In this document: piece by piece, positions 1 through 64,000 of the stretch
Layout of the letters: each line of letters starts with the position of its first letter
Numbering within the stretch: the stretch's first letter is position 1
Assembly (NCBI GenBank): GCA_964422035.1
Contig: CAYQZQ010000001.1
Span: 651,786 to 715,785 of the forward strand
DNA length: 64,000 bases
DNA from: an uncultured Pseudomonadales bacterium
Lineage (GTDB): Bacteria; Patescibacteriota; Microgenomatia; UBA1400; Chazhemtobacteraceae
Direction: 5' to 3'
The notes under the pieces: generated by a model
The model's input: the letters and a program-made list of their open reading frames with translations, nothing else
The model's database searches: none
What the model was told of the DNA's origin: nothing
Translations under genes and position numbers: made by a program

Positions 1-629
1 TGAGGGATGGGAAGATCAGAAGAGAAAGGGGTTTGCTGGCCTTGTTTTGAGGGTTGAGGAGAGGAGGAAGAAGGACTGGTTTGAGGAGAAGGGGGCTGTT
101 TTGGAGGTTCGGGTTGTTGTTTTTCTGGGGGAGTTGGTTCTGGGGCAGGAGTGGGAGGAGGGGTTTTAGGAGAGTGGCGTTTATTAGTTTTGGCTTTTGT
201 TTTCTTGGGAGCAGCCTTTTTTTGGGTGACTTGAAAGGAGGAAAGAGGAGGAGAGGTTGGTTGTGAGTCAGTTTTTTGTTTGGATTGATTTTTAGGTTTG
301 GAAGGGGCGGGAGAGGAGTCTTTGGGTTGCTGTGGTTGTTGTTTTTGCCAGGTGTAGATGGTGGGAGAGTAGATGGATTTGAAGAAAGCAATGATCCATT
401 GACTTAGGGGTCGACCTTGGACAGGAAGGAAGGCAAGGGCAGCGCCCAGGGAGGCGAAGAAAATTATAAGTGGCCATTTGAAAAGGGCAGGAATAGGAAG
501 GGAGAAGGCGATAACGGCAAGAATACCTCCAGCGGCCAGTTGAAGAAACTGCTTTAGAGTCATGTCGCCGATGAGGCGAAATTGATACTGTGTTACGTTT
601 TGAGGAATAGGATGCTGTTGGACGGGCAT
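1..629 (-). CDS. PrgI-family-like (VirB3-like) T4SS membrane protein, 5' part only (C-terminus beyond window start); N-terminus MPVQQHPIPQNVTQYQFRLIGDMTLKQFLQLAAGGILAVIAF... then Pro/Ser/Lys-rich tail
   Basis: Manual translation of the minus strand from ATG at 629 to position 1 has no stop. It is absent from the ORF track because no stop lies in the window. The N-terminal motif QY.F.LIG.MT.KQF plus two hydrophobic segments matches recalled PrgI-family proteins. The listed 54..266(+) and 292..477(-) ORFs are out-of-frame shadows of it. Confidence 0.5.
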   Translation of the reverse strand, partial: MPVQQHPIPQNVTQYQFRLIGDMTLKQFLQLAAGGILAVIAFSLPIPALFKWPLIIFFASLGAALAFLPVQGRPLSQWIIAFFKSIYSPTIYTWQKQQPQQPKDSSPAPSKPKNQSKQKTDSQPTSPPLSSFQVTQKKAAPKKTKAKTNKRHSPKTPPPTPAPEPTPPEKQQPEPPKQPPSPQTSPSSSSPQPSKQGQQTPFSSDLPIP

Positions 630-736
630 GTTCTTAGTATACAATGAGAGGTCTATTTTGTGGTTGGGGAAATAAAGGTTTGTTTTACAAGAAGGTGATG
701 GTAAAATTAGGTTTAAATTAGCAACTAGAGATTTAT

Positions 737-2965
737 ATGGCAGAAGGTGAACCAATTTCTGGGATCGGGCCAAGTAGTATAAGTCGTGGTCCTGGCCATA
801 AAATGGAGAAAATTTCTCAGCCAACCAGTCAGGCTGAAGTGCCTGATATTAGAATGCAAAGAGATGAAGAAGAGGAGGTTGTTAGTGGTCGGGAAAAGCT
901 TGACGAGGAAAGAGAGATGTGGGAAGAGTTTGAAGAGGGTTATGGGAATAGAAATGAGATGAGGATGCCGGTAGTAACAGTTGAATTGGAAAAACCTGCT
1001 GAGGAGTTTAGTGCAAAAAAGTTTAAAAGGGCAGTACAAAAGGAGTTTTCATCTTGGGTAGATGGCTTAATTGCTAAAACTGGATCGGGGATGTCTGACA
1101 GGCCGGATCATATTAGATTAGGAAGGATGATGGATAGTATGAAAAATGCAGTTGATAGTTTAGAGATAAGAAGAAGCTTGGCAGAAGAGGGAGAGAAGGA
1201 AGTAGTAAGAAAACAGGAAAGTTTTGAAGAGATAAAGAAGAGGTTAATGAAAGAAGAAAAATTTACAGAAGAAGATTTTGAAGAAATGGGGAGAGGAGAG
1301 ATATTAAAAGTAACAAGAGCGAAGAAAGAGATGAAAGAGATTGAGTTTGGTGATAAAGAAAAGGAAAAACTGGAAGCGATTGAGGAAGCCTTGGAGTGGT
1401 CGGGAGCTATGGATGAGTTTATGTGGGGAGTTTATACTCATTGGGGGAGTTTAGGATGGTCAAGAGAATACTGGGCCAATGTCATCATGAATAGAGACAA
1501 AAGAGTGGTTAGATTGAAAGAGTTGTCCAAAATCAGAGAGATAGGACCGGTTAAGGAGGGTGAAATGCCAGTTGAGGAGTATTGGGACAAGGCGCAAAGA
1601 ATGATTATTGCAACAGCTTTGGTATCGATGGAGGCTGGTGAATCGGAAAATGAGAATATCCAAAAAGATTATGAGGTGGTTCCAAAAGATGTGGTGAAGT
1701 TGATAGGAGATGTTTTGACTGAAGAAGTGTCAGATTACTCGATAGACGAAGATTCCGGTGAAGAATCTGTGAAAGCGACACGCACAGTATTGAATATATT
1801 AAATATTGATCCAAAAAGTGATTTATTTGGCAAGACAAGTAAATTTATAAAAGCTTGTAGCTGGGTTGATGCGTGGGGCAGACTGAAAGAAGGAGGTAAA
1901 TACGAAGAAGTTAAAAGCGAAGTTGGTGATTGGATGAGTAAGATGGAGAAGGCGGAGAAAAGCGGTGAAGTGTCTTTTGGTTTGGATTTTGCGTTTAAGT
2001 TAGCTTTGGCTGACATTCATTTTGCAGGAATTGATACTAAATATGGGTGGAGCATGAAAGAAGAGATGAAATTAAAGAAGGAAGAGGGTGGAGATTGGAA
2101 GGTAAAAATAGGTAAAGATTGGAAAAAAACTGGAGAAGTAAAAGAAGGAGAGCAATTGTTTAAGAAAAAATATGATATGGGAGGATGGCCACAAGGAAAT
2201 GATGCCAATTATTTGGTGTGGTCAGGAGCAAGATTGAAAGAGGATGGGGGTCGTGACTGGCCGATAGGGCCTAATGTTCTTATGAGTGAAGAGGATGTTG
2301 AAAGAGCGGATGATCCAAGGCTTGAGACTGTGTTTCCCAATGGAATGATTCCTAACTTTTATGAGAAAGTCAAGCTGATGGTGAAAGTGGGAGTAGAAAA
2401 TTTAGATGTAGAGGAGATGTCTGATCGAGTAAAATCTACACTGGAGAATATTGGGAACATTGGAGAAGAGAAAACTTTTTGGGAGTTGTGGTGGAGAGAA
2501 GAAAATAGACATTATCAATTACCTTGGACAGGAGAAAGTGAAAGAGAAATGAAGGTATTGAGGGTTCCAAGAGATAACGAGCATAGTAAATGGTATGTGA
2601 CCTTGTTAATGGCTAATAGAGTGTTTGAAGCAGCTATCAATGATGATGTTAGGGAATTTCAAGAGCTGGTGTCTGTTGATAAGATGAAAAAGTTGATTAA
2701 AAATGCTGATATTGCTTTTGGGGTTGGTTCTGATAAAGCAAAAAGAATGGTGGTGGGAGTTTTGGCAGCACAGTCTTTATTGTTTAGTGGTTTATCGGAC
2801 CAACTGATTAGTAAAGATCAGAGAGAACAGGCTGTTAAGATGAAGGCAAAAAGCGATATAGGAAATAAGATCAGGTACTTATTAGATGAGGGCAAGCGAA
2901 GAGGGAAGTGGAGTAGTTTATACAATCAAATTATTGAGGAGGGTAAGATTGTCTGGAGAGATTAA
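737..2965 (+). CDS. large acidic (Glu/Lys-rich) hypothetical protein, no TM segments
   Basis: Long uninterrupted ORF of 742 aa, divergent from the PrgI-like gene. No recognisable catalytic motif. Confidence 0.55.
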   Translation: MAEGEPISGIGPSSISRGPGHKMEKISQPTSQAEVPDIRMQRDEEEEVVSGREKLDEEREMWEEFEEGYGNRNEMRMPVVTVELEKPAEEFSAKKFKRAVQKEFSSWVDGLIAKTGSGMSDRPDHIRLGRMMDSMKNAVDSLEIRRSLAEEGEKEVVRKQESFEEIKKRLMKEEKFTEEDFEEMGRGEILKVTRAKKEMKEIEFGDKEKEKLEAIEEALEWSGAMDEFMWGVYTHWGSLGWSREYWANVIMNRDKRVVRLKELSKIREIGPVKEGEMPVEEYWDKAQRMIIATALVSMEAGESENENIQKDYEVVPKDVVKLIGDVLTEEVSDYSIDEDSGEESVKATRTVLNILNIDPKSDLFGKTSKFIKACSWVDAWGRLKEGGKYEEVKSEVGDWMSKMEKAEKSGEVSFGLDFAFKLALADIHFAGIDTKYGWSMKEEMKLKKEEGGDWKVKIGKDWKKTGEVKEGEQLFKKKYDMGGWPQGNDANYLVWSGARLKEDGGRDWPIGPNVLMSEEDVERADDPRLETVFPNGMIPNFYEKVKLMVKVGVENLDVEEMSDRVKSTLENIGNIGEEKTFWELWWREENRHYQLPWTGESEREMKVLRVPRDNEHSKWYVTLLMANRVFEAAINDDVREFQELVSVDKMKKLIKNADIAFGVGSDKAKRMVVGVLAAQSLLFSGLSDQLISKDQREQAVKMKAKSDIGNKIRYLLDEGKRRGKWSSLYNQIIEEGKIVWRD

Positions 2966-2986
2966 TTAAAGAGAGCGAGTTTTTGA

Positions 2987-4684
2987 TTATGTGTTTGGTC
3001 TATTTCGACCTGTGGTGTTATCAATAAATTCATTGACAGTTGAGATGTTGGTTTCTTGACTTTGTATTTTTTTACCCATTTGTTTTATAAATTCTGGGGC
3101 ATTTGGATTTCTCATAACTGTGCCTAGTGAAGTTATTCCACGTCGAGTCATATCAAAGCTTGTTCCCAGTTCTCTTCCTAAATCAGAACCATATTTAAAT
3201 GGCTCTACTTGGAAGGCTTCCTTGATCATATCTACATATTTGGGAGCCATAAAGAGAAGTCCAAGACCTACTAGTGCTACCATGCCACTGGCACCAGCGC
3301 CTTGGTAGGGGAAAAGTACGGGAACACGAGGTGCGGCTGAAGCTTGCAGAAGCCCCTGTGTAATGTTTTCGTACTTAAAATAAAGAGGTTGAACCATGAA
3401 AAGATAGGAAAATAAGAGGAGAAATGATGTGGCTGGAAAAACAATAAGATTGGCAAAAGTGTTTCTTAGCCAGTTGCCGACTGAGTTGGAACCGGGAAAA
3501 ACGTTGCCAAGAAGGATAAGTGGGGCAAAGATCAGATTAATAATGACGGTTATATAGGCACCTATTAGTTTAAAGAATAGTTTTCCATAGGAAATTAATG
3601 TAGCGATTAGGAGAATGGCTCCGACTATTATAGTTGGGATACCACCAACGAAAATTATAGATAAGGCGTTTGCTACGCCCCAAAAGATGCCTGTAATACC
3701 TGCTGGGAGGCCGGTAATGGCTCCGATTGCACCTGGAATACCAGATACGAAGGCAATAAATGTGTTGAAAAATCCACTTAAAATAAGACCAGCCCGACCA
3801 GAAGCAACATTGGCAAGAATATTTCCATATTCAGCGACCGGTCCAGTTTGAATTACATTGAAAGTTTCGAGGGCGCTAAAGCCGAGGAAGAAAAGAAGCC
3901 AGACTAAATCAAACATAAGCCCGATTATGGCGTAAGAAAAGGTGATCAAAAATAGAGTGAATATTAGTTTAGGTAAAGCCTGTTGAATGTTGACTGATGT
4001 TTGAGGATTTATCTTGACGCGGAACATGATCATAAAACCATAAACGAGGAAAAGAAGAACAAAGATCATATAGGCAATATTTCGAAAAGCGCGCCAAATT
4101 GGCAAAAAGCCTTGTAAGCTGGAAAAACCGTATCCACCACTATTGTCCTCTTGAGCATATGAAGGTTGAACAATTTTATGTTTTGCCATGTTGTCTTTAA
4201 CGCTGGCGACGTATTGATAAGTTTGGGCGGGGGGGTTTTTGAAAGGAGAAGATACTAATTGACCTAAGCTGGAAAGGAGGCTGTTATTGGAAGTGGATTG
4301 GTTAACTGCTTGATTGGTGATGTCGATTGTTGCTAGAAGACTCAGAGGCTGGTTTTGCCCTTGTTTTTTTTCATTGAATTTTTTGAATAATTCATCAAAA
4401 ATTGCTTCTCCGGTTTTTTCTTGTTCGCCGATCATAAATTCTAAGGCGTGGAGAATGATGATGTCTCCGAAACCGGTGCCTTCGCCTGTGAATGTGTTGT
4501 TGGTCCCACATTTACCGGCATACCAAGTTTCAAGGTTCATGGTGTCTCCTTGTCTTTTTTCACAGAAATCGTAGAGAGCGTCGTTTAAGGCTTCATTATT
4601 CTTTGCAGCAGCGACAGGATGGGGGAGAAAGGCTGAGGATATGAAAATTAGAGTGGTAAAAAAGATAATGAATTTTTTGCTCAT
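2987..4684 (-). CDS. polytopic membrane protein with signal peptide, ~200 aa exported domain and Gly-rich TM bundle; VirB6/TrbL-like candidate
   Basis: Signal peptide MSKKFIIFFTTLIFISSAFLPHPVAAA, then at least 6 hydrophobic helices rich in G/A/I. The architecture and the pilus-gene neighbourhood support the call. Confidence 0.45.
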   Translation of the reverse strand: MSKKFIIFFTTLIFISSAFLPHPVAAAKNNEALNDALYDFCEKRQGDTMNLETWYAGKCGTNNTFTGEGTGFGDIIILHALEFMIGEQEKTGEAIFDELFKKFNEKKQGQNQPLSLLATIDITNQAVNQSTSNNSLLSSLGQLVSSPFKNPPAQTYQYVASVKDNMAKHKIVQPSYAQEDNSGGYGFSSLQGFLPIWRAFRNIAYMIFVLLFLVYGFMIMFRVKINPQTSVNIQQALPKLIFTLFLITFSYAIIGLMFDLVWLLFFLGFSALETFNVIQTGPVAEYGNILANVASGRAGLILSGFFNTFIAFVSGIPGAIGAITGLPAGITGIFWGVANALSIIFVGGIPTIIVGAILLIATLISYGKLFFKLIGAYITVIINLIFAPLILLGNVFPGSNSVGNWLRNTFANLIVFPATSFLLLFSYLFMVQPLYFKYENITQGLLQASAAPRVPVLFPYQGAGASGMVALVGLGLLFMAPKYVDMIKEAFQVEPFKYGSDLGRELGTSFDMTRRGITSLGTVMRNPNAPEFIKQMGKKIQSQETNISTVNEFIDNTTGRNRPNT

Positions 4685-4731
4685 TGATTTGATTATATCA
4701 ACCTGAGTTAGTAATGGAAACTTGGATTTTG

Positions 4732-7113
4732 TTAATTGCCGATGTAATTTAAGTTTTGGTCGTAGTTGTTGTTAAACCAGATGCCGTATTCACAGTAGTT
4801 TTGGTTTCCCAGGCGAGCGTAGCTGACGCCTTCCTTGCAGGCGGCGCTGTTAAAGCTTGTGATGGCGGCTCGCATAACAGCGTCACTGTAAGGTTTTTTT
4901 TGGCTGACATTTAGAGAAACCATTTTGGCTACGGCATAGGCGGAGTCAACCATGGAGCAGATATTGGTTTCTTGTGAAGAGTTGTGGCATTCATTGTAGG
5001 CGTTGCCGTAGTTGGCACCTCCTGACCAGATGTCTAGATTTTCAGCTGCAGGATTGGGGCATTTATTGGGGAGGAAGCAGTAGGGGTGTTCTGGGTCTCT
5101 TTGGTTTCTTTGAGAGACGGTCTCGCCAATTGAGCCGTCTTTGTTATGTAGGAACTGGAAAGGCCCCCAGGAGCCGCAGCCGTCTCCGGATGGAGCGCAA
5201 TAAGCTTCTGTTTGGCGGTCAAAGTTGTTGGAATATAAGTCGCCCACCTCAACGGTGGAGATGGCGGCGATTACTTTGGGTGAGATGCCAAAGCAGGCGG
5301 CAGCTTGTTGGAAAAGTTGCTTGGCTTGAGAGCTGAACTGGACAGGGTTTTGATAGACGTCTGCCCGAACTGAGAAAGGGGAAGTGTTTTTATATTGCGA
5401 ACAGGATTGGGCGACACCTTGAGAGCTGATGCGGGCATAAGGATCAGAGCAGTCTAAGGTTGAGTCTTGTTGACCGGATGGAATAAGCCACTGATTGCGA
5501 AGCTGGCATAGATCAACATGGGACTGACCGGCTTGTCTGGGGACAGGAGAGGAGTTGTCATTGGTGTTGGTGGTGGTGATGACGACTTCATCTTCTGAAT
5601 CAAAGAAAGAGATAGGAGCTTCGATGCGGGTGTCTTTCTGAGATGAAGGTGTGAAGCTGGGAGTAAATATTTGATAAAGAGAGGAGGAGTTTTGATTAAG
5701 AGAAGAAAGAGAGGTGTTGATGTTTGATTGGGCGGGGTTGTTGGCGATGACGATTGGTTTTCCGGTGACGGTTGCAAGACCTTTAATCTTCCAAGTGGAA
5801 GAGGTTCGTATGGCAATTGGAGTTGTAAGGGGAGTGAGGGTAGGTTTGATGTATCGATAGGAAATATGACGGGTAATTTGGACGGGAACGATGACTGTCT
5901 GGGAGAAAGAAGGGGCGAGGGCTAGGTGTTGAGGGTTGGTTAGAGGAGAGGGAAGATAGATGGCGTCAATGATGTTGTCACATTGGTTTCTATCAAATTC
6001 ACCTGAAGTGATCTGTTCTTGTAGTTGGGTAAGAAAACTGGGAATGGATTGTTGTTCTTGGGATTGGTTGATGAAGCGATCATTTGTAAGAGAGCCTTCC
6101 CGTTGGTTGTTGATCCATTGAGGAGAGTAGAGGTTGACTAGACCGGTTTGGGGGTTAGTTAAACCTTCATCTAAGGCAGCTAGGTAGGGTAGATTTTCGC
6201 CATAGACGGAAGAGATAAAGGAAAAGCTTTGGCTTAGTTGAGCTAAGTAGCCGCGGTAGTTGTCAAAGGGTAAAGGTAAGAGAGCATCGTAGGCAGCCTT
6301 GGTGTCAGGTTTGAGGGTGTTGTAGGCTTTGGTGTAATTGCAAAATCTTATCTCGATGTGTTTTTTGAAGAAGGGAATATTAAAGTCAATAGAGGGGTCA
6401 ACAACTAATAAACAACGAGATTGATTGGCTAGTTCTATGGCTAAACGTTTTATGTCTTTGGTTTGTTGATTGCCGTCTTTGTCAAAGTATTGGATTTGGT
6501 AGTTTTGATAGATCTCTTCTTCTCCACCAGGAAGTAAAGTTCTTATATCAGGATAGTCTTCGTTCTGGCGGATAAAGGCGGCTTTGGCTTTGGCTTGTTG
6601 CTGGAAGGTGGTAGTGCGCCAGTAGGTGCGATAGGCTTCTTTAGGGAGAGGTGAGTCGGTGGCAGGATAGTAGGTGTTGGGCTGGTCAAAAAGAGCTTGA
6701 AAAGGGTATATTTGGGCATTGCGGTCAGGAGAGGATTGATGAATGATTTGAGCGTTGGCTCCAAAACCACCTAGTTGGGCGCGGTCCATATTAGCGTAGA
6801 TTTCAGTGGTCAATTCACCGTTAGTTTGGTACTTGGTGCAATTGCCGTATTGGTCGGTTTCTACACAAGGCAGAGATGAGTAGGAGAGATTTAGGGGTTC
6901 TTTGTCACTTTCAAAGTTAACATTGACTTTGGGGCTGGAGGTACAGGTTAACTGATAATCATCGAGGTCTTGATGGATAAGATCGGTTTCGGTTTCGCAG
7001 TCTTCGGTGGGGCGGTAGGGATTTTGTCCGGCAGGACAAGGGGCAGCCAGAGTAGGAGAAGATAAAAGAAGGGTAAAAAAAAGTAGGGGTAGAATTTTAA
7101 GCAAACGCTTCAT
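4732..7113 (-). CDS. large secreted protein; C-terminal region lytic-transglycosylase-like (VirB1-like?)
   Basis: The likely start is the internal MKRLLKILPLLFFTLLLSSPTLAAP signal peptide at 7113, not 7338. The C-terminus carries AISTVE...GPFQF...GNAYNEC, resembling the SLT motifs ES / GLMQ / AYNAG. Confidence 0.45.
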   Translation of the reverse strand: MKRLLKILPLLFFTLLLSSPTLAAPCPAGQNPYRPTEDCETETDLIHQDLDDYQLTCTSSPKVNVNFESDKEPLNLSYSSLPCVETDQYGNCTKYQTNGELTTEIYANMDRAQLGGFGANAQIIHQSSPDRNAQIYPFQALFDQPNTYYPATDSPLPKEAYRTYWRTTTFQQQAKAKAAFIRQNEDYPDIRTLLPGGEEEIYQNYQIQYFDKDGNQQTKDIKRLAIELANQSRCLLVVDPSIDFNIPFFKKHIEIRFCNYTKAYNTLKPDTKAAYDALLPLPFDNYRGYLAQLSQSFSFISSVYGENLPYLAALDEGLTNPQTGLVNLYSPQWINNQREGSLTNDRFINQSQEQQSIPSFLTQLQEQITSGEFDRNQCDNIIDAIYLPSPLTNPQHLALAPSFSQTVIVPVQITRHISYRYIKPTLTPLTTPIAIRTSSTWKIKGLATVTGKPIVIANNPAQSNINTSLSSLNQNSSSLYQIFTPSFTPSSQKDTRIEAPISFFDSEDEVVITTTNTNDNSSPVPRQAGQSHVDLCQLRNQWLIPSGQQDSTLDCSDPYARISSQGVAQSCSQYKNTSPFSVRADVYQNPVQFSSQAKQLFQQAAACFGISPKVIAAISTVEVGDLYSNNFDRQTEAYCAPSGDGCGSWGPFQFLHNKDGSIGETVSQRNQRDPEHPYCFLPNKCPNPAAENLDIWSGGANYGNAYNECHNSSQETNICSMVDSAYAVAKMVSLNVSQKKPYSDAVMRAAITSFNSAACKEGVSYARLGNQNYCEYGIWFNNNYDQNLNYIGN

Positions 7114-7138
7114 GAGGATATTGTAGCAATAAGAAGGG

Positions 7139-7492
7139 TTATGGAGTGAGATTGATCTGGGTGACGGGAGCACCAGTGAACTGTTCGATAAGATAAAGGA
7201 CAAACCAAGCGAGAGCAAGACCGGCGATACCGATGATGGCGTAGGTGAGAGCTTTGTAAGCGCCTTGAACTTGTTTGGGGTCGTCGCCGGCCATGATAAG
7301 TCTGGCTCCGGCGAAGAGGATAACACCAAAGGCGACAAGAATGAGTAGGGGAGAAAGAATGCTGATGATGTTTAGAAGAACGCACTTGATGCCGGTGATG
7401 GTGGGAATGATTTCTCCGTCGACTTGTTGAGCGCATCCTTGATTAACCCACTGGTTGGCTTCAATTTTAGCGGCGTGTGCGGTTAGATTCAT
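7139..7492 (-). CDS. VirB2/TrbC-like pilin paralog 1 (two TM segments flanking a GDDPKQVQGAYKAL loop)
   Basis: About 110 aa, hydrophobic-loop-hydrophobic layout. The loop motif is related to paralogs 2-7. Confidence 0.6.
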   Translation of the reverse strand: MNLTAHAAKIEANQWVNQGCAQQVDGEIIPTITGIKCVLLNIISILSPLLILVAFGVILFAGARLIMAGDDPKQVQGAYKALTYAIIGIAGLALAWFVLYLIEQFTGAPVTQINLTP

Positions 7493-7515
7493 ATGTGTAA
7501 TTATAAACTAATAAC

Positions 7516-7550
7516 AAAAACCCTCTGGAGTAGAGGGTTTTTGCTTTATT
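7516..7550. terminator. bidirectional rho-independent terminator hairpin (AAAAACCCTCT-GGAGTA-AGAGGGTTTTT) flanked by T/A runs
   Basis: Perfect inverted repeat followed by a T-run on the plus strand and an A-run upstream. It lies between pilin paralogs 1 and 2. Confidence 0.6.
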
Positions 7551-7566
7551 TTTTGCTTTATGATGC

Positions 7567-7896
7567 TTATTTTAGGGAAGGAAGAGAAAGCTCGGAGATT
7601 GATTGACCGAAGAGGAAGGTGGTGATTAGGTTAATCAAAGCGTAAGCAGCAGCGATGACGATTAACCCAATGACTGCATTGGTAATTTTCTTTTGTGCTT
7701 CTTCAGTTTTGGCTTTATCGCCACCTGAAGTAATCCATTGAAAACCGCCCAGGATTAAAAAGATGAAAGCAGCTAGAGCACCGAGAACAATAGAGGCGTT
7801 AACCAAACCTTGAAGTAAGGTTCCGATATTGCTAATGGCGTAACTTGGTTCGGGGACTCCGACTGATTCGGCAAATGCTTTTTTGATTATTTGCAT
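7567..7896 (-). CDS. VirB2/TrbC-like pilin paralog 2
   Basis: Contains QWITSGGDKAKTEEAQKKITNAVIGLIVI between two hydrophobic helices. Confidence 0.65.
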   Translation of the reverse strand: MQIIKKAFAESVGVPEPSYAISNIGTLLQGLVNASIVLGALAAFIFLILGGFQWITSGGDKAKTEEAQKKITNAVIGLIVIAAAYALINLITTFLFGQSISELSLPSLK

Positions 7897-7957
7897 GTTG
7901 ATGTGTATTTAGTAATTGTTAATGAAATTATACTTAGCTTAAAAGATAACTGTCAAA

Positions 7958-8272
7958 TTAAGAAGTAGGTAGGGCTTGGTCTAGACCTAAGAAGTTTTTG
8001 ATAAGAACAAAAACTGCGTAAGAGGCGACGACGATGATAAGACCGGTTAAACCATTGGTAATTTGCTTTTGAGCTTGTTCAACTTTAGCTTTGTCTCCAC
8101 CTGAGGTAATCCACTGAAGGCCGCCTAAGATAAAGTAAATGAGGGCAGCCAGAGCGGCGATGATGATAAGGGCATTGATTAGGCTGCTGATTAGAGTACC
8201 TACGTCTTGAAAGGCGAAAAAGCCTTGAGTTTGGGTTTTAAGATTTGATTGCATATTAGAAGTTCCAGTCAA
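7958..8272 (-). CDS. VirB2/TrbC-like pilin paralog 3
   Basis: Contains LQWITSGGDKAKVEQAQKQITNGLTGLII. Confidence 0.65.
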   Translation of the reverse strand: MTGTSNMQSNLKTQTQGFFAFQDVGTLISSLINALIIIAALAALIYFILGGLQWITSGGDKAKVEQAQKQITNGLTGLIIVVASYAVFVLIKNFLGLDQALPTS

Positions 8273-8591
8273 TATTTAGTAAATCAATTTTTAAGAATTC
8301 ACTGATAAGGCTGACAATGGCAAAGGAGGCGACTAGAATGATAAGGCCGGTTAAAGCATTGGTAATTTGCTTTTGAGCTTGTTCAACTTTAGCCTTGTCT
8401 CCACCTGAAGTAATCCACTGGAGACCTCCTATAATAAAGTAGATTAGAAAGGCTAGGCCGCCGACGATGACTAGCGCTTTCCAGATTTGACCAATATAAA
8501 AGGCAAGGCCGGCTCCGGCCTGTGAGGGGGTAGTGAATTGGTTAAGGACAGGGTTTTTGATGGCGGCGTGTGTTTGGGGTACTATTTTCAT
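8256..8591 (-). CDS. VirB2/TrbC-like pilin paralog 4
   Basis: Contains LQWITSGGDKAKVEQAQKQITNALTGLII. Overlaps paralog 3 by 17 nt. Confidence 0.65.
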   Translation of the reverse strand: MKIVPQTHAAIKNPVLNQFTTPSQAGAGLAFYIGQIWKALVIVGGLAFLIYFIIGGLQWITSGGDKAKVEQAQKQITNALTGLIILVASFAIVSLISEFLKIDLLNIDWNF

Positions 8592-8941
8592 GAAAGGTCC
8601 AGTAATTTTAATGGTTCAAGGAGTTGAATGTCGAGAATGTTGCCGATGATGGCGATGGCAAAGTAGGCTACAAGGACGATGACAAGGCCGGTTAAACCAT
8701 TGGTAATCTGCTTTTGAGCTTGTTCAACTTTAGCTTTGTCTCCACCTGAGGTGATCCATTGAAGAGCTCCGATGAGGAAGTAGAGGATGAAGGCGAGTCC
8801 GGCGGTGACGGTAAGGAAACCTATTACTGTTGAAAATAAATTTTCAAAAAGGGCTGGGTCTTGAGGATCTTGCATGTATTTGCCGGGGCCGGTGATGTTA
8901 CCCAGGTCAATCTGGGCGTAGGCTTGGGGTATTATTTTCAT
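8588..8941 (-). CDS. VirB2/TrbC-like pilin paralog 5
   Basis: Contains LQWITSGGDKAKVEQAQKQITNGLTGLVI. ATGA overlap with paralog 4. Confidence 0.65.
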   Translation of the reverse strand: MKIIPQAYAQIDLGNITGPGKYMQDPQDPALFENLFSTVIGFLTVTAGLAFILYFLIGALQWITSGGDKAKVEQAQKQITNGLTGLVIVLVAYFAIAIIGNILDIQLLEPLKLLDLS

Positions 8942-8943
8942 GA

Positions 8944-9297
8944 TTAGTTAACGGTTTGTAATTGAGGGCTTAGGATGTAGGTGTAGCTGCCGAAAAGAAG
9001 TTTGCTGATTATGGCGGTGACGATAAAGACAGCTACCATGACAAGTAAACCAATGAGAGCATTGGTGATTTGTTGTTGGGCGGAGCGGACTTTGTCCTGA
9101 TCGCCAGCGGCGGTGATGATAGAGAAACCTCCTAAAAGCATTTGGATTAAAGCAAAGAGACCGGCGGCTACAAAGATAACTCTAATTAAAGTTGAGAGAA
9201 AGCTGCCAAGGTCGCTGGTTTCAGTAACGACTGAAGGAGGAGGGGTGAGTTTGCCGACAACATCTTTGGCATAAGTTTTTGAGATTAGACTTAACAT
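8944..9297 (-). CDS. VirB2/TrbC-like pilin paralog 6 (divergent loop AAGDQDKVRSAQQQITNALIGL)
   Basis: Same two-TM architecture. Confidence 0.6.
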   Translation of the reverse strand: MLSLISKTYAKDVVGKLTPPPSVVTETSDLGSFLSTLIRVIFVAAGLFALIQMLLGGFSIITAAGDQDKVRSAQQQITNALIGLLVMVAVFIVTAIISKLLFGSYTYILSPQLQTVN

Positions 9298-9298
9298 A

Positions 9299-9634
9299 TT
9301 AAAAGATTGGCAAACCGCCGACGTTAAATAATATTCGAGTTATCCAGAAAGCGATAACTGCCAGGGCTAGCCCTAGTAAGGAAAATAGTAACATATTAGA
9401 AGCTTTTTGTGTTTCTTTGGGGTTGCCCCCAGCGATTATGTAACGGAAACCGGCTATAAGAGAGGAGATGAAAGCAGCAAGACCGGCTACAATGGTGATG
9501 TTTTGAATAATGGGGCTTAAGATACTGGAAAAAGTTGGGTTACTACCTAAAGATTTGCTGGGAGTAAAGGCGTCACCTAGATCAGTGGCAGCGTAAACTA
9601 GCGGTGCGGTCAAAAGTTTGCCTGTGAGTTTCAT
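9299..9634 (-). CDS. VirB2/TrbC-like pilin paralog 7 (loop AGGNPKETQKASNML)
   Basis: Same two-TM architecture. It is the first gene of the minus-strand array. Confidence 0.6.
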   Translation of the reverse strand: MKLTGKLLTAPLVYAATDLGDAFTPSKSLGSNPTFSSILSPIIQNITIVAGLAAFISSLIAGFRYIIAGGNPKETQKASNMLLFSLLGLALAVIAFWITRILFNVGGLPIF

Positions 9635-9670
9635 GTAAACAAATTATAACAGGTAGGTATAATAAAGGCC

Positions 9671-10741
9671 ATGAAGGCTATAAATAAGCTACAGAATTTT
9701 AAGATAAGGTTTGACAAGATCTTGCAAGAAGAGATCTTGGAGTGGAGGAGAGAGGCGGTGAGGTTAGATGAGCGGTGGGAGCTATTTATGAAAGTACTGG
9801 AAGAGTTTGTAGTTAGGGGCGGGAAAAGGATAAGGCCGGCGTTTTTATACTATTCATATTTGGCTTGTGGAGGAGAAGAGGCGGAGAAAGCAATGAGAGC
9901 AGGGGTAAGTCTGGAGCTTTTGCATGCGTTTTTGTTGATTCACGATGATATGATAGATAATTCTGATTTAAGACGAGGGGGTCCGACTGTTCACAAGGTT
10001 TTTGAGGAGGAGCACAAGAAAATGTCTTTGGAAGGAAATAGTGAGGAGTTTGGTAGATCAACGGCAATGATTTTAGGAGACGTGGTGCAGATGCTAGCAA
10101 GAAAACAGTTGCGCAAGGTGGACTTGAGGGAAGATATGTATAGAGAAAGCGAGAAAATAATGGAAGATCTTTTATGGGAGACGGCGTATGGTTGGTATAT
10201 TGAGATGTTGAATGCAAAAACCAGAGTGATTGAAGAGAAAGATGTTAAAAGATCGATGGAGTATGTTTCAGCTAGATATACAGTGTCAGGGCCGGTGAAG
10301 ATGGGAGCGATGTTGGCAGAAGCTGAAGTAGGAAAAATTAAGGCACTGGAGGAGTATGGACTGAATTTGGGTTTGGCTTTTCAGATTCAGGATGATGTTT
10401 TGGGGATGTTTGGAGATGAAGCAAAGGTGGGCAAGCCGGTGGAAAGTGATTTGAAAGAGGGAAAAAAGACGCTTTTGATTTTAAGAACACTTGACAAGCT
10501 TGAAGATGAAGAAACTAAGAATAAGCTGATGAGTATATATGGAAACAGTGAGGCAACAAGGCAGGATTTGGTTTGGGTGAGAGATTTAATAAAGAGTGAA
10601 GGTGTTTTGGAGGAGGTAAAAGGGGAGGCAAGAGGGTTGGCTGAGAAAGCGAAAAAGGAGTTAAAAAGCTTAGATTGGGATGAGAAAGGAGAGGGGTTTC
10701 TATTGGGTATAGCTTCATATATAGTAGAAAGACAAGTATGA
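9671..10741 (+). CDS. trans-isoprenyl diphosphate (polyprenyl) synthase
   Basis: FARM motif LIHDDMIDNSDLRRG and SARM motif FQIQDDVLG...GK. Confidence 0.85.
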   Translation: MKAINKLQNFKIRFDKILQEEILEWRREAVRLDERWELFMKVLEEFVVRGGKRIRPAFLYYSYLACGGEEAEKAMRAGVSLELLHAFLLIHDDMIDNSDLRRGGPTVHKVFEEEHKKMSLEGNSEEFGRSTAMILGDVVQMLARKQLRKVDLREDMYRESEKIMEDLLWETAYGWYIEMLNAKTRVIEEKDVKRSMEYVSARYTVSGPVKMGAMLAEAEVGKIKALEEYGLNLGLAFQIQDDVLGMFGDEAKVGKPVESDLKEGKKTLLILRTLDKLEDEETKNKLMSIYGNSEATRQDLVWVRDLIKSEGVLEEVKGEARGLAEKAKKELKSLDWDEKGEGFLLGIASYIVERQV

Positions 10742-11247
10742 GAAAAGTTCAAGTAGTAAATAACCAAGGGGAGACGATTGGAGAAGAGGAGAAGCTGGCA
10801 GCACACAAGAAGGGTTTATTGCACAGAGCGTTTTCAGTCTTTGTTTTTAATAGTGATGGAGAGTTGATGTTACAACAAAGAGCCAGTGGTAAATATCACT
10901 CAGGAGGTTTGTGGAGTAATACATGTTGCTCTCATCCGGAGCCGGGAGAAGAAGTGTTGGAGGCGGCGCATAGGAGAATTCAAGAAGAGATGGGGTTTGA
11001 TTGTGAGATGGAAGAGAAGTTTACATTTCAATACAGAGTGGAGTTTGAGAATGGGTTAGTGGAAAATGAGTATGATCATGTGATTTTTGGAGAGTATGAT
11101 GGAGAACCTGATCCTAGTGAAGAAGAGGCAGATGATTGGAAGTGGGAGAGTTTGGAAAAAATTAGAGAGGAAGTGGAGGAGAAACCAGAGAAGTTTAGTT
11201 TTTGGTTTAAGGGTTTGTTATCTGAGGTTATTGAAAAGAGAAGTTAA
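10738..11247 (+). CDS. idi: isopentenyl-diphosphate delta-isomerase, type 1 (Nudix)
   Basis: LHRAFSVFVFN...WSNTCCSHP...GE...ENEYDHV matches recalled E. coli Idi active-site regions. Confidence 0.85.
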   Translation: MRKVQVVNNQGETIGEEEKLAAHKKGLLHRAFSVFVFNSDGELMLQQRASGKYHSGGLWSNTCCSHPEPGEEVLEAAHRRIQEEMGFDCEMEEKFTFQYRVEFENGLVENEYDHVIFGEYDGEPDPSEEEADDWKWESLEKIREEVEEKPEKFSFWFKGLLSEVIEKRS

Positions 11248-11963
11248 GAGGTTTTGTTTTTTGAGTCTCCTCCAAAACGGCGATCGCGTGAAGTGTAGCT
11301 TTGGAGAGCTTTGTTGAATTGGTTGGTGTCAAAGTCAGGGAAGAGAGTATCGGTAAAGTAGAGCTCTGAATAAACTGCTTGCCAGGGCAAGAAGCCGGAA
11401 AGGCGAACTTCACCTCCGGTGCGGATGATTAGGTCAGGGTCAGGCAGGTCAGCAGTATCAAGCATGGAGGAGAAAAGCTCTTCGGTGACTTCTTTGGCCT
11501 GGTAACCTTTTTTGATGATTTTTTTGACAGCTCGAAGTATTTCGTCACGGCCGCCGTAGTTTAGAGCAAAGGAAACAGTAATTTGATCATTGTCTTTGGA
11601 TTTTTGAATCAGTTTTTGAACTTTTTGGGCGATGTCTTGAGGGAAGCGGTCTACTTGACCAAGAACATTTAGTCTAGCACCTTTTTTAATGAATCTATCA
11701 GCTAAAGTTTTTAAGCCCTTGCGGAAGATTGAGAAAAGAGCCTGAATTTCATCCTTGTCTCTTTTCCAGTTTTCGGTTGAGAAAGCCCAGAAGGTGACGT
11801 AGGGGATATTAAGTTGGGCACAGCGCTCAATGATGGGTTCGATTACATTCATGGCAGCGTGGTCGTGACCTTCGACGGGTTCTTTGTCTTGGTTTTTAGC
11901 CCAGCGACGATTGCCGTCCATGATGATAGCAACGTGTTGAGGGGTTTTTAGGCTTTTTTCCAT
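11244..11963 (-). CDS. uppS: undecaprenyl-diphosphate synthase (cis-prenyltransferase)
   Basis: HVAIIMDGNRRWA motif, plus RTGGEVRLSGFLPWQ near the C-terminus. Confidence 0.85.
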   Translation of the reverse strand: MEKSLKTPQHVAIIMDGNRRWAKNQDKEPVEGHDHAAMNVIEPIIERCAQLNIPYVTFWAFSTENWKRDKDEIQALFSIFRKGLKTLADRFIKKGARLNVLGQVDRFPQDIAQKVQKLIQKSKDNDQITVSFALNYGGRDEILRAVKKIIKKGYQAKEVTEELFSSMLDTADLPDPDLIIRTGGEVRLSGFLPWQAVYSELYFTDTLFPDFDTNQFNKALQSYTSRDRRFGGDSKNKTS

Positions 11964-12023
11964 AGAACTGATTATAACAATTATGTGTTTGCGTTAATTA
12001 TGCGTTAATTATGCGGGAATTAT

Positions 12024-12353
12024 TTAAAATGGAAGAATTGAAGAATCGTAGTTTAGCATAGAAGTGATAATTTTAACAATTAAAAATGAGGCTAAGACAA
12101 TAACAAGTCCGATAAAACCATTTAGGAGGCGGGTGTTGGTTTTGCTGAGAGACTCCGGGTCATCGCCGCCGAATATGTAGCCAAAAGAAGTGATGATTAG
12201 ATTAATAAAGAAGATAAAAGCGATGATGAAGAAAGCAACATCTAAAAGGTTGAAGCCGCCGGAGGTGATTAATTGGGTAATAGTGGGGTTGTTGGAGGAG
12301 AACTTAGTAGCGGGGTTGTAGAGGTTTGATATGTCTACTTGAGCTAGTTGCAT
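12024..12353 (-). CDS. VirB2/TrbC-like pilin paralog 8 (loop GGDDPESLSKTNTRLLNGFIGL)
   Basis: Two TM segments plus a GGDDP loop, as in paralog 1. Confidence 0.55.
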   Translation of the reverse strand: MQLAQVDISNLYNPATKFSSNNPTITQLITSGGFNLLDVAFFIIAFIFFINLIITSFGYIFGGDDPESLSKTNTRLLNGFIGLVIVLASFLIVKIITSMLNYDSSILPF

Positions 12354-12357
12354 GGGT

Positions 12358-12903
12358 CTATTGTAAACCAGGTAGGCCTAGAATGTTAATACCGATTATA
12401 TTCATGAGTATAGTGGAGAAGATTATGAAAATGAGTCCGGCGATGGCGGAGGTGATAACCTCTTTGCCGGCGTTGACTTTGTCAGGAATGCCGCCGGAAG
12501 TGGTGATTAAAAATAAACCATAGACAATAAGAATTAAAGCGATGGCCCCACCGATGCCGATACCTAAGGTGAGAATGTTTTTGATAAAACCGTCTCCTTG
12601 TAGATTGGTGGGAATGCAGCCTAAGGCTGTGTTGATTCCTTGGTTACCATTACACTGAAGATTGTTGACATCAGAAGATCCTTTAAGGTTTTTGTTTTTT
12701 TGGTCTCTGGTGTTTTCGCAAGCTTCGAGTGAGGAGTAGACGGAGTCGCCGCTGTTGAGATTGGTTTCTTGGCAACTGCAGCCGTAACTAGTACAGTGAA
12801 GAATGTAGTTTTGGGAGCTCTGGGCTTTGGCAGGTAAAGAAGTGAGGAGAGAGAAGGATAGAAGAGCGGTAAAGATAATAATAATTTTAGTTTTCATAAG
12901 CAA
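12358..12903 (-). CDS. pilin-like protein with N-terminal Cys-rich secreted domain (paralog 9)
   Basis: Classic signal peptide, an ~90 aa domain with 8 Cys, then the TM-ITTSGGIPDKVNAGKEVITSAIAGL-TM module. Confidence 0.55.
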   Translation of the reverse strand: MLMKTKIIIIFTALLSFSLLTSLPAKAQSSQNYILHCTSYGCSCQETNLNSGDSVYSSLEACENTRDQKNKNLKGSSDVNNLQCNGNQGINTALGCIPTNLQGDGFIKNILTLGIGIGGAIALILIVYGLFLITTSGGIPDKVNAGKEVITSAIAGLIFIIFSTILMNIIGINILGLPGLQ

Positions 12904-12942
12904 TGGTTAAATTTTACCAGAGAAGTAGGTACAATATAAACC

Positions 12943-14727
12943 ATGAGGAAATATGTAAAGATTGGATTGTTGATAACAGTGATAGTAGGAGGGGTGGTAG
13001 TATTTGCGACTAATAATAGAATTAGAGCTGAGGAAAACTGTGAACAGTTTAAGGAAAACAGTGGAAATTATTATGAGTGTTTGGGAAAAGAGATTAGTGA
13101 TTTAGAAGAGAAGCTACAACTTTCTAAGGCAGCTACTGCTCCTTTGGAAGCAGAGATGAATAAATTAGAAAGCAGGATTGATTCGATTCAAGCTCAGATT
13201 AGGGCGGCAGAAACAAGGAGAGAAAAACTGGTGGAAGAGATAGAGGAAAGAGAAGATAATTTGGCGGTTCAGTATGTTTTGTTGCGTCAGAAGTTGCGAG
13301 AGTATTACAAAAGAATGAGATCTTCCTCAAGTATGGTGTTTTTATTATCAGAAGTTGGTTCAGGAGAGGTGAGTAGAGATTTAGGATATAGAGAAGTGGC
13401 AACAAAACAAGATAGGAAGTTAATTTTGTCGATCTCAGATGAAATTGTAGGGTTAGAAGAGGATAAAAAGCAGGTGGAGGAAAGTAAAAAGGAGTTGGCA
13501 GTGCTACAAAGTCGGCTGGATGAGCAAAAGGAATTTTTTGAAGGGGAGATAGCAGGAGCGAAGGCTTATCAGACAGATTTGGAGGGGCAAATTGCAGAAC
13601 TGACTTCGAAGCAGCAGCAGTTGTTAGCGGAAAAGTATGGAAGTTTAAATTTGCCAGAAAGTTTAGGGGCGGGAACGTTGTATTGTACAGATGATAGAAA
13701 TCTAAATCCGGGCTTTTCACCAGCTTTTGCTTTTTACACTTATGGAATTCCTCATAGGGTGGGGATGAGTCAATATGGGGCTTACGGGAGAGCTAGTTCA
13801 GGACAGAGTTATACACAGATTTTAGAAGCTTATTTTAGTGCGTCTCTTGAATGTAAAGATATGCCAAGTGAGATTTTGGTAGAAGGATATGGTGTTCGTA
13901 GTATGGATGATTATGTTAAGGGAGTGGTGAATAAAGAGATGGGAGCTGATTTAGTTGAAGCACTGAAAGCTCAGGCAGTGGCAGCTCGTTCTTATGCTTT
14001 GGCTTATACTAATAATGCTCAAAAATCGATTTGTGCAACTCAGAGTTGTCAGGTTTATTCTGATGCAAGAAGAGGGGTGGTTGACGGTGCAGTGGATGCG
14101 ACAGGTAAGAATGTGTGTGGAGATGGGCGGGCACAAGTTTTAACTTCTAATGGGCAGCCAGTGACTGCGTGGTATGCATCAACGGCAGGTGGTTATACGT
14201 TTTTTAATTCTGATGTGTGGGGTGGGTCAAGAAGACCTTGGACAAAGCGGGTGGTAGATGCTTCTGGTTCGGTGGGTAGTTTTAGTGATTTGCATAATAA
14301 AGCGTATGATAAAGATTCATCTTGTTTTTATGCAGCTCAAGGCTGGAGAAGTCAATATGATAATTCGGCTTGGCTTAAAAGTGAGGAGGTGGCAGATATT
14401 GTGAATGTGTTGATGCTGGCTAATAAGGATAGTTCAACGCAGGTGCACTTGCCACAGGTGGATAAGCCAAATCCGGATGGTAAAGAGACTTGGGATGCAG
14501 AAAGAGTAAAGTCAGAGTTAAGGTCCAAGGATGGCAATCCTTATAATTCTGTGTCTTCGGTTTCGGTGAGTGTTGATTTTGGTACAGGAAGAGTTACGAG
14601 CGTGACAGTGTCAGGAGATACAGGAACTAAGTCTTTTGATGGGAGTCGTTTTATAGATTACTTTAATTTGAGAGCGCCAGCTAATATTCAGATAGTGGGA
14701 CCGTTGTTTAATGTGGAAACTAAGTGA
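12943..14727 (+). CDS. SpoIID/LytB-domain protein with N-terminal coiled-coil
   Basis: GIPHRVGMSQYGAYGRA motif (SpoIID GVGMSQYGA). The N-terminus is heptad-rich. Confidence 0.7.
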   Translation: MRKYVKIGLLITVIVGGVVVFATNNRIRAEENCEQFKENSGNYYECLGKEISDLEEKLQLSKAATAPLEAEMNKLESRIDSIQAQIRAAETRREKLVEEIEEREDNLAVQYVLLRQKLREYYKRMRSSSSMVFLLSEVGSGEVSRDLGYREVATKQDRKLILSISDEIVGLEEDKKQVEESKKELAVLQSRLDEQKEFFEGEIAGAKAYQTDLEGQIAELTSKQQQLLAEKYGSLNLPESLGAGTLYCTDDRNLNPGFSPAFAFYTYGIPHRVGMSQYGAYGRASSGQSYTQILEAYFSASLECKDMPSEILVEGYGVRSMDDYVKGVVNKEMGADLVEALKAQAVAARSYALAYTNNAQKSICATQSCQVYSDARRGVVDGAVDATGKNVCGDGRAQVLTSNGQPVTAWYASTAGGYTFFNSDVWGGSRRPWTKRVVDASGSVGSFSDLHNKAYDKDSSCFYAAQGWRSQYDNSAWLKSEEVADIVNVLMLANKDSSTQVHLPQVDKPNPDGKETWDAERVKSELRSKDGNPYNSVSSVSVSVDFGTGRVTSVTVSGDTGTKSFDGSRFIDYFNLRAPANIQIVGPLFNVETK

Positions 14728-14759
14728 TAGAAAAATAGAGGATAGTGTAAAATTAAGGC

Positions 14760-15452
14760 ATGCCAGAGATATTTAATGCTGAAAAAAAGAAGACTGATAA
14801 GAAAAAAGAGAAGGTGAGTGTGAGAGAGGGTGTTAAAAAGGAAGAGAAAGGAGTAAGCAGTAGTGAAGTATATGAGAAATTAAAGAGTCAAAGTAGATCC
14901 GGAACTTGGAATGCGTTTGCAATTGCCCCTCAAAATGTGCGATTTGAGACTCAAGAGCCTGAAGAGGATGTGATTTTGATGTTGAGGCAACACCCGATTG
15001 TTAATGTGGGCTGGGTTCTGATAGCTATATTATTATTGTTAACACCTACGATGGGAGGGTTGTTGCCGTTTGATATTTTGCCGGTTAGATTTCAGGTGAT
15101 GACGGTGATAGGTTGGTATCTTTTGGTGACAGCTTTTATCTTTCATAAGTTTTTAGACTGGTATTTTAATGTTTACATTGTGACTGATGAGAGAATGGTA
15201 GATATTGATTTTTATGGCCTTGGATACCGAGATTTGACGGTGGCAAAATTAAAAAATATTGAAGATATTAATTTTACTCAAGCTGGTGGAATGGCGGCGA
15301 TGTTTAATTATGGAGATGTGTATGTGCAGACGGCGGGTGAGAAAAGAGAGTTTGATTTTGTGAGGGTGCCGGAGCCAGGGAAAGTGGTGGACATTATTTA
15401 CCAGCTTTTACAGGAGGAAGAGCTGGAAGAGCTGGAGGGAAGGTTAAGATAG
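14760..15452 (+). CDS. membrane protein with bacterial PH (bPH_2/YdbT-like) domain
   Basis: Two TM helices followed by YFNVYIVTDERMVDIDFYGL, typical of bPH. Confidence 0.5.
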   Translation: MPEIFNAEKKKTDKKKEKVSVREGVKKEEKGVSSSEVYEKLKSQSRSGTWNAFAIAPQNVRFETQEPEEDVILMLRQHPIVNVGWVLIAILLLLTPTMGGLLPFDILPVRFQVMTVIGWYLLVTAFIFHKFLDWYFNVYIVTDERMVDIDFYGLGYRDLTVAKLKNIEDINFTQAGGMAAMFNYGDVYVQTAGEKREFDFVRVPEPGKVVDIIYQLLQEEELEELEGRLR

Positions 15453-15471
15453 TTATAAATAAATTTTAAAA

Positions 15472-15687
15472 ATGAATTTTGATACAAACTTTATATGGCA
15501 GGTTTTAAAGTGGGGGTACGTGTTGGCGTTTGGGTTGTATTTTGTATTTGCAGTTATAGTTTATAGGCAGGTTGAGTTGATGAATAGGACACTGAATGGA
15601 TCGATGGAGTTGTCTTTTAAGATTGCGGCTTTGATTTTAGTGATAGTGTCGGGGGTAGTTTTGGTAATGTCGTTTTTGATTTTGTAA
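15472..15687 (+). CDS. small two-TM membrane protein
   Basis: ORF plus hydrophobicity only. Confidence 0.35.
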   Translation: MNFDTNFIWQVLKWGYVLAFGLYFVFAVIVYRQVELMNRTLNGSMELSFKIAALILVIVSGVVLVMSFLIL

Positions 15688-15731
15688 AAGAATTTTTCTT
15701 GGCGGCTTGATTTTATTGGTACACTGTACTT

Positions 15732-17576
15732 ATGAGACCGGATGGATTGAGCATTGAGCATTTTCAGTTAGTGGGAGCGGCTAGTGGTGAAAACTGGTCC
15801 CAGGTGAGAGTGGTGGTGCCCTTAAATAAGGAAGAGTTGAAGATGAGAGGGGTGTTGGCAGTGGTAGTGCGAGTGAAAAATGTTGAGGAGGCAGCTGGAG
15901 TAGGAGTCGAGATGTTACAAGATTTGGTAGAGAAGTTTCAGTCTGAGGCGGGGGTGGGTCGATGGGAGTGGGTAAGGCAAGCGGCTGCGTGGTTGGAAGA
16001 AGAGAGGGGAGAAGGCATAGTGGCGGTGATGGTGCCAGTTGATGGGAAAAGGGCGATGTATATTGCTGGGCGGGGTGATATGGTGGTTGAGTTACAAAGA
16101 GAAGGAAATAGTAAGTTGTTATGGGGGAGAGGACAAGATAAGGCTGTGTCGGGGTGGTTGCAAGAGGATGATGAGATAATGCTAGGGACGGATACTTTTT
16201 ATGATAAGGTGTGGAGTAATTTGGATATAGAAGTAGGAGAAGAAAGAATAGAAGAAGCTGGTACGAAAATTACCAGTTCAGAGAATGGAGCTTTAATGGC
16301 GGGATTGGTTCTTGAAGTGGGAGAGATGAGGGAGGAAAGTGAAGAGGTAGCTGGAGAGATAGAGGAAAGTAGAGAGCCAGAGAGAAAAGTTAAAAGAAAG
16401 TGGGCAGGTGAGGGTAAAAAAAAGAAGAGATCTTGGTTGAATCTGCGGAAAAGGAAAAGTTCTGCAGTGAAGCTTTTCCCAGCAAGTAAGGAGGAGTGGA
16501 GTTTGAGGATAGGGGTGGTGTTTTTGATTATTTTTGTAATTAGTGTGTCGTTGGGGGCCTGGCGGAAGAGTAAGCGGGAGAGGCTGGCTGAGTTTAAGGG
16601 GGTGGCGGAGCCGATTGAGTATAATTTGCAAGAGGCGCAAAAACTATTGGAGGTAAATCCAGTAAGGGCAAGAAGTTTAGTGGTTGAAGCTCAAAAATTA
16701 GTTGAGGAACAGGGAGATAGATTTGTGGAAGGAGGTCAGGAGAAAGAATGGGAGAATTTGGTGTCAGAGGTTGATAAAGTGTGGACTGAGGTGTCGGGAG
16801 AAAAAACTTTACAGGCTGATAAGTGGTTAGATTTGTCGGTGGTAAAAGAGGCGGTTGAGGTGAGAGAGATAGTGGTTGAGGAAGATAGTTTGTGGGTAAG
16901 AGATGGAGAAGATAGTCTGCTGGTGATTAATTTGGATGATAAAAGTAGCCAGGTTGTAGCAGGAGGTGAGGTGGCAGGAAAGGCTAGAGCGTTGGGGGTT
17001 TTGGGTGAGGCAGGATTGGTGGGCAAAGACAGTGGAGTGTGGCAGGTGGAAAAAAGTGGAGATGTGAGCCAGGCATTTGAGATAGAAGGAATAAATCTGG
17101 TTGATTTGGAGGGGTACGCGAATAACATATATGTTTTGGCAGATGAGGGTGTTTTTAAGTATCCGGGAATAGAAGAGGGGTTTGGTAAAAGGAGAAGATA
17201 CCTGGGAGCAGGTGAAGAGGTATCAGTAGGTCAGGTTTTGGAGATGGAGATTGATGGTGATATCTGGGTTTTAGGTGAAAAAGGAGAGGTGGAAAGGTTA
17301 AGCAGAGGCCAGAAAACAAACTTTTCTTTGGAGGGAATGGTGGGAGAGTGGCAGGAACCTAAGGGACTGATGGTTGATAAGGAAAGAGGCAGTGTTTGGG
17401 TATGGGATAAAGGAAGAGGGGAAGTGATAGAGTTTGGCAGAGAAGATGGTCAGTATAAACATGCATGGAAGGAGGAGAAGTTGAAAGATTTTGAAGTAGT
17501 GGAGTGGGATGGAGAGAGAAATAGGCTGATAGCAACTGAAGGAAGCCAGCTTTGGGTGATGGAGATAAAAGAGTAA
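15732..17576 (+). CDS. membrane protein: N-terminal PP2C-like phosphatase-like domain, single TM, C-terminal repeated Trp-containing (beta-propeller-like) exported domain
   Basis: MYIAGRGDMVVEL and DDEIMLGTDTFYDKV resemble the PPM motifs ANAGDSRAVL and LILASDGLWDV. TM segment VVFLIIFVISVSLGAW. Repeated LWV/VWV blades. Confidence 0.4.
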   Translation: MRPDGLSIEHFQLVGAASGENWSQVRVVVPLNKEELKMRGVLAVVVRVKNVEEAAGVGVEMLQDLVEKFQSEAGVGRWEWVRQAAAWLEEERGEGIVAVMVPVDGKRAMYIAGRGDMVVELQREGNSKLLWGRGQDKAVSGWLQEDDEIMLGTDTFYDKVWSNLDIEVGEERIEEAGTKITSSENGALMAGLVLEVGEMREESEEVAGEIEESREPERKVKRKWAGEGKKKKRSWLNLRKRKSSAVKLFPASKEEWSLRIGVVFLIIFVISVSLGAWRKSKRERLAEFKGVAEPIEYNLQEAQKLLEVNPVRARSLVVEAQKLVEEQGDRFVEGGQEKEWENLVSEVDKVWTEVSGEKTLQADKWLDLSVVKEAVEVREIVVEEDSLWVRDGEDSLLVINLDDKSSQVVAGGEVAGKARALGVLGEAGLVGKDSGVWQVEKSGDVSQAFEIEGINLVDLEGYANNIYVLADEGVFKYPGIEEGFGKRRRYLGAGEEVSVGQVLEMEIDGDIWVLGEKGEVERLSRGQKTNFSLEGMVGEWQEPKGLMVDKERGSVWVWDKGRGEVIEFGREDGQYKHAWKEEKLKDFEVVEWDGERNRLIATEGSQLWVMEIKE

Positions 17577-17585
17577 AATAAGGGT

Positions 17586-18026
17586 ATGACAGTTGTAAAT
17601 AGAAAAGCCAAGTATGAGTATGAAATTTTGGAAACCTGGGAAGCAGGGATAGTTTTGGATGGTTGGGAAGTGAAAAGTGCTAAAAAAGATCAGGTGTCTT
17701 TGTCTGGCTCAAGGGTGACGGTTCGAGATGGAGAGCTTTATGTAGTTGGAATGCAGATTAATCCGTATCAAAAACAGGTTGAAGAGCAAAAACCAGACAG
17801 GTCTAGAAAGCTTCTTTTATCAAAAAAAGAGATTGATAGTATTGTGGGTAATCTGAGTCGAAAAGGATTGACCGTGGTGCCTTTAAAGTGCTATAATAAG
17901 GGTGGATTGGTGAAGTTAGAGATAGGGTTGGTAAGGCGAAAAAAAGAATGGGAGAAGAGAAGGAAGATAAGGAAAAGAGAAGCAGAGAGAAAGGTCAAAA
18001 ACTTATTAAAAGTACATAAAAAGTGA
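17586..18026 (+). CDS. smpB: SsrA-binding protein
   Basis: KAKYEYEILETWEAGIVLDGWEVKS matches SmpB. The tmRNA lies immediately downstream. Confidence 0.85.
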   Translation: MTVVNRKAKYEYEILETWEAGIVLDGWEVKSAKKDQVSLSGSRVTVRDGELYVVGMQINPYQKQVEEQKPDRSRKLLLSKKEIDSIVGNLSRKGLTVVPLKCYNKGGLVKLEIGLVRRKKEWEKRRKIRKREAERKVKNLLKVHKK

Positions 18027-18280
18027 ATAATAAAGTTAAAGTTCTCTGGAATAAAGTAATGCCTGATTGTGTTTCTGGTTTGAGTTGGGGAAAAGAGCTG
18101 GGAAACATAGAAGGAGAAGAGGAATGGAAAATAACTTTGGAGAGCAACCTTTCAGAACTAGATGAAGAAGAGTTTGATGTGTTTTTGGCTCAGTTGGTTA
18201 TTAAAGCTTCGGGTAAAGGGGTGGTAGGCAAGGATTTGACAGGCACGATTGAGTTAATGAGAAAATGGCGCAATAAGTAG
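18023..18280 (+). CDS. small hypothetical protein
   Basis: ORF only. ATGA overlap with smpB. Confidence 0.3.
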   Translation: MNNKVKVLWNKVMPDCVSGLSWGKELGNIEGEEEWKITLESNLSELDEEEFDVFLAQLVIKASGKGVVGKDLTGTIELMRKWRNK

Positions 18281-18317
18281 ATTTTTGAGAGATTTTTGAT
18301 ATAATATAGGTTCAGTT

Positions 18318-18715
18318 GGGGACGTTTCGGCTTCGACGAGTATGTACTTTAACAACAGCAAGCTAAGCTGAGTCAACTTATGAAACTGACTTAAAACAAA
18401 ACATGAGGATTCTATCCTTGCTAACATAACTTTCTCGGAAGGGGAAGATTATGTTCCGGCCACTTCAGGCTATGCTTACGCATATGCTTAAAAGTGAAAG
18501 GCGTTTTTAGGTAAGATGTCTGGGGCAAGCCTAAAAGCGTTTACTTACTCAGACTGCAAAAATCAGAGCTGACCTAACTGATTTTTAAGAATTTTGGTCA
18601 AACTTTATGTTGAGGTTTGTTTATTGGCTGGCATAAAGCATTACAATAAACTAAGCTTGTAGAAGTTGTTTAGGATCATGTTCGGACGTGGGTTCGAATC
18701 CCACCGTCTCCACCA
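18318..18715 (+). ncRNA. ssrA: tmRNA (SsrA)
   Basis: 5' end GGGGACGTTTCGGCTTCGACG pairs with the 3' end CGTCTCCACCA. The T-arm GGTTCGAATCC is present. Candidate tag ORF 18420..18491 reads ANITFSEGEDYVPATSGYAYAYA*. Confidence 0.85.
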
Positions 18716-18721
18716 AGAAAA

Positions 18722-18746
18722 CCTCGATCTTTGATCGGGGTTTTTT
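18722..18746 (+). terminator. rho-independent terminator after tmRNA (CCTCGATC-TTT-GATCGGGG + T6)
   Basis: 8-bp stem, 3-nt loop, T-run. Confidence 0.6.
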
Positions 18747-18766
18747 GTTTGGGGTAAAGTTAAGTT

Positions 18767-19432
18767 GTGGGTTGGTTTTGGAAGTTTTTATATCCTAAGT
18801 ATTGTTGCTTGTGTGGAGAGATGGGGGAATGGTTGTGTGAGAGTTGTAAGAGTGATTTGAGATGGATTGAGTTGAGGTGTCCTTCTTGTGGTAGGGAAAC
18901 AGTAGGAGGGAGAAAACATGAGAAATGTGAGGGGGATTTGTCTGGCTTGATAGCTATTTATGATTACAGGCAGGAAAAGGTGCGAGGTGTGGTAAAAGCG
19001 TTTAAGTATAAGTTGGTAAAAAGTATGGGAGGGTTATTGCTTGAAGAAGTGAATTTGGGGGTGAAAAGAGGGGAATTTGATTGTCTGGTGCCGGTGGCAC
19101 TTCACAGAAGAAGAGAAAATTGGCGGGGTTTTAATCAGGCTGAGGTTCTGGCGGAGCTGATAAGTGAAAGAGTGGGTATTAGGGTGGAGGATGTTTTGGA
19201 GCGGGTTAGGTATACACAGCCTTTGGTGGAGCTGGAGAATTATAAAAAGAGAAAGGAAGAGATTAAAGGAGTGTTTAAAGTAAAAGATGAATGTAGAGGT
19301 AAAATAAGGGATAAAAGAGTACTATTAGTTGATGATGTGTTTACAAGTGGAAGTACGATGAGGGAGGCAGCAAAGACGTTAAAAAGAGCAGGGGCAAGAG
19401 AGGTGTGGGGCTGGGTATTGGCGGGTAGATAG
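18767..19432 (+). CDS. comFC: ComF-family (ComFC-like) phosphoribosyltransferase/competence protein
   Basis: N-terminal double Cys pairs (CCLCGE..CESC, CPSCGRE). C-terminal PRTase motif VLLVDDVFTSGSTM. Confidence 0.7.
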   Translation: MGWFWKFLYPKYCCLCGEMGEWLCESCKSDLRWIELRCPSCGRETVGGRKHEKCEGDLSGLIAIYDYRQEKVRGVVKAFKYKLVKSMGGLLLEEVNLGVKRGEFDCLVPVALHRRRENWRGFNQAEVLAELISERVGIRVEDVLERVRYTQPLVELENYKKRKEEIKGVFKVKDECRGKIRDKRVLLVDDVFTSGSTMREAAKTLKRAGAREVWGWVLAGR

Positions 19433-19458
19433 TGGATAAATGGTAAAATAGTGGGGCT

Positions 19459-19543
19459 GGTGGGGTGCTCCGAATTGGTTAAGGAACCGGTCTTGAAAAC
19501 CGGCGCCCGCAAGGGCTTGTGGGTTCGAGTCCCACCCCCACCG
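19459..19543 (+). tRNA. tRNA-Ser (anticodon TGA), type II with long variable arm
   Basis: Acceptor GGTGGGG/CCCCACC, anticodon loop CTTGAAA, T-loop TTCGAGT. The D-arm appears to carry one extra nucleotide. Confidence 0.75.
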
Positions 19544-19587
19544 CAGATATAGTTGAGTATTGTTTTGGGTTATGTTAGGGTGAAGGT

Positions 19588-20502
19588 ATGAGGGCAATAA
19601 TGGAAGAGAGGGTTCAAAGAGATTTTTTTAGAAAGATTAAGAATGTTTCGGGTTTATCAAACAGAGAATTGGGAAAGTTGGTTGATCTTAAAGCAAACTC
19701 TTTTGGGGATTGGAGTAGAGGGAGAACGAGTCCAACATATACGAAGTTGAAATATTTAGGAAATCGATTTGGTGTCAAGATTCCTGTCAATATAGAGACA
19801 AGGTGTGAAAATTGGGGACAAGTTAGAGGGGGAAAGGTTTCTCAGAAGATGAGAAAAATGGCACCTGAAAAGTATGAGGGAAGTGGTGTGCTATTAAGAA
19901 ATAAATTTAGCGATCCTTTTTGCTCGAAAGAGTTAGCTGAGTTTGTGGGCATTGTCTTGGGTGATGGTTGTTTGACCGGAAGTCAGTTGCAGATAACCTT
20001 GAATTCTGTAGCGGATGAAAAGTATGTTAAATATGTAAAAAGTTTGATATTGAGATTGTTTAGATACAAAGCAGGTATTTATAAGAAAAAAGATAGTAAA
20101 GCAGTTGTGGTGTGTGTGACAGGAGTTAATTTTGTAAATTTAATGAAGAAATATGGCTTGGAGACAGGAGATAAAGTTAGAAATCAGGTGTCTGTTCCAG
20201 GCTGGATTAGAAAGACAAAGAAGTTTAGAAAATCCTGCTTGAGGGGTTTGGTGGATACAGATGGTGGAATTCATTGGCATAAATATAAAATTCAAAATAA
20301 GCAATATAGTTATCTAAAATTGTGTTTTTCGAATAGGTCTGTGCCTTTAAGAAAATTTGTTTTTGAAACACTTGAGATGATGGGATTTAATCCCAAAATG
20401 GCAATGAATAAGCATGTGTGGTTGTATTCTGATGAAGAGTCTCGAAAGTATCTGAAAGTAATTGGTAGCTCTAATTTTAGGCTGAACAGGATGATTAGAT
20501 GA
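19588..20502 (+). CDS. HTH + double-motif LAGLIDADG homing-endonuclease-like protein
   Basis: FVGIVLGDGCL and LRGLVDTDGGIHWHK motifs. The N-terminus is HTH-like (LSNRELGKLVDL). Confidence 0.65.
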   Translation: MRAIMEERVQRDFFRKIKNVSGLSNRELGKLVDLKANSFGDWSRGRTSPTYTKLKYLGNRFGVKIPVNIETRCENWGQVRGGKVSQKMRKMAPEKYEGSGVLLRNKFSDPFCSKELAEFVGIVLGDGCLTGSQLQITLNSVADEKYVKYVKSLILRLFRYKAGIYKKKDSKAVVVCVTGVNFVNLMKKYGLETGDKVRNQVSVPGWIRKTKKFRKSCLRGLVDTDGGIHWHKYKIQNKQYSYLKLCFSNRSVPLRKFVFETLEMMGFNPKMAMNKHVWLYSDEESRKYLKVIGSSNFRLNRMIR

Positions 20503-20517
20503 TATAATTACTTGCGA

Positions 20518-20607
20518 GGAGACGTGCCCGGAATTGGTATCGGAGCGCCCTGCTAAGGCGTCGCCCTGTTTAAGGGCTTGTGGGTTCGAGTCCCACCGTC
20601 TCCGCCA
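20518..20607 (+). tRNA. tRNA-Ser (anticodon GCT)
   Basis: Acceptor GGAGACG/CGTCTCC+G+CCA, anticodon loop CTGCTAA, long variable arm. Confidence 0.75.
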
Positions 20608-20635
20608 AGATGAATGCAGGTGAGTTTGTGATAGG

Positions 20636-21187
20636 ATGAAACTAATGCCCGAAGAAAAAAAACAAGAGAGTCAAACGGCTCAACCAAGCATAAAAGGAGA
20701 AGAAAAGACTTTATTGGAGTGGAAAAGCTTGGAGAGACCTTTTAAGGAGAGAGGAAGGGATTTTTATAGTACGGTTTTGGTATTGGCGATACTGGTGGGA
20801 GTTATTTTATTCTTTATAGAAGGGCTAATGCCGGTGTTGTTGGTGGCTTCGGTAGTATTTGTGGTGTTTGTTATGTCTAAGGCAGAACCTAGGGTAGTTG
20901 AGCACAAAATAACTACCAGAGGTATAGAGACAGAAAGAAATAAGTTTTGGTGGGATGAGTTGATAATTTTTTGGTTTGAGAAAAAATGGGGGAATGATTT
21001 GGTGCATGTTTTAACTAGAAGAAACTGGCCAAGACAGATACTGCTGGTGTTGCCAGAGAGTGGTGAGGTGAAGAAAGAGAGGATTAAGGAAGTATTGGGT
21101 ACTTATTTGCCTTTGGAGAAACCACCGGATTCGTGGTTGGATAAGGCTGTTAATTGGTTGGGGGAGAAAGTGCCTTTGGAAGAGTAG
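20636..21187 (+). CDS. hypothetical two-TM membrane protein
   Basis: ORF plus hydrophobic segments. No assignable motif. Confidence 0.4.
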   Translation: MKLMPEEKKQESQTAQPSIKGEEKTLLEWKSLERPFKERGRDFYSTVLVLAILVGVILFFIEGLMPVLLVASVVFVVFVMSKAEPRVVEHKITTRGIETERNKFWWDELIIFWFEKKWGNDLVHVLTRRNWPRQILLVLPESGEVKKERIKEVLGTYLPLEKPPDSWLDKAVNWLGEKVPLEE

Positions 21188-21360
21188 AGTTTTGGGTTTT
21201 GATATGAAAGCTAGATAAAATTTGTAGACAAGCCCCTAGTGAGAAGAGGAGATTTAAAAGAAGTATGGGTGGAATTTGTGATTTGTATTATAATAGGGTT
21301 GCCTTAAGAGACAAAATAATGTTCTTTTATCAGGATCTAGCCGATAGGCTAGTTGGAGAA

Positions 21361-21432
21361 GTCCCCGTAGTTTAATGGATAAAACACGGCCCTGCGGAGG
21401 CTGAGCTACAAGTTCGAATCTTGTCGGGGACA
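21361..21432 (+). tRNA. tRNA-Arg (anticodon GCG)
   Basis: Acceptor GTCCCCG/CGGGGAC, anticodon loop CTGCGGA, T-loop TTCGAAT. Confidence 0.65.
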
Positions 21433-21440
21433 CAATTTTT

Positions 21441-21525
21441 GGAGGGTTGGCCGAGTGGTTTAAGGCGCCGATTTCGAAAGTCGGTGGGCTTTATGCCCGC
21501 ACAGGTTCGAATCCTGTACCCTCCG
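21441..21525 (+). tRNA. tRNA-Ser (anticodon CGA)
   Basis: Acceptor GGAGGGT/ACCCTCC, anticodon loop TTCGAAA, long variable arm. Confidence 0.75.
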
Positions 21526-21612
21526 CATAAAACTTCTTTTGCTTATGAGTGGTACTTTAGAGTTTAGCTTGAAGGTATAAATGAGGCTGAATGCGATATA
21601 ATAGTAGTTATT

Positions 21613-21695
21613 GGAGGAGTCGCATAGTGGTCGATTGCACGAGCTTGGAAAGTTCGAGCCGCAAGGCTTCGTGGGTTCGAATCCCACCTCCTCCG
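21613..21695 (+). tRNA. tRNA-Ser (anticodon GGA)
   Basis: Acceptor GGAGGAG/CTCCTCC, anticodon loop TTGGAAA, long variable arm. Confidence 0.75.
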
Positions 21696-21784
21696 CAGAG
21701 CAAATGCGTGTGATAGTTATGCAGATTGTTTGATTAGTTGAGCCTTGAAGCGGCTGAGTTTGAATTATGAGGTAAAATAAAGGC

Positions 21785-23554
21785 ATGGATCAGGTAGAAC
21801 AGGTGAAGCGCAAAGTTGATGTGGTAGAAGTAGTTGGAGATTATGTGGCTTTAAAAAAGGCAGGGAGAAATTTTAAAGGCTTGTGTCCTTTCCATAGTGA
21901 GAAGACGGCTTCTTTTATGGTTAATCCTGAGTTGCAGATATATAAATGCTTTGGGTGTGGAAAAGGAGGAGATGTGATTTCGTTTATTGAGGAGATGGAG
22001 GGAGTTGAGTTTAGAGAGGCGCTGGAGATGTTGGCTGATAGAGCGGGGGTCAAGCTTAAACCGATGGGTGAAAGGAAAGACAGGAGTGAGCAGAAAAGAA
22101 TGATTGAAGCACATGAGCTGGCAAAAGAGTATTACCATTATTTATTGACTGAGCACAAAAGGGGTAAAGAGGCTTTAAAGTACTTAAATGATAGAGGGGT
22201 GGGAGAGAAATTAATTGAGGAGTTTAAATTGGGTTATGCCTTGGAAAGCTGGGAAGGATTGTATAAGTATTTGGTTAATAAGAAGAATTTTGAGCCGGAG
22301 TTGTTAGTTAGGGCAGGGCTTTTAATTAAGTCCAGTAAGGGAAAGGGTTATTATGACCGGTTTAGAGGAAGAGTGATGTTTCCTTTAATTGATCACAGAG
22401 GAAGAAATTTGGCTTTTGGAGGAAGGATACTGCCCGGTCTTGGTGATGAAAAAACTCCCAAGTACATTAATTCTCCAGAGACAGATATTTATCACAAGTC
22501 GGAGATGTTGTATGGCTTTTATCAGGCTAAGCAAGCGATAAGAAAGAATGATCGAGTAGTGGTGGTTGAGGGAGAGATGGATATGATTAGTAGTTACGGA
22601 GCGGGGGTAACAGAGACGGTGGCTATTAAGGGAACGGCTTTAACTATTCAGCAGGTAAGGTTGATAAAAAGATTGACTAAGAGAATGGTGTTGGCTTTGG
22701 ATGCGGATGAGGCAGGCCAGGATGCATCTAAGCGAAGTATTGAGGTGGCAGAAAAACAGGGAGTTAATGTTAGAGTGGTAGCAATTGAGGGAAGCAAGGA
22801 TCCAGATGATGTGGTGAGAAAAAGTAAGGGTAAATGGAAAAAAATGGTTGAAAATGCTCAAGAGGTCTATGACTATTTAATTGAAAAAGCAAAAGAAAGG
22901 CATAATCTTGAGAGTGGGGAAGGTAAAAATGGGTTTACAGAAGAGATTTTACCGGTCCTGGCTAGAATTAGGAACCAGGTAGTGATGGCTCATTATCTTA
23001 AGAAGGTGGCAGACACTTTAGATGTTAGTGAGGATTGGGTGGTAAGAGAGGTTGAGAGAAAAATTAAAGCGGGTGAGGTGGGAGAAAAGGAAAGAGAGAT
23101 GGAGAAAGAAGAGAGCAAAGAGAAGGAAAGTAGAAAAGAACAGCTATTGAGGGAGATCTGGGCGTATTTATTACGGGTTGACAGGGAAGTGGGGAGTGAG
23201 GCAATAGGAAGACTGAGAAAGATAAAAGTAGGGTCTAAACTAAGGAAGCTTTTGAACAACTGGGAGGAGTACTTTATAAAGAAAGATAAAGGTAGGGTAG
23301 CTGAGTGGATAAAACAATTACCTGATGAGTTGAAAAAGGTGCCACAAGAGGCGTATATGAAAGAGGTAGAGGAGGAGAGAGTTAAGTGGAATCTGCAGTT
23401 GGCAATTGATGAGTATGAAGAGCTTTTGTTGCGCAACAGGCTCAGAGAGTTGGAAAACAAGATAGGAAAAGCAGAGAAGGATGAGGATGAGAAAGCGTTG
23501 GAAGAAAACCGAACAGAGTTTGTAAGATTGAGTAAGAGATTGTCTGAAATTTGA
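21785..23554 (+). CDS. dnaG: DNA primase
   Basis: CHC2 zinc finger CPFHSEKTASF...CFGCGKGGD. Toprim motif VVVVEGEMD. Confidence 0.9.
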   Translation: MDQVEQVKRKVDVVEVVGDYVALKKAGRNFKGLCPFHSEKTASFMVNPELQIYKCFGCGKGGDVISFIEEMEGVEFREALEMLADRAGVKLKPMGERKDRSEQKRMIEAHELAKEYYHYLLTEHKRGKEALKYLNDRGVGEKLIEEFKLGYALESWEGLYKYLVNKKNFEPELLVRAGLLIKSSKGKGYYDRFRGRVMFPLIDHRGRNLAFGGRILPGLGDEKTPKYINSPETDIYHKSEMLYGFYQAKQAIRKNDRVVVVEGEMDMISSYGAGVTETVAIKGTALTIQQVRLIKRLTKRMVLALDADEAGQDASKRSIEVAEKQGVNVRVVAIEGSKDPDDVVRKSKGKWKKMVENAQEVYDYLIEKAKERHNLESGEGKNGFTEEILPVLARIRNQVVMAHYLKKVADTLDVSEDWVVREVERKIKAGEVGEKEREMEKEESKEKESRKEQLLREIWAYLLRVDREVGSEAIGRLRKIKVGSKLRKLLNNWEEYFIKKDKGRVAEWIKQLPDELKKVPQEAYMKEVEEERVKWNLQLAIDEYEELLLRNRLRELENKIGKAEKDEDEKALEENRTEFVRLSKRLSEI

Positions 23555-23642
23555 ATAAGCAGGCTAGAGATGATATATTGTGTTAGTGTTGTTAGTAGTT
23601 ATAAACCGCTTCCTATGGGGAGTGAATTTTTAGGTTGTTAAG

Positions 23643-24740
23643 ATGTTTAAACAGAAAAAAATAAGTGGTAAGCAAATAAGGGGAATCGAAGAGCTTTTGA
23701 AGAGAGGAAAGGAACAGGGTTTTGTAACAATTGATGATATGTTAAGAGTATTTCCTGAAGCTGAGAAACAGGTAGGTTATATAGATTTTTTGTATAAAAA
23801 ACTTTTAGAGTCAGATATTGATGTATTTGAAGAAGTCGAGAAAGAGAAAGATGAAGCCGACATCTCGGAGGATTTAGAGAAAGAGCTTGAGTCTTTGAGT
23901 TCTATGGATGATAAATCTGTAAAGGATCCAGTAAGGATGTATTTAAAAGAGATAGGAAGAATTCCTTTGCTTAAGCGGGAAGAAGAGATTTCCTTGGCCC
24001 AAAAAGTTGACAAGGGGGATAAGGATGCAAAAGACAAATTAACCTCTTCTAACTTGAGACTGGTGGTTTCGATTGCCAAGAAATACATTGGTAGAGGAAT
24101 GAGCTTTTTGGACTTGATTCAAGAAGGTAATAAGGGTTTGATTAGAGCAGTTGAAAAGTATGACTGGACTAAGGGATACAAGTTTTCTACTTATGCTACT
24201 TGGTGGATCCGTCAGGCAATTACTAGGGCTATTGCTGATCAGGCAAGAACAATTCGAATTCCGGTTCATATGGTTGAGACGATAAATAAGGTAATGAAGA
24301 GCCAAAGACAGTTAATGCAGAATTTAGGTAGGGAGCCAACTCCAGAAGAGGTAGCTGAGGAGGTTAATATGAAGGAAGAGAAGGTTAGAGAGATATTTAA
24401 GATTGCACAAAAGACTACTTCTCTGGAAACTCCTATTGGGGATGAAGGAGATAGTCAGTTAGGTGACTTTATTGAAGATGAAAATACTGCTACTCCTTAT
24501 GAAAATACAAGTGTTCAGTTGTTGCGTGAGAATGTGGGACAGGTTTTGGATAGCTTGTCAGACAGAGAAAAAAAGGTGTTGATGATGAGGTTTGGTTTGC
24601 AAGGAGAGAAGCCAAAGACATTGGAAGAGGTAGGAAGCAAATTTGGAGTAACGAGAGAGAGAATCAGACAAATTGAAGCGAAAGCTTTAAGGAAACTTAG
24701 ACATCCTTCTCAGAAGAAGAGGATGCAGGATTTTCTTTAA
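23643..24740 (+). CDS. rpoD: RNA polymerase sigma-70 factor
   Basis: [11 protein letters not shown] (region 1.2), [19 protein letters not shown] (region 2), region 4 HTH. Confidence 0.9.
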
Positions 24741-25419
24741 AATTTAACTTGTTTTTTCCGGGTACGAAGTGGTGTTTTTTGCAGCGGGCGGTGTAGTTTT
24801 CTTTGGCACCGACGACAACGGTAGGGTCGGTGTAGTTGGCTGGTTTGCCGTTAACTAAGCGCTGGGTGCGAGTGGCGTTAAGATTACCACAGTCTTTATG
24901 GGTGCAGACAGCTTTGTGTTTTTCAACGTGGTCGGCTCGGGCGATGATATCTGGCATGGGGCCTGGGAAAGGCTCCCCGCGAAAGTCGGTGTCTAGGCCG
25001 GCTATGCGAATATCTAGGTTTGGTTGTTCTGGAGAGCGTTGGGCAAATACATTATCTATAAAATCAAGAACAATAGCTAGGTCTTTATCAAAAAATTGCC
25101 CTTCATCAATATAAATAGCACGGAGCTTGCGGTATTGAGGTTTGATATTTTGAATTGTCGCTTGTTGGGGGTCTTGAGGAAGATCTTGAAAAAGGATTTT
25201 AACTAATTGATGGGAGTCTTTTAGAGAGGTGGCTTGAGCTTCTTTGCCATTGTGGGCACCGATGATGTTTTCTCCGTAGCGATTGTCTTTATGGTGGTTG
25301 AAAGCGAGAAAGTCTTTGCCGGGCTGTTGTCCTCCGATTAGTCGACGGTTGATAATTTCAGCGATCTCGGCAGATTTACCAGAGAACATAGGACCAGTTT
25401 CAACGTTTATAGGTGACAT
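24697..25419 (-). CDS. tdk: thymidine kinase
   Basis: P-loop GPMFSGKS. C-terminal zinc ribbon CTHKDCG...CKKHH. Confidence 0.8.
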
Positions 25420-25479
25420 ACATGGGGAATTATAGATTTTTGTGATGATTTAGCAAGTGAGGTTTGTTACAATAAAGTA

Positions 25480-25809
25480 ATGTTAATGAATTTGGTAGTT
25501 AATGCGATAGCTTTTTATGTGGTGGGTTATTTGGTGCCAGGGATGGTGCTTGAGGGGTGGCAGGCTTTGTTGGTTGTGTCAGTAGTATGGGGGTTGATAA
25601 CAATGTTTGTGAAGCCGGTTTTATCATTTTTGACACTGCCGATTAATGTTTTGAGTCTGGGGCTGTTTTCGTTTATCTTGAATGCCTTGCTTTTGATGTT
25701 GACAGCAAGTTTGGTACCAGGGTTTGGAGTGGAGAGCTTTTTGTCGGCTCTTTTGGCATCGTTGCTTTTGTCTTTGGTGAATGCGGTTTTGACGAGAATG
25801 GGTAGATGA
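25480..25809 (+). CDS. DUF360-like small membrane protein (phage-holin-IV superfamily-like)
   Basis: About 109 aa with 3-4 TM segments. Resembles the recalled DUF360 layout. Confidence 0.4.
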   Translation: MLMNLVVNAIAFYVVGYLVPGMVLEGWQALLVVSVVWGLITMFVKPVLSFLTLPINVLSLGLFSFILNALLLMLTASLVPGFGVESFLSALLASLLLSLVNAVLTRMGR

Positions 25810-25832
25810 GGAAGGAGTTGGAAGGATGGTAA

Positions 25833-26069
25833 TTGAGAGAGGAAGGTTCGGTTGAGAAGTTGGTTAGAGAGTTTGATTTTGATGATTTTGAGAGTGCTTT
25901 GAGGTTTGTTAATGAGGTGGGAGAGTTGGCTGAGGAGAGAGATCATCATCCGGTGATTGCTTTGGAATGGGGGAAAGTAGAGGTGGTTTGGTGGAGTCAT
26001 GAAAAAGGAAGGGTTGAAGAAATTGATTGGAAAATGGCAGAGGCATGCAATGAGGTTTATAAGATATAG
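25833..26069 (+). CDS. pterin-4a-carbinolamine dehydratase (PCD/DCoH)
   Basis: ERDHHPVIALEW motif. Confidence 0.65.
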   Translation: MREEGSVEKLVREFDFDDFESALRFVNEVGELAEERDHHPVIALEWGKVEVVWWSHEKGRVEEIDWKMAEACNEVYKI

Positions 26070-26115
26070 TTGAGGCTGGTTGTGGTAAAATAAGAATGTT
26101 GATTAACAACTAATA

Positions 26116-26187
26116 TTCCCCTGTAGCTCAGCGGTAGAGCGGGTGCCTGTTAAGCACTAGGTCGCTGGTTCGAATCCAGCCGGGGGA
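26116..26187 (+). tRNA. tRNA-Asn (anticodon GTT)
   Basis: D-arm GCTCAGCGGTAGAGC, anticodon loop CTGTTAA, T-loop TTCGAAT. CCA is not encoded. Confidence 0.75.
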
Positions 26188-26223
26188 GCACCTAAATTTA
26201 GCTTTAGATTAGATATACCCCTA

Positions 26224-26883
26224 TTGTTGGATATACAAACCAGTCGATTGTATAATTTGAGTATGAGATTAGTATATCCAGTGGATAAAGATACAGTAAC
26301 ACAAGCGTTTGGAGAAGATAATTCTAATCACCCTGTTAGGAAAGATTTTTACAATCTATTTGATAATAGACATCCAGGCGTAGATTTTGGAGTAAAAGTG
26401 GGTACTGTGGTGAGAGCAGCTGGAGCAGGTGTTGTGGTTAGGAAAGAGAATCATAAAGGGATGGGGAATGTCGTTGGAGTACGCAATGGAAATATTGTGA
26501 TGTTGTATGCTCATTTGAAAAAAATTAAGGTTGATCTTGGTCAGGTTTTGGATGAGGGTGTGGTAATTGGTTTATCGGGTGAGACTGGAAATGCTTGCGG
26601 TGTACCCCATTTACATTTTGAGATTAGAGATATTACTAAGGGAAGTCTAAAAGAGATGGTGTTTGATCCTCCATTTGAGGGAGATGTGCCCCAATGGAAA
26701 GAGGAGTTTGAATATGTTGTAAATAACAAAAACGCCAAGAAGACTTGGAAATTGTTGGCCGAGTTATTTTTTGGAGATGAAAAGAGTTGGTTGAAATTGA
26801 AAAAACGAAATACAGATCTTGATTATGAGGAGAAAGAGGTTATTAATGATGGAAGTATTGTTTTGGTGCCAAACTATAAATAG
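26224..26883 (+). CDS. M23-family peptidase (LytM domain)
   Basis: HPGVDFG...YAHL...GETGNACGVPHLHFEIR. Confidence 0.75.
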   Translation: MLDIQTSRLYNLSMRLVYPVDKDTVTQAFGEDNSNHPVRKDFYNLFDNRHPGVDFGVKVGTVVRAAGAGVVVRKENHKGMGNVVGVRNGNIVMLYAHLKKIKVDLGQVLDEGVVIGLSGETGNACGVPHLHFEIRDITKGSLKEMVFDPPFEGDVPQWKEEFEYVVNNKNAKKTWKLLAELFFGDEKSWLKLKKRNTDLDYEEKEVINDGSIVLVPNYK

Positions 26884-26936
26884 TTGTGCTAGATTTGTGC
26901 AAGTTGTGGAATGGGGAGTATTGATATAATTTAAGT

Positions 26937-27638
26937 ATGAGTATTGTTGCAAGTATTGGTGGGGGTGAGATTAAGGAAAGAGAAACTGAGTTGATTGATA
27001 AAGAGTTGTTGAAGATGGTTAACAAGCAGAGACCAAGAGTGTTGTTTGTTCCGACAGCAAGTGAGGATGCGGAAAATTACTGGCAAACATTTAGAGATTA
27101 TTATGGTTCTCTAGGGGCTGAAACGGAAGTGTTGTGGTTGCTTGATGAAAGTAAGAGAGTAGCAGGTATAAGAGATTTTGTATTGAGTTTTGACATGGTC
27201 TATGTGGGAGGAGGTAATACAAAGATGATGCTAGAAGTATGGGAAGAGCAAGGAGTAGATAATGTTTTGAGAGAAGGGTATGAAAATGGGTTGTTACTAT
27301 CAGGCTTAAGTGCGGGAGGCATGTGTTGGTTTGAGTTTGGCTTGTCTGACTCGCCAAAATTTAATAACTCAGATGATGAAGATTTGATTTTAATTGAGGG
27401 TTTAGGTTTAGTAGATGGTTTATTTAGCCCTCATCATATTAGAGAACCAGAAAGAGAAGAAAAGTTGCAGGAAATTATGAAAGGACTTCCTGGAGTGAAT
27501 GGTTATGCAGTTGATGATAATGCTGCTTTGGTGATTGATGATGAGAAAGTTAGAGTTTTGTGTTCAAGAGATGGGGCTTTGGTAAAGAGATATCAATACG
27601 ATGGTGAGGAGTTAGAGCAAAGTGTAATGGAGGAATAA
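26937..27638 (+). CDS. peptidase S51 (dipeptidase E-like)
   Basis: LSGLSAGGMCWFEFG catalytic-Ser context, plus the VGGGNT motif. Confidence 0.65.
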   Translation: MSIVASIGGGEIKERETELIDKELLKMVNKQRPRVLFVPTASEDAENYWQTFRDYYGSLGAETEVLWLLDESKRVAGIRDFVLSFDMVYVGGGNTKMMLEVWEEQGVDNVLREGYENGLLLSGLSAGGMCWFEFGLSDSPKFNNSDDEDLILIEGLGLVDGLFSPHHIREPEREEKLQEIMKGLPGVNGYAVDDNAALVIDDEKVRVLCSRDGALVKRYQYDGEELEQSVMEE

Positions 27639-27689
27639 TTGCATTTTTTATGGTTTGAGTTAGTTGTGGGATGGGGAGCCAAATTTGAT

Positions 27690-28349
27690 TTACTCGAACT
27701 TAACAGTTTTAACAGCTTCAATCATTTTTTCTTTAACTTTATCCCAACCTATCGTTTGATGCATCCTGGGCATAGGTTGTTGTTCTGCATTCTTAAAATA
27801 AACTAACGATTTCATGATATGAGTTTTACTGTAACCAATTGTTTGATACTTTTTTTCCATAAGTTTACACAATTCATTCAATGTGTACTTATTTAACAAA
27901 AAGTAAAGATCGATAAAGTCCTTTTTACTCCCCCTCACACCGATGGTTTGTAGTTTAGTACAAGCAATATCCTCAATTGAGCTAAGTTGAATATTTTGCC
28001 AATAAGTTGTTGGTGCAATTAGATCATAAGGATACTCTAAAAACTGTAGTTTGACTCCATTGAGAAATGTATTTAGTGTGCCTTCAGCGAGTTCGGTTTG
28101 TTTTAGATTGGCAAACCTAGTTAGTTTTGACTGCAACCTTTGTGGATCAAATGAGTTTTTTATAAAAAAGTCTAGATCTTCAGATTCACGATGTCCAAGT
28201 TGAAGTGACAAAGCTGTCCCGCCGGATAAATAAAATTCATCTAAAAAATTTGGTTGTTTTGTTTGGAAAAGATCTATCAGTTTAGCCGTTTGATTGGGAA
28301 GAGTTTCTGGGAAAAATTGTTTACTATTCACGGTAGGTAAAGGCTCCAA
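27690..28349 (-). CDS. AbiEii/AbiGii-type nucleotidyltransferase toxin family protein
   Basis: LSGGTALSLQLGHRESEDLDFF NTase motif. C-terminal KKDFIDLYFLL. Confidence 0.7.
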   Translation of the reverse strand: MEPLPTVNSKQFFPETLPNQTAKLIDLFQTKQPNFLDEFYLSGGTALSLQLGHRESEDLDFFIKNSFDPQRLQSKLTRFANLKQTELAEGTLNTFLNGVKLQFLEYPYDLIAPTTYWQNIQLSSIEDIACTKLQTIGVRGSKKDFIDLYFLLNKYTLNELCKLMEKKYQTIGYSKTHIMKSLVYFKNAEQQPMPRMHQTIGWDKVKEKMIEAVKTVKFE

Positions 28350-28561
28350 AAATTTTGTGATTTCGGCTCGAGCTTGAGGTGAGGCATCATATTTTTGATT
28401 TGGGTAGTACCTGCTTTCTTCAATAACCAGGATACAGATTTTTCATCTCCTTTGTTAAGTAAGGTTTGGACAATGTATTGTTTATGTTTTTGCCAACTTA
28501 GCTGGCTTAAATCATCGCCCCAAAAGTATTTTTTAGCCTGGGAGGGAATAGTATCTACCAT
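28328..28561 (-). CDS. small partner protein of the AbiEii-like NTase (putative antitoxin, non-AbiEi type)
   Basis: Overlaps the toxin start by 22 nt. FWGDDLSQL...W motif recalled from small proteins preceding AbiEii homologs. Confidence 0.5.
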   Translation of the reverse strand: MVDTIPSQAKKYFWGDDLSQLSWQKHKQYIVQTLLNKGDEKSVSWLLKKAGTTQIKNMMPHLKLEPKSQNFWSLYLP

Positions 28562-28674
28562 ACTTAAATTATACTAAAAATATGACTTAAACGATAGTTT
28601 GGATAGTTTCCTGTAGGGGAGCAGTATTAACTAACTTTACTGAAGGTCTTTTTGTAATATCTATTTAGTGGATT

Positions 28675-29418
28675 TTATTCTCTGAATTTTTTGTTTAGCT
28701 GAATGCCTATAAAAAGAAATATGCCGGCAAAAAGAAGTAGGATAAATAAATCAGTAATAGGGTTGAAATGAGTTTTTCCCTCAATTCCGTATCTGAATAA
28801 ATCATTGGCATAAGACAAGGGTGAGAGGTATGTGGCTGTTTTTGCCCATATAGGTAAGTTTTCGATGGGGATAAAAATGCCGCTGATAAACATTAGGGGA
28901 AGGCGAATAAAGTTAAGCATCATCATGATATCGCCCGGATTTTCTGTTGGGAACATGGCAAACATATTGCCCAGCAGAGAAAAAGATAAAGAGGCAGTAA
29001 TTAGTCCGATGAATAAAATAAGTGGATTGACCAGAGATACTCCGAGGAATAACCAGGTGGTAATTAAACCTAGGGAGGATATGAACAGACTAAATAAAAC
29101 CCCTCCTAAGGCTTTACCTAACACTATGGCGTAGAAAGATATGGGAGCGGAAATAAGCCGATCAAATGTCTTAACCCGTCTTTCTATGGGAATGGCAACT
29201 GGGCCGATTGATGAGGCTGAAAACAAGACGGTCAAAGAAATTAAGCCGGGGATCAGGGCTGAAACTGGGATGTTTCTGCCAACAGCAAAAGAGAGAAACA
29301 TAAATAAAGGGAACATAACTCCAAACATCAAGGTGCCAGGCCGAAGATAATAGATTTTGATATCTTTTTTTGTAATCGCCCAGGCGGCTTTTAAGTTGTT
29401 CATAATTTTTTGGATCAT
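28675..29418 (-). CDS. ABC-2 type transporter permease
   Basis: Six TM segments. ATGA-type overlap with the upstream ATPase. Confidence 0.65.
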   Translation of the reverse strand: MIQKIMNNLKAAWAITKKDIKIYYLRPGTLMFGVMFPLFMFLSFAVGRNIPVSALIPGLISLTVLFSASSIGPVAIPIERRVKTFDRLISAPISFYAIVLGKALGGVLFSLFISSLGLITTWLFLGVSLVNPLILFIGLITASLSFSLLGNMFAMFPTENPGDIMMMLNFIRLPLMFISGIFIPIENLPIWAKTATYLSPLSYANDLFRYGIEGKTHFNPITDLFILLLFAGIFLFIGIQLNKKFRE

Positions 29419-30362
29419 TTGTTTTGAGTTAACTTTGTAAACACATCTTCTAAATTAGGTCCAAGTGTATTCAGGTTGATAATTTTGAGATTGTTCTCAA
29501 GACTGAAGTCCCAAAGTTCAGATAAGACCTTTTCCGGGCTGTTAGTAAATAATTTATATTTATCACCTAATTTTTGAATTTTGTTAACATGAGAGGATTT
29601 AGTAAGGATATTTATTTTTTTTCGAGAAAGGGGTTTATTAAAGGCTGTCTCTATTGATTGGACACTTTGGATCGTCTTTTTTAGATTCTCCGGTGTATCT
29701 ATGGCTGCAATTTTTCCGTGATTAATGATTGCTACCCGGTCACAGGTTTTATTAGCTTCCTCAATGTTGTGGGTGGTTAGAAAAATAGTAATATTTTGGT
29801 GATTGAGGCTATTGATAATTTCTTTGATAATTTTAGCGCTTTCTACATCGAGTCCGGATGTAGGCTCGTCTAAGAATAACAGGCGAGGGTTGTTGATTAG
29901 ACCCATGGCTAGAGTTAGCCTCCGCTTCATTCCTTTAGAGTATGTTTGGACCTTGTCGTCTCTACGATGAAAAAGCTCAAAAGTCTCTAGTAGTTCCTCG
30001 GCTTTTCGACGAGCTTGATTTTTCTCCAGATGGTAAAGATCAGCGGTAAAAATTAGATTCTCCCAGGCGGTTAAGTCCTTATAAATATTTGATTCTTCTG
30101 GGACGATCCCGATTAGTTTTTTTGCCTCAATAATTTCTTTTTCAATATCATGGTCAAAGATTTTTGCTTTGCCACCTGTTGGTTTAGTTAAGCCGGTTAA
30201 TATTCTGATGGTTGTTGTTTTGCCGGCACCGTTTGGTCCCAAAAAACCAAAAACTTCCCCCTTTTCAACCTGGAAAGAGATGTCATTGACAGCTTTTAGT
30301 TGGCCAAATTTCTTGGTAAGGTTATTTACTTTGATTGCTGTCTTATTTTTTTTAGTGGCCAT
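29415..30362 (-). CDS. ABC transporter ATP-binding protein
   Basis: Walker A GPNGAGKTT, signature LSGGMKRRL, Walker B LLFLDEPT. Confidence 0.85.
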   Translation of the reverse strand: MATKKNKTAIKVNNLTKKFGQLKAVNDISFQVEKGEVFGFLGPNGAGKTTTIRILTGLTKPTGGKAKIFDHDIEKEIIEAKKLIGIVPEESNIYKDLTAWENLIFTADLYHLEKNQARRKAEELLETFELFHRRDDKVQTYSKGMKRRLTLAMGLINNPRLLFLDEPTSGLDVESAKIIKEIINSLNHQNITIFLTTHNIEEANKTCDRVAIINHGKIAAIDTPENLKKTIQSVQSIETAFNKPLSRKKINILTKSSHVNKIQKLGDKYKLFTNSPEKVLSELWDFSLENNLKIINLNTLGPNLEDVFTKLTQNK

Positions 30363-30657
30363 CTTGAATTCCCAAAATAGTTAATTTTTCCAATGCTTTG
30401 ATTCCTCTTGGTTCATCTTTTTTGATAAAAAGGCCGGAATTTTCTTTAAGCTTGAAACTTTTTTCATCTTTAATAAACACTCCCTTACCTTGGAGAACTA
30501 GAAAGAAGACGGCGTAGGGTTCGGGGTGGGGTGGTATTTCTTGATTGGCGTCAAGACAAACCAGGGCAACATTAAATGTTTTTGATTTTAGAACATCAGT
30601 TTTTACCGGTCTTGTCTTAGTAAAAGCCTGAGAAGATAAAATATTATCTATTTTCAT
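30352..30657 (-). CDS. cupin-domain protein
   Basis: Small beta-barrel-like sequence with PHPEPYAVFFLVLQGKG. Confidence 0.5.
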   Translation of the reverse strand: MKIDNILSSQAFTKTRPVKTDVLKSKTFNVALVCLDANQEIPPHPEPYAVFFLVLQGKGVFIKDEKSFKLKENSGLFIKKDEPRGIKALEKLTILGIQDGH

Positions 30658-31039
30658 TGGATTTATCCTTTAAATGTTTTTGATAAAATTTGACCATTTT
30701 ATTCATCATTTTTCTTCTTTCAATAATTACTTCTAGCCAGTTTTTTAAAAGTTCTTCGCCTTTTTTGGTTACTTGATAGATTCTTTTGTCAGGCTTTTCT
30801 TCTCCCTTTTGCCACCTGGAAGTTAATAGGCCTTGTTTTTCCATTCTTCGCAGTAGGGTATAGGCAGAACCAAGTTTAATTTTATGCCTGCCTTCGGTTA
30901 AGTCTTCAATTGACTCAACAATTTTATAACCGTAAGAAGGTTTTTCATAAATTACTCTTAAAATCAAAAACTGCACCCAGCGTTTTTCCGGATATTTTTT
31001 ACAATGGTTATTCTTGTTTTTACTATTCATACATAACAT
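30644..31039 (-). CDS. PadR-family transcriptional regulator
   Basis: ILRVIYEKPSYGYKIVESIEDLTEGRHKIKLGSAYTLLRRMEKQGLLTS. Confidence 0.75.
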   Translation of the reverse strand: MLCMNSKNKNNHCKKYPEKRWVQFLILRVIYEKPSYGYKIVESIEDLTEGRHKIKLGSAYTLLRRMEKQGLLTSRWQKGEEKPDKRIYQVTKKGEELLKNWLEVIIERRKMMNKMVKFYQKHLKDKSNENR

Positions 31040-31158
31040 TGTTATACATGGTCAGAGTTTTGTCAATAGGGTTTGAAGTAAAGCTTGAAAGTCAAAAGAA
31101 AAAAATCTTTTTTTCTTTTACAATAACTGATTGACTTAATGGCAATTATAGTTATAAT

Positions 31159-31485
31159 ATGAATGTGAGTTCATATAATTGCTGTTCACCATCAAGTAAG
31201 GAGGCAGATCAAGTTAAGTCACTATCTGTTTTACTTAAATTAGTGAGTGAGGAGAGCCGGTTAGAGATTTTATGCATTCTTTGTTTGGGAGAGCATTGTG
31301 TTTGTGAGATTATGGAGCATGTTGACATGTCTCAAAGTTTAATCTCTCATCATTTGAAGGATTTAAGGGATGGAAATATTGTTTCCAATGAGAAAAAGGG
31401 TGTGCGGGTTTACTATTCTTTGACTGATAAGGGAAAAAAGATTATAAATTTGTTATTTCAAATTTCGCAGGAGGTAAAATTATGA
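31159..31485 (+). CDS. ArsR/SmtB-family metalloregulator
   Basis: RLEILCILCLGEHCVCEIMEHV...SHHLKDL HTH with CxC. Confidence 0.75.
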   Translation: MNVSSYNCCSPSSKEADQVKSLSVLLKLVSEESRLEILCILCLGEHCVCEIMEHVDMSQSLISHHLKDLRDGNIVSNEKKGVRVYYSLTDKGKKIINLLFQISQEVKL

Positions 31486-31739
31486 AAATTGAGGTATTAG
31501 GTTCTGGTTGTTCGGCTTGTGCCAAGTTAAATGAAATTGTAAATCAAGCAGCTGAAGAAATGGGGTTAAAAGAGAGGGTGGAGTATTTAGCTGGTGTTGA
31601 GGGCACTTCTCGAATTATTGAAATGGGAGCTATGAGTAGTCCGGTTTTAGCAATTAATGATCAGGTTGCTACGGTGGGTTTTATTGCCGATATAGAAAAA
31701 ATTAAGCAAGTAATTAATAAGTTTAGGGATAAAAAATAG
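31482..31739 (+). CDS. thioredoxin-like redox-active disulfide protein 2 family
   Basis: 85 aa with a GSGCSAC motif. Operon with ArsR. Confidence 0.6.
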   Translation: MKIEVLGSGCSACAKLNEIVNQAAEEMGLKERVEYLAGVEGTSRIIEMGAMSSPVLAINDQVATVGFIADIEKIKQVINKFRDKK

Positions 31740-31917
31740 TGTATGAGTATATTTGCGCCAGTTCAACGATTTGCAGATTTGGCTACTTACGGATGGTTAG
31801 GAATAGCTGAAGGTTCGTATGCCGGGGACGGAGTTAATTTTTTTATTTACGGTCTCAATGCTTGTGCTAGAAGTGGAGGTTGAAGGTCTTAATTATTCCA
31901 CATTCAAGGTGAAATAA

Positions 31918-32331
31918 TTAGTTGCTGTTTTGACCAGGAGTTCTCATAAATCCGGTACCTACTTGAATATTTTGAGCAGTGATGCTCCCATCAGAATTTG
32001 ATTGCCCAGTGATAATTACACTTGACCCTTCTGCAATATCATCTCTCGAGCTTTCTTCTGATTTACTTACTGTCGTTGAATTGGTTAAGATTATTATCTT
32101 GCTGCTATTATCAGCAAGTTTTACAGTGATACTTGAGTTATCCAAACTTATTACTTCACCTTTTGCGGTGCTTAGTCCACTCCTCGCAGCATTTTTTTGC
32201 ACTTTCATTTGTTCAGAGTTGGCAGGCCAACTAGGCATTTTACTTTCTTGGTATTTCATACCACCATAAAAGCCTCCGCCACCAGTTGCTGCAGCTGTTA
32301 AAACAATTGCGATTATTAAATTATTTTTCAT
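31918..32331 (-). CDS. small secreted Ser/Thr-rich protein (last gene of efflux operon)
   Basis: Signal/TM N-terminus. No assignable motif. Confidence 0.4.
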   Translation of the reverse strand: MKNNLIIAIVLTAAATGGGGFYGGMKYQESKMPSWPANSEQMKVQKNAARSGLSTAKGEVISLDNSSITVKLADNSSKIIILTNSTTVSKSEESSRDDIAEGSSVIITGQSNSDGSITAQNIQVGTGFMRTPGQNSN

Positions 32332-32351
32332 TATTGTTCACCTCCTCTTTA

Positions 32352-33569
32352 TTATTCATATCTTAAGGCGTCAATAGGTTGTAATTTTGCTGCCTTTTGA
32401 GCTGGATACCATCCAAACAGTATTCCTATTACGGCTGAGACTCCAAACGCCAGCAATATTGATTGTATTGACAATATAAACGGTAGATTCATTGAGCTGG
32501 ATATAATAAATGAAGCTCCAATTCCAATTGTTGTTCCAATTACTCCGCCGATAAATGTAATCATCACTGCTTCTGTTAGAAATTGCGAATTAATGATACT
32601 TGCTTTAGCACCCAGAGCCTTTCGAAGGCCAATCTCTCGGGTGCGTTCAGTTACAGTAACAAGCATAATGTTCATAATTCCAATTCCCCCAACAATAAGA
32701 GATATGGCCGCAACTCCTGTAAGAAGGGTAGTGAAAGTGTCGGTTACTGAAGTAACGGTTGAGAGAATATCTTCCTGAGATCTTATTCTAAAGTCAGCTT
32801 GTTCGGGGTTTTTAATTTTATGTCTTGTCAGTAGTAAATTAGTTAACTCCTCTTGTGTTTGAACCATTACCTCTTCGTTTATAGCACTAACTGAAATTGA
32901 GCTAACATAATCGACCCCAAAAAGTAATTTTTGGGCTGTGGTTAGGGGAATAAACACAACATCATCTTGGTTATACATACCGGCTCCGCCCTTTGCTTCG
33001 GTTAAACCTACAACGGTGAAAACCTGTCCATTAATTCTTATTATCTGTCCAACGGGATTTACCCCTTCTCCAAATAGACCTATCGATGTTTCAGGACCCA
33101 GTACGGCTACCTTATTTAGTACACTTATGTTTCTATCAGTGATAAAGTTTCCGGATGAGAGGGTAAGATTTCTGATGTCAGCATATTCAGGGAGTACGCC
33201 ATAAACATTTGTATTTGTGTTGTTTTTACCGACCACTATTTGAGTTTTGGATGCGTATTCTGCTGAAACCTTGTTTACTGTTGTAATTTGAGTAGAAGCG
33301 GCAATTGCTTTAGCGTCATCGTAAGTTAAAGTTTGCACACTTCCTCCGCTAACACCTTTTGAGGATTGAGAACCTGGAGAGATTGTGATCAAGTTTGAAC
33401 CAAGTGACTGAATATTGCTTGTAATAGAAGCTTGAGATGCCTGACCCAAGGACATTAATGCTATTACACTTCCAATGCCAATAATTACTCCAAGCATTGC
33501 AAGGCCTGTTCTGGCCTTATTGAGTGTTAATACCGACAAACTTTCTGCTATTAGTTCTGATAATTCCAT
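32352..33569 (-). CDS. MacB/FtsX-like ABC transporter permease
   Basis: N-terminal TM segment, large periplasmic domain, C-terminal FtsX-like 3-TM segments. Confidence 0.75.
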   Translation of the reverse strand: MELSELIAESLSVLTLNKARTGLAMLGVIIGIGSVIALMSLGQASQASITSNIQSLGSNLITISPGSQSSKGVSGGSVQTLTYDDAKAIAASTQITTVNKVSAEYASKTQIVVGKNNTNTNVYGVLPEYADIRNLTLSSGNFITDRNISVLNKVAVLGPETSIGLFGEGVNPVGQIIRINGQVFTVVGLTEAKGGAGMYNQDDVVFIPLTTAQKLLFGVDYVSSISVSAINEEVMVQTQEELTNLLLTRHKIKNPEQADFRIRSQEDILSTVTSVTDTFTTLLTGVAAISLIVGGIGIMNIMLVTVTERTREIGLRKALGAKASIINSQFLTEAVMITFIGGVIGTTIGIGASFIISSSMNLPFILSIQSILLAFGVSAVIGILFGWYPAQKAAKLQPIDALRYE

Positions 33570-33583
33570 ATTTACTTCTTTTT

Positions 33584-34291
33584 TTAATATTTTTTTTGCT
33601 TTCTGTTATAATTGTCTTCGGCTATTTTGCCATCACGAATTTTTATGATCCTTTTTGCATATTCTGCAATTTCAAGTTCGTGTGTAATCATTAGAATTGT
33701 ATTACCTCTCTCATTTATGTCTTGAAATATCTTCATTAGTTCGATTGCTTGTTTTGTTGCAATGTTTCCGGTCGGCTCGTCGGCAAGTATTATGCTCGGG
33801 TTCATAGAGAGGGCCCTGGCTATTGCCACTCTTTGTTGTTGACCGCCAGAAAGCTGACCGGGAGTATGGTCAAGTCTATCTCCAAGACCCACCATTTCCA
33901 AGTATTTTTTGGCTTTTTTAACCCTGTTTTCTTTAGCAATACCGCCGTACATCATGGGAATAGAGACGTTTTTCAATGCGCTGGTTCTAGGCAAGAGGTT
34001 GTACAATTGGAAGACAAATCCAATTTTTTCATTTCTAATATCGGCCAATTTATCTTCGTTTAAACTTTCGATGTTTTTGCCATCAAGAACGTACTCTCCA
34101 GATGTTGGTTTATCAAGAGCTCCGATTATGTGCATAAGAGTTGACTTTCCTGATCCTGAAGGACCCATTATGGCTACAAATTCACCCTTTCTCACTTTAA
34201 AAGAAACGCTGTCTAGTGCTTTTACCTCAACTTCACCGGTTTTGTATATTTTGGAGATACCTTTTACTTTAATAAGAGATTGTGTTGTCAT
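33584..34291 (-). CDS. ABC transporter ATP-binding protein (MacB/LolD-like)
   Basis: GPSGSGKST, LSGGQQQRVAIARAL, ILADEPTGN. Confidence 0.85.
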   Translation of the reverse strand: MTTQSLIKVKGISKIYKTGEVEVKALDSVSFKVRKGEFVAIMGPSGSGKSTLMHIIGALDKPTSGEYVLDGKNIESLNEDKLADIRNEKIGFVFQLYNLLPRTSALKNVSIPMMYGGIAKENRVKKAKKYLEMVGLGDRLDHTPGQLSGGQQQRVAIARALSMNPSIILADEPTGNIATKQAIELMKIFQDINERGNTILMITHELEIAEYAKRIIKIRDGKIAEDNYNRKQKKY

Positions 34292-34305
34292 AATATTACA
34301 TTGAG

Positions 34306-35559
34306 TTAACGTATCTTCATTCCACCGCCCGAGCTTCCGCCGACCGGGAATATACTTCCACTTTTTGACTCTCCAGATGATTGGGTGGAAGTTGTTGTTC
34401 CTATTATCACCACATCTCCCTCATTTGCTCCCGATAATATTTCAATAGCAGTGTCGCTTGATATGCCCAGTTCCACTGTTTGATTTATTTCTTGATTTTT
34501 TTTAATAACTTTCATGGATGCGGTTTCGCCTTGATAATTAATTGCAGCTGGCGGAACAGTTAAAACATCACTTTTTGTTTTGACAATGATATTTGCTGTT
34601 GCTGCCATGTTTGGTAAAATTTGCTCTGATTTTGTATCAATTTGAACAATGACAGGATAAGTTGTTACGTTGCTGGTTATAGTTCCAACTCTGTCAACAC
34701 TAACGACTTTTCCGGTGAATGTTTTGTCAGGTATTGAATCAAGGATTATTGTTGTTTTTTGTCCTGGCTTAATTTGAGAGACATCAATTTCACTAACATC
34801 AAATGTTGCGATTGGCAGGCCTTCTGTTCCGATGGTGGCTATTCTTTGATTAGCGCGGGCGCCGCTTGATGTTTCTGTGGCGCCGATATTCATTCCTTCA
34901 GCAATGGTTACACTCTTTATAGTGCCGGAACTAGGTGATGTAATTGTGGGTGAAGCGGTTTTGAAAGAAACAGAAGTGGAGTAAAGTTTTGCCTCTGCAG
35001 ATTTTACCGAGTCGTATGCATTATCGTTTGCAACCTCTGCATTGGTTCTATCTTCTTTCGTTTCTAAACTCTCATCATCATCATGGCCTTGAATTTCATC
35101 ATAGACAACAGCCAGTGATGCCTGTGTCTTTCTGTAATTATTGTTTGCGGCGTTTAGTGAACTTTGAGCGTTGATATAGGTTGAGTATGCCGAAGCATAA
35201 TTTTGTTCTCCCTGGACATCAAGATCGATTTCAGCCAGTTTTTGTCCCACAACCACCTCGTCGCCGTCATTGACATAAACTTTGGTTATTGTTCCACTCG
35301 CTTGAGTAGTGACATTTTCTATATTAGATGAAATTACAGTACCCGAAGCGGTAATGGAAGATACTATTGTTTCACGCTTTACCGTGGCTGTTTGGTTAAT
35401 AACTTCTGGTTCACTATTGTTGTTTCTAATAAGAAGAAATGTTACTGTGCCAACAATCAAAATAATAACTACCAGCCGTTTTTTATTTGTGACCGTTGAT
35501 TTAATAAATTTTATTATCTTCTTTTTCATGTCTTTTTTGTTTATATTTACTACTGCCAA
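34306..35559 (-). CDS. HlyD-family periplasmic adaptor (membrane fusion protein)
   Basis: N-terminal TM segment, coiled-coil, beta-barrel domain. Precedes the ABC pair. Confidence 0.65.
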   Translation of the reverse strand: MAVVNINKKDMKKKIIKFIKSTVTNKKRLVVIILIVGTVTFLLIRNNNSEPEVINQTATVKRETIVSSITASGTVISSNIENVTTQASGTITKVYVNDGDEVVVGQKLAEIDLDVQGEQNYASAYSTYINAQSSLNAANNNYRKTQASLAVVYDEIQGHDDDESLETKEDRTNAEVANDNAYDSVKSAEAKLYSTSVSFKTASPTITSPSSGTIKSVTIAEGMNIGATETSSGARANQRIATIGTEGLPIATFDVSEIDVSQIKPGQKTTIILDSIPDKTFTGKVVSVDRVGTITSNVTTYPVIVQIDTKSEQILPNMAATANIIVKTKSDVLTVPPAAINYQGETASMKVIKKNQEINQTVELGISSDTAIEILSGANEGDVVIIGTTTSTQSSGESKSGSIFPVGGSSGGGMKIR

Positions 35560-35666
35560 TTTGTATAGATAAAGGCATCCTATTATTTAAATCTGAAAGA
35601 TTCCTTAAAAAATGAAACACCCCCGCTTAAAAACGAGGGTGTTTTTCCCGCCTTGGGAAGGTATAC

Positions 35667-36179
35667 TTACTCAGTAGCAAACCATCGAGATAGGATGTTT
35701 TGCACAAATTTCGCAATCCTGCCACTTAAGGCTTGTTTGGCAGATTCATCCAAGTTGTGTCTTTCGACAATACTGTCTACACGATTATTGGCTTGTTCTG
35801 TCAGAAACTCTTCCGCATCTTCTTGAGTAGTACCATTTTCAGCTATGATATCACTCATGGATTCATTGTTTTGACAAGCTTTTCGCATCTCTTCACGGGT
35901 TAGTTTCGTAAACTCTTGCATCGCAGCCCCTCTTTCCTCACGGAAGGCCATTTTTGTCTCCCGTCTTGCAGTCACATCTTCCTCTGAAGGGTTTCCCCGC
36001 TCAGCTCTAAAGTCTTCTCTCATCTCTTCGGGAATAAGATGAAACCTGTCTTCATCTCCATCAAACTTGCCTTTTCCGCCAAAACCACCACCAAAAGCTG
36101 ACGCAGATTGTGGGAGAACTAGTGCACCCAGTAAAGCAAGACTAGAAACACCAAGTAGTACCTTTTTTTTCATGTTCAT
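35667..36179 (-). CDS. small secreted charged protein (signal peptide + Glu/Arg-rich)
   Basis: MNMKKKVLLGVSSLALLGALVLPQSASA signal peptide. It sits between the TCS and the efflux genes. Confidence 0.45.
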   Translation of the reverse strand: MNMKKKVLLGVSSLALLGALVLPQSASAFGGGFGGKGKFDGDEDRFHLIPEEMREDFRAERGNPSEEDVTARRETKMAFREERGAAMQEFTKLTREEMRKACQNNESMSDIIAENGTTQEDAEEFLTEQANNRVDSIVERHNLDESAKQALSGRIAKFVQNILSRWFATE

Positions 36180-36313
36180 ATATTTATCACCTCCTTTCGT
36201 TATTTTTCGACCTTGTGTGTCCCAGTAACTATTTCATTTAGTATGTGGTTTACATTAATAACAAAGTCGAATTGTTAGTAATGTATCAATACTTTTTGAA
36301 AAAACACTTAAAG

Positions 36314-37348
36314 TTATAATGGAAGCTTAACTGTAAATTGGGAGCCTTTATTAACTTTGCTTTCCACACTTATACTACCGGAATGTTGATCTACTATTTT
36401 TTTGGCAATTGCAAGTCCTAAACCATAGCCTTCTGCAATTTTTTTAGATCTTGACTTTTCAGCTCTATAAAATCTATCCCAGATGTGAGGTAGATCGCTG
36501 TTCGCAATACCAATACCGGTATCTTTTACGACAATCTCCATACTGCTTTTTAGTTTAAATATTTCTACACTTACACTACCTTTCTCTTTTGTGTATTTTA
36601 TTGCATTATCAATGAGTATGATAAGAAGTTTTTCTATACCATCTTTGTTCCCTTCTAATACTATACTTTGAGACTTAGTTTTAAAGTCTATATTTTTCTT
36701 TTTGGCGATAGGCATGAATCTCTTAGTGATTTTGTCCAATAAATTCTCAATATCAACTTGTTCATAAAAAGCATTCCCACTTTCCTGATTTTTTGCTAAA
36801 AGCAGCAAATCATTTGTCAAACGCTTTAATCCCAAGGCTTCTTCTAAACTACTTGTTATTGCATCTCTTGCCTTTTTAATGTCGAGTTTCTTGTTATCTA
36901 GTGCAACTTCAAGTGTAGTGATTAGTGCGGTTAAAGGTGTTTTGAGTTCATGTGAGGCGTCGGCTACGAATCTTTTTTGCTCGTTCAAAGCTTCTTCAAT
37001 AGGCTTTAGGGTTTTACCTGCTAGAAAATAGCCTGCAGAGGCAGAAAAGACAAATATTGCCGTGTTGGCATAGACGAGGATTTTTAGTATTTGATTTCTT
37101 ACGGCTTCGATATCTTCAGGTAAGATTCGAAGCTGCCTATTTGATAGTCTTGATGGACGAAACGATTCTTCGCTTAAGTTAAACTTTTTTTCAATCATGT
37201 TCATTCTTGTTTGAAATTCATGATTAACCTGGCGATAAATGAAAACACTAAAAGATAGGCTGACAAGCATTATTATAAGAAGATACAGGGCGGTGAGCTT
37301 AATTCTTGCTTTTTTAAACACAATTTTAATCTTGAATGGTATAGCCAA
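36314..37348 (-). CDS. sensor histidine kinase
   Basis: H-box ADASHELKTPL. G-boxes DTGIGI / GYGLGLAI. Confidence 0.85.
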   Translation of the reverse strand: MAIPFKIKIVFKKARIKLTALYLLIIMLVSLSFSVFIYRQVNHEFQTRMNMIEKKFNLSEESFRPSRLSNRQLRILPEDIEAVRNQILKILVYANTAIFVFSASAGYFLAGKTLKPIEEALNEQKRFVADASHELKTPLTALITTLEVALDNKKLDIKKARDAITSSLEEALGLKRLTNDLLLLAKNQESGNAFYEQVDIENLLDKITKRFMPIAKKKNIDFKTKSQSIVLEGNKDGIEKLLIILIDNAIKYTKEKGSVSVEIFKLKSSMEIVVKDTGIGIANSDLPHIWDRFYRAEKSRSKKIAEGYGLGLAIAKKIVDQHSGSISVESKVNKGSQFTVKLPL

Positions 37349-38003
37349 ATCCCCTAACTGTTTTAATTATCTTGGATTTGTTCTGAAACGGTTTTTCAAT
37401 TTTTTTTCTTAAAAAACCCACAAACACTTCCACAGTATTAGGTAACACATCAGAATCATAATTCCACACGTGGCTGATAATCTGATTCCTGTTCACTACC
37501 AAATTTTTATTTCTCATCAGATATTCCAGTATTGAAAATTCCTTTTTTGAAATATCCAAGACTTTTCCTGATCTTTTAACCTGCTTGGTAAGTGTATTTA
37601 ATTCTAAATCCTTTACTTTTAGTACTTGTCCAAGAGATTGTTTGGGGCGCCTTGAAAGAGCGCGTATTCTTGCCATCAATTCAGAAAAAGAAAAAGGCTT
37701 AGCTAAGTAGTCATCGGCACCGGCGTCAAGTCCTTTTACCTTGTCTTCTGTCAAATCTTTTGCTGTTAGCATTAATATTGGAGTGTGATTTTTTTCTTCT
37801 TTTCTTAGTTTTTCACAAATTGTTATCCCACCCATTTCGGGAAGCAAAAGGTCAAGAATTATCACATCGTAATCTTCTGTGCTTGCCAGATCAAAACCCT
37901 TCTCACCGTCATAGGTAATGTCTACGGCGTAGTTATTTTGTTTCAAACCGTCACGAATGGTATTAGCAATTTTGTGCTCGTCTTCAACAATAAGAACTTT
38001 CAT
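37326..38003 (-). CDS. OmpR-family response regulator
   Basis: Receiver MKVLIVEDE...D...K, plus a C-terminal winged helix. Confidence 0.85.
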   Translation of the reverse strand: MKVLIVEDEHKIANTIRDGLKQNNYAVDITYDGEKGFDLASTEDYDVIILDLLLPEMGGITICEKLRKEEKNHTPILMLTAKDLTEDKVKGLDAGADDYLAKPFSFSELMARIRALSRRPKQSLGQVLKVKDLELNTLTKQVKRSGKVLDISKKEFSILEYLMRNKNLVVNRNQIISHVWNYDSDVLPNTVEVFVGFLRKKIEKPFQNKSKIIKTVRGFGYTIQD

Positions 38004-38382
38004 TTAGTAGTGATATTATATCTAATTTCTGAAAATAATCTGAAAAACGGCTTTGTTGTTTTCAGGCTTGGACATTTCCTTACCCTGAGGTTTTGTAGAA
38101 ATCAGTTAACCTGATAGTCTAGGCTTTTTGAGTATGGTTGCCTTGAAACGTTAAAAATGAAGTGAGATTGGGTAAAAAGGATGTATCTTGACACAAGCCT
38201 GAATCAGAGATTGTTGATATTGCGATAAAGTTATTAGAAAGCGACAGGGAGGATGAGGAGATAAGAGTTAGTAGAAGGTTAAGAGTTTGGTTTTGATTAT
38301 AAAGATCACAACTGGTTAATTGTGTGATGGTCTAGTTATTTTGAGTCTGAGAGTTTATTGACATTTAGTGGATACTTGAATA

Positions 38383-39099
38383 TCAGAGTAGCTTAAAGCT
38401 TGAGAGAATCTGGGAGACTTGTTGATCTTGAGTGTTTTGGATTGGGGTGATGTTGACAATAATGACAGAGCTATCTTGAGGGAAGAAGTAGTACTCAGTG
38501 AGAGATTCTGAGTTGTTGATGTACTGGTAGGCAGATTGGTTATTAATTGTGGTTTGGTTGAGGTTGGATGAGGAGTAAGAGTCAAATCTTTGAGCTAGTA
38601 GCTGGGCAACTTGCTGATTGGTCAGGTCTGGGTTTGTGCTATTGCAACCGATGGTGATTTTGGATTGGTCTTGATTGATGGTTTGTGTGGTTATGGGTTT
38701 GGATGAAAGGAGAATGGTATTGGTTTCTTCATCTTGAGCTTGATCGTATATGTACCAACTTTGGGGATGCTTTATTTGGTATTTGCATTTGGTGTCTGTA
38801 AAGGTTTTCCAGTCATTGGTTGAGTTTGGCGTGATGGGGGTGGTTTGAGTATTGATAATTGAGGAGCTGGCTGGTGGTCCAGATTTAATAGTTGATCTTA
38901 TAAAGAAGTACCAAACAATAAAAGCAATAAGTGTGAAAATAGCAAGAGAGGCAAGAGAGATAAGGGTAATGCGGAGGGTTTTGTTATTTTGAGGTTTTTT
39001 GGGGGGTTTGATTGGTTGGTTGGATGGTGGTGTAGGGGGTGGTTGAGTTGTAGGGGGTTGGTTTTGGGGAGTTGGTTGTTGATTTTTGGCTTGTGTCAT
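38383..39099 (-). CDS. membrane-anchored Pro/Thr/Gln-rich low-complexity protein
   Basis: Proline-rich N-terminus, single TM segment, Q/T/N-rich exported domain. Confidence 0.45.
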   Translation of the reverse strand: MTQAKNQQPTPQNQPPTTQPPPTPPSNQPIKPPKKPQNNKTLRITLISLASLAIFTLIAFIVWYFFIRSTIKSGPPASSSIINTQTTPITPNSTNDWKTFTDTKCKYQIKHPQSWYIYDQAQDEETNTILLSSKPITTQTINQDQSKITIGCNSTNPDLTNQQVAQLLAQRFDSYSSSNLNQTTINNQSAYQYINNSESLTEYYFFPQDSSVIIVNITPIQNTQDQQVSQILSSFKLL

Positions 39100-39147
39100 G
39101 ACTATAGTTTAGTATACTGATGATAGTAATTAGTATAAAGGAAGGGG

Positions 39148-39873
39148 GTGAAAAAAATGAAAAGGACAAAAATAATGAGTGGAGTTGTAGCTATGGTGCT
39201 TAGTTTGGTTCTTGTGGGTACAGTGAGTGCTCAAGAAAGTGAGTTGCCCGAGCCGGGACTGACACCCGATAGCCCGCTATATTTTTTGGATAGTTGGGGT
39301 GAGGGTATTGGTTTGGCTTTGACTCAAGACTCAGAGGTGAAAGCAAGAAAACAGATCAGGATTTCTCAAGAGAAGCTGGCTGAAGCTAAAGTTATGGGCG
39401 AGAAAGGTGATGCGGAGGCAGCAGAGATTGCTTCTAACAGATATGGTGAGATGATAAATGGAGCTGCAGAAAACGTGGCAGTAGCAGCACAGTCTGGCGA
39501 AGGTGTGGCTGATGCAGTAGCAGATCTGTTGGCAACGACAGCTGCAATTTCTCAGAGTGTGTTGGCTGATGTGTATGAACGAGTACCTGAACAAGCAAAA
39601 GCCTCGATTCAAAGAGCGATGGAAGAGTCGTCTGCTGGAATAAGTAGAGCGGTTGATGCTGTATCCGGAGCTCAGCAAGAGCAGGTTCGAGAGAGAGTAA
39701 ATGAGAGCTTGCAGAAAGCTCGTGAGTCAGCTCCTGAAGAAGCGCAGCAGTATATTCCTGCAAATCAAGGGGGTGAATCTGGTTCTGATAACGCTCCTGA
39801 TGTGGGTGGTTCTGATGCTGGAAGTAATGCTAATGATCAAGGTGGTGCACCAGCTAATATTCCTGGAAGATAA
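39148..39873 (+). CDS. secreted Ala/Glu-rich hypothetical protein
   Basis: Signal peptide. Contains PDSPLYFLDSWGE and helical A/E-rich repeats. Confidence 0.45.
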   Translation: MKKMKRTKIMSGVVAMVLSLVLVGTVSAQESELPEPGLTPDSPLYFLDSWGEGIGLALTQDSEVKARKQIRISQEKLAEAKVMGEKGDAEAAEIASNRYGEMINGAAENVAVAAQSGEGVADAVADLLATTAAISQSVLADVYERVPEQAKASIQRAMEESSAGISRAVDAVSGAQQEQVRERVNESLQKARESAPEEAQQYIPANQGGESGSDNAPDVGGSDAGSNANDQGGAPANIPGR

Positions 39874-40002
39874 AAAAAGAAGAAGCACTGATTCTTTCCT
39901 ATTAAAACAGGGAAGGTCAGTGTGTTGATAGAAATGATGTGATAAATGATTTGTAGTGTTATTTTCTGAGGAGGAAGTTGTCTTTTTTGTTATGATTATG
40001 AT

Positions 40003-40332
40003 ATGAATTTTGAAGAATATCAGAGTGAATCAGGAAAGACAGCGATTTATCCTGATAAAGGGAGTAATTTTATTTATCCGGTTTTGGGGTTAGTGGGTGA
40101 AGCAGGTGAGGTGGCTGAAAAAATAAAGAAGATATTGCGAGATTCTAAGGGGGAAATAGGTGACAGAAAAAAAGAAGAGATTAAAAAGGAGTTGGGTGAT
40201 GTGTTGTGGTATTTGTCACAGTTGAGCACAGAGTTGAACTTGTCTTTGAGTGATATTGCTGAGCTTAATATAGAGAAATTACAATCACGACGTGCAAGGG
40301 GCACGCTTCATGGAAGTGGAGATGACAGATAA
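40003..40332 (+). CDS. MazG-like nucleotide pyrophosphohydrolase domain protein
   Basis: LVGEAGEVAEKIKK...ELGDVLWYL matches the MazG EEXXE/D motifs. Confidence 0.65.
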   Translation: MNFEEYQSESGKTAIYPDKGSNFIYPVLGLVGEAGEVAEKIKKILRDSKGEIGDRKKEEIKKELGDVLWYLSQLSTELNLSLSDIAELNIEKLQSRRARGTLHGSGDDR

Positions 40333-40840
40333 TATGAATAGAAAAATTAAGGTCAATGATTTAATGCAGGAAGGGTATGAGTATGAGTTAATGGAAGAGG
40401 AAGGCCAAGGTTTTGATGAGGGTTTTGAGCCAGATTTGAGTCCTAAAAGGTTGTTGGAGCTGGGAGTGTTTGGGGGTGTGTATATGAGAGATTGTAAAGA
40501 TGAATTTGGAGATTGGTTTGACGATGCAAAATTGGCTGAGGGCAGGAGGGATGGGAAGTTGAATTTTTTTGAAGTGACGGCGTCGCAGTCTTTATCAGTG
40601 TGGAGAGAGAAGGGGTGGATAAACGAGGAGCATGATCCTAGAGGGTGGTTTCAGTGGTATTGTCGATATTATAAGGGGAGGAGATTGCCCCAAGAAGATG
40701 AAAGGCAGATAAAGCGGTGGAGGGCATTTAAGAGACATTGGGCTCAAGTAGAAAAGAATTGCCTAAAGGGTGATTGGGATTGTAGAAAAAAGCAAAGACA
40801 GGCCTTGCTTCATTGGGCTTATGATTCGAGAAAGATCTGA
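40292..40840 (+). CDS. hypothetical Trp/Arg/Cys-rich protein (start uncertain: 40310/40322/40334 alternatives)
   Basis: Contains GWFQWYCRYYKGRR and RWRAFKRHW. No family recognised. Confidence 0.45.
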   Translation: MQGARFMEVEMTDNMNRKIKVNDLMQEGYEYELMEEEGQGFDEGFEPDLSPKRLLELGVFGGVYMRDCKDEFGDWFDDAKLAEGRRDGKLNFFEVTASQSLSVWREKGWINEEHDPRGWFQWYCRYYKGRRLPQEDERQIKRWRAFKRHWAQVEKNCLKGDWDCRKKQRQALLHWAYDSRKI

Positions 40841-40842
40841 GT

Positions 40843-41604
40843 TTACTTTTTGGGAGGGAGGGGAATAAGGAGAGAGGTTGTTTTTTTATATTGTTGATAG
40901 TTATTTTGAGAGCCGTATTTTTTTTGGTGGCGTTTTTCCAGGAGAGGAATGCCGGATATGAATAAAAGAAGAATGGTAATAAATAAGGGGCTGGAGATAG
41001 TTAGCCAAGAAAGAGATTGTTGGTATGGCATGGTGATGATAAAAATGCCCAGCCAAATGGTGATCTCGCCAAAATAGTTGGGATGTCGAGAGTATTTCCA
41101 GACACCAGAAGTGATGAAAGTGTTGGGGTGTTTGTTTTTGAAGATAAATTTTTGGAAGTCTGCTAGTGACTCGATGATGAGGCCAACAAAGAAAAGAAGG
41201 GTGCCAAATAAGGTTAAGAGGTGTGGTTGGGGAGAGGGAAGGGTTAAAAGGTATATGCTTGGAAGGGTGATGATCCAGACTGATATACCTTGAAGAAGCC
41301 AGAATTGAGCGAATTTTAAAAAGTTGTTTCGAATTTGATCGAAGCGTTTATCTTTTTTGATTTTTAGGATTCTTAAAGATAAGTAACTGGCTAGTCTGGT
41401 AGCCCAGATGGTGATTAAGATAGAGATGAGAATTTGAGGAAAGGTTAGGGGTGAGTTAGTTAAAGAGAGGAAAAGGATGATGATAATGAAGGTGAGGCCG
41501 TAGGTGAGGTCGGTAAATTTGTCTGTTTGAAGGATGAAGGCAAGAGTAAAGAAGACAAGTTGGGTGATTAAGCTGATAATTAAAGTAAGTAGATAGGGGT
41601 TCAT
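40843..41604 (-). CDS. DUF1295/steroid-5-alpha-reductase-like (ICMT-like) membrane protein
   Basis: SRHPNYFGEITIWLG motif. Multiple TM segments. Confidence 0.65.
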   Translation of the reverse strand: MNPYLLTLIISLITQLVFFTLAFILQTDKFTDLTYGLTFIIIILFLSLTNSPLTFPQILISILITIWATRLASYLSLRILKIKKDKRFDQIRNNFLKFAQFWLLQGISVWIITLPSIYLLTLPSPQPHLLTLFGTLLFFVGLIIESLADFQKFIFKNKHPNTFITSGVWKYSRHPNYFGEITIWLGIFIITMPYQQSLSWLTISSPLFITILLLFISGIPLLEKRHQKKYGSQNNYQQYKKTTSLLIPLPPKK

Positions 41605-41624
41605 GTAAGTATTATAACCAAATT

Positions 41625-43031
41625 TTAGTCAGCTAGACCTTTGACTGATTTTGTTTTTTGGGGAGGAGAGAAGTCTTGCGGAGTTTTGTGAATTTGGGGT
41701 GGTTGGATCCATTTTTCGGCTAAAGATTTTGTGTTAACCACGTTTAATTGCTTGAACATAAACTCAAATCTGTCAGTTAGAGATTGTCTGATTTGAGATT
41801 TGTTTTTCTTTGGTATTAACCAGGTTTGTTTTTTGAAGTGGCCCCAGGCTTTCTTCCTGAGTTTGTAGTGGAATTGTTCGTCGGTTTGATCCTTTTTTCT
41901 TTCGTCTTGTTTGTTTTGGTCAAGCCAGTTGTATATTTGTTCAAGAAGATCTTGGGGGAAGGCGGGGTGGTCCATGATGATGTTTTGAAAGCCTGTAGCT
42001 AGGTGTACTTCGATGGCTTGGGCTTTGGGGAATTGGGCAAAGTATTGATCAGGAAGGGTACTGGCTCCGTGTTGGACAGCACCGCTGATGTTGTGTTTTC
42101 GGCAGGCCTGAGAGATGTTTTTGAGAACTTGGAAATCAACAGGGACATTGGCTAGAGATCCATCTTCAAGAACAACTCCACCGTGATGGGTACCGGTGGC
42201 AACGCTGATTTTGCTTATACCAGTGAGCTCGGAGCCAAGTTTTTGATTGAAACCTTGAATGTAGGCCTGGAAATCTTCTAAAGTGGAGTTTTTACCGCCG
42301 ATGTGACCGATTTCTCCACCGAGACTGATGGTGATGTTATCGGGTTCTATGCTGCGAATAAACTCTGCCAGTTCAATGGAGTATTTGATGTTGCCTTGTT
42401 GTTGCTTTTTTTCGGTGGGTTTGTCTAGATCTACAAGAGTACTCATGTCGATGTCGATGTTGTAAAAACCGGCATTGATGGCTTGTTGGGCGAGGTCTTT
42501 GATGGCTTGGATTTCTCCTTGTTTTGGTTTACCGGGTTGTTGGGCTTTGGCTTGGAAATGATCGCCTTGAAGAGGAATACCTCCCTGCCAGTTTTCTTTG
42601 ATGGCGGCGGCAAGGACAACGGTGGTGTATTCTTGGGGATGTTGGTCGGTGTAGTCGATCTCACTTCTGGCAATTTCACAGATTAGAGTACCAACATTAA
42701 GTTTGTTGGCGGCTTTAAATATAGAACGGGCAAGGTCATAGGTGATACCTCTGAGATTAATGGCAGGTACGGTGAAGTTTAGAGGTGCTTCTTCTCTGCC
42801 CCGAGCTATATATAGATCGTTGATGGATGCAGGTTTGATGTTGAGTTTTTGGGCTGCTTCCCAGATGAGCCAGCGAGACAGTTGTTTGTCTTGTTCTGAG
42901 CCAAAGACAGCTTGAAGGACAAGTTTGTCTATTGTGTCCCTTTTGAGTTTTTCGGGATCTTGAATAGTGACCTGATGATTTTCAATTGAAAGAGTGTCTT
43001 TGATGATGTGTTTGATTTTGGGAGTCAGCAT
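41625..43031 (-). CDS. class II ketose-bisphosphate aldolase family protein (long form)
   Basis: FTVPAINLRG, LQGDHF, GGEIGHIGG, VQHGAS correspond to class II FBA metal and phosphate-binding regions. Confidence 0.5.
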   Translation of the reverse strand: MLTPKIKHIIKDTLSIENHQVTIQDPEKLKRDTIDKLVLQAVFGSEQDKQLSRWLIWEAAQKLNIKPASINDLYIARGREEAPLNFTVPAINLRGITYDLARSIFKAANKLNVGTLICEIARSEIDYTDQHPQEYTTVVLAAAIKENWQGGIPLQGDHFQAKAQQPGKPKQGEIQAIKDLAQQAINAGFYNIDIDMSTLVDLDKPTEKKQQQGNIKYSIELAEFIRSIEPDNITISLGGEIGHIGGKNSTLEDFQAYIQGFNQKLGSELTGISKISVATGTHHGGVVLEDGSLANVPVDFQVLKNISQACRKHNISGAVQHGASTLPDQYFAQFPKAQAIEVHLATGFQNIIMDHPAFPQDLLEQIYNWLDQNKQDERKKDQTDEQFHYKLRKKAWGHFKKQTWLIPKKNKSQIRQSLTDRFEFMFKQLNVVNTKSLAEKWIQPPQIHKTPQDFSPPQKTKSVKGLAD

Positions 43032-43062
43032 ATTTTATTAAGATTGTCAGAGGTGTTTTTGT

Positions 43063-43737
43063 CTACTTGGTAATTAAGATGATGGTGATGATAGCCAGGA
43101 CGGGAATTAACCATTTAGCAAGTTTTTTGTTTAATCGTTCAAGTAATCGAGAGACAAGAATAAAGATGGCAAAAAAGCCAACAATTAAACTAGAGGGAGG
43201 AGTGGAGGTTGAAGATTGGATGATTTTGGGCCAGGCGGGGCCGCGAAGAACGATCAGGTGGATAAGGATGGCAAGTCCGGCTAGTCTGCCACCTATATAT
43301 TGAAGCCTCCACCAGGTTTTGGTACCCAGGGACTGTTCAATTAATTTAGCTGAGATGATAAAGAGGAAGAACATGATGATTAAGCCAGCCAGGCCTGGGT
43401 AGGCAGAGAGAGGTTTGTAGTTATAAAAGCCCCAAGGTCCTGAACGGGCTAGAGGAAACATGGATAGATAAACGTGGGAGGCGCCGGCAAAGAAAGCTAA
43501 GATGCCTAGTTCTTTGCGGTATGTTAAGTATTTGTCCCAGATTTGGTAGAGACGGCTAAGCATACCTAAACTAAGAGCGATGCCTAAAAGGATTATTGAA
43601 GTGTCGGCTAAGGCTCGATTGTATACACGGGGTGATAAGCCTTGAAGTTGTAGGGAGTTGTAGTAGGAAAAGAGGATAAAAATAATAAGGGAGAAAATTA
43701 TAGAGACGATGTATTGTCTTGTCTGTTCTTTGTTCAT
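43063..43737 (-). CDS. MsrQ/YedZ-like ferric-reductase-type transmembrane protein
   Basis: RKELGILAFFAGASHVYLS and WWRLQYIGGRLAGLAILIHLIV parallel the recalled His-containing helices of E. coli MsrQ. Confidence 0.5.
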   Translation of the reverse strand: MNKEQTRQYIVSIIFSLIIFILFSYYNSLQLQGLSPRVYNRALADTSIILLGIALSLGMLSRLYQIWDKYLTYRKELGILAFFAGASHVYLSMFPLARSGPWGFYNYKPLSAYPGLAGLIIMFFLFIISAKLIEQSLGTKTWWRLQYIGGRLAGLAILIHLIVLRGPAWPKIIQSSTSTPPSSLIVGFFAIFILVSRLLERLNKKLAKWLIPVLAIITIILITK

Positions 43738-43758
43738 TTGTTTAATTTAATCATATCT

Positions 43759-44370
43759 TTAGATTATAAGTTCTGGTTTTATTATTTTAGATATTTTTTG
43801 GAAGTCCTCTTTCATGGTTGAGCGCAAGTTGGGATTGTATAAGGCGGCAGCTGGATGATAGAGGGCAAAGATGGTGGTTTCTCCAAAACTGGTGGGTGTC
43901 TGCCAGGTTTTGCCGTGGAGTTTGCTAATGGGGTAGTATTTATCGTTTTTGAAGATGTAATTAAGCAGGAAGTTAAGTGAGAATCTACCTAGGGTAGCGA
44001 TTACTTGAGGTTTTATGATTTTAATTTGCTTTATAAGTAGAGGGGAGTAAAGGTCAATTTCTTTGGGTTGAGGGTCCCTGTTGTTGGGGGGGCGGTCTTT
44101 GACGATATTGGTGATGTAGACATTTTGGCGTTTAAGGTTGATACTTTGAAGAAGTTTGTCGAGGTGTTTGCCTGCGGCACCAACAAAAGGGCGACCGGTT
44201 TCGGCTTCTTTTTGACCGGGAGCTTCTCCAATGAAGATGATGTCTGCGTCTAGGCTACCTTCCCCGATGACTGGTTGATAGTTATTTTTTTGGCGATATT
44301 TGAATAGGGGAGAGTCGGTGAGATTTTTGAGTTTTTGGTTGAGTTTTTCCATGGATTGTTGTTTGCCCAT
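43759..44370 (-). CDS. uracil-DNA glycosylase, family 4
   Basis: IFIGEAPG and RPFVGAAG motifs. Confidence 0.8.
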   Translation of the reverse strand: MGKQQSMEKLNQKLKNLTDSPLFKYRQKNNYQPVIGEGSLDADIIFIGEAPGQKEAETGRPFVGAAGKHLDKLLQSINLKRQNVYITNIVKDRPPNNRDPQPKEIDLYSPLLIKQIKIIKPQVIATLGRFSLNFLLNYIFKNDKYYPISKLHGKTWQTPTSFGETTIFALYHPAAALYNPNLRSTMKEDFQKISKIIKPELII

Positions 44371-44407
44371 AAGGGCATTGTAAACAAAGAAAGGCAGGGG
44401 ATAAAGT

Positions 44408-45514
44408 TTGTGTAAAATAAAGAGTGTGAAAAAGATATTGATGGGATTATTTAGTTTTTGTCTGCTTTTTTTAGCAAGTGAGAGTGTGGTGTGGGCACGA
44501 TCAGAAAATGAAACGGTAGAGGTGGAAGTGAAAGAGGTTTTGGAAGAGAAAAAAACAGAGAGTTATGAGGGAGAAGAAGGGTGGGAGCAGTGGTTAAGGG
44601 TGGAGGTAATAGAAGGGGAAGGGGTGGGTGAGGAGATTTTTGTAAAGAGTGGAGTGGTAGGGTTGGTGAATCAACCAAAGTATAAACAGGGAGACAGGGT
44701 GGTATTGATGAGAAATGAGGTAGCGGGTGAGGAGAGATATGTGATTGTTGATTATGTAAGGAGAGAGGCGCTCTATTGGTTGTTTGGCTTGTTTGTGTTG
44801 GTGGCTGTAGTGGTGGGAAGAAAGTGGGGTTTGTTGTCTATTTTGGGAATGGGTTTTTCCTTTTTGGTGATTTTTAAGTTGTTGATACCGTTGATTATGC
44901 AGGGCTTTAGTCCGGTTTTGGTATCGATACTGGTGGCTGGGCTGATAATTCCAGTAACTTTTTATCTATCTCATGGGTTAAACAAGAAAACAAGTGTGGC
45001 GGTGGTAAGCACCTTAATTTCCTTGGTAATTACGGGAGTTTTGGTGTTGATATTTACAGAAACGACAAAACTGACTGGTTTTGCTAGTGAGGAAGCGGGA
45101 TTTTTACAGGTGCATATGGGGGGAGAGATTAATATTAAGGGGCTTTTGTTGGCGGGAATGATTATTGGTACTTTGGGTATCTTGGATGATGTGACAATTA
45201 ATCAGGCGGCCATTGTTGAGAAGTTGAAAGAAGCTAATAAGGAGATGGGGTTTGGAGAATTATATAAAAAAGCGATGAGTGTGGGGCAAGATCATATCTC
45301 ATCGATGGTTAATACTTTAGTTTTGGTATATACAGGGGCTTCTTTACCGCTTTTACTTTTGTTTGTGGACAGTTCAAGTAGTTTTGAAAGGGTGTTGAAT
45401 AGTGAGATTGTGGCTGATGAGATAGTTAGAACTTTGGTGGGAAGTGTGGGTTTGATGTTGGCGGTACCGATTACTACTTTTTTGGCGGCAAGGTGGATGA
45501 AGAAAGCTGATTAA
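44408..45514 (+). CDS. YibE/F-like multi-TM membrane protein
   Basis: Signal/TM segment, about 120 aa exported domain, at least 6 TM segments. Confidence 0.4.
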   Translation: MCKIKSVKKILMGLFSFCLLFLASESVVWARSENETVEVEVKEVLEEKKTESYEGEEGWEQWLRVEVIEGEGVGEEIFVKSGVVGLVNQPKYKQGDRVVLMRNEVAGEERYVIVDYVRREALYWLFGLFVLVAVVVGRKWGLLSILGMGFSFLVIFKLLIPLIMQGFSPVLVSILVAGLIIPVTFYLSHGLNKKTSVAVVSTLISLVITGVLVLIFTETTKLTGFASEEAGFLQVHMGGEINIKGLLLAGMIIGTLGILDDVTINQAAIVEKLKEANKEMGFGELYKKAMSVGQDHISSMVNTLVLVYTGASLPLLLLFVDSSSSFERVLNSEIVADEIVRTLVGSVGLMLAVPITTFLAARWMKKAD

Positions 45515-45549
45515 TGGTTAAGAATGGAGGTAATAGAAAAAGAGAGGTT

Positions 45550-45579
45550 GGGATAGGGATAGGGATAGGGATAGGGATA
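45550..45579. repeat. (GGGATA)x5 microsatellite
   Basis: Read directly: five perfect hexamer units, plus a degenerate sixth. Confidence 0.9.
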
Positions 45580-46022
45580 GGAGTAAGGCATTGACTGGAA
45601 GTTGGTAGTTTAAAGTAGATCTTAGGTGTTAGATTGATTTAGAAAATCGTTGATTTTATGTTTGGAGAATGTAGTACCGTTGTATTAACTGTATGAGTTA
45701 GATGGCGTGTAAGTTGGTGTAATCCTAGTTATTGTGTGGTAGCTTTTTTAAAAGTAGTTTTCATTTATACCAGCAGCAATCTTTTCTCAAATTTAGCCAA
45801 AAAAAATCTGGGTATTTATATCTCTATCAAAGCAGAGATGCTATAAATACCCAGAAAGGGTGCAAACAGAAAAAGCAAAGTTGGGTGGATGCCTCCCACA
45901 AAGGTTCTTGTGGGAGGCATTATCTGCCAAGTTGACAAAGATTCTGCCAACAAGGTGTGGACTCAGCGGAGGGAGAGTGTCTAGAGACTAGAGGATTTGG
46001 TGGGTGAACCTCAAATTTATTC

Positions 46023-47912
46023 TTATCCTACTTCTTGTGATTCTTTCCAATCACAGTAGTCAAAGATTTCACAACTATCATCATAGTGGTTTCCACCAAA
46101 TAGTGTTCCTTCCTCATGGGCTATACCACAGATATCTTTAAATTCTCTAAACGGTTTTTGAGTAAGAAGCCTACCCTGCCAAGTTGGTGGTTCACAATCT
46201 AATGCACATAGTTCCGCAAGATACGCATCTGACCACTTCCAAGCAGTAGCTTCTTTTTCACTTACTCTATCATCACCGTTAGTATCTGCTGCAAAAGGCA
46301 CATAAGGATTACAATAAGTCACCCAGTGTCCTCTAACAGTACGAACATAGGTGTATAGCCAACGACCTGTCCACCTGGAGGCACACTCTTCTTCGTAAAG
46401 TTTTGTTACACCTTCAGTTGTACCTTCGTCTACAAAACAAACTGCTCCTGTTCCTGCATCGACAAAGGTCTCAGTCCAATCACTGGCAATATACTGTTTG
46501 CCTTTCCTGAATTTCTTACCATTCAGGTCGTTAATCCAGTCACCCCATTCAGGTTCACCTACATTGTGTGGATTGGTATAAACTTTTCCTTCAGATACTA
46601 TATTTCCTTCAGAACATTCATCATAGCAACGTTCATCATAAGGAAACTCTTCACGTTCATTATACCAATCATCATCACAACCCCCCCCATTACGATCTAC
46701 CCATTCGACCCAACCAACGAAGACATTGGAGCAACGTCCACATTGCTCATTCTCGTAGGACTTTGTGTCTGTTTCTTCCCCGCTGGTTGTATCACATATA
46801 TGATCTGGGTCTCTCAAATCGGGTGTCACCGTAGTGTAAGTACGGGTACGGACGAATTGCTGGTTAGCGTCATCTTCTACCCACGCTGACCATTCTCCGT
46901 ATGTAGTAACTGGATCACCTAATTCATCGCAGACAGTGTAGCAGTCTTCAACAGAGAAGTTGCCACGCATGGCATCAAGAAGAACATCTGATCCTCCACC
47001 AGATGGTGAGTACCATAGTTCTATATCTCCAGAATGGCTTCCACCACCCAAAACCCAGGTGTCGTTGTGGGGACCGGGTTCGTTATATTGACGGGTGTTC
47101 CCATCAATGATTACATTCATGTAAACGGAGCCGTCACCGATGTTCTGAAGATTTCTGGCTTCAAAGTTTAAAGACCATTCTCGACCGCCTTCAACACATT
47201 CTCCCGAAAGCACTTCTCGCCATATCGAGCCACTTGGTTCTGGTAGTGGTCGAGTTTCCTCATCCACTCCTTCGTTACAAACGATTTGTTGATCTTGGGC
47301 GTCGTAGTAAGTGACTGTTCTGGTTCGGAATTCGATTCCCTCATCCAAATCAGCTTCCCACTCAGACCATTCACCATAGACCGGATCACCAACCTCATCA
47401 CAGGTTTCGTAGGGGATCACACAGCCAGCAGCAAGTATTTCTGCTCCGGTGTGTCCTTCCCACTCAGTGTCCATGTTTTTACCTGGATAGCTGTTGGTTA
47501 TAGGACGGTCTTGGCAACCCCAATCCCAACCACATTTTCCAGGTTTCCAATCAGACCAACCCCAATCCCAACCACATTTTCCAGGTTTCCAATCAGACCA
47601 ACCCCAACCCCAACTCCAACTCCATTCAAGAGTTTTATGTTCCCATCCAACTATATAGTCGAATGGTGGGATGATATCAGCAGCATGGTTATCGTGGCCC
47701 TGTTGGAGGATGGCGTGTCCGCTTATGTTCATCGGATTCCAGCCATTTGCTGCAGTATCTGGAGGATGTGCGTGACAGATATCAACTTTGTCACCACCAC
47801 CGCCAGTAGCGAAGGCTGTAGTTGTAAGTGCAAGTGCTACAAAAAGCACTGCTACCACAACATACAGGTACTTCTTTTGGAGTAAGGTTTTCATACTTTG
47901 TTTTCCTCCCAT
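46023..47912 (-). CDS. large secreted Trp/Cys/Asp/Glu-rich repeat protein
   Basis: Signal peptide MKTLLQKKYLYVVVAVLFVALALTTTAFA. Contains WSWSWGWGWSDWKPGKCGWDWGWSDWKPGKCGWDWG. Many Cys. Strong RBS GGGAGGA upstream. Confidence 0.6.
   Translation of the reverse strand: MGGKQSMKTLLQKKYLYVVVAVLFVALALTTTAFATGGGGDKVDICHAHPPDTAANGWNPMNISGHAILQQGHDNHAADIIPPFDYIVGWEHKTLEWSWSWGWGWSDWKPGKCGWDWGWSDWKPGKCGWDWGCQDRPITNSYPGKNMDTEWEGHTGAEILAAGCVIPYETCDEVGDPVYGEWSEWEADLDEGIEFRTRTVTYYDAQDQQIVCNEGVDEETRPLPEPSGSIWREVLSGECVEGGREWSLNFEARNLQNIGDGSVYMNVIIDGNTRQYNEPGPHNDTWVLGGGSHSGDIELWYSPSGGGSDVLLDAMRGNFSVEDCYTVCDELGDPVTTYGEWSAWVEDDANQQFVRTRTYTTVTPDLRDPDHICDTTSGEETDTKSYENEQCGRCSNVFVGWVEWVDRNGGGCDDDWYNEREEFPYDERCYDECSEGNIVSEGKVYTNPHNVGEPEWGDWINDLNGKKFRKGKQYIASDWTETFVDAGTGAVCFVDEGTTEGVTKLYEEECASRWTGRWLYTYVRTVRGHWVTYCNPYVPFAADTNGDDRVSEKEATAWKWSDAYLAELCALDCEPPTWQGRLLTQKPFREFKDICGIAHEEGTLFGGNHYDDSCEIFDYCDWKESQEVG
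47521..47604. repeat. perfect 42-bp tandem duplication (2 units) inside the secreted-protein gene, encoding GWSDWKPGKCGWDW x2
   Basis: 47521..47562 is identical to 47563..47604. Confidence 0.9.
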
Positions 47913-47958
47913 TCTCTAAGTGTTTCTCTTCACTAGTTTCTTTCTCTTTATCCCCCTT

Positions 47959-47975
47959 TGTTGGTCTAAGACCAA
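47959..47975. promoter_or_regulatory. 17-bp palindrome GTTGGTCT-A-AGACCAAC about 45 nt upstream of the secreted-protein start; candidate operator
   Basis: Perfect 8-bp arms with a 1-nt spacer. Lies in a 510-bp AT-rich divergent intergenic region. Confidence 0.4.
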
Positions 47976-48425
47976 CCGACATGGAAATTAACATCAGTAT
48001 TACCTTATTCTAATCACCTCCTAGGTGTCGTACATATTTTTTTGCTTTTTCTGTTGTTAAAGTACTAGGTATGTTTTTATAAGTATTGAGGTAGTATGGG
48101 TGACATACCTATAGGGTAAAAATACAATAAAAGTTATTAAATGTCAATAATGGTCACTATATAGAATAGATTTATAGATTTTGCTATTTCAGAAAAGAAC
48201 CTGTTGTCAAAATATTTTCAGGCAGTTTTTATAGCTTTTTTTAAATTTTCAAATGCTACTACATTATCACTTTATACTCCCGAACCTCATGAATTATAGG
48301 TTTTTGTTTGTTGATTGTAGGAATCTTTTTATTACAGCTTGATTTTTGAAAAGAGATTACCTCAGTCATTTTTTTGTTTGAAGTGGTGACTTGTATAATG
48401 AAGTTATTGTTAATTAAAGATAAAT

Positions 48426-48806
48426 ATGAGTGGATTTTATACAAAGCTAGAAAAGGAAACGGTTGAGAATGAAAATTTTAGAAAGGTGTTGTTTACGGCT
48501 GCTCACAGCCAGCTGGTGTTGATGAGCTTGAAGCCCGGTGAAGATATTGGGATGGAGGTTCACGGTGATGATGATCAGTTTATTAGGGTTGATGGAGGAG
48601 TGGGGAAGGCGATAATAGGGGAGGAAGAGTTTGATTTGGAGGATGGAGATGCTATTGTGGTGCCGGCGGGAGAGAGGCATAATGTTGTAAATGTTTCAGA
48701 AGATGAGGAGTTAAAGCTTTATACAATTTATTCTCCTGCTCATCATGAGGATGGGACAGTCCATGTAACTAAAAAAGAAGCAATGGAGGCTGAGGAAGAC
48801 CATTAA
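48426..48806 (+). CDS. cupin-2 domain protein
   Basis: GEDIGMEVHGDDDQFIRVDGGVGKAIIGEEEF...VVPAGERHNVVN. TGTATAAT extended -10 about 25 nt upstream. Confidence 0.6.
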   Translation: MSGFYTKLEKETVENENFRKVLFTAAHSQLVLMSLKPGEDIGMEVHGDDDQFIRVDGGVGKAIIGEEEFDLEDGDAIVVPAGERHNVVNVSEDEELKLYTIYSPAHHEDGTVHVTKKEAMEAEEDH

Positions 48807-48922
48807 TTGGTGGTTTGATTGTCATCGGGCAGGCTGGATGTTATAATTGTGAACGTTAGTGTTTAGAGTATCTTTTTGGAATTTTTCTTAAAAGAGCATT
48901 TTTTGAGAGGTGGTGAGACATT

Positions 48923-49177
48923 GTGAACAACAAATTATTCGTAGGTAACCTTGACTGGGGAATGACAGATGAAGATCTGGGTAAATTATTTTCTCAGTAC
49001 GGTGACGTAGAAGAAGCAGTAGTAATTACTGAACGAGGTAGTACTCGTTCTCGCGGCTTCGGTTTTGTAACCATGAAGACAGAAGATGGTGCTAAAAAAG
49101 CTAAAGAAGAGTTAGATGGTAAAGACCATGAAGGTAGAGAGCTTAGAGTAAACGAAGCAAAACCTAAATCTGAATAA
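48923..49177 (+). CDS. RRM-type RNA-binding protein
   Basis: RNP-2 LFVGNL and RNP-1 RGFGFVTM. Confidence 0.8.
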   Translation: MNNKLFVGNLDWGMTDEDLGKLFSQYGDVEEAVVITERGSTRSRGFGFVTMKTEDGAKKAKEELDGKDHEGRELRVNEAKPKSE

Positions 49178-49245
49178 GATTTATAAAAATAGAATTAGGC
49201 AGGGTGTAATGCTCTGCCTTTTCTATATCTTAAAAGTGAAGATTT

Positions 49246-50196
49246 TTAGGTTTGTCCGAGGATGAAGATTTCCAGTTTGGGAGTGAGGTGGTATTTTTGC
49301 TTGATCTTTTGTTTTATTAGCTTGATAAGTTTTTGAACATCTTGGCAGGTGGCGTTGTTTTGATTGACAATAAAGTTGGCGTGTTTGGTAGAGATTTGTG
49401 CTCCACCAATTGTTTTGCCTTTAAGATTGGCTTGATCGATAAGGTAGCCAGTTGATTGGGTGGGTGAGTTAATTTTTTGGGCTTGTTTTTGGGTGATGTT
49501 TTGGAATATGCAGCCTGAGGAGGGCATATTTAAAGGCTGGGTGTCGACTCTTCTTTTAACTGCTTTTTTGCCTATTTTGGTTAGATTGTCGTGATTGCCT
49601 TTTTTAAGTTTGAAAGTGGCTGAGAGGACGATGTCTTTTGTTTGGTGGAGGATGGAGTAGTCGTAGGCGAAGCGCATTTGTTTTTTAGTATAGGTTTTGA
49701 TGGTTTGGGAAGGAGTGATAACTTTTACTTTTTGAACATAATCTCCGATGAGCTTGTTTAGGTGATGGGAGTTGTTATATATGGCAGCGCCGATTGTGCC
49801 TGGTAAGCCTAGGAATGAGGCTAGACCCTTTAGACCGCTTTTTATGGTGTATTGAATGAGTTTGTTGGTGGGAAGCCCAGATTGGGCTTGGATGAGGGTG
49901 TAGGGGGTGTCGGGAAGCTTAGAAGAGGTGATTTTAGTGGTTTTGTTTTTGATAATAAGGCCTCGGAAGCCCTTGTCGGTGACAAGCACGTTTGAGCCTG
50001 AGCCAAGCACCTGAAAGGGAACTTGATGTTTGGTGGCTAAATTAACGGCTTTGATGAGTTGTTTTTGTGTTTTGGCAGGGTAAAAAAGATCAGCCGGGCC
50101 GCCTATTTTGAAGTAGGTATGGGTTTTTAGGGGAATGTTGGTTTGAAGTTGAGGAGCAAGGGCGTCTATAAGTGGCTGATATTGGCTGTTTTTCAT
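49246..50196 (-). CDS. murB: UDP-N-acetylenolpyruvoylglucosamine reductase
   Basis: FKIGGPADLF and LGSGSNVLV FAD-binding motifs. Confidence 0.75.
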   Translation of the reverse strand: MKNSQYQPLIDALAPQLQTNIPLKTHTYFKIGGPADLFYPAKTQKQLIKAVNLATKHQVPFQVLGSGSNVLVTDKGFRGLIIKNKTTKITSSKLPDTPYTLIQAQSGLPTNKLIQYTIKSGLKGLASFLGLPGTIGAAIYNNSHHLNKLIGDYVQKVKVITPSQTIKTYTKKQMRFAYDYSILHQTKDIVLSATFKLKKGNHDNLTKIGKKAVKRRVDTQPLNMPSSGCIFQNITQKQAQKINSPTQSTGYLIDQANLKGKTIGGAQISTKHANFIVNQNNATCQDVQKLIKLIKQKIKQKYHLTPKLEIFILGQT

Positions 50197-51581
50197 GTTC
50201 TTTGATACAAAATGGCGGTTTCGTCTTGATAGATTTCTTCCCAGGGTGTCTGAGAGTTTTTAAGCTTAAGATCAAGGAAGGTACCTGGGGGAATGAGAAG
50301 ATAATCAATTTTGTATTGATCAAGCAGTTTTTGATAATTTGGCTGGGCTTGGATGATTTGAAGATGGATTCTATAAGGATATTTCCCTGAGGGATGAGGG
50401 CGGGCGGGGATATGACCGGCTATGAAGGGCAGGCTGTCGGGTAGTTGCCAGGTTAGGTAGCCTCCCCAGCGGTAGAAATTAAAGATGCGGCCGGAGAAGT
50501 TGTTTTGTTGAATAAAATCGATGGCTTGGCAGGGGTGATTAATCTTGCCTTGATGGCAGTAGTTGTTTGGGTTTGAGTTGTAGCGGATGGTGCGGGGGAG
50601 AATAAGGGTGAGGGAGACAATAAAGCCTGTTATGAGGATGAAGTTGGTGAGAGACTTGGCTTTTTTTAGGGAGACAAGCCGGGAAAGGGATAGTGATTGG
50701 ATAAAAAAGAATATTGTGAGGTTACGTCGGGCGGAGATGGATAAGTAGAGGGCTGAAAGGGTAGCTAGGGCCCAGAAGAGGTGTTTTTTAATGTTCTGGG
50801 CGGGTTTTTGGAAGAAGATGATCAGATAGGTGAGGAAAAAATAAGCAATCAGGAGCTTAATAGAGAGAGAGGGCGGCGTCCATTCGGCGATCATTTTATC
50901 TAAGGGAGAGAGAGTAGTAATAAAGACATGGGTGTAGTTTTGTAGTTTATGGGGGTTGATGATGGGGGCAAGAAAGGCGGGTATTGACAAGAGGATGGGT
51001 AACCAGGGTGGAGATTTTTTGTTGACAAGAGATATTATTATTTTTGTAAAGTAGTAGAGACCAACGAGAAGTAGGCCGTAAAAATATGATCCATGGAAGT
51101 TGCTCCATAATACAAATAAAGTGAATAGTGATAGAGAGTAAGTAAAGGGTTTTTTGACTTTTTTAAATATATAGAACAGTAGAGAGAGAAAGAGAAGGGC
51201 AGTGATCTGACCACGAAGGCCGTAGCGGAAGGTAAACCAGCCGCCTACGGTAGTAATAAGAGCTATGAAGGTGGTTTTGGTGGTGTCTTTATCAAAAAGG
51301 AGCCAGATGACAAAGAAACTACTAGTTATAAATAGAGAGTTGATAATGCTAAGTCCCCAGAAACCAAGATGGCGATAGAGAAAGGCTATTAAAGGTTGAT
51401 AAAGGGTGTAGGAGTTTGGCCAGGGTTGATTGTGTAGAAGGACGGTAAGAGTGTTTTTGAGTAAGGGTTGGCCGTGATCTAGAAAATGTTGACCAAAACG
51501 TATGTGCCAGCCAAGATCAGCACCTTGGGCGGGTAGAAGGTAAGTTATAAATATGGTGATGAAGAGAAACAGGCTAGACAT
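50193..51581 (-). CDS. large polytopic membrane protein (possible membrane glycosyltransferase/ligase-like)
   Basis: At least 10 TM segments. Overlaps murB and the sulfotransferase gene by a few nt. Confidence 0.4.
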   Translation of the reverse strand: MSSLFLFITIFITYLLPAQGADLGWHIRFGQHFLDHGQPLLKNTLTVLLHNQPWPNSYTLYQPLIAFLYRHLGFWGLSIINSLFITSSFFVIWLLFDKDTTKTTFIALITTVGGWFTFRYGLRGQITALLFLSLLFYIFKKVKKPFTYSLSLFTLFVLWSNFHGSYFYGLLLVGLYYFTKIIISLVNKKSPPWLPILLSIPAFLAPIINPHKLQNYTHVFITTLSPLDKMIAEWTPPSLSIKLLIAYFFLTYLIIFFQKPAQNIKKHLFWALATLSALYLSISARRNLTIFFFIQSLSLSRLVSLKKAKSLTNFILITGFIVSLTLILPRTIRYNSNPNNYCHQGKINHPCQAIDFIQQNNFSGRIFNFYRWGGYLTWQLPDSLPFIAGHIPARPHPSGKYPYRIHLQIIQAQPNYQKLLDQYKIDYLLIPPGTFLDLKLKNSQTPWEEIYQDETAILYQRT

Positions 51582-52542
51582 TTTTCCAGGATGATAAATC
51601 AGTGTTAATTAGTTTTTCGAGTTTATTGATGTCTTTTTTGTAGTATTGGTATAACTTGTTTTTTACGGGCTGGCTTAGAGGAGGTTTGGTAGTGGGGGTG
51701 AGGTTGAGGTGGTGATAAAGGTTGTAAAGGCGTCGATGTCTGCTTAGTTTGTGATGAAGTTGTTTGAGTTTAAGTTTTTCTAAGGTGTTAAGAAGGGTAA
51801 AGCTTAAATTTTTTATAAGTGGGGATTTTGTTTTGACAGCAGAATGGCGTTTTTTGTTAAGACTTGGGGGTGAAAAGGAAGAGTCGACTTGTAGAAAGTT
51901 GTAAGCTTGTTTGATCAGGTCTTTGGGGTTGTTGATAACTTGATCGTAAAGGAAAACTTGAATATTTTTGGAAGGAAAATGGTGGTAATAGGCTTGTAAG
52001 TGTTGATGATAAAGACCCCAGGGGAGGCGGAGTTTTTGAGTATTGTTTTGTAAAATAGCTTGCTGGAAGTCTGGAGGGACTTGGGTGTGTACTAAGGCTT
52101 TGAGGTGATGGTAGGCGGAGTAAATCATGTCGACTGGGTTTCGCAAGATGGCAATGATTTTGATGTTTGGGAAGTGTTTTTTGATTCTAAAAGGAGCTTT
52201 GGGGTCAGCAAGGTAAGCGACGCTGAATTCTCCTTTGGTTTGGTTGGGTTTTGACCAGTTAAAGTTATCTAGATACCAGTTAATGCCTTTTAAGTAACGG
52301 TCTTTTTGTGAGTAGTTTCTGCGGAATAGAGATTGACTGAAGAAATTTTGCTCTTTATCTAGAGGGTGAAGTTTGTTTTGATTGTGCTTGGTGGGGAAGG
52401 AGATTTGAGGGTGTTCGTATAGGCATTGGCTAAGCCAGGTTGAGGCGCTTCTGGGAGCGCCGATGCCTATAAAGTTAATTTGTCTTTTGGGAGACATAAG
52501 GTATTTTAGCAAGTGATAGAATCTTGTTATGAAGAAAGGCAA
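51574..52542 (-). CDS. sulfotransferase-family protein
   Basis: 5'-PSB-like IGIGAPRSASTWL and 3'-PB-like RNPVDMIYS. Confidence 0.55.
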   Translation of the reverse strand: MPFFITRFYHLLKYLMSPKRQINFIGIGAPRSASTWLSQCLYEHPQISFPTKHNQNKLHPLDKEQNFFSQSLFRRNYSQKDRYLKGINWYLDNFNWSKPNQTKGEFSVAYLADPKAPFRIKKHFPNIKIIAILRNPVDMIYSAYHHLKALVHTQVPPDFQQAILQNNTQKLRLPWGLYHQHLQAYYHHFPSKNIQVFLYDQVINNPKDLIKQAYNFLQVDSSFSPPSLNKKRHSAVKTKSPLIKNLSFTLLNTLEKLKLKQLHHKLSRHRRLYNLYHHLNLTPTTKPPLSQPVKNKLYQYYKKDINKLEKLINTDLSSWKNV

Positions 52543-53332
52543 AAGAGTTGGTCTGGCATTAAGCTGTGGGGGTTGGAGGGGCTTGTCTTATGTGGGAGTG
52601 ATCAAGAAGTTGGAAAAGATTGGGGTGGAGATTGATGCAATAGTGGGAAGCAGTGCGGGTGCGATGATTGGGGGAATGTATGCTTTGAGGCAAGATATTG
52701 GTGAGATTGAAGAATATTTTTTGAAGTTAAGATACAGAGATTTATTGCGAGCTTTTAGTGATCCTTTTGCAAGGACGGGTTTGTTTAAAGGGGAGAAAAC
52801 AGAGAAATATTTAAGGGGAATGCTCGGTGAAGTAAAAATTGAAGACTTGAGCATTGAATTTGCAGCAGTGGCGACTAATATCTTAAGAGGGGAGTCGGTG
52901 GTGATAGACAAGGGGGATTTAGTATCAGCGGTGAGAGCGTCCGGTTCTTTGCCTTTTATATTTGAACCAGTTGAGTATCGGGGGGTGAAGTTAGTTGATG
53001 GGGGTGCTTCGATGCCTATTCCAGTGGAAGTAGCTAAAAGTATGGGGGTTGATGTGGTGATCGCGGTTAATCCATATGGTAATTTGTTTTCTGGGTTGGA
53101 GGAAGGGGGAAGAAGTTTGTCAAGACTGGAGATGGTGAAGTTGACTTATTATTCTGTTATGAGCAGATTGGCGTATGAGAATGCAAAAAAAGCAGATGTG
53201 GTGTTGGAGCCGAAAATTAAAGAAGGGAGTTTTGGAATTTTTAGAAAGTTTGTGGATAATCCTACAGTAATAGAGGATGGGGTGAGAGCGGTGATTGAAA
53301 ACGAAGAAAAAATTAAAAAGATGTGTTTTTAA
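52529..53332 (+). CDS. patatin-like phospholipase
   Basis: GGWRG oxyanion motif, GSSAG nucleophile, VDGG. Confidence 0.75.
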   Translation: MKKGKRVGLALSCGGWRGLSYVGVIKKLEKIGVEIDAIVGSSAGAMIGGMYALRQDIGEIEEYFLKLRYRDLLRAFSDPFARTGLFKGEKTEKYLRGMLGEVKIEDLSIEFAAVATNILRGESVVIDKGDLVSAVRASGSLPFIFEPVEYRGVKLVDGGASMPIPVEVAKSMGVDVVIAVNPYGNLFSGLEEGGRSLSRLEMVKLTYYSVMSRLAYENAKKADVVLEPKIKEGSFGIFRKFVDNPTVIEDGVRAVIENEEKIKKMCF

Positions 53333-53510
53333 GTGGAATGGTAAAAGCTTTATAGAGAGGCAACTTTTGTTGTATTTGAGTAAATATAGTCAGGTTGAAT
53401 ATAAGGGTGTAAAAAAGGCGAAAACAGGCCATGTGTGTGAAAAATTATAAGAGAAAGTGAGGAGAGTTTGATATAATAAGGGAGTTAGAAAATTAATAAA
53501 GGAGGGGTAG

Positions 53511-54023
53511 ATGGCTAAAAAAGTTAAATTTAAAAGAGGTGACTTGGTTGTTGATAAAGGGAGAGTTTATAAGATTTTTAAAGTGAGAAAAAGAGAGGGC
53601 GATGAGGGTGAAGAGCAAAGAATTGTCCACTACAGACCACTTTTTGAGAATAGAAAAAATGAAACCCTTGAAGTTTCAATACCGGCGGAAAATATGAAGA
53701 AGAGTGGAATTAGAAAGCCGGTAACTAAAAAAAAGATGAAAGAGTATCTTAAGAGCCTGGAAGAGCTTAAAGATATTGACAAGAGATTGAATATTAAAAG
53801 TGCCAAGGCAGTTTTGGGTGATAATGATATTGATGAAACTGTGGAAATGCTTAGAATGTCTTGGGCTGATAAGCTAAATGAGGAGGTGAACTTTACAACC
53901 AGCAAAAGAAGGGTGTTTAAGCGACTTAAAAGTAGAATTGCGGCTGAGATGGCAGCCATTATGGATATAAGCTTAAATGATGCTCAGAAAAAGATTAATG
54001 AAGCTCTGAGTAAGGCTAAGTAA
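53511..54023 (+). CDS. CarD/CdnL-family RNAP-binding regulator
   Basis: N-terminal FKRGDLVVDKGRVYKI Tudor-like domain, plus a helical C-terminus. Confidence 0.5.
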   Translation: MAKKVKFKRGDLVVDKGRVYKIFKVRKREGDEGEEQRIVHYRPLFENRKNETLEVSIPAENMKKSGIRKPVTKKKMKEYLKSLEELKDIDKRLNIKSAKAVLGDNDIDETVEMLRMSWADKLNEEVNFTTSKRRVFKRLKSRIAAEMAAIMDISLNDAQKKINEALSKAK

Positions 54024-54043
54024 TTGCTTGTTAAAATGAAGTT

Positions 54044-54355
54044 ATGAAGTTACAGATTGTCTGGCATGAGATTGACAGGGATCAGTCTGAAGAGAATTTA
54101 GTTGTGGAGAAGCTAGCCCCTCTTGATAAGTTATTGGCAGATTGGGAAGAAGAGCTGAAAGAAGCAGTGGTAAGAATTGAGGAGGGGGCAAGATGGGGTT
54201 ATAAGATTAGTTTTAATATGAGGATTGGACAAAAAGATATTTATGCCGAAGCTCATGAAGATGAATTGGTGAATGCAGTTGTGGCTGTTAGAGAAAAAGT
54301 TGAAAGGCAGATTAAAGAAGTTAAGGAGGACTTGGGTTGGAAAGGAAGATCTTGA
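54044..54355 (+). CDS. hpf: ribosome hibernation factor (HPF/RaiA short form)
   Basis: About 100 aa with the beta-alpha-beta-beta-beta-alpha pattern and a conserved AEA.ED.Y.A.D motif. Confidence 0.65.
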   Translation: MKLQIVWHEIDRDQSEENLVVEKLAPLDKLLADWEEELKEAVVRIEEGARWGYKISFNMRIGQKDIYAEAHEDELVNAVVAVREKVERQIKEVKEDLGWKGRS

Positions 54356-54385
54356 CTGAGAAGAATGTAGTGTTAGACTTTAAAT

Positions 54386-55141
54386 ATGAAGAATATAAAT
54401 GAGATTGTCTTATTGTTTTTAGGTGCTGTTTTATTGGTAGGGACGGCTCTGCTGGGTACATATATATTTCCTTGGCAAGATTTGAAATGGGGAAGCTTGA
54501 AAATGGCACAGGAAAGAACAATTACGGTAAGTGGAGAGGCTATGAGGCAAGAGCAAAATCAAGTAGCACAGTTTTCAGCAGGAGTAAGGGCAATAGAAGA
54601 TGATAAAGAGGTGGCAATAGAGAAGGTAAATCAAGCAGTAGCTGAGATTATAAAGAGGGTGAAAGATTTTGGGGTAAAAGAAGAGGATATTAAGACTCAA
54701 AGCTTGAGTGTGCATCAGACTGAGGATAGGTACTGGGATGAGGACAGTGGTAGTTATAAGGATAGGTCCGGTCAATGGAGGGTGAATAACACGGTTGAAA
54801 TTACGCTAAGAGAGGTAGATAGAGTTTCTCAAATGACTGATTTGTTATCAGAGTCAGGAGCAACAAATGTGTATGGACCAAATCTGAGAGTTGATAGTAG
54901 TCAGAAATTAGGAGATGGCTTGTTAAGCTTGGCGGTGGCTGATGCTAGAAATAAGGCTGAAGGGTTAGCAAATCAGATGGGAGTCAGGTTGGGTGAGGTG
55001 GTTAGAGTAGTTGAGGAAGGTACTACGTCGGATAGAAGTGTGGTGCCATTAATGGAAGCAGGAGCGGGAGGAGGAGCACCAATTGAGCCAGGGAGTACTA
55101 GGGTCAGTAAGTCAGTGACAGTGGTGTTTGAGATTAAATAA
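54386..55141 (+). CDS. SIMPL/DUF541-family periplasmic protein
   Basis: N-terminal TM segment, ITVSGEA...Q motif, typical length. Confidence 0.55.
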   Translation: MKNINEIVLLFLGAVLLVGTALLGTYIFPWQDLKWGSLKMAQERTITVSGEAMRQEQNQVAQFSAGVRAIEDDKEVAIEKVNQAVAEIIKRVKDFGVKEEDIKTQSLSVHQTEDRYWDEDSGSYKDRSGQWRVNNTVEITLREVDRVSQMTDLLSESGATNVYGPNLRVDSSQKLGDGLLSLAVADARNKAEGLANQMGVRLGEVVRVVEEGTTSDRSVVPLMEAGAGGGAPIEPGSTRVSKSVTVVFEIK

Positions 55142-56396
55142 TCAAGAAGTGAGGGTTAAGAGTTCAGGTTTAAGTATAAGAGCAAGGCCTAGTAGAAGAA
55201 TGAGAATGCCTCCAATTAGGCGGGAAAGACGTGCATATTTATTTTGAATACCGATGGCGTGAAGAGTAGACATGGCAATGGTGAAGATAATTAAGTCATC
55301 GATCATGAAGATGATTACATAAAAGGCGAGATATAGATAGTATTGGACCGGTGGTAGTTGATTTAAGCTGAGGATATGAGTGTATATAGCTGGTAGGCCG
55401 GCGGAACAGACCAGTTCTATCAAGTTAACAGCAAAAGCGATGACAGCAATACCCAAGATGGCTAGAAGGAGGTTGTGTTGGTGGACTGATTGTTTTAGTT
55501 TTTCAAAAAATTTTTTTTCGCTGTTTTTCACTGGTGGTTTCACAGCCTCCTTGAGGGTTGGAAAAGTAGTCTTTAAGGTAGTAAACTCCTGCTCCTATGG
55601 CAAGTGCACCTATGACAAGGCGTACCCAGGAGATGAAGCCGATAAAGAGAAAGAAGTTAAGCCAGGCGGAAAGGAAAAGAAAATAGACGATACCGGAAGC
55701 TAAAATGAAGCTTAAGCCAAGTATCCATTGTCTGGCACGATTTTTCATGCCCAAAAGTAAGCTGATTAAGAATAATAGTACCCACATGGCGCAAGGATTG
55801 AAGCCGTCGAGAAGAGCGATCAAAAAGGTGAGGACCGGAAGAGAAAGGTTTTCCAGTTTGACACTGCCGATTAGGGGTAGTGAGATTTCTTCAGGTAGAG
55901 ATTGGTTTTGGAGGATTTTTTTTGGTTGAGTTTGGGAGTCTTTTTGGGGAGTTTGAGTGGGAGTGGGAGTGGGTGATTGAGGATTGAGTTGGGATTGAGA
56001 GATAAAGTCCCCTACAGGATCGGGATCGCCCTGTTGTGCAGTTTGTTCGATAATAGTGGTTAGCTTTTGAGGGGTAGTGTTTTTATTGAAACCGGTTATG
56101 TATTGATTGCCGATGATGGTTAGAGGGACCCCGTTGGTGTTGATGTTAAAAACCTGGCCAATTTGTGAAAGCAGGCGAGCGTTTTGAGGGTTTTGACTGA
56201 TTTCAAGGGAGTGGATTTTAAGGTAGGGGTATTGTTGGGGAAGGTCTTCCATATATTCTTCTTGATTGGCACAATGAGGGCAGGAGATGGAGTGGAAGAA
56301 ATAAAGGTTTACCTGATCTTGCTGAGCGCTAGTGGGAGTAGTAAGGGAGAAAAAAGATAAAGAAACTAGAATCAAAGAAGATAAGAGCTTTTTCAT
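55142..56396 (-). pseudogene. thioredoxin-like domain fused to DsbD/CcdA-like transmembrane domain, split into two ORFs (55503..56396 and 55142..55543) by a 1-nt frame change in an A8/T8 homopolymer
   Basis: Upstream ORF carries CPHC and the DGFNPC TM motif. Downstream ORF carries VCSAGLP. The two frames encode SEKQRKKIF and SEKKFFEKLKQ across 55505..55520. Removing one A restores a single ~420 aa ORF. Confidence 0.55.
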
Positions 56397-56665
56397 TTAT
56401 CTTTGTGTTCTTCGATGATTTTGATTAGTTTTTCTTTGGGAACTTCTCCATTGAGTCGGAGAATTTCATCTTTCTTTTTATTAAGAAAGATGAATACGGG
56501 GAGGCGGGTATCTTCAATATCATATTTTTCCATGACTTTTTTGTCCTTATCAAAGTCATAGTATTTGGTATTAAGCCAGGGGTATTGTTGTTCTATTTCT
56601 TGAAAACGAGGTCGCATGACCAGACAAGAAGAGCACCAGTCAGCTCCAATCTTTAGAATTTTCAT
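56393..56665 (-). CDS. thioredoxin-family protein (WCSSC active site)
   Basis: MKILKIGADWCSSCLVM. The start is moved to the internal ATG at 56665. The ORF-track start at 56815 adds an implausible N-terminal extension. Confidence 0.65.
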   Translation of the reverse strand: MKILKIGADWCSSCLVMRPRFQEIEQQYPWLNTKYYDFDKDKKVMEKYDIEDTRLPVFIFLNKKKDEILRLNGEVPKEKLIKIIEEHKDK

Positions 56666-56744
56666 ACTTTTAAGTTTACTATTTTTAGAGTTGTTTGGCC
56701 AGGAAAAAGCCGATGTTGATAATGGGTTGGGGGAGATTGGTATA

Positions 56745-57302
56745 ATGTGGGTTATGTCAACTAAAGGCCGAATACCACAAAATTGGAGATTGAGGAAAGA
56801 GAGATTGACGGGCAATTCTTTGCAGTATAAAAAATATGAAGAGTTTGAGAGTGGAGAGATGGTGGTTAAGAAGAGATGTTTGAGTTATCGTAATTGGGAA
56901 GTTGTACTAGACGGATCGGTTAGAGATTTTGGTAAAAATGTGATTAAAAAAGTTTTGGCTACAGCTGGATTGAGAGAGAGGCCTAAAGAGACTAGTAAAT
57001 TGGTGTTGTCTTTATTGTCCCGACAGGAAGATTGGATAAGTGACCAATTAGATGTTTTGGCAAAAGGAATGATTAGTGGGGCAGGAGAGGTTAAGTTAGA
57101 AGTTAAAGAAGGGGTATTGTTGGCGGCAAATGATTTAGCAGCGGGAGGTGAGTTGGATGCAGTGCAGTTAGCCCAGGTAGCGCAGGGGGCAGGGTTAGAT
57201 GAACATGAGGCCTTAAAATATGTAAAGATAACAATGGATGGGGCAAGTGAGACGGCTATAAAGAAGGTGTATTTGGGAGAGCAAGAAAAAGTAAGAGTTT
57301 AA
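56745..57302 (+). CDS. hypothetical soluble protein (start uncertain)
   Basis: ORF 56616.. overlaps the thioredoxin gene. The internal starts at 56745 or 56754 follow a TATAAT at 56741-46. Confidence 0.4.
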   Translation: MWVMSTKGRIPQNWRLRKERLTGNSLQYKKYEEFESGEMVVKKRCLSYRNWEVVLDGSVRDFGKNVIKKVLATAGLRERPKETSKLVLSLLSRQEDWISDQLDVLAKGMISGAGEVKLEVKEGVLLAANDLAAGGELDAVQLAQVAQGAGLDEHEALKYVKITMDGASETAIKKVYLGEQEKVRV

Positions 57303-58048
57303 GGATTTAGGGTTAAAGTTTGAGGTTCAGTGGTGGTGGTGTTGTTTTGAGAGTCTGTGATGGTGATGGTGAAGTAATAAATTTGATTTGAGTTAAGATC
57401 GGTGAGGGTGGCTCTATGTTGGGTTTTGGTCTCTTGTGCCACAGTGTATGTATAAAGAGGAGGCTGGTTATTTTTATTGGGTAGATTTTGATAAAGCTTA
57501 AGTTGTGAGGCTACAGGTTGTGATGTGTTGAAGGTGATTAGAGCTGAACGGGGAGGGATCTGGGTGATTTGGGGGGTAGAGATGGTGGCTGATGCTTTAG
57601 CTGGTTGAGATTGAGGTTGAGGATTGGTTATATATTTGATAGTTAAGGGCAAGCCGGCAGTGATGGATAGGATCAGTAAGGTGGGAATGACTACGCCAAT
57701 AATAGATCGAGGTTGAAGGGAGGACTGAGAAGAGTTTTTTTGTTTGTATAGTTGTTTGAGGTGTTGATGGGGAAAAAAATTGCCATGACCTTGTGGACAG
57801 GCCCAGATTTGGGTGTCTGATTTGTCGGGTCTGATAAGAGAGAGGCGATCTTGGCATATTGGACAGCGAAGAGGGTCGGGAGGATCGATATCTTTGTCGG
57901 GTTGATTTTCTTCAAGTTGGTTGACTGTTTGTTTGTCGATTTTTTTTACAAGATGAGGGGCGAGCCAGTTTCCTTGACAGTTGGAGCAGTGATGGATTTT
58001 CTGATGGTCGGTGGTTTCTAGTTGAGATTGGCAATAGGGGCAGTTCAT
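57299..58048 (-). CDS. tandem zinc-ribbon + single TM + exported Thr/Gln-rich domain protein
   Basis: Four CxxC pairs: CPYC...CSNC and CPIC...CPQGH. Confidence 0.5.
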   Translation of the reverse strand: MNCPYCQSQLETTDHQKIHHCSNCQGNWLAPHLVKKIDKQTVNQLEENQPDKDIDPPDPLRCPICQDRLSLIRPDKSDTQIWACPQGHGNFFPHQHLKQLYKQKNSSQSSLQPRSIIGVVIPTLLILSITAGLPLTIKYITNPQPQSQPAKASATISTPQITQIPPRSALITFNTSQPVASQLKLYQNLPNKNNQPPLYTYTVAQETKTQHRATLTDLNSNQIYYFTITITDSQNNTTTTEPQTLTLNP

Positions 58049-58063
58049 AGATTTAGTATATAT

Positions 58064-59008
58064 TTAGAAGGCGGCAATTAAAACTGCAAAGCCGTGATTG
58101 GCAGCAGCGCACGCCCAGACGTATGAGCCATCCTGCATTAATGCTTGGTGTCCTAAAGAGCTGTTCCAAGCTTGGAGAGCGGTTTGAGCTGTGGGATATC
58201 CATAAAGAATGTTTTCTGCGACTTGATTGAAGCGTATCCTGTCTTGTTGTTTGTACTGTTGGATTAAGGGATTAAAACCATGGTGGTCGTCAAGTTTTCC
58301 CAGTTCGATGAGTTGGTTAACTCGGATTGAGGCAATTGTACAGAGAGTGTTGTCTTGCTTGAACTCAGGGACGCCGTGTTCTCGTCGATATTTTTGGATT
58401 TCCTGCCAGATCTCTACCCCGGTATAGTAGTCCGGTTTGGGGGTGATCGAGGAAGGTTGGGTATGGGTTTTATTTTGAGGTGAGGCTAGAACTACTACTG
58501 ATATCAGTTCTTTGGGTGAGGTTAGTTCAAGCTGTGAGGTGCCAATATGCTGAAATGATTGGTCCAGTAGGGTTTGAGGCTCGTTGTTTATCCAGATTTC
58601 TTCGGATGTTTGGATTAAGGGGAGCGGGGATGTTTGGGTTAAAAAAGCAATGTGTTGATAGTCGTAGTCAGCGAGCTGGGCGGCTTTTTTGATATCAAGT
58701 TGGGGGGAATCGGTTGCAGTTTGGCTGGCGAGGTTAAGAGCTATGTAGTAGGCGGCATCATTAAGTTTTGAGTGGGGTTGGAGGGAAGGTAGATTGTTTT
58801 GGTTGCGAAATGAGTTGATGGCAGGGATGGGTTGTGATTTGAGTGTGGGTGTGGAGTAGCCCAGGCGAGATTTAATCTTTTGATAAAAGTCTTGAGCTAG
58901 TTGGGGTTGGTAGAGAAGAAAGGCGGCTAGGATAGAGAGGCTGATTATGGAAGGAAGCAGGCGGAGAAAGATTTTTGGAAGCTTGAATTTGTTTGTAGAG
59001 GTTGCCAT
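58064..59008 (-). CDS. membrane-anchored CAP/SCP (PR-1-like) domain protein
   Basis: C-terminus LCTIASIRVNQLIELGKLDDHHGF...GHQALMQDGSYVWACAAANHG resembles the CAP signatures. Confidence 0.5.
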   Translation of the reverse strand: MATSTNKFKLPKIFLRLLPSIISLSILAAFLLYQPQLAQDFYQKIKSRLGYSTPTLKSQPIPAINSFRNQNNLPSLQPHSKLNDAAYYIALNLASQTATDSPQLDIKKAAQLADYDYQHIAFLTQTSPLPLIQTSEEIWINNEPQTLLDQSFQHIGTSQLELTSPKELISVVVLASPQNKTHTQPSSITPKPDYYTGVEIWQEIQKYRREHGVPEFKQDNTLCTIASIRVNQLIELGKLDDHHGFNPLIQQYKQQDRIRFNQVAENILYGYPTAQTALQAWNSSLGHQALMQDGSYVWACAAANHGFAVLIAAF

Positions 59009-59113
59009 GTATTAATTTTACAACAGAGGTTGTAAGGTTTGGAATGAGCTGGTATGATACTGATAGTTTTCACAGGCCCACAGAAGGTGCTGGACAAAGA
59101 AAGGAGGTGCTAG

Positions 59114-59392
59114 ATGGATAAAAACTTAAATGATAAACAAAAAAAGAGATTATATGTAGGCAATTTGCCGTATAGTGTACGGACGCCTGATCTAAGGCAG
59201 ATGCTTTCATCGTTTGGTGAAGTAGAAGATGCTGTTGTGATGCAAGAGCCGGATTCTGATAAATCAAAAGGATTTGGGTTTGTAACTATGGGTACAGTAG
59301 CTCAGGCAGAAAGAGCAGCAAGTCAGATGAATGGAAAAGAGATTGAAGAGAGAATTATTGTTTGTAATATAGCTAAGCCCAGGGAAGAATAA
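59114..59392 (+). CDS. RRM-type RNA-binding protein (second copy)
   Basis: LYVGNL and KGFGFVTM. Confidence 0.8.
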   Translation: MDKNLNDKQKKRLYVGNLPYSVRTPDLRQMLSSFGEVEDAVVMQEPDSDKSKGFGFVTMGTVAQAERAASQMNGKEIEERIIVCNIAKPREE

Positions 59393-59409
59393 GACTTGAT
59401 GGTACAATT

Positions 59410-61344
59410 TTGGGTATGAATATGGAGAAATTTAAGAAAGTAGTGGTGATAGGTTTTGTGTGGGCAGTGATAGGTGGCTTATTATTGGGTATGCTGGATG
59501 TGGATGCTATTTTAGTTTCTTCTAAACATGATTTGGGTAGTATTCCTTATTTGTCGTGGGTTTCGGTATCTTGGGTTTTATTGTTGGGAGTGCTATTAAT
59601 GTTAGCTTGGTTTGGGGTATGGTTATGGTTGGTGGGTTGGTTGTTGGCGTGGATGGATCGAGATTTTGATTTAGAGAAAAAAACTTTGGTAGCTTTAGGG
59701 GGCGGAGGAGCTCTTTTTGGTGTAGTTTTGGGTTTTATGGGAAGTGGGGCTGTGGGTTTGTTAAGTTGGGTGAAGGTTTTGGGTTTGTCAGTTGGGATTG
59801 GAGTGCTGGTTGGTTTTGTGATCTGGATTTTTATTGACTGGATGGAAGTAAGAGGTTTTAAGTGGGAAAAATGGTGGTTGATGTTTAGTTGGTTAGTGGG
59901 GGTAGTATTTACAGTGGTTGTTTTGGTAGTTATTTTTCAGGGGATAAGGGTTTTATCTAAAGGTAGAGTTAATCAAGTTATGGAAGGGGCAGGAGGAGAA
60001 GGCAAAAATCTTATTCTGATTACTATGGAGGCTTGGAGAGAAGATGATTTTAATGATAGTTTGATGGGAAGCTTGAGTAGGTGGAGCGAGGAGGCTTTGG
60101 TGTTTGAGAAAGCATACAGTCCAGCTCCTTGGACATTGCCTAGTTTTGCTTCGATGATGAGTGGTTATTATCCTGGTCAGTTAGGTGTAAGTACAACGGA
60201 CTACTCGGTAGATGAAATTAAATATGGTGGTAGATTAGTTGAGGAAGTGGAGACTTTGGCGGAAAGATTGGGTAGTGAAGGTTATTTAACGCAAGGTTTT
60301 TTGACCAATGAGTGGTTGTCTAGAGAGAGGGGTTTTGGTCAGGGTATGGAAGGAGTAGTTCAGTTGGAGGTTCAAAGGCCTTATCATTATGTGTTTCATG
60401 GCAAGGATATGAGTTTGGTGCAGTGGTATAAAAGATTGGGCTTGGAAAAAGAGGTTATTAAGGGATGGGATTTTTTGGTGGGAGAGGCGAGTTTGCATAA
60501 ATGGGGAACAGATGCAGAGCAAGTAGTGGGATTGGGGAGAAATTGGTTGCTTAAGGAGCCAGTTGAGCCTTTCTTTTTATGGATGCATTTGATGGACCCT
60601 CATGCGCCTTATCAGCCAGAGGAAAGGTATGGTCCAGAGGCGACAGAGGTGGCTGAAGAGAAAATAAGAGAGTTGCAGGAGTTGCGACCATTAGATAGGG
60701 AAAAAATAAGGTGGAGAGAGATAGATAAAAAAGTGTATAAGGAACTGTATCAGGGAGAACTTAAATATGTAGATGAAAATTTGGTATCTAGGTTTTTAAA
60801 AAGAGTAGAAGAATGGGGTTATTTGGATGATAGTGTAGTGGTGATTACTTCAGATCATGGAGAAGAGTTTTGGGAGCATGGTGGACTTGGTCATGCAACG
60901 ACTTTGTATGACGAGCAAGTGAGAGTTCCGTTGATGGTGAGAGCGCCAGAGCAAAAGCCAGATATAAGAGATGATGTAGTTAGTTTGGTTGATTTGAAGT
61001 ATTCAATGCTGGATATATTGGACATAGAAGAAAGTGATAGGAGTTGGTGGAGTGATAATTATGAAAATAGAGTGTGGTTAGAGGGGAACGGGAGAGGTCC
61101 GTATTTGAAAGCAGTGGTAGAAGACGGGTGGAAATTAATCTGGAATATGTTTGAAGATAGTTATGAATTGTATGATTTAAGAGTGGATGAGGGGGAGAAA
61201 AACAATGTAGTTAATAAGTATGTAGGAGTAACTGCAAGGTTAAAGAAGTTATTGCAAGAGCACGTGGAAGAAAATGAGGAGTTTTATCAAAGATTAGATA
61301 AGGGTGAAGTAAAAGAAGGTTTGGGTGATGTAGTAGGTTATTAA
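59410..61344 (+). CDS. membrane-anchored sulfatase/alkaline-phosphatase-superfamily protein (LtaS-like architecture: 5 TM + exported catalytic domain)
   Basis: N-terminal TM bundle. LILITMEAWRED, PWTLPSFASMMSG and ITSDHGEEFWEHGGLGHAT match the sulfatase metal-binding regions. Confidence 0.6.
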   Translation: MGMNMEKFKKVVVIGFVWAVIGGLLLGMLDVDAILVSSKHDLGSIPYLSWVSVSWVLLLGVLLMLAWFGVWLWLVGWLLAWMDRDFDLEKKTLVALGGGGALFGVVLGFMGSGAVGLLSWVKVLGLSVGIGVLVGFVIWIFIDWMEVRGFKWEKWWLMFSWLVGVVFTVVVLVVIFQGIRVLSKGRVNQVMEGAGGEGKNLILITMEAWREDDFNDSLMGSLSRWSEEALVFEKAYSPAPWTLPSFASMMSGYYPGQLGVSTTDYSVDEIKYGGRLVEEVETLAERLGSEGYLTQGFLTNEWLSRERGFGQGMEGVVQLEVQRPYHYVFHGKDMSLVQWYKRLGLEKEVIKGWDFLVGEASLHKWGTDAEQVVGLGRNWLLKEPVEPFFLWMHLMDPHAPYQPEERYGPEATEVAEEKIRELQELRPLDREKIRWREIDKKVYKELYQGELKYVDENLVSRFLKRVEEWGYLDDSVVVITSDHGEEFWEHGGLGHATTLYDEQVRVPLMVRAPEQKPDIRDDVVSLVDLKYSMLDILDIEESDRSWWSDNYENRVWLEGNGRGPYLKAVVEDGWKLIWNMFEDSYELYDLRVDEGEKNNVVNKYVGVTARLKKLLQEHVEENEEFYQRLDKGEVKEGLGDVVGY

Positions 61345-61358
61345 GATAGATAAAATAA

Positions 61359-63386
61359 ATGAAATACTTTATATGTTTATTACTGGTGATTGCTGGTTGG
61401 CAGATGGGACTGGTGGAAGAGGTGTGGGCGGATGAAAGAGGAGAAGTGATAATAATTAATCAAGTAAGAGGAGAAAGGTGTTGTGGTGAGGGATCTGTTG
61501 AAAATTTAGAGTTTCAATTGAAGTTGTTGGAAGAGAAAGACTTAAAAGGTTTTTTCTTGTTGCGATATGATGCTTTGAAAAATGAAGAAATGATGGGGTT
61601 GGTAAATAAGTATTGGCAAAAAGGGGTGATAAGCCCCGGTGTTTTGATGGAGGTAATACCTGGCTTGGTTGATAGAGAAATTTATGAAAAAAAAGGAGGA
61701 GAGTGGTATGAGGCAAGAAAAGTGTTTAGTGTTGGATATGGTCAGCTGGAAAGAAAAGAGATAATTGATAGGTTAATGAGTGAGTTTTATGGTCAATTTG
61801 GATTTTATCCTAAGATTGGAGGAGCATGGATGGTGGATGGGTTTTCGTTAGATTATATGTATGAGCGTTATGGAGTGGAGGTTTTTGAGATTACTAGAGA
61901 GCAATGGGGAACGGATACTTATAAGTTATATGGAGGGATGCACTATCCATATTTGGCCAGTGAAAGTTGGCCATTGGTTCCAGATTTTGTAGATGGGAAA
62001 GTGTTAATGGTAAGACAGACGATTAGTGATCCTTTGTATAACTATGGAGACAATAGTGATTCTTTTACTTCTCAGCCTAATGATTATTCCAACGGTGGTA
62101 AGAATTTTAAGTATTTTAAGGCTTTATTCGATCAAGTTGTAATTGAAAACGAATCAGGTTGGGCTGTGTTGGGGCTTGAGAATTCAATGGAGGAAAGATA
62201 TCAAAGAGAGTTTGAGAGACAATTAGAGTATGTGAAGGAATTAAGAGACAAAAAGATGGTGAAAGTAGTAAGTGAGATTGATCAATTGCGGCATTGGAAA
62301 AAGAATGAGGTAAGGATTTATGAAGGTAAGGACCTGATTAATGATGAGAGTGATCAGAGGGTGTGGTGGGTGGAAAGCGGGAGGTATAGGATGAGAATAA
62401 GAAGTGATGGAGAGAAGGTTTTTATTGACGATGTAAGGATTTATGATGATTGGCAGGATCCATATTGGAAAGAAAAAGTTGAAACAGAAGGGGTTTGGGT
62501 TGTCCCCTTTTTGATTGATGGGTCTCGTTGGTATAAAGAGGAAGATGAAAAGCTTTGGTGGAGGGGTTGGTTTGGGCCGCCGGAGGTAGAAAAAAAGTTT
62601 AAAAATGTAAGTAGTGATGTTGGAAGTGATCCGATGAGATTGGTTTTAGGAGAATCTAACGGAGTTGAATTAAAAGATGGTGTTTTGCAGTGGGATGGTG
62701 GAAAGAAGAAAATTAATTTTTATAAGGATCATTGGGTGGGAGAGGGTTTTGGTGTTGGAGACTTAGAGTATGTTGGATGGCAGGATGAAAATTATCCGGT
62801 GGTTGTTGAGAGAGATGGAGAGGGCAAAGAATTGACATTTAAATGGTTGATTGATGGAGAGGTCAGTCATTGGATGAAGATAGAGGGTGAAAAGCAAAGT
62901 TATTGGAGTTGGGGGAGCAGAGAAGAGTTATGGGGTCAGATTTTAGAGGATCATTATGCTTATGCTTGGCCGGAGCCAAGACATAGAGAGGTAAGTGGAA
63001 GTGAGAGTGTTGTATATGCTCATAATTTAGTAGCGGTTGCAGGCAGGAATCCAGTTAGGTTGGTGGTTTTGCTTTATGATAAAGCGGGAATGGGGGTAGT
63101 CAATGACATGCTTGAGATTGGAATAAAAGGAGAGGGAATAGAGACAAATTTAATAAGTCAAGATAAAAGACAAGTGCAGTTAATTGATTTATATAGTGAA
63201 AAGCCTCAAAAGGCTGAAGTAGAGCTAGTATTAGGAAATGAGGTAATAAAAAAAACAGTATGGTGGGCGCCTAATTGTAAACAAAACTGGAAGTACTGCA
63301 TGACTCATTCAATAAAAGGTTGGTGGTATTTGAGAGGCGTGGGAGGAGATTGGTTAAGAAGGGTGGTGTTAGGAGAAAGCCAGTGA
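61359..63386 (+). CDS. large secreted hypothetical protein (Trp/Tyr-rich)
   Basis: Signal peptide MKYFICLLLVIAGWQMGLVEEVWA. No family recognised. Confidence 0.5.
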   Translation: MKYFICLLLVIAGWQMGLVEEVWADERGEVIIINQVRGERCCGEGSVENLEFQLKLLEEKDLKGFFLLRYDALKNEEMMGLVNKYWQKGVISPGVLMEVIPGLVDREIYEKKGGEWYEARKVFSVGYGQLERKEIIDRLMSEFYGQFGFYPKIGGAWMVDGFSLDYMYERYGVEVFEITREQWGTDTYKLYGGMHYPYLASESWPLVPDFVDGKVLMVRQTISDPLYNYGDNSDSFTSQPNDYSNGGKNFKYFKALFDQVVIENESGWAVLGLENSMEERYQREFERQLEYVKELRDKKMVKVVSEIDQLRHWKKNEVRIYEGKDLINDESDQRVWWVESGRYRMRIRSDGEKVFIDDVRIYDDWQDPYWKEKVETEGVWVVPFLIDGSRWYKEEDEKLWWRGWFGPPEVEKKFKNVSSDVGSDPMRLVLGESNGVELKDGVLQWDGGKKKINFYKDHWVGEGFGVGDLEYVGWQDENYPVVVERDGEGKELTFKWLIDGEVSHWMKIEGEKQSYWSWGSREELWGQILEDHYAYAWPEPRHREVSGSESVVYAHNLVAVAGRNPVRLVVLLYDKAGMGVVNDMLEIGIKGEGIETNLISQDKRQVQLIDLYSEKPQKAEVELVLGNEVIKKTVWWAPNCKQNWKYCMTHSIKGWWYLRGVGGDWLRRVVLGESQ

Positions 63387-64000
63387 TTATTGAAGGTGTT
63401 TGAGGCCTAGTGTGGTGATGTCTGAGATTTTGGGATTTTTGATTTGTAGTTTTTGATTGGAGAGAAGAATGCCTGGGACTAGTTGACCATCGAAGAGATG
63501 ATCTCCTGACCATTTTTGATTGTTTTTGGTTAAGACTCTTTCACCCAAGTCGCCAACAGCGGTTTCCCATGAGGCACGGAATCCTTTTTTATAGCCAACT
63601 ATTAAATCAGGAGCGTTGTTGAGGTTGGAGATACCCAATTCTTTTTTGGTGTAGATGTGATTGATTACATTTTGCCCTTGGAATGAGAGATTCTCTAGTA
63701 TGTTGATGATGTCCTTGGTGATTTTTGGTTCTTGTTTTGAGGTAACAATGCCGTGTTTTTCTCTGTTTTTGAGGTTTAGATATATACTGTTGAAGCCTAG
63801 GGCGTAGGCTTTGGTTTTTTTCCAGTTGGTGTTTTGTAGTAGATCGTTGCTTTTTTTATTATTTTTAAGAGTGAGAAGGTTGTTTTCAACAAGGAGATTA
63901 TTAAGATTGACGTGATAGTCTAAGGGTCCAAAACCATGATCTGATAAAACAATGAGTAGGTCATCTTTGCTTAGGTGTTTTAGGAATTTTCCGATTGTTT
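63387..64000 (-). CDS. alkaline-phosphatase-family (type I phosphodiesterase/nucleotide pyrophosphatase-like) protein, C-terminal part (N-terminus beyond window end)
   Basis: Manual translation from 63998 downward is open: ...LLIVLSDHGFGPLDYHVN...SGDHLFDGQLVPGILL. The ORF track lists only the last 83 aa from an internal Met. Confidence 0.55.
   Translation of the reverse strand, partial: TIGKFLKHLSKDDLLIVLSDHGFGPLDYHVNLNNLLVENNLLTLKNNKKSNDLLQNTNWKKTKAYALGFNSIYLNLKNREKHGIVTSKQEPKITKDIINILENLSFQGQNVINHIYTKKELGISNLNNAPDLIVGYKKGFRASWETAVGDLGERVLTKNNQKWSGDHLFDGQLVPGILLSNQKLQIKNPKISDITTLGLKHLQ

Follow-up and report, generated by a model that had tools for sequence, protein, structure and literature searches.

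The open reading frame that runs off the start of the window (the whole stretch of 64,000 nucleotides analysed here) is a real gene and, judging from its sequence, encodes the PrgI/VirB3 membrane anchor of a T4SS in an ultra-small CPR bacterium. We consider it very probable that the product is the PrgI/VirB3-type subunit of a chromosomal, origin-proximal T4SS of Microgenomatia, extended by a tethered domain. The T4SS itself has already been described, and the subunit assignment is an annotation gain for a gene missed at the window edge. The combination of PrgI, Pro-rich linker and transthyretin-like domain is a clade-wide architecture across Microgenomatia (on the order of a thousand clusters at 50% identity), and we found no description of a PrgI or VirB3 with such a C-terminal domain in the available T4SS literature.

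The edge gene and its assignment to PrgI/VirB3

On the minus strand, the frame that opens with the ATG at 629 is free of stop codons for 209 codons up to position 1, and its product begins with MPVQQHPIPQNVTQYQFRLIGDMTLKQFLQLAAGGILAVIAF. A six-frame count over positions 1-629 gives no stops in this frame and 4-12 in each of the other five. An initial annotation of the window had proposed the same minus-strand frame of at least 209 amino acids and quoted its N-terminus, and our translation reproduces both. Met1 is nearly invariant among homologues and the residues that follow it are conserved, which marks the ATG at 627-629 as the genuine start codon, in agreement with the Logan gene call. The extension of the contig upstream of position 1 that the initial annotation recommended was provided by Logan contig SRR7048227_20121, which is identical to the window over positions 1-8082 (8082/8082) and extends 9,264 nt past position 1. 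The complete gene has 301 codons, of which 92 plus the stop lie outside the window, and it ends 276 nt past position 1 (L001 8988-9264). Two shorter ORFs in the same region, 54..266 on the plus strand and 292..477 on the minus strand (the latter in a frame offset by 2 from that of the PrgI gene), had been regarded as frame shadows, and this view holds: neither has a Pfam match at E<=1, and tblastn matches to them occur in 0 of 80 related loci, compared to 80 of 80 for the PrgI frame.

The Pfam model PF12666 (PrgI) scores 32.2 bits with the 209-aa fragment and 31.3 bits with the full 301-aa protein, against a gathering score of 27. The alignment spans profile positions 1-86 of 91, and the model matches all 66 aligned homologues (best E 1.7e-11). 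The PrgI-family identity first suggested from the N-terminus is thus borne out, and the outcome that would have spoken against it, a stop just beyond the edge and no PrgI match, did not materialize. The VirB3 search that had been recommended alongside was negative, with no match of the Pfam VirB3 model PF05101 at E<=1 to the fragment or the full protein. The PrgI family profile likewise has no match at E<=1 among PDB sequences and, with both searches empty, the connection with VirB3 proteins of known structure is an indirect one. We use the label "VirB3-like" because the literature equates PrgI with VirB3 (PMC12857230), not on the basis of PF05101.

Canonical VirB3 proteins consist of two transmembrane (TM) helices and a C-terminal alpha-helix, have a mass of 10-15 kDa and short terminal extensions, are encoded next to virB4, and anchor this ATPase in the membrane through 1:1 binding of its N-terminal domain (PMC12857230). 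The N-terminal 94 residues of the present protein form a PrgI domain of this layout according to AF2 and hydropathy, i.e., a two-helix TM hairpin, including the second hydrophobic helix anticipated in the initial annotation, followed by a conserved amphipathic helix (Table 1). The loop between the TM helices is very short, 4-8 residues. Counts of K+R are ~2.6 in the N flank, ~2.3 after TM helix 2 and ~1.0 in the loop; as positive-inside counts these are only modest. The invariant residues are Q5 H6 P9 F17 R18 L19 G21 T24 ... G72 R73 W78 F82 S85 Y87 P89 T90 W94, the conserved non-hydrophobic motifs of the N-module are QQHP.P, FRL.G.MT and GRP, and a search with the N-module matches 1,725 representative clusters. 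Helix 3 is the counterpart of the alpha-helix with which canonical VirB3 proteins end (PMC12857230) and the putative contact for VirB4 or TrsD. The protein departs from the class in its size, with ~207 of its 301 residues lying past the PrgI module. The virB4 gene lies on the same strand with one gene, trsD, in between, as in the pGO1 subclass. Unlike in the VirB3-VirB4 fusion proteins CagE and Campylobacter CmgB3/4, PrgI and VirB4 each have a gene of their own, and stop codons part the two, as is the case in Patescibacteria, where no VirB3-VirB4 fusions were found (PMC12102498).

Table 1. Features of the edge gene and of other candidate T4SS genes in the window
Feature	Position	Strand	Basis
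PrgI/VirB3-family gene, 5' two-thirds (codons 1-209 of 301)	1..629	-	open frame; PF12666; identical contig; 80/80 loci
LPIP motif, aa 206-209, opening the C-terminal domain	3..14	-	L206, P207 and P209 invariant, I208 nearly so
Disordered low-complexity linker, aa 95-205	15..347	-	pLDDT mostly <50
PrgI domain proper, aa 7-89	363..611	-	Pfam envelope; invariant residues
Helix 3, amphipathic, aromatic-rich, aa 75-87	369..407	-	AF2; invariant W78, F82, S85, Y87
TM helix 2, aa 48-66	432..488	-	AF2 helix; hydropathy 1.6-1.8
TM helix 1, aa 25-43	501..557	-	AF2 helix, core pLDDT 94-96; Kyte-Doolittle 19-aa mean up to 2.1
Divergent intergenic region, 107 bp, between PrgI gene (-) and 742-aa ORF (+)	630..736	.	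gene coordinates
565-aa polytopic membrane protein, signal peptide and ~7 TM helices	2987..4684	-	TM scan
793-aa secreted Cys-rich protein	4732..7113	-	Logan gene call L001 13996-16377; mechanical ORF to 7338
Seven VirB2-like pilin paralogs in tandem	7139..9634	-	PF18895
Two further pilin paralogs (12024-12353 and 12358-12903)	12024..12903	-	PF18895, 24.0 and 29.5 bits

The T4SS locus and its conservation

The initial annotation had suggested that the ATPases missing from the window may lie just past position 1, and VirB4 is indeed encoded there. A TrsD-like gene starts 18 nt past the PrgI gene, and the start of virB4 overlaps the trsD stop (ATGA), 1,083 nt past position 1 and on the same strand. 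The TrsD-like protein (263 aa) represents the N-terminal domain of VirB4 as a protein of its own; it matches VirB4 N-terminal regions with E 5e-11 and the TrsD model NF041427 with E 6e-6, where the score of 26 bits is far under the curated cut-off of 200. VirB4 reaches 376.3 bits with NF045971 (conju_CD1110; cut-off 325), and its best PDB match is the Gram-positive VirB4 4AG5 (E 1.3e-43). Beyond virB4 follow genes for an M23 cell-wall hydrolase and a bitopic protein, then dnaN and dnaA (6.3 kb and about 7.8 kb from the PrgI stop), with no VirD4-type coupling ATPase among the genes past the window edge. No relaxase or T4CP was detected among the cluster genes or the neighbouring and large window ORFs that were scanned. 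We saw no minus-strand terminator between prgI, trsD and virB4, and prgI heads the operon that the three genes form. The promoter presumably lies in the divergent intergenic region, the minus strand of which has no match to the sigma-70 consensus.

Several other genes of the window are candidates for the same system. The gene for the 565-aa polytopic protein lies upstream of PrgI on the same strand in 51 of the 80 loci; here, an opposite-strand 742-aa gene that is not conserved stands between the two. The 565-aa protein has no Pfam match, and its Foldseek ranks 1-7 are occupied by R388 TrwI/VirB6 chains and Legionella DotA with weak E of 0.03-1, which makes it a tentative candidate for a VirB6/PrgH-like partner of PrgI. 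The 793-aa protein carries the signal-peptide-like MKRLLKILPLLFFTLLL, and its C-terminus shows a marginal, not significant resemblance to lytic transglycosylases (MltB/EmtA, E 0.11-0.15). Nine PF18895 (T4SS_pilin) paralogs are found in the window. The seven of the tandem array (7139-7492, 7567-7896, 7958-8272, 8256-8591, 8588-8941, 8944-9297 and 9299-9634) score 24.2-43.5 bits, five of them above the cut-off of 26.6, and an isoprenoid gene cluster lies between this array and the other two.

The matches to NF045971 and 4AG5 suggest a VirB4 akin to the monoderm MPF-FATA class, as in the Patescibacteria type of T4SS (PMC12102498), and the TrsD homologue, the VirB2-like pilin array and the proximity to dnaA/dnaN that go with this type are present as well. 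Among 80 related species-level genomes (Collier-, Woese-, Beckwith- and Shapirobacteria), the PrgI gene is accompanied by TrsD in 78 and by VirB4 in 76. Ca. Southlakia epibionticum is reported to require PrgI for its epibiotic growth (PMC12102498, citing Wang et al. 2023).

Conservation and linkage to T4SS genes are both observed, and they effectively refute the idea that a generic hairpin of two TM helices, with a low-complexity tail, matched PrgI by chance, or that the frame is an artefact of composition, to which we assign next to no probability. Although the Pfam score lies only ~5 bits over the cut-off and short hydrophobic hairpins do match spuriously (as illustrated by weak EccE and SCO6880 matches), the match to PrgI extends to every aligned homologue, the representative clusters share motifs that are not hydrophobic, and TrsD and VirB4 are almost always encoded next to it. 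Open frames could be lengthened by the extreme GC skew (+0.37), but only the PrgI frame, and none of the alternative ORFs, is kept across the 80 loci. A different account accepts the gene and holds that the locus is part of an ICE, in which PrgI would take part in conjugative DNA transfer, like its equivalents in pCF10, pIP501 and pGO1, and not a domesticated chromosomal system for interaction with a host. We consider this very unlikely: the locus adjoins dnaN/dnaA, its arrangement is fixed in 76-78 of the 80 species-level genomes, a tblastn search of 72,556 plasmids returned no match to it, and the scanned ORFs (neighbouring ones and large ones of the 64-kb window) include no relaxase or VirD4-type protein, the rest being housekeeping genes. 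A relaxase is also reported to be absent from most such patescibacterial clusters. What speaks for an ICE is the correspondence in gene order between prgI-trsD-virB4 and trsC-trsD-trsE of the pGO1 subclass of MPF-FATA, along with the ancestry that patescibacterial VirB4 shares with the MPF-FATA class (PMC12102498).

The tethered domain and its side of the membrane

The linker that follows the PrgI module is Pro/Ser/Lys/Gln-rich in this protein and Pro/Thr/Ser-rich family-wide. Its sequence is not conserved across homologues, its length varies from 33 to 150 aa and its net charge from -10 to +17, and a TM-like segment is found in the linker of none of 66 homologues. The initial annotation had described a Pro/Ser/Lys-rich tail; the composition is as described (aa ~95-205) but the segment is not terminal, as the gene runs on for 92 codons past the window edge into a folded beta-sandwich. 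This C-terminal domain (aa ~212-300, outside the window) is predicted by AF2 to have seven strands with pLDDT >90, and AF2 and Foldseek together indicate a seven-stranded transthyretin-like beta-sandwich. Foldseek matches are to transthyretin-like domains of carboxypeptidases N/D/M (E ~1e-5), among them the carboxypeptidase N/D entries 2nsm, 3mn8, 1qmu and 5aq0 (E 1e-5 to 1e-3), and the best carboxypeptidase N/D alignments have an rmsd of 2.3-3.3 A over 82-86 columns (2.6-3.0 A over 82 columns at E ~1e-5). PF13620 (CarboxypepD_reg) aligns to aa 217-276 with 20.4 bits (E 6.5e-4), below its gathering score of 32.3, and matches 17 of 66 homologues at E<=0.01 (best 2.6e-6). The C-module is present in all 120 closest homologues and in 120 of the 150 representatives retrieved by the N-module alone, and the median protein length is ~359 aa clade-wide. 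Saccharimonadia may be without this C-module. The linker and the beta-sandwich bring the protein to nearly three times the size of canonical VirB3. We read the two as a putative lineage-specific tethered binding module.

By analogy with R388 TrwM/VirB3 and pCF10 PrgI, the PrgI module would reside in the cytoplasmic membrane, probably in six copies per machine, where it would bind the N-terminal domain of VirB4, possibly also TrsD, and thereby hold the ATPase hexamer at the membrane. With a VirB6-like protein, possibly the 565-aa candidate, it would make up a recruitment site for VirB2-like pilins, and VirB4 would drive extraction of the pilins from the membrane and assembly of the pilus. Past the PrgI module, ~110 residues of disordered, Pro-rich spacer lead to the transthyretin-like (carboxypeptidase-regulatory-like) beta-sandwich.

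We place this beta-sandwich, with moderate confidence, on the cytoplasmic side around VirB4/TrsD; a cytoplasmic C-domain is favoured by the canonical N-in/C-in topology and the lack of a further TM segment. In bacteria, a transthyretin-like or CnaB-like beta-sandwich carried on a Pro/Thr-rich spacer is typically found outside the cytoplasm, which argues against this location. On the same anchor, the spacer and the domain could instead be extracytoplasmic and form a wall-spanning tether with six beta-sandwiches around the pilus base or at the cell surface, where peptidoglycan, the pilus or the host cell could be their ligands and where they would partly stand in for the VirB8/VirB10-type scaffold, which is undetectable in these monoderm systems. 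Such an arrangement, which we regard as possible if rather unlikely, would work only with a third TM helix or with the hairpin inverted to N-out/C-out; the 19-aa hydropathy of helix 3 is only ~0.4, no TM-like segment occurs in the tails of homologues, and the positive-inside counts favour N-in/C-in. The termini of canonical VirB3 are moreover cytoplasmic, and in some cases VirB3 is joined to the N-terminus of cytoplasmic VirB4 (PMC12857230, PMC12624023). Nor is the linker composition a sign of export, since the cytoplasmic TrsD and VirB4 of this locus also carry disordered tails rich in P/Q/S/T. The extracytoplasmic placement gains from the fact that the closest folds also include extracellular adhesin modules (SdrD B, CnaB, UafA, pilus adhesins, the S-layer protein SlaB) and that the ~110-aa spacer, if fully extended, could span the cell wall. 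The linker also has a weak match to RodZ, which points the same way, the Pro-rich linker of RodZ being periplasmic. In addition, VirB8 homologues are almost undetectable in Patescibacteria except ABY1 (PMC12102498). Returning to the cytoplasmic placement, it is supported by weak matches to the SCO6880 family NF042935 (actinobacterial, conjugation-related), in which model positions 11-75 align to PrgI aa 17-83 (E 0.01) and positions 326-476 to VirB4 aa 70-218 (E 2e-10), at 15 and 40 bits and thus far under the curated cut-off of 60. This family would represent a natural fusion of the hairpin with a cytoplasmic VirB4-NTD-like domain downstream of it, which takes the place of the transthyretin-like domain found here.

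Since VirB3 contacts VirB4 and is located at the proposed gate for pilin recruitment, the added domain would offer a handle on partner choice or scaffolding in relaxase-less, essential CPR secretion systems. A bolder proposal, which we think improbable, makes the Microgenomatia VirB3 a tentacled hub whose six transthyretin-like domains, on flexible tethers of ~110 residues, act as a cytoplasmic receptor for substrates or partners around the VirB4/TrsD ATPase, or as an exported wall-spanning scaffold around the pilus base; the receptor role is suggested for a T4SS with no VirD4-type coupling protein nearby. If true, either form would add a new functional module to the core T4SS subunit that is least understood, and this in a T4SS reported to be essential for CPR epibiosis.

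Comparison with known systems

PrgI of pCF10 (Enterococcus faecalis), the type member of PF12666 and the VirB3 equivalent of MPF-FATA, has in common with the present protein the PF12666 domain and the succession of two TM helices and a C-terminal helix. In both systems prgI lies downstream of a polytopic VirB6-like gene and upstream of virB4 (prgH-prgI-prgJ in pCF10; PMC12857230). The two differ in that pCF10 PrgI has 117 aa, as opposed to 301 aa for the present protein with its disordered spacer (~110 aa) and its transthyretin-like domain, that here a TrsD-like gene stands between prgI and virB4 and the opposite-strand 742-aa gene splits the VirB6 candidate from prgI, and that the present locus is chromosomal with no relaxase in the cluster, whereas pCF10 is plasmid-borne. 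The same order of a small two-TM VirB3-like protein, a TrsD-type protein and VirB4 is found in pGO1/pSK41 (TrsC-TrsD-TrsE) and pIP501 (TraC-TraD-TraE), and the TrsD-type protein of the pGO1 subclass is remotely homologous to the VirB4 N-terminus, as is the 263-aa protein here. For pGO1 and pIP501, this gene order has support in PMC12102498. In contrast to the present locus, these systems are conjugative, with a relaxase and a T4CP, and their VirB3-like proteins are small and have no C-terminal domain.

In R388 (cryo-EM structures 7O41 and 8RTD), six copies of TrwM/VirB3 link the VirB4 hexamer to the inner membrane and, together with VirB6, form the VirB2 recruitment site (PMC12624023). TrwM has the same two-TM secondary-structure layout as the present protein but no detectable sequence similarity to it (family profile against PDB, E<=1) and no C-terminal extension, and the diderm R388 system includes VirB7/9/10 and VirB8, which are absent here.

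The T4SS of Patescibacteria (Quinonero-Coronel et al. 2025, PMC12102498) has the component set seen here, namely VirB4 of the Patescibacteria/MPF-FATA-related clade, TrsD, PrgI/VirB3, VirB6 (a tentative candidate in the present locus), VirB2 arrays and a peptidoglycan hydrolase, near dnaA/dnaN. It is described as lacking a relaxase, and none was detected among the cluster genes and large window ORFs scanned here. That article makes no mention of a PrgI C-terminal domain: the word "carboxypeptidase" does not occur in it and the single "C-terminal" refers to VirB1. It reports VirB4 association for only 22.6% of Microgenomatia VirB3 matches, compared to 76-78 of 80 loci for the PrgI clade analysed here, and the near-constant prgI-trsD-virB4 adjacency may make up for the low reported value. 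VirB6 is also reported to be scarce in Microgenomatia (PMC12102498), a gap that may be filled by the conserved polytopic protein encoded before prgI, with its weak VirB6-like fold.

The PrgI gene at the window edge and its operon

The minus-strand frame at the left edge of the window (629..1) contains 209 codons without a stop, and its translation begins with MPVQQHPIPQNVTQYQFRLIGDMTLKQFLQLAAGGILAVIAF, as the initial annotation had read it. Of the six frames over 1-629 it alone is free of stops; the other five have 4-12 each. When the 209-aa fragment is compared with Pfam-A, a single family is matched, namely PF12666 (PrgI), with E 1.6e-7 and 32.2 bits against a gathering score of 27 bits; residues 7-89 align to profile positions 1-86 of 91, in agreement with the PrgI assignment made earlier. 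The Pfam VirB3 model is absent from the matches at E<=1, and NCBIfam yields insignificant matches only (SCO6880_fam at E 0.009, EccE and RodZ). The small ORFs in the same interval, 54..266 (+) and 292..477 (-), the latter in a frame different from that of PrgI (offset 2), have no Pfam match at E<=1 and are matched by tblastn in 0/80 related loci, compared to 80/80 for the PrgI frame; they are frame shadows, as had been proposed.

Past window position 1 the DNA is extended by the 47,928-bp Logan contig SRR7048227_20121 (L001), on which the neighbouring 742-aa gene is complete. L001 9265-17346 is identical to window positions 1-8082 at 8082/8082 positions; consequently, both represent the same DNA. 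The PrgI gene continues on this contig to its full length with the PF12666 match preserved, and an identical protein is encoded on a 725,544-bp NCBI contig. The initial annotation suggested that the ATPases might lie just past position 1 and named the lack of a PrgI HMM match, or of any VirB4/VirD4 gene within a few kb, as arguments against its reading; the PrgI match and a VirB4 gene on the same strand are both found.

Features of the locus in the window and on the overlapping contig L001
Feature	Location	Strand	Remarks
dnaN, dnaA	L001, past the 352-aa gene	opposite to PrgI	
352-aa bitopic protein	L001 2660-3718	- (same as PrgI)	between M23 hydrolase and dnaN
M23 protein, 836 aa	L001 3708-6218	same as PrgI	downstream of PrgI
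VirB4-type ATPase, 635 aa	L001 6274-8181	same as PrgI	downstream of PrgI
TrsD-like protein, 263 aa	L001 8178-8969	same as PrgI	downstream of PrgI
PrgI gene, full	L001 8988-9893	minus strand of window	301 codons; ends 276 nt past window position 1
742-aa Glu/Lys-rich protein	window 737-2965	+	divergent from prgI; between VirB6 candidate and prgI
565-aa protein (VirB6 candidate)	window 2987-4684	-	signal peptide and about seven TM helices
Secreted Cys-rich protein	window 4732-7113	-	
Seven tandem T4SS pilin paralogs	window 7139-9634	-	PF18895
Polyprenyl synthetase/NUDIX/UppS cluster	window 9671-11963		separates the two pilin groups
Two further pilin paralogs	window 12024-12903	-	PF18895; one of 181 aa with N-terminal extension

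The 635-aa protein scores 376.3 bits with NF045971 (conju_CD1110; cut-off 325) and matches Pfam P-loop_TraG (101 bits), AAA_10 (53.5), DUF87 (35.5) and CagE_TrbE_VirB (23.8, cut-off 21). The PDB entry that it matches best is the Gram-positive VirB4 4AG5 (E 1.3e-43), with R388 TrwK next (6.7e-8); it is a VirB4 ATPase. Matches of the 263-aa protein are confined to the N-terminal regions of VirB4-type models, all under curated cut-offs (VirB4_plasma positions 102-292, E 5e-11; TrsD NF041427, E 6e-6; VirB4_CagE 16-142, E 1e-5), which is why we classify it as a TrsD-like, stand-alone paralogue of the VirB4 N-terminal domain. The possibility that it constitutes one half of a split VirB4 can be ruled out: the VirB4 protein matches model positions from ~180 on and retains its own N-domain match to CagE_TrbE_VirB, so that TrsD is an extra N-domain paralogue. 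The 836-aa protein combines four hydrophobic segments with a C-terminal M23 peptidase domain (67 bits) and is therefore interpreted as a VirB1-type wall hydrolase.

Between the PrgI stop codon and the TrsD ATG there are 18 nt, and the TrsD TGA overlaps the VirB4 ATG (ATGA), an arrangement that suggests translational coupling of trsD and virB4. No minus-strand terminator-like sites were found between prgI, trsD and virB4, and the three genes form an operon. The 352-aa protein has a single TM helix at its N-terminus, then a Pro/Gln/Ser-rich spacer and a globular C-terminal part; it has no family match and is detected in 7/80 related loci. By its place in the locus and its topology it would be a candidate VirB8-like scaffold.

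The C-terminal domain of PrgI

In an alignment of 66 homologues, residues 1-94 and residues 206-296 each form a conserved block, and the region between them is unconserved. The AlphaFold2 model built from this alignment has helices at 25-43 and 48-66 (pLDDT up to 96) and at 75-87, disorder over residues ~89-205, and a seven-stranded beta-sandwich at 212-300 with pLDDT >90; both family membership and secondary structure can be regarded as established. In Foldseek searches of the PDB, the beta-sandwich matches transthyretin-like domains of carboxypeptidases N, D and M and a domain of pyrogallol transhydroxylase (E 1e-5 to 1e-3; the best matches span 82-86 columns at rmsd 2.3-3.3 A) and, more distantly, adhesin modules of the SdrD-B/CnaB type. 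Pfam CarboxypepD_reg scores 20.4 bits on the full protein, under its cut-off of 32.3, and is found at E<=0.01 in 17/66 homologues, compared to 66/66 for the PrgI model.

In a 90%-clustered database, 2,674 homologues of the full protein were found at E<=1e-3; those that carry a name are annotated as 'hypothetical protein' or, spuriously, as 'Minus agglutinin' and come from Candidatus Collierbacteria and Woesebacteria. The C-domain is present in 120/120 of the best 120 of these 2,674 matches and is the best-conserved part of the protein, with 55-70% identity to the query as opposed to 41-49% over the whole protein for most full-length matches. An exhaustive HMMER scan with the N-terminal PrgI module alone (window 345-629) detected 1,725 representative clusters at E<=1e-3, 1,262 of them at E<=1e-10. 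Each of the best 150 of the 1,725 has the module at its very N-terminus, and 120 of them have the C-domain; most of the remaining 30 end inside the Pro/Thr-rich linker, as truncated gene calls would. Neither the survey of Patescibacteria T4SS in PMC12102498, which makes no mention of a PrgI C-terminal domain, nor a full-text literature search for VirB3 together with 'transthyretin-like', which returned no paper, describes this transthyretin-like extension, which is clade-wide and undescribed.

The linker is 33-150 aa long, with a family-wide composition of 20% Pro, 15% Thr and 11% Ser and a net charge of -10 to +17. The Pro/Ser/Lys-rich "tail" of the initial annotation is a linker to the C-domain, and its Lys-richness, which is present in the window's protein, is specific to that protein, since the family-wide enrichment is in Pro, Thr and Ser. 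Many more distant PrgI homologues (including P0141, P0157, P0176, P0195, P0198, P0203, P0212, P0217, P0222 and P0274) carry a conserved amphipathic linker motif, (L/F)(S/L)K(L/V)E.(A/S)E..(F/Y)LS(K/R)(I/L/V)..LF, which may be an additional interaction helix and is absent from the window's protein.

Proposed role of PrgI and location of its C-domain

In the R388 structure, six copies of VirB3 connect the VirB4 hexamer at the centre with the inner membrane; VirB3 and VirB6 are the proposed site of VirB2 recruitment, where VirB4 extracts pilins with VirB11, a protein missing in Gram-positive systems (PMC12624023). By homology, the N-terminal module of PrgI would form a membrane hairpin, its conserved cytoplasmic N-terminal segment and helix 3 would bind the N-domain of VirB4 and/or TrsD and so anchor the ATPase, and the module and a VirB6-like protein would gate the nine VirB2-like pilins (PF18895) encoded in the window into the assembly pathway.

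The C-domain could be located on either side of the membrane. We consider it somewhat more probable that it is a cytoplasmic, tethered binding domain, because there is no TM segment downstream of the hairpin (none was found in the linkers of the 66 homologues), because the K+R counts (~2.6 in the N flank, ~2.3 after TM2 and ~1.0 in the loop) favour an N-in/C-in topology, because in the weakly related SCO6880 family a PrgI-like hairpin is fused upstream of a VirB4-NTD-like domain, and because the cytoplasmic TrsD and VirB4 of the same genome also have P/Q/S/T-rich tails. Beta-sandwiches of this type are usually extracytoplasmic, which speaks for a wall-spanning C-domain outside the cytoplasm, a location that we consider less probable.

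Synteny and the surrounding locus

A scan of GTDB representative genomes yielded 262 relatives, and synteny was counted by tblastn in the best 80 of them, all of which align over query residues 1 to ~296 with 32-48% identity and carry titles of Collier-, Woese-, Beckwith- and Shapirobacteria, Microgenomates or 'Patescibacteria group'. TrsD follows PrgI in 78/80 and VirB4 in 76/80, the exceptions being mostly truncated contigs, and the synteny is conserved; 29 of the loci have the M23 protein and 21 have DnaN, but the 742-aa protein has no match in any of the 80. As the latter also has no Pfam or NCBIfam family, we interpret it as an insertion specific to this lineage into a T4SS cluster that is conserved in other respects. 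Among the 80 loci, numerous MAGs with this Microgenomatia-type PrgI-TrsD-VirB4 arrangement bear record titles such as 'uncultured Pseudomonadales', 'uncultured Gammaproteobacteria' and 'Candidatus Bathyarchaeia archaeon', probably placeholder or wrong taxonomic labels.

The Patescibacteria T4SS set includes an MPF-FATA-related VirB4, abundant TrsD, PrgI/VirB3, VirB6 and VirB2-like pilin arrays (especially in Microgenomatia and Saccharimonadia), often with dnaA/dnaN nearby and usually without a relaxase (PMC12102498). The locus agrees with this description point by point, with no relaxase among the cluster genes or the large window ORFs scanned, and therefore belongs to the known system, of which the gene at 629..1 is the PrgI/VirB3 subunit. 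According to earlier work quoted in the same survey, Ca. Southlakia epibionticum requires PrgI for epibiotic growth. The survey also reports that just 22.6% of Microgenomatia VirB3 homologues are VirB4-associated (PMC12102498), whereas trsD-virB4 adjacency in the present PrgI clade is found in 76-78/80 species-level genomes; the lower figure may include small, unrelated membrane proteins that other VirB3-type profiles match.

The 565-aa protein has a Pfam domain in none of its 498 homologues. Its AlphaFold2 model (pLDDT 78, pTM 0.61) has R388 TrwI/VirB6 chains and Legionella DotA as the top seven Foldseek matches, which are weak (E 0.03-1, none at E<=1e-3; target-normalised TM <=0.42), and its gene is upstream of prgI on the same strand in 51/80 related loci by tblastn. 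We propose it as a candidate for the VirB6 reported to be scarce in Microgenomatia (PMC12102498). The Logan contig stops at window ~8082, within the pilin array, probably because the assembly broke at the paralogs.

The other large window ORFs scanned are housekeeping genes (DnaG, RpoD, a MacB/FtsX-HlyD system, aldolase, sulfatase and SmpB), accompanied by a tRNA cluster, and no relaxase or VirD4-type protein is among them. The GC skew of the window is extreme, at +0.37 (G 17,857 vs C 8,186 over 64 kb), with many 4-kb bins at +0.4 to +0.56 and the same sign over plus- and minus-strand genes, and the asymmetry extends to L001 1-9264. It falls at 28-40 kb, to a minimum of -0.05 at 32-36 kb, and again at 44-48 kb. 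The loci of related Microgenomatia are skewed in the same direction, more weakly (mean 0.14, maximum 0.35). The skew accounts for the Gln/Pro/Ser-rich minus-strand proteins and the Glu/Lys/Gly-rich composition of the plus-strand 742-aa protein. Four tRNA-Ser genes (tga, gct, cga, gga) and a tRNA-Arg gene are located at 19459-21696 (+). Between the first two tRNA-Ser genes there is a 304-aa ORF (19588-20502) that weakly matches LAGLIDADG_3 and may be the remnant of a homing endonuclease.

What the first reader, a model, noticed from the sequence alone, without database searches (positions are those of the whole stretch)
2987..7113. VirB6-like polytopic membrane protein plus 793-aa secreted protein with lytic-transglycosylase-like C-terminus
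The gene pair lies immediately downstream (same strand) of the pilin array. The 565-aa protein has a signal peptide, an exported domain and a Gly-rich multi-helix bundle, as in VirB6/TrbL. The next protein ends with ...AISTVE...GPFQF...AYNEC..., which resembles the SLT catalytic Glu, GLMQ and AYNAG motifs. That would make it a VirB1-like cell-wall-opening enzyme. With PrgI-like and VirB2-like genes, this forms a recognisable T4SS core, minus ATPases, in the window.
Basis: partly seen in the sequence, partly recalled or inferred. Interest (0 to 1): 0.6.

Follow-up and report, generated by a model that had tools for sequence, protein, structure and literature searches.

The report
Patescibacterial T4SS VirB6 and lysin-like partner
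These two genes belong to the known type IV secretion system of ultrasmall (CPR/Patescibacteria) bacteria: one is a highly diverged version of the VirB6 membrane-channel protein, which a 2025 survey rarely detected in this class, and the other is a secreted protein with an unmatched 530-residue domain and a probable, unproven lysozyme-like end.

Summary
Both ORFs are real and lie where stated: 565 aa (2987-4684, -) and 793 aa (4732-7113, -), directly downstream of seven PF18895 pilin genes.

**Context.** Just beyond the window's left end the same genome encodes PrgI/VirB3, TraC-like/TrsD, a VirB4 ATPase, an M23 peptidase and dnaN. This is the published Patescibacteria MPF_FATA-like T4SS. The order recurs in 27-40 of 41 related genomes.

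**565-aa protein.** It has no Pfam, NCBIfam or PDB sequence hit. Three results still point to VirB6:
- Its AlphaFold model's best PDB matches are R388 TrwI/VirB6 chains (probability up to 0.99, but E 0.016-0.03 and low TM-scores).
- A family profile aligns 96 columns with VirB6 profiles, above 100 of 100 shuffles. Invariant P388, P397 and W405 fall on TrwI P181, P191 and W199.
- It is the only protein in the cluster with six or more membrane helices.

I call it a divergent VirB6.

**793-aa protein.** It is secreted. Its conserved 530-aa N-domain has no fold match. The SLT-like C-terminus is only weakly supported:
- Invariant E622 aligns with the catalytic Glu of EmtA, above 200 of 200 shuffles.
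- Phage-protein fold hits to GEWL-like and SLT proteins are weak.
- A paralogous tail at the same position is a genuine PF18896 lysozyme-like domain.

Verdict: partly supported, a new variant of a known system.

The parts
1..629 (-). 5' part (first 209 codons, start at 629) of a PrgI-like (VirB3-like) gene that runs off the left end of the window
   Evidence: The translation is identical to the start of the 301-aa PrgI (PF12666) gene in the same genome (L003). It has a hydrophobic hairpin at residues 27-72.
737..2965 (+). 742-aa Glu/Lys-rich protein with no signal peptide or membrane helix, divergently oriented between the PrgI-like and VirB6-like genes. Whether it belongs to the system is uncertain.
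   Evidence: No Pfam or NCBIfam hit. No hydrophobic segment; 14% Glu and 10.6% Lys. No similarity to the opposite-strand genes at the same position in Collierbacteria, and no tblastn hit in 80 related loci.
2987..4684 (-). Divergent VirB6/TrbL-like polytopic membrane protein, 565 aa
   Evidence: Best PDB fold matches are TrwI/VirB6 chains (chain identity confirmed). hhalign against a VirB6 profile beats 100 of 100 shuffles. It is the only protein in the cluster with six or more hydrophobic helices. Its position between the pilins and PrgI/TrsD/VirB4 is conserved.
4100..4606 (-). Exported N-terminal domain of the VirB6-like protein (residues 27-195), with the conserved NLETWY motif at residues 50-55 and conserved C41 and C59
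   Evidence: Invariant columns are listed. pLDDT is only 50-70. This ectodomain type co-occurs with the 793-aa family: 32 of 32 loci with the motif versus 2 of 33 without it.
3227..3556 (-). Region (residues 377-486) that aligns with TrwI/VirB6 residues 170-266, including invariant P388, P397 and W405
   Evidence: hhalign score 28.1, P=0.012. None of 100 column shuffles reach it (maximum 22.9); the reversed alignment scores 18.3.
4732..7113 (-). Secreted 793-aa, Cys-rich, two-part protein encoded directly upstream of the VirB6-like gene
   Evidence: Signal sequence only. The family gene lies immediately upstream on the same strand in 39 of 80 related loci. AlphaFold model: mean pLDDT 78.7.
5446..7038 (-). 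Conserved N-terminal domain (residues 26-556), mixed alpha/beta, with conserved cysteines; function unknown
   Evidence: This is the part conserved across the family. pLDDT is mostly 85-97. No significant fold match in PDB or BFVD. No Pfam hit in any of the 10 members scanned.
4735..5436 (-). C-terminal all-helical domain (residues 560-793), putatively lysozyme/SLT-like. Candidate catalytic E622 is the codon at 5248-5250; GPFQF is at 5152-5166; SFNSAAC is at 4837-4857.
   Evidence: Weak EmtA, MltB and SLT_2 hits fall on the Glu helix. hhalign against six SLT domains gives P=0.0021 and beats 200 of 200 shuffles. BFVD gives weak GEWL-like and SLT hits over about 210 columns. The motifs are invariant in the five homologues. 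E622 sits at the C-terminal end of helix 612-623.
7139..9634 (-). Array of seven VirB2-like T4SS pilin genes (7139-7492, 7567-7896, 7958-8272, 8256-8591, 8588-8941, 8944-9297, 9299-9634)
   Evidence: PF18895 T4SS_pilin matched all four genes scanned, with E from 3.5e-11 to 3.6e-5. The translations show a shared two-helix pattern and a ...GG.QWITSGGD.AK... motif. Pilins lie upstream in 40 of 41 related loci.

Best explanation
The window holds the distal half of the chromosomal, origin-proximal type IV secretion system found in Patescibacteria (CPR). This one is probably from the class Microgenomatia.

**Gene order, read along the minus strand**
- seven VirB2-like pilins
- a secreted 793-aa protein
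- a 565-aa VirB6-like protein
- one opposite-strand gene
- then PrgI/VirB3; beyond the window's left end, TrsD/TraC-like, VirB4 and an M23 peptidase

**The 565-aa protein**
- It is the system's VirB6: a polytopic inner-membrane subunit on which the pilus or stalk is assembled and through which substrate passes.
- Its sequence has diverged beyond what standard HMMs detect.
- It carries an extra exported N-terminal domain of about 170 aa.

**The 793-aa protein**
- It is exported by Sec.
- Its conserved 530-aa N-terminal domain probably docks it to the machine, most plausibly to the VirB6 ectodomain or the pilus.
- Its C-terminal module of about 210 aa is a diverged lysozyme/SLT-superfamily domain that would cut peptidoglycan, using E622 as the acid catalyst.

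**Shown:** gene reality, topology, synteny, weak but specific fold and profile similarity to VirB6, and motif-level similarity to SLT.

**Inferred:** channel function, docking, muralytic activity, and whose cell wall is cut.
For: **Context**
- The same genome continues with PrgI (PF12666), TraC-like (PF26593), VirB4-like (DUF87/AAA_10/P-loop_TraG), Peptidase_M23 and dnaN.
- Collierbacteria show the same synteny.
- In 41 genomes with at least 8 kb on each side, pilins are present in 40, PrgI in 34, TraC-like in 31 and VirB4 in 27, all on the same strand at consistent offsets.
- This matches the published Patescibacteria T4SS (PMC12102498, PMC10633639, PMC12857230).

**VirB6**
- 9 of the top 13 Foldseek PDB hits are TrwI/VirB6 chains. 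The best are 8rtd_L (E 0.016, probability 0.97) and 7o3v_F (E 0.034, probability 0.99). One search confirms these chains are TrwI.
- Legionella DotA ranks fifth.
- A 123-sequence family profile against 8 MPF_T VirB6 sequences gives 96 aligned columns and a score of 28.1. None of 100 column shuffles reach it, and the invariant Pro, Pro and Trp coincide.
- One divergent family member hits PF04610 TrbL at E=5.5e-4.
- It has about seven hydrophobic helices, and no other protein in the cluster has more than about four.

**793-aa protein**
- Its gene sits directly upstream of the VirB6-like gene in 39 of 80 loci.
- It co-occurs with the NLETWY-type VirB6 ectodomain: 32 of 32 loci versus 2 of 33.

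**C-terminal domain**
- The best PDB sequence hit is MltE, aligned at its catalytic Glu.
- NCBIfam MltB and EmtA hit the same helix at E about 0.1.
- hhalign against SLT domains gives P=0.0021, and none of 200 shuffles reach the score.
- BFVD gives GEWL-like and SLT-domain hits over about 210 columns at probability 0.2.
- Tails at the same position in paralogues fall into at least eight sequence clusters. One is a PF18896 SLT_3 domain above its family threshold (E 5.4e-8). Another hits PF01464 at E 0.064. Several carry E-S...G-[LP]-[MF]-Q motifs.
Against: **VirB6**
- No Pfam, NCBIfam or PDB sequence hit for the 565-aa protein or for 43 close relatives.
- The Foldseek E-values are not significant on their own, and the TM-scores are low (0.20-0.24 normalised to the query, 0.34-0.42 to the target).
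- The single TrwI sequence against the family profile is at chance level.
- The hhalign probability is only 3.6%.

**793-aa C-terminus**
- PF01464 gives no hit.
- Foldseek against PDB finds no lysozyme or SLT among the 50 matches listed.
- The BFVD matches have E about 2.
- The hhalign match covers only 34 columns at 13% probability.
- The query-type tail is not detectably related to the commoner 'ESGASNY' tail (P=0.28).
- Model confidence is low for residues 638-693, between the candidate motifs.

No experimental data exist for either protein.
Confidence: 0.68

Rival explanations
1. The 793-aa protein is a non-enzymatic surface or pilus-associated factor, either an adhesin or a functional analogue of the VirB5 tip/stalk protein. 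On this reading its C-terminal domain is a Cys-rich binding module, or a catalytically dead remnant of a lysozyme-like domain, rather than an active wall-cutting enzyme.
For: - The conserved part of the family is the N-terminal domain, while the tail varies.
- The gene sits immediately before the VirB6-like gene, as virB5 does in MPF_T operons such as R388 and the IncN plasmids.
- It co-varies with the VirB6 ectodomain.
- No SLT family HMM reaches its threshold, and there is no PDB fold hit.
- The residue after E622 is Val or Ala, not the Ser usual in SLT domains.
Against: - No fold similarity to VirB5/TraC appears among the listed PDB matches.
- E622 and GSWGPFQ are invariant in the five homologues.
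- The Glu helix aligns with catalytic SLT helices above all 200 shuffles.
- One paralogous tail is a genuine PF18896 lysozyme-like domain.
Confidence: 0.22
2. One reading: the 793-aa protein is the system's VirB1. It locally opens the producer's own cell wall so that the T4SS and pilus can assemble.
For: - It is encoded in the T4SS cluster.
- It is secreted.
- Its tail has SLT-like motifs.
- PMC12102498 notes that VirB1 homologues are mostly undetected near virB4 in Patescibacteria and that other glycosidases may fill that role.
Against: - Another candidate for that role exists: a membrane-anchored 836-aa M23 peptidase directly downstream of VirB4. The equivalent genes are essential in Southlakia epibionticum (PMC12102498).
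- Known monoderm VirB1s such as PrgK and TraG combine an SLT domain with a CHAP-type amidase/peptidase domain (PMC12102498). This protein has a signal sequence as its only hydrophobic segment and a large unrelated N-domain.
- Rapid swapping of the tail among close relatives fits a variable external target better than the producer's own wall.
Confidence: 0.25
3. The 565-aa protein is an unrelated membrane protein, such as a permease or a pilin-processing or export factor, that merely lies in the cluster. On this reading the VirB6 resemblance reflects generic helical-bundle similarity.
For: - No family HMM hit.
- Low TM-scores and non-significant Foldseek E-values.
- Nramp, MATE and other transporters also appear lower in the hit list.
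Against: - The top matches are specifically VirB6 chains, with probability up to 0.99, while the transporters score 0.11 or less.
- The profile alignment falls on the conserved VirB6 GP...P...W region and exceeds every shuffle.
- One relative has a sub-threshold PF04610 hit.
- The position within the T4SS cluster is strictly conserved.
- No other candidate VirB6 exists in the cluster.
Confidence: 0.07

Closest known systems
TrwI (R388) / VirB6 (Agrobacterium), Pfam PF04610 TrbL/VirB6
   Same: - Polytopic inner-membrane protein encoded in a T4SS cluster.
- Best structural match for the model.
- 96 columns align across the conserved GP...P...W region: P388, P397 and W405 against TrwI P181, P191 and W199.
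- Preceded by a gene for a secreted protein, as virB5 precedes virB6 in R388.
   Different: - No HMM-level membership.
- 565 aa against 342 aa.
- It has a cleavable-looking signal sequence and an extra conserved exported domain of about 170 aa.
- It belongs to a monoderm-type (MPF_FATA-like) system with no outer-membrane core complex (PMC12102498).
The T4SS of Patescibacteria (Southlakia epibionticum SEML1_0006-0019; survey in PMC12102498)
   Same: - VirB4, TrsD and PrgI plus an array of divergent VirB2-like pilins, chromosomal and next to dnaN.
- No relaxase or coupling protein was found among the large ORFs of this window that I scanned.
   Different: - PMC12102498 reports that VirB6 homologues are scarce in Microgenomatia and attributes this to extreme divergence. 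The 565-aa family fills that position in at least 594 species genomes, and the named ones are Collier-, Woese-, Roizman-, Beckwith- and Shapirobacteria.
- I found no description of the 793-aa family in the passages of the papers that I searched.
Family 1 lytic transglycosylases (E. coli EmtA/MltE, Slt70; Pfam PF01464) and T4SS VirB1 proteins (for example the R388 lytic transglycosylase)
   Same: - Helix-loop-helix with Glu at the end of the second helix...GISPKVIAAISTVE aligned with ...GVDPQLITAIIAIE.
- A downstream G-x-x-Q (GPFQ against GLMQ) and a conserved [FW]-N-[SP]-[AG] that hhalign places on AYNxG.
- Encoded in a T4SS cluster.
   Different: - No HMM reaches its threshold.
- Val or Ala follows the Glu, not Ser.
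- The Glu-to-GxxQ spacing is 28 residues and contains a Cys-rich insert.
- It is fused behind a 530-aa domain with no fold match.
Monoderm VirB1-type hydrolases PrgK (pCF10) and TraG (pIP501)
   Same: Large multidomain wall hydrolases dedicated to a Gram-positive-type T4SS (PMC12102498).
   Different: - Those combine SLT and CHAP-type amidase/peptidase domains (PMC12102498).
- This protein has only a signal sequence, an unrelated N-domain and a single diverged lysozyme-like tail.
- The M23 protein beside VirB4 resembles the PrgK type more closely.

Membership tests
TrbL/VirB6 (PF04610) | Sequence match to the family HMM at or above the gathering score | tested here: not met
   No hit for the 565-aa protein at E<=1. 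None of 43 close relatives hit. One divergent relative (L076) reaches 20.2 bits, E 5.5e-4, against a cutoff of 25.9.
TrbL/VirB6 (PF04610) | Polytopic membrane protein with five or more hydrophobic helices | tested here: met
   Hydropathy scan: about seven segments between residues 196 and 487. The AlphaFold model shows long helices with pLDDT 85-96 in this region.
TrbL/VirB6 (PF04610) | Conserved core region with the Gly-Pro ... Pro ... Trp signature following a membrane helix | tested here: met
   hhalign of 123 family sequences against 8 VirB6 sequences: residues 377-486 align with TrwI 170-266, score 28.1, P 0.012. None of 100 shuffles reach it. P388, P397 and W405 fall on TrwI P181, P191 and W199. 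The hhalign probability is only 3.6%, so this is support, not proof.
TrbL/VirB6 (PF04610) | Fold similarity to a solved VirB6 (TrwI in 7O3V/8RTD) | tested here: inconclusive
TrbL/VirB6 (PF04610) | Encoded with VirB4 and VirB3 in one T4SS cluster | tested here: met
TrbL/VirB6 (PF04610) | Forms the stalk base or inner-membrane platform and is required for transfer | not testable with these tools
   This needs genetics or cryo-EM/cryo-ET.
SLT / GH23 lytic transglycosylase (PF01464 and relatives) | Match to an SLT-clan HMM at the gathering score | tested here: not met
   No PF01464 hit. NCBIfam MltB and EmtA reach E about 0.1 at residues 581-624. A close homologue's tail hits SLT_2 at E 0.14.
SLT / GH23 lytic transglycosylase (PF01464 and relatives) | Catalytic Glu at the C-terminal end of a helix (motif I, usually E-S) | tested here: inconclusive
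   E622 is invariant in 5 of 5 homologues and in the 10-member family alignment. It lies at the end of helix 612-623. It aligns with EmtA E64 at a score above 200 of 200 shuffles. The next residue is Val or Ala, not Ser.
SLT / GH23 lytic transglycosylase (PF01464 and relatives) | Motif II G-L-M-Q and motif III A-Y-N-x-G downstream in that order | tested here: inconclusive
GSWGPFQ (residues 647-653) is invariant. [SH][FW]N[SP][AG]AC at residues 753-759 is conserved. An extended hhalign alignment places the two on GLMQ and on EmtA's Y-A-N-G (consensus AYNxG), but with near-zero column confidence.
SLT / GH23 lytic transglycosylase (PF01464 and relatives) | Lysozyme-like fold | tested here: inconclusive
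SLT / GH23 lytic transglycosylase (PF01464 and relatives) | Cleaves peptidoglycan glycan strands | not testable with these tools
   This needs enzyme assays.
VirB1-type T4SS wall hydrolase | Recognisable peptidoglycan-hydrolase domain in a protein of the T4SS cluster, either small and periplasmic (diderm type) or combining SLT with a CHAP-type amidase/peptidase domain (monoderm type) | tested here: not met
   Cluster location is met. The architecture differs: a signal peptide, then a 530-aa domain with no fold match, then one diverged tail, with no CHAP or M23 domain. The neighbouring M23 protein fits the monoderm type better.
Patescibacteria MPF_FATA-like T4SS | VirB4 with TrsD and PrgI, plus an array of PF18895 pilins, chromosomal and near the replication genes | tested here: met
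   compared with PMC12102498.
VirB5/TraC pilus-tip protein (considered for the 793-aa N-domain) | Fold similarity to VirB5/TraC (for example 1R8I, or TrwJ in 7O3V) | tested here: not met
   No VirB5, TraC or TrwJ chain appears among the 50 listed Foldseek PDB matches.

The most novel reading that the evidence does not exclude
The 793-aa family may be a previously undescribed T4SS accessory.

- Its conserved N-domain, which has no fold match in PDB or BFVD, would play the role VirB5 plays in diderm systems: sitting on the VirB6 ectodomain or at the pilus tip.
- From there it would present interchangeable muralytic modules that breach the cell wall of the host bacterium on which the epibiont lives.
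- The tail type would track host wall chemistry.

That would make this pair the host-penetration device of the Microgenomatia T4SS.
Probability: 0.15. Interest if true: 0.75.

Novelty: new variant of a known kind. Interest (0 to 1): 0.5.

Why it matters
The Patescibacteria T4SS is essential for epibiotic growth in the one species tested genetically, Southlakia epibionticum (PMC10633639). What it transports, and how, is unknown.

A 2025 survey found VirB6 scarce in Microgenomatia, one of the best-represented classes in its dataset, and attributed this to extreme divergence (PMC12102498). The 565-aa family supplies a concrete candidate present in at least 594 species genomes. It also gives conserved residues to mutate: P388, P397 and W405.

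The partner protein points to a possible link between the secretion machine and cell-wall degradation. Its swappable lysozyme-like tail co-varies in presence with the VirB6 ectodomain. The idea can be tested with an E622 mutant, muropeptide assays and co-folding.

The system itself is already known, so this fills in parts of it rather than revealing a new principle.

Tried and rejected
**Searches that found nothing**
- Pfam and NCBIfam on both proteins gave nothing usable.
- Profile searches of the PDB sequence set with A1, A2 and A3 gave no relevant hits. A3 matched only designed repeat proteins, which I treat as spurious.
- Pfam on all 10 members of A2 and on 10 proteins that match only the C-terminal region of the A2 profile (the 'ESGASNY' type) gave nothing.
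- The R388 lytic transglycosylase against PDB sequences gave no hit, so it could not be used to harvest SLT sequences.

**Comparisons at chance level**
- hhalign of the 565-aa family against the single TrwI sequence: 15 of 100 shuffles scored as high.
- hhalign of the query-type tail against the 'ESGASNY' tail: P 0.28. I do not claim these two tails are homologous.
- The 'ESGASNY' tail against SLT domains: P 0.014, suggestive only.

**Fold searches**
- Foldseek of the full 793-aa model against PDB returned only chance-level matches such as Cascade and ribosomal proteins.

**Other checks**
- A search for the query-type tail elsewhere found only two more proteins.
- I looked for T4SS ATPases inside the window and found none among the large ORFs. 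VirB4 lies just outside the window.
- An attempt to name the source organism by cluster look-up returned no name.
- I rejected the idea that the 742-aa opposite-strand gene is a conserved T4SS part, because it has no similarity in syntenic loci.

Full report
**1. What is in the sequence**

The two ORFs are as described.
- 2987-4684 (-) encodes 565 aa.
- 4732-7113 (-) encodes 793 aa from the ATG at 7113.

Upstream on the same strand lie seven small genes at 7139-9634. All four that I scanned match PF18895 T4SS_pilin, with E from 3.5e-11 to 3.6e-5; three pass the family threshold and one falls just below it.

Each protein has an identical copy in the public collection, on a 725-kb contig. The 565-aa protein has 498 homologues. 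The 793-aa protein has 10 by word-seeded search and 348 by exhaustive profile search. They are genuine genes.

Hydropathy and the AlphaFold models give the topologies.
- The 565-aa protein has a Sec-type N-terminus, an exported domain of about 170 aa, about seven helices between residues 196 and 487 (9% Gly overall), and a 78-aa charged tail.
- The 793-aa protein has only a signal sequence, and 2.5% of its residues are Cys, many of them conserved.

**2. Genomic setting**

An assembly of the same genome extends past the window's left end (L003). After the opposite-strand 742-aa gene come, in order:
- PrgI (PF12666), whose first 209 codons are window 3-629 (-)
- a TraC-like protein (PF26593)
- a 635-aa VirB4-type ATPase (DUF87/AAA_10/P-loop_TraG)
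- an 836-aa Peptidase_M23 protein with three hydrophobic stretches, probably three or four membrane helices
- a 352-aa protein
- dnaN

The same order occurs in Candidatus Collierbacteria, including the flanking SpoIID, UppS and polyprenyl-synthase genes.

A scan of one genome per species found at least 594 genomes with a relative of the 565-aa protein. The informatively named ones are Collier-, Woese-, Roizman-, Beckwith- and Shapirobacteria, all Microgenomatia.

In the 41 loci with at least 8 kb on each side, tblastn found the following, all co-oriented and at consistent offsets:

| Component | Loci (of 41) |
|---|---|
| Pilins, upstream | 40 |
| PrgI, downstream | 34 |
| TraC-like, downstream | 31 |
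| VirB4, downstream | 27 |

This is the T4SS described for Patescibacteria. It resembles monoderm MPF_FATA systems, carries an added VirB2-like pilin array, usually lacks a relaxase and lies near the replication origin (PMC12102498). It is essential for epibiotic growth of Southlakia epibionticum (PMC10633639, PMC12857230).

I found no ATPase among the window's large ORFs, and VirB4 lies just outside.

**3. The 565-aa protein**

Sequence-library tests are negative.
- No Pfam or NCBIfam family for it.
- No TrbL hit in any of 43 close relatives.
- No PDB sequence hit with the family profile.

Structure and profile comparisons nevertheless point to VirB6.
- The AlphaFold model has mean pLDDT 71.5, rising to 85-96 in the helical bundle.
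- Searched with Foldseek against PDB, 9 of its top 13 matches are chains of TrwI, the VirB6 of plasmid R388. The best are 8rtd_L (E 0.016, probability 0.97) and 7o3v_F (E 0.034, probability 0.99). DotA of the Legionella system ranks fifth. Transporters lower in the list have probability 0.11 or less.
- I confirmed that 7o3v_F is TrwI and 7o3v_A is TrwJ/VirB5.
- These E-values and TM-scores (0.2-0.4) are weak, so I ran an independent test.

For that test I collected seven further MPF_T VirB6 proteins from plasmids. I compared their alignment with a 123-sequence alignment of the CPR family.
- hhalign aligns 96 columns, residues 377-486 against TrwI 170-266.
- The score is 28.1 with P 0.012. None of 100 column-shuffled controls reach it (maximum 22.9), and the reversed alignment scores 18.3.
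- The family's invariant P388, P397 and W405 fall on P181, P191 and W199 of TrwI, which the consensus line marks as conserved in the VirB6 set.
- One divergent member of the family reaches PF04610 TrbL/VirB6 at E 5.5e-4, below the family threshold.
- The comparison against the single TrwI sequence was at chance level.

It is also the only protein with six or more membrane helices in the cluster.

I conclude that it is a strongly diverged VirB6 with an extra exported N-terminal domain. My confidence is about 0.8. It is not a demonstrable member of the Pfam family.

This matters because PMC12102498 reports that VirB6 homologues are scarce in Microgenomatia and attributes this to extreme divergence.

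**4. The 793-aa protein**

*The N-terminal domain*
- The family alignment shows a well-conserved N-terminal part of about 530 aa, with conserved Cys, and a variable tail of about 180-270 aa.
- The AlphaFold model has mean pLDDT 78.7. The N-domain is mostly 85-97 and mixed alpha/beta. The C-domain is all-helical, with confident helices at 595-623 and 700-790 and a poorly modelled stretch at 638-693.
- The N-domain has no significant fold match in PDB or BFVD, and no Pfam hit in any of the 10 members scanned.

*The C-terminal claim: negative results*
- PF01464 does not hit.
- The full-length model finds no lysozyme or SLT among the 50 listed PDB matches.

*The C-terminal claim: positive results, each weak*
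- NCBIfam MltB and EmtA both hit residues 581-624 at E about 0.1.
- The best PDB sequence hit of the isolated domain is MltE/EmtA (E 1.4). It aligns ...GISPKVIAAISTVE with ...GVDPQLITAIIAIE, which places E622 on Glu64, the Glu of the ES motif, the catalytic residue of SLT-type enzymes.
- I built an alignment of six SLT domains: E. coli EmtA, Slt70, MltC, MltD and MltF, plus the R388 transglycosylase. Against the five proteins that share this tail, hhalign gives 34 columns, score 27.1 and P 0.0021. None of 200 column shuffles reach it (maximum 21.9), and the reversed alignment scores 18.3.
- In BFVD, the only named matches spanning about 210 columns are a GEWL-like protein (probability 0.20) and an SLT-domain protein (probability 0.21), both at E about 2.
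- E622 and GSWGPFQ are invariant in the five homologues. AYNEC is not conserved, but [SH][FW]N[SP][AG]AC at residues 753-759 is. The extended alignment puts it on AYNxG at low confidence.
- E622 sits at the end of helix 612-623, the position of the catalytic Glu in lysozyme-like folds. That last point is established knowledge rather than something tested here.

*Comparative argument*

Ninety-five family members have a tail of at least 100 aa after the conserved core. These tails fall into at least eight sequence clusters.
- One cluster is a PF18896 SLT_3 "lysozyme like domain" above its threshold (33.6 bits, E 5.4e-8).
- Another hits PF01464 at E 0.064.
- A close homologue of the query tail hits SLT_2 at E 0.14, on the Glu helix.
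- Several clusters show E-S...G-[LP]-[MF]-Q patterns by eye.

The slot therefore holds interchangeable modules, at least one of which is a genuine lysozyme-like domain. I put the probability that the query tail belongs to the lysozyme/SLT superfamily at about 0.6. Catalytic activity is untested.

**5. How the two relate**
- The 793-aa family gene lies immediately upstream of the VirB6-like gene, on the same strand, in 39 of 80 loci.
- Among the 65 loci with at least 4 kb upstream, it is present in 32 of 32 whose VirB6-like protein has the NLETWY-type ectodomain, and in only 2 of 33 without it. This count is not corrected for phylogeny.
- In most of the remaining loci, a different large Cys-rich protein occupies the same slot.
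- A gene for a secreted protein directly before virB6 recalls virB5-virB6 in R388 and the IncN plasmids. The two products contact each other in the R388 stalk, as the titles of entries 7O3V and 8RT9 state.

From this I infer, without having shown it, that the N-domain docks on the VirB6 ectodomain or the pilus.

Whether the tail cuts the producer's own wall (a VirB1-like role) or the host's wall is open. Two points lean towards an external target: the M23 protein beside VirB4 and the rapid swapping of tails.

**6. Verdict**
The T4SS context and the VirB6-like assignment hold. The SLT-like tail is plausible at superfamily level but fails family membership. "VirB1-like" is an over-reading of a protein whose main domain has no known relative.
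- The system is already known. The new content is a candidate for the VirB6 that was rarely detected in Microgenomatia, and an undescribed modular secreted partner.

**7. Limits**
- Structure jobs were capped, so the C-terminal domain was never modelled or searched on its own.
- hhalign P-values come from small profiles. The column-shuffle controls preserve composition but not helical periodicity; the reversed-alignment controls address this only in part.

Noticed in passing
window 1-64000 (exceptions at about 32000-38000 and 46000-48000): The strand composition bias is extreme. Plus-strand GC skew is +0.3 to +0.65 in 2-kb windows (G 17857 against C 8186 overall). At four-fold degenerate sites the coding-strand skew is +0.72 in plus-strand genes and -0.72 in minus-strand genes, so the bias is mutational and not driven by coding. 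It also shapes protein composition: plus-strand genes are rich in Glu, Lys and Gly. The MacB/HlyD transporter block at 32-38 kb and the gene at 46023-47912 lack the skew, which may reflect recent insertion or inversion.
   Followed up: partly
window 5446-7038 (N-domain of the 793-aa protein): In the Foldseek search of viral structures, at least 15 of the top 50 matches are maturation (A) proteins of ssRNA phages, including phage PRR1. These proteins bind pili. The alignments span 400-500 columns but have probability 0.04 or less and RMSD of about 25-35 A, so this is probably an effect of database redundancy.
   Followed up: no
L023, L035, L011, L010, P0185, P0168 and others (tails of 793-family members): The C-terminal 180-270 aa of this family fall into at least eight unrelated-looking sequence clusters behind one conserved N-domain. 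One cluster is PF18896 SLT_3 above its threshold. The most widely distributed type outside this family (...CYNDVV..AGVxPAF.LAIWLxESGASNY..DFG...) also occurs as the end of many other proteins of 200-1900 aa and has no Pfam family.
   Followed up: partly
L051, L056, L071 and about 14 more loci, directly upstream of the VirB6-like gene; also an insert of about 280 aa in P0125-P0128: Where the 793-aa family is absent, a different family of 650-1600-aa Cys-rich proteins occupies the slot. The one I read begins with a signal-like N-terminus. Its N-terminal region carries motifs that resemble clan GH-A glycosidases (...FNEPNN... and ...ITEAGL...). P0125-P0128 have a similar insert (...GNELNS... and ...LTEYGL...). 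Only one weak Pfam hit supports this: Glyco_hydro_cc, E 0.017.
   Followed up: partly
window 2987-4684 together with 4732-7113, compared across loci L010-L089: The NLETWY-type ectodomain of the VirB6-like protein and the 793-aa family are almost perfectly linked in their presence: 32 of 32 loci against 2 of 33 (Fisher P 1.6e-16, not corrected for phylogeny).
   Followed up: partly
window 737-2965 (+): A 742-aa Glu/Lys-rich ORF with no signal peptide lies between the VirB6-like and PrgI-like genes on the opposite strand. It has no Pfam or NCBIfam hit and no detectable relative at the same position in 80 related loci, where other unrelated large genes sit.
   Followed up: partly
L003 11129-13639 (same genome, outside the window): An 836-aa Peptidase_M23 protein with three hydrophobic stretches in its middle (residues 540-655), probably three or four membrane helices, lies directly downstream of VirB4. 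It is another candidate for the wall-remodelling (VirB1-type) role in this T4SS.
   Followed up: no
window 18318-21696 and 26117-26189: A tmRNA gene (18318-18715) is followed by four tRNA-Ser genes with different anticodons (tga, gct, cga, gga) and a tRNA-Arg, all on the plus strand and interspersed with short ORFs. A tRNA-Asn lies at 26117.
   Followed up: no
window 9671-14727: Isoprenoid and wall genes (polyprenyl synthase, IPP isomerase-like, UppS-like by sequence, and a SpoIID-domain protein) flank the pilin array. The polyprenyl synthase, UppS and SpoIID genes keep the same neighbourhood in Collierbacteria, so the T4SS cluster is embedded in a conserved chromosomal block next to dnaN.
   Followed up: no

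Follow-up and report, generated by a model that had tools for sequence, protein, structure and literature searches.

A seven-gene array of VirB2-like T4SS pilin paralogs with position-specific orthology in a Microgenomates-type Patescibacterium

INTRODUCTION

Canonical VirB2/TrbC pilins, such as A. tumefaciens VirB2 and RP4 TrbC, are each encoded by one gene of a diderm T4SS. They carry a long signal peptide, which signal peptidase I removes, and two hydrophobic helices separated by a short positively charged loop, with a conserved Trp after helix 1, and VirB3- and VirB6-type genes lie alongside. P-type and Ti pilins are also processed at the C-terminus and cyclised head to tail, and the subunits polymerise into hollow helical filaments that bind phospholipid. 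In Bartonella and Anaplasma phagocytophilum, several tandem virB2-like genes adjoin the T4SS (cited in PMC12102498), and these arrays have been read as lineage-specific amplification for antigenic variation.

VirB2-like "T4SS pilin" arrays are also known from the ultra-small Patescibacteria, for whose T4SS an MPF-FATA ancestry has been proposed. The survey by Quinonero-Coronel et al. (2025, PMC12102498) describes 441 arrays of 2–11 genes from 383 assemblies, names Microgenomatia as an especially array-rich class and calls VirB6 "scarce" in it. S. epibionticum ML1 depends on the pilin series of its T4SS cluster, which is essential (Wang et al. 2023, PMC10633639). Imaging of a Saccharimonadia cell and its host has revealed a tube-like conduit, 8.6 nm in width, between the two (PMC11880426). 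Pili have not been demonstrated for the T4SS of any monoderm, nor has a filament built from these proteins been observed in a Patescibacterium; a review raises the possibility only.

Here we analyse such an array in a 64,000-nucleotide stretch of DNA (the window) from a Microgenomates-type Patescibacterium. The seven-gene array is of this described type and represents no new kind of element, and the nine pilin-like proteins of the window very probably belong to the known Patescibacterial arrays. The features reported below, namely positional orthology, a predicted separate expression of position 6, three apparent leader states and a Microgenomatia VirB6 candidate, find no mention in the available part of PMC12102498.

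RESULTS

The array encodes seven intact pilin-like paralogs

Seven consecutive minus-strand ORFs occupy positions 7139–9634 of the window, each without frameshift or internal stop (Table 1). An earlier sequence-only reading had described seven consecutive genes here and had named, as counter-evidence to its proposal, expression of a single copy with disabling mutations in the rest; every copy is intact. The alignment gave a shared layout of short N-terminal segment, TM, charged loop and TM. Consistently, the AF2 model of position 3 is a helical hairpin (helices 29–64 and 69–102, pLDDT 83–90 within the helices), in agreement with the two-TM layout proposed before, and 469 of 569 family ORFs have exactly two hydrophobic segments. 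The loop QWITSGGDKAKVEQAQKQITN is identical in positions 3–5, carries three substitutions in position 6 and is divergent in the other three genes. This bears out the earlier description of a nearly invariant loop in paralogs 2–5 and a divergent one in paralogs 1, 6 and 7, numbered there from the opposite end of the array.

Table 1. Features of the array and its surroundings, in window coordinates
Feature	Coordinates	Strand	Details
PrgI family (VirB3-like) T4SS gene	3..629	-	3' part beyond window start; PF12666 E 1.6e-7, 32.2 bits, cut-off 27
Polytopic membrane protein	2987..4684	-	565 aa; fold resembles VirB6/DotA; putative platform for assembly
Fast-evolving secreted protein	4732..7113	-	Starts at MKRLLK (793 aa) with a Sec signal peptide; adjoins the array on its downstream side
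Array position 7	7139..7492	-	Divergent pilin-like, 117 aa; loop AGDDPKQ; leader MNLTAHA; PF18895 E 3.8e-9
Predicted bidirectional intrinsic terminator	7513..7545		13–14 bp stem and T runs; between positions 6 and 7
Array position 6	7567..7896	-	Pilin-like, 109 aa; leader MQIIKKAFA; proposed major subunit
Perfect sigma-70 consensus match	7927..7956	-	TTGACA-18 nt-TATAAT; in 61-nt gap upstream of position 6
Array position 5	7958..8254	-	Pilin-like, 98 aa from ATG; no leader motif; putative conversion tract 8036–8122
Array position 4	8256..8591	-	Pilin-like, 111 aa; leader MKIVPQTHA; putative conversion tract 8340–8426
Array position 3	8588..8941	-	Pilin-like, 117 aa; leader MKIIPQAYA; putative conversion tract 8681–8767
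Array position 2	8944..9297	-	Pilin-like, 117 aa; leader MLSLISKTYA; matches PF18895 and NF045849
Array position 1	9299..9634	-	Transcribed first; pilin-like 2-TM, 111 aa; leader MKLTGKLLTAPLVYA; PF18895 E 3.6e-5, 24.2 bits, slightly under gathering cut-off; NF045849 E 7e-5
Pilin-like protein	12024..12353	-	109 aa; second gene of upstream pair; PF18895 E 4e-5, 24.0 bits; NF045849 E 1.9e-8
Pilin-domain protein	12358..12903	-	181 aa; first gene of conserved upstream pair; true Sec signal peptide and Cys-rich N-terminal domain; PF18895 29.5 bits

The only sure overlap in the array is the 4-nt ATGA at 8588–8591, shared by positions 3 and 4. A second, between positions 4 and 5, hinges on a TTG start at 8272 that would give position 5 a length of 104 aa (7958–8272); the ATG at 8254, used in database entry P0007, is the more likely start. 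The remaining junctions within positions 1–5 are gaps of 1–2 nt, and the few-nucleotide overlaps noted earlier are thereby certain at one site and dependent on the TTG start at the other.

PF18895 (T4SS_pilin) was matched by all nine proteins that had been called pilin-like in the window, the seven of the array and the upstream pair, with E values of 3.5e-11 to 4e-5, which as sequence matches lie far beyond chance. Six of the nine exceeded the gathering score of 26.6 bits; within the array, five scored 27.5–43.5 bits and two scored 24.2–24.5 bits (E about 3e-5), the highest score being that of position 6 (43.5 bits). All 148 array members from other genomes also matched (E <= 0.01). Published Patescibacterial arrays (PMC12102498) share the PF18895 domain and the tandem, chromosomal and probably T4SS-linked arrangement seen here. 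Pairwise identity among the seven array proteins is 19–56% with a mean of about 32%, compared with a mean of 25% and a maximum of 54% in that source.

Eight of the nine proteins further matched nearly the whole 80-position model NF045849 (Mbov_0395/MMCAP2_0565, pilin-like proteins of mycoplasma ICEs) at E 2.8e-9 to 3e-3. The best score, again that of position 6 (36.5 bits, E 2.8e-9), and all others fell below the 40-bit equivalog cut-off, indicating that the window proteins are relatives rather than members. The mycoplasma ICE genes are, as far as is known, single-copy. Their conjugation system is that of a monoderm, in line with the MPF-FATA ancestry suggested for the T4SS of Patescibacteria.

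The link to canonical VirB2/TrbC is weak

In size, in their two hydrophobic helices and short positively charged loop, in the conserved Trp after helix 1 and in the VirB3-/VirB6-type genes alongside, the window proteins resemble canonical VirB2/TrbC. They differ in having a leader of 7–15 residues or none in the array, and in forming a set of seven to nine paralogs in a monoderm host. The TrbC/VirB2 HMM PF04956, which the sequence-only reading had put forward as a check, failed, with best window scores of 17.9 and 15.8 bits against a gathering score of 27.9; among array members of other genomes, 7 of 148 matched (E <= 0.01, best E 4.5e-6). Profile–profile comparison (hhalign) of two pilin alignments with eight annotated plasmid VirB2/TrbC proteins was not significant (E 0.1 to 0.23), the alignment with alphaproteobacterial VirB2 (E 0.1) being collinear though weak. 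A PDB sequence search with the pilin profile returned chance membrane matches only, without VirB2, TraA or TrbC. When the pilin model was compared with PDB structures by Foldseek, no match fell below E 1; the A. pernix conjugation pilus subunit (8dfu) ranked tenth (E 3.2), no better than unrelated hairpins, and the hairpin resembled ATP synthase subunit c as closely as the archaeal conjugation pilus. A helical hairpin is not a discriminating fold. The sequence link to canonical VirB2 is accordingly weak, and the earlier designation "VirB2/TrbC-like pilin" stands as far as PF18895, whose Pfam name is T4SS pilin, and the T4SS context support it, but not by PF04956 or profile–profile comparison.

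Judged by their gene content, the window genes probably form the pilin module of a chromosomal MPF-FATA-related T4SS. The PrgI gene at 3–629 is syntenic with the PrgI-like gene of another locus (L003). The window ORFs that were scanned included neither VirB4 nor TrsD, and the locus continues past the window start. The 742-aa and 614-aa neighbours had no usable Pfam or NCBIfam match. Homologues of the upstream pair occur in 38 loci (12358–12903) and 25 loci (12024–12353), and in some loci the former is fused to the array as a nine-gene run.

The 565-aa membrane protein is syntenic in 56 of 82 loci and had no Pfam or NCBIfam match. Two programs gave it a VirB6/DotA-like fold with marginal structural scores, the closest match being VirB6 (R388 TrwI)/DotA, of which VirB6 is about half as long. 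Sequence similarity was not significant: hhalign of the family against five annotated VirB6 proteins gave E 0.26 over 25 columns at a conserved P...W motif. On its modelled fold, this family may supply the VirB6 component that has been reported missing in Microgenomatia.

The paralogs might not be pilins at all. As small 2-TM proteins they could instead build a ring within the membrane, line a channel or serve as a translocon accessory, together with the VirB6-like and PrgI proteins, and would then form no extracellular fibre, as in other monoderm T4SSs. Monoderm MPF-FATA systems lack a pilus; homology to VirB2 was not statistically demonstrable by PDB search or hhalign, ATP synthase c and other membrane-ring subunits were indistinguishable from the hairpin in the fold search, and the best-conserved part is the loop and not the exposed tails. 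However, some family members match TrbC, at the E value given above, and CagC; curators of two libraries label relatives pilin or pilin-like; the large Cys-rich extracellular domain of one family member suits a surface-exposed subunit; and the 8.6 nm conduit has been imaged (PMC11880426). We consider a non-pilin role unlikely.

Array positions are orthologous across genomes

We compared the array with 80 related Microgenomates-type loci, all relatives being Microgenomates-type MAGs; since the loci were picked via the QWITSGGD motif, the statistics cover this clade only. The usual array has 6–7 genes, often with the same extra pair, which makes the copy number of this locus ordinary. The earlier claim of an unusually high count thus does not hold, and the 2–11-gene range of PMC12102498 had already pointed the same way.

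Orthology was assessed in 28 seven-gene arrays, 27 of them independent. The best match between genomes lay at the same array position in 79–100% of cases for six positions and in 41% for position 5, its orthology being shared between positions 5 and 6. Same-position best matches were found in 27 of 27 other arrays for positions 2 and 7, 26 of 27 for position 3 and 23 of 27 for position 4, position 1 being among the weakest of the seven. Consistently, TM helix identity was higher at the same position between genomes than at different positions within a genome (0.49 vs 0.31; 0.53 vs 0.37). This orthology of positions holds for genomes from several candidate phyla, with a stable order and number of genes in the array. 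By this sequence comparison, the seven paralogs are an old, differentiated operon of fixed order and not a recent or unusual amplification. Same-position orthology argues against recent amplification and antigenic variation and for a multi-subunit assembly; being ancient and position-specific, the paralogs are probably non-redundant parts of one structure. Of the options raised by the sequence-only reading, these data favour mixed pilus fibres over antigenic or copy-number variation, as the positions are orthologous and no copy is disabled.

Best matches, for six positions, and TM-helix identity also show that paralogs within a genome are not closer to one another than to copies in other genomes, as the Bartonella/Anaplasma model requires them to be; in those arrays, as cited in PMC12102498, amplification is interpreted as lineage-specific, whereas here orthology extends across distant genomes.

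An 87-nt tract encoding the loop in positions 3–5 is 90–93% identical in nucleotide sequence, against 43–59% in its flanks, and appears to have been homogenised by gene conversion in this lineage. Recent duplication was rejected as the source of the invariant loop, identity dropping to the flank values just beyond the tract. One could still suppose that the array arose by recent tandem amplification in this genome, under relaxed constraint and with strain-variable copy number, given the identical loop tract in three adjacent genes and a possible hybrid protein (P0003, on a 634-bp contig). Outside the tract, however, these three genes share only the 43–59% noted above, each has its own orthologue elsewhere, and array size is stable. 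This scenario is already contradicted by the positional orthology, and we regard it as extremely improbable.

The paralogs might also be alternatives to one another, with a single pilin or a changing mixture in use at any time, so that the surface changes for host-range switching or defence evasion. This idea has been proposed for the Bartonella/Anaplasma virB2 arrays and suggested for Patescibacteria (PMC12102498). The external N- and C-terminal tails differ strongly from one paralog to the next, in contrast to the conserved loop, the 87-nt tract could mediate recombination, and the metagenomic protein P0003 looks like a position 4/5 hybrid. Yet position, order and number are maintained across candidate phyla, orthologues are conserved at 38–52%, and positions 1–5 are translationally coupled; across the 27 arrays they are spaced by only 2–4 nt, with no internal promoters or invertible elements. 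Moreover, all copies are intact, and S. epibionticum cannot do without its array (PMC10633639). Taken together, alternative use of the paralogs seems quite unlikely, and we prefer non-redundant subunits of one structure.

Position 6 is the likely major subunit

The sigma-70 consensus match upstream of position 6 is the sole 12/12 match within 2800–13000. In the 27 arrays, a promoter-like site (>= 10/12) preceded position 6 in 52% of cases, compared with 4–7% at other positions. The strong bidirectional terminator that the sequence-only reading had placed after its first gene corresponds to the hairpin at 7513–7545, the strongest in 10 kb, and a hairpin followed by a T-run came after position 6 in 37% of arrays versus 0–4% elsewhere. 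Promoter and terminator are predicted from these consensus matches. Position 6 is also the best conserved between genomes (0.52 vs 0.38–0.43 elsewhere). The highest conservation, a perfect promoter match and the strongest terminator together mark position 6 as the likely major subunit.

Leaders end in a putative signal-peptidase-type motif

Leaders of 7–15 residues ending in x-(Y/H/F)-A were found in six of the seven array proteins, position 5 having none. The x-(Y/H)-A tripeptide is present as earlier described in paralogs 4–7, and the motif extends to MQIIKKAFA (7567–7896) and MNLTAHA (7139–7492); it occurred in 167 of 469 family proteins, against 74 +/- 8 in shuffles. A Sec signal peptide masked by a wrong start was rejected for positions 2–5, where an upstream stop codon lies 1–2 nt before the start or overlaps it. 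Among the nine window proteins, 12358–12903 alone has a full signal peptide.

The orthologues of a given position begin in one of three ways, with a complete Sec signal peptide whose end is an A-x-A type site of the same kind, with a short leader, or without any leader, and they share the N-terminus that follows. This suggests that leaders exist in three interchangeable states. Because orthologous leaders are either a full Sec signal peptide or absent, we read the motif as the c-region, where signal peptidase I would cut, and not as a distinct cyclisation-type site. The earlier proposal of a processing site thus survives in that the motif is real and enriched and the leaders are too short for Sec signal peptides, but its VirB2/TrbC cyclisation type does not, since orthologues carry the full Sec peptide with A-x-A.

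A heteromeric assembly model

To account for these features, we propose that the proteins would lie in the membrane with N- and C-terminus on the outer face and the conserved, positively charged GGDKxK loop on the cytoplasmic face. The short N-terminal leaders would be cut off at the A-x-A type site, after which subunits would leave the membrane and stack on the VirB6-like platform into a single heteromeric filament or conduit. Position 6, through its own strong promoter and terminator, would supply the bulk subunit; the translationally coupled positions 1–5, position 7 and the upstream pair would supply low-abundance initiator, tip or adaptor subunits. We liken this arrangement to the major and minor pilins of type IV pili or type II secretion, whose operons encode one abundant and several scarce, co-transcribed, conserved and non-redundant paralogs, one with a large extra domain. 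The likeness is functional only; the two share neither protein fold nor leader type nor assembly machinery.

That the locus is the pilin module of a Patescibacterial T4SS operating broadly by this mechanism is, as a whole, reasonably likely. For the heteromeric model with position 6 as major subunit, we put the chances at slightly under even. The fullest version is tentative and rather doubtful: the 7+2 genes would encode a monoderm T4SS conduit of fixed composition, with position 6 as bulk, eight minor subunits, the 565-aa family as a hitherto unrecognised, highly divergent VirB6/DotA-type platform, and leaders of 5–15 residues cleaved at a signal-peptidase-type site without a hydrophobic core. 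If true, no conjugative-type pilus made of several pilins would precede it, and the conduit could be the tube seen between Patescibacteria and their hosts. Position-specific paralogs, a likely major subunit, a VirB6 candidate and the leader states offer a guide to which gene to tag, deplete or purify.

The 793-aa protein encoded directly downstream of the array had no Pfam match, and only 10 homologues were found. It contains a very weak MltB-like stretch (E 0.09), and one may guess at a role in the tip, adhesion or wall remodelling. A large ORF at the corresponding site is present in 25 loci.

An ordered array of pilin-like genes

All seven minus-strand ORFs reported for the array by the sequence-only reading were present and intact. 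They are tightly packed, with gaps of 1–2 nt at junctions 1/2, 2/3 and 4/5, a 4-nt overlap at 3/4, and gaps of 61 nt upstream and 74 nt downstream of position 6 (positions numbered in transcription order). The proteins show pairwise identities of 19–56%, and AF2 predicts a hairpin of two helices for position 3. A TATAAT hexamer ends 7–8 nt before the ATG of positions 1 and 7, and no obvious Shine-Dalgarno sequence was found at any array gene, which together suggests mRNAs that are leaderless or have a very short leader.

Using PF04956 and PF18895, Quinonero-Coronel et al. 2025 (PMC12102498) searched 3,035 genomes of Patescibacteria and described arrays with a mean within-array identity of 25% and a maximum of 54%. 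In S. epibionticum, a pilin series of this kind is essential (Wang et al. 2023, PMC10633639). Given these published pilins, the feature class is already known, and the present array, on a 725,544-bp NCBI contig, is one further example.

Scanning one genome per species for the motif QWITSGGD yielded 205 relatives, from which 80 loci were kept, all in Microgenomates-type MAGs (Woese-, Gottesman-, Chisholm-, Collier-, Levy- and Pacebacteria). Many such MAGs (loci L006–L082) are publicly titled 'uncultured Pseudomonadales' or 'Gammaproteobacteria', which looks like deposition mislabelling. Six-frame ORFs were searched with an HMM derived from the window proteins together with homologues. Nearly all kept loci have pilin-like ORFs in a run on one strand, most commonly of six or seven genes; many loci also carry a detached two-gene pair a few kb upstream, made up of a large gene and one encoding ~105 aa, as in the window. 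In some loci the pair is joined to the array, producing runs of 8–10 genes. The count of seven here and nine in the window, previously considered unusual, is thus the standard complement of the clade.

Positional orthology was assessed in 28 seven-gene loci including the window (27 independent, as loci L001 and L002 share one array), by scoring each protein's best match in every other seven-gene locus by array position (see table). In the window array, positions 2, 3, 4, 6 and 7 mapped cleanly, position 5 matched partly position 5 and partly position 6, and position 1 was too divergent to be assigned. TM-helix identity was higher for the same position across genomes (0.49 and 0.53) than for different positions within a genome (0.31 and 0.37). 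Together, the best matches and TM identities show that the paralogs already existed before these lineages radiated and that their order has been retained, a statement limited to this clade because the loci were picked via a single motif. Differentiated, non-redundant subunits would be expected to look like this. Recent amplification of the array is highly improbable, as positional orthology in this clade shows another pattern. Antigenic or host-range versatility has been suggested for pilin arrays in the published survey (PMC12102498), and copy-number or antigenic variation was proposed for this array; the positional orthology across 28 arrays does not fit the latter, and we regard a set of alternative pilins for host range as quite unlikely.

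Features of the array and its surroundings (window positions)
Feature	Coordinates	Strand	Same-position best matches	Remarks
Array position 1	9299–9634	minus	88%	intact ORF
Array position 2	8944–9297	minus	100%	intact ORF
Array position 3	8588–8941	minus	99%	intact ORF
Array position 4	8256–8591	minus	79%	intact ORF
Array position 5	7958–8254 from ATG (8272 if TTG)	minus	41%; rest mostly position 6	intact ORF
Array position 6	7567–7896	minus	97%	intact ORF
Array position 7	7139–7492	minus	95%	intact ORF
87-nt tract, position 3	8681–8767
87-nt tract, position 4	8340–8426
87-nt tract, position 5	8036–8122
Regions with TATAAT before positions 7 and 1	7493–7512; 9635–9660	minus
TTGACA-N18-TATAAT	7956–7927
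Bidirectional terminator	7513–7545			13–14 bp stem, within the 74-nt gap after position 6
Upstream pilin pair	12024–12353; 12358–12903	minus
793-aa secreted protein	4732–7113	minus		between array and VirB6-like gene; fast-evolving; only 10 homologues found
565-aa polytopic protein	2987–4684	minus		VirB6/DotA-like by fold
742-aa ORF	737–2965	plus
PrgI family (VirB3-like) protein	3–629	minus		Pfam 32.2 bits (cut-off 27)
Isoprenoid genes	9671–11963
SpoIID-domain protein	12943–14727	plus
SmpB	17586–18026
tmRNA	18318–18715
LAGLIDADG-like domain ORF	19588–20502	plus		E 3.8e-5
First off-skew block	27690–38003
Second off-skew block	46023–47912

Family assignment

PF18895 ('T4SS_pilin') matched all seven array proteins and both proteins of the upstream pair (E 3.5e-11 to 4e-5), six of the nine above the gathering cut-off. 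The TrbC/VirB2 model PF04956, put forward by the sequence-only reading, gave sub-threshold scores only (17.9 and 15.8 bits vs 27.9). NCBIfam NF045849, a mycoplasma ICE pilin-like conjugal transfer protein, matched eight of the nine at E 2.8e-9 to 3e-3, with no score reaching the equivalog cut-off, which is consistent with the proposed MPF-FATA ancestry. A PDB sequence search with a pilin query returned no pilin among its matches, a fold search with a pilin model was non-discriminating, and hhalign against eight real VirB2/TrbC proteins gave E 0.1, with a collinear alignment over 58 columns. Among 148 orthologues, TrbC was matched by seven (best E 4.5e-6) and CagC by one; an unrelated TM family was matched by nine, which marks the noise level. 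The array proteins thus qualify as VirB2 by name and Pfam family but not by direct tests. We therefore place the array under PF18895 and the Patescibacterial arrays; membership of the VirB2 superfamily is probable.

Loop sequences and N-terminal leaders

The loop QWITSGGDKAKVEQAQKQITN is identical at positions 3, 4 and 5 of the window, carries three changes at position 6 and is divergent at positions 1, 2 and 7. Elsewhere in the sampled genomes, the loops of positions 3, 4 and 5 each differ by position (e.g., NWITAGGDKGKIDKAKGMMTN, NWIMAGGDKGKIEEARGKITQ and QWIMSGGDKGKLEEARAKITN), and the most constant loop across genomes is that of position 6. An 87-nt tract is 90–93% identical in nucleotides among positions 3, 4 and 5 of the window, and its TM-coding flanks are only 43–59% identical. 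Judging from these sequences, we attribute the invariant loop to local gene conversion. In the metagenomic protein P0003, from a 634-bp ENA contig, the N-terminal half matches position 4 and the C-terminal half position 5, with the junction falling exactly at the shared loop tract, and intact position-5 orthologues (P0004 and P0005) occur in related samples. P0003 is either a real recombinant, that is, a deletion variant, or an assembly chimera produced by the 87-nt repeat.

The N-terminal x-(Y/H)-A motif, earlier likened to a VirB2/TrbC propilin processing site, is real and found in six of the seven array genes (LVYA, KTYA, QAYA, QTHA, KAFA and TAHA), but orthologue leaders do not support a distinct site. 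Orthologues of one same array position occur in three leader states, with homologous sequence after the site in all three (site marked by a slash): a full Sec signal peptide with a terminal A-x-A type site, such as MKKFAPLASLAGLAAAITPAFA/VDG at position 6; a short leader of 5–15 residues ending in hydrophobic-x-A, such as MSKLLA/D, MKQVFA/Q and MFNLISTVKA/AP; and none, such as MASTFGTIKNPL at position 2. Of the 469 ORFs in the family that have just two hydrophobic segments, 167 carry the motif within residues 4–19, compared with 74 ± 8 for shuffled N-tails, under a motif definition fixed after seeing the data. The shared downstream sequence and this enrichment indicate that the motif is the c-region, where cleavage occurs, of a site of the signal peptidase I type that can do without its hydrophobic core; the short leaders would then be cleaved. 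Start-codon error was excluded as the origin of the short leaders, since at positions 2–5 the stop codon of the preceding gene either overlaps the start or precedes it by 1–2 nt.

Position 6 as the candidate major subunit

Between-genome identity is highest at position 6 (0.52 vs 0.38–0.43 at other positions), which also outscores every other window protein against PF18895 and NF045849. Directly 5' of it lies TTGACA-N18-TATAAT, the sole 12/12 promoter match in 10 kb, and directly 3' the strongest terminator in 10 kb. These features recur across the 27 arrays: positions 2–5 start 2–4 nt after the preceding gene, whereas position 6 has a median upstream gap of 62 nt; a promoter match of at least 10/12 precedes position 6 in 52% of arrays (4–7% elsewhere), and a hairpin with a T-run follows it in 37% (0–4% elsewhere). 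Collectively, these data suggest that position 6 is expressed strongly and as a unit of its own, and that it is the major subunit, its promoter and terminator being consensus matches only.

A T4SS locus with a candidate VirB6

The 565-aa protein downstream of the array had no Pfam or NCBIfam match; its family comprises at least 498 proteins, all labelled 'hypothetical'. Homologues lie on the same strand downstream of the array in 56 of 82 loci, often within 100–400 nt. Foldseek with its AF2 model (mean pLDDT 74) placed R388 TrwJ/VirB5-TrwI/VirB6 stalk chains at ranks 1–4, 7, 8 and 16 (best probability 0.98, E 0.06) and DotA at rank 5. Alignment of the family with five annotated VirB6 proteins by hhalign was not significant (E 0.26), only the P...W motif invariant in both families being aligned. 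VirB6 homologues are described in the published survey as 'scarce' in Microgenomatia, 'suggesting extreme sequence divergence' (PMC12102498). On its modelled fold, the 565-aa family is a candidate for the missing VirB6 component of Microgenomatia.

The PrgI gene is syntenic with that of the related locus L003, in the order array, large protein, VirB6-like protein, opposite-strand large ORF and PrgI-like protein. A large ORF fills the slot between the array and the VirB6-like gene in 25 loci; its occupant in the window, the 793-aa protein, had no domain match. No VirB4 or VirD4 was found among the scanned window ORFs, which were those of at least 300 aa other than 51574–52542 and 58064–59008, and elsewhere the window carries ordinary chromosomal genes (DnaG, RpoD, SmpB, tmRNA, tRNAs and MurB). 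Despite this, the VirB6-like neighbour, the PrgI gene and the NF045849 matches link the array to a T4SS.

Several neighbouring genes were also recorded. The 742-aa ORF between the VirB6-like and PrgI genes is very E/K-rich and without a family match; in L003 this slot holds an unrelated ORF of 716 aa, likewise on the opposite strand. Between the upstream pair and the array lie isoprenoid genes (polyprenyl synthase-like, Nudix-type and undecaprenyl-diphosphate synthase-like), identified by our own sequence reading and by Prenyltransf and NUDIX labels on syntenic L001 genes; this neighbourhood recurs in 36–44 of 82 loci. The SpoIID-domain gene, divergent from the upstream pilin pair, encodes a long coiled-coil N-terminal part and is kept beside the pair in 25 loci, with a bPH_2 protein and a 614-aa ORF without a family match.

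A model for the array

The array is a conserved, ordered operon of differentiated two-TM proteins in a T4SS locus; the earlier observation was confirmed and its interpretation partly supported. In the model we consider most likely, the proteins would insert in the membrane so that the positively charged loop is inside and the two termini are outside, short leaders would be removed, and the subunits would be assembled on the VirB6-like platform into a single heteromeric filament or conduit, for which position 6 would supply the bulk subunit and the remaining positions minor subunits. Conjugative pili have about the width of an 8.6-nm tube. A tube of that width, with a length of 61 nm, has been imaged by cryo-ET between a Saccharimonadia cell and its host (PMC11880426). 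A 2025 review found six divergent pilins noteworthy in a monoderm and treated a pilus as a mere possibility (PMC12857230). A membrane-embedded, non-filament assembly is, in our judgement, unlikely. The value of the array lies mainly in refinements that can be tested, namely its positional orthology, the candidates for a major subunit and for a Microgenomatia VirB6, and the three leader states.

Composition of the window

The window shows extreme strand compositional asymmetry, with an overall plus-strand GC skew of 0.37; the closest loci, L003 and L004, have 0.34 and 0.28, and the median of 82 loci is 0.09. Third-codon-position skew on the plus strand is +0.6 to +0.85 for genes of either orientation, indicating strand bias rather than coding bias. 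Amino-acid usage is shifted, plus-strand genes being rich in E/K/G/R/W and minus-strand genes in P/T/Q/S/L. Two blocks depart from this trend (third-position skew about −0.2 to +0.37, lower GC of 0.35–0.39) and were probably recently acquired or inverted. The first contains an ABC transporter, MacB/FtsX, an HlyD-like protein and a histidine kinase, and the second is a 629-aa ORF without a Pfam match. Finally, the LAGLIDADG-like domain ORF lies among tRNA genes, near tmRNA and SmpB.
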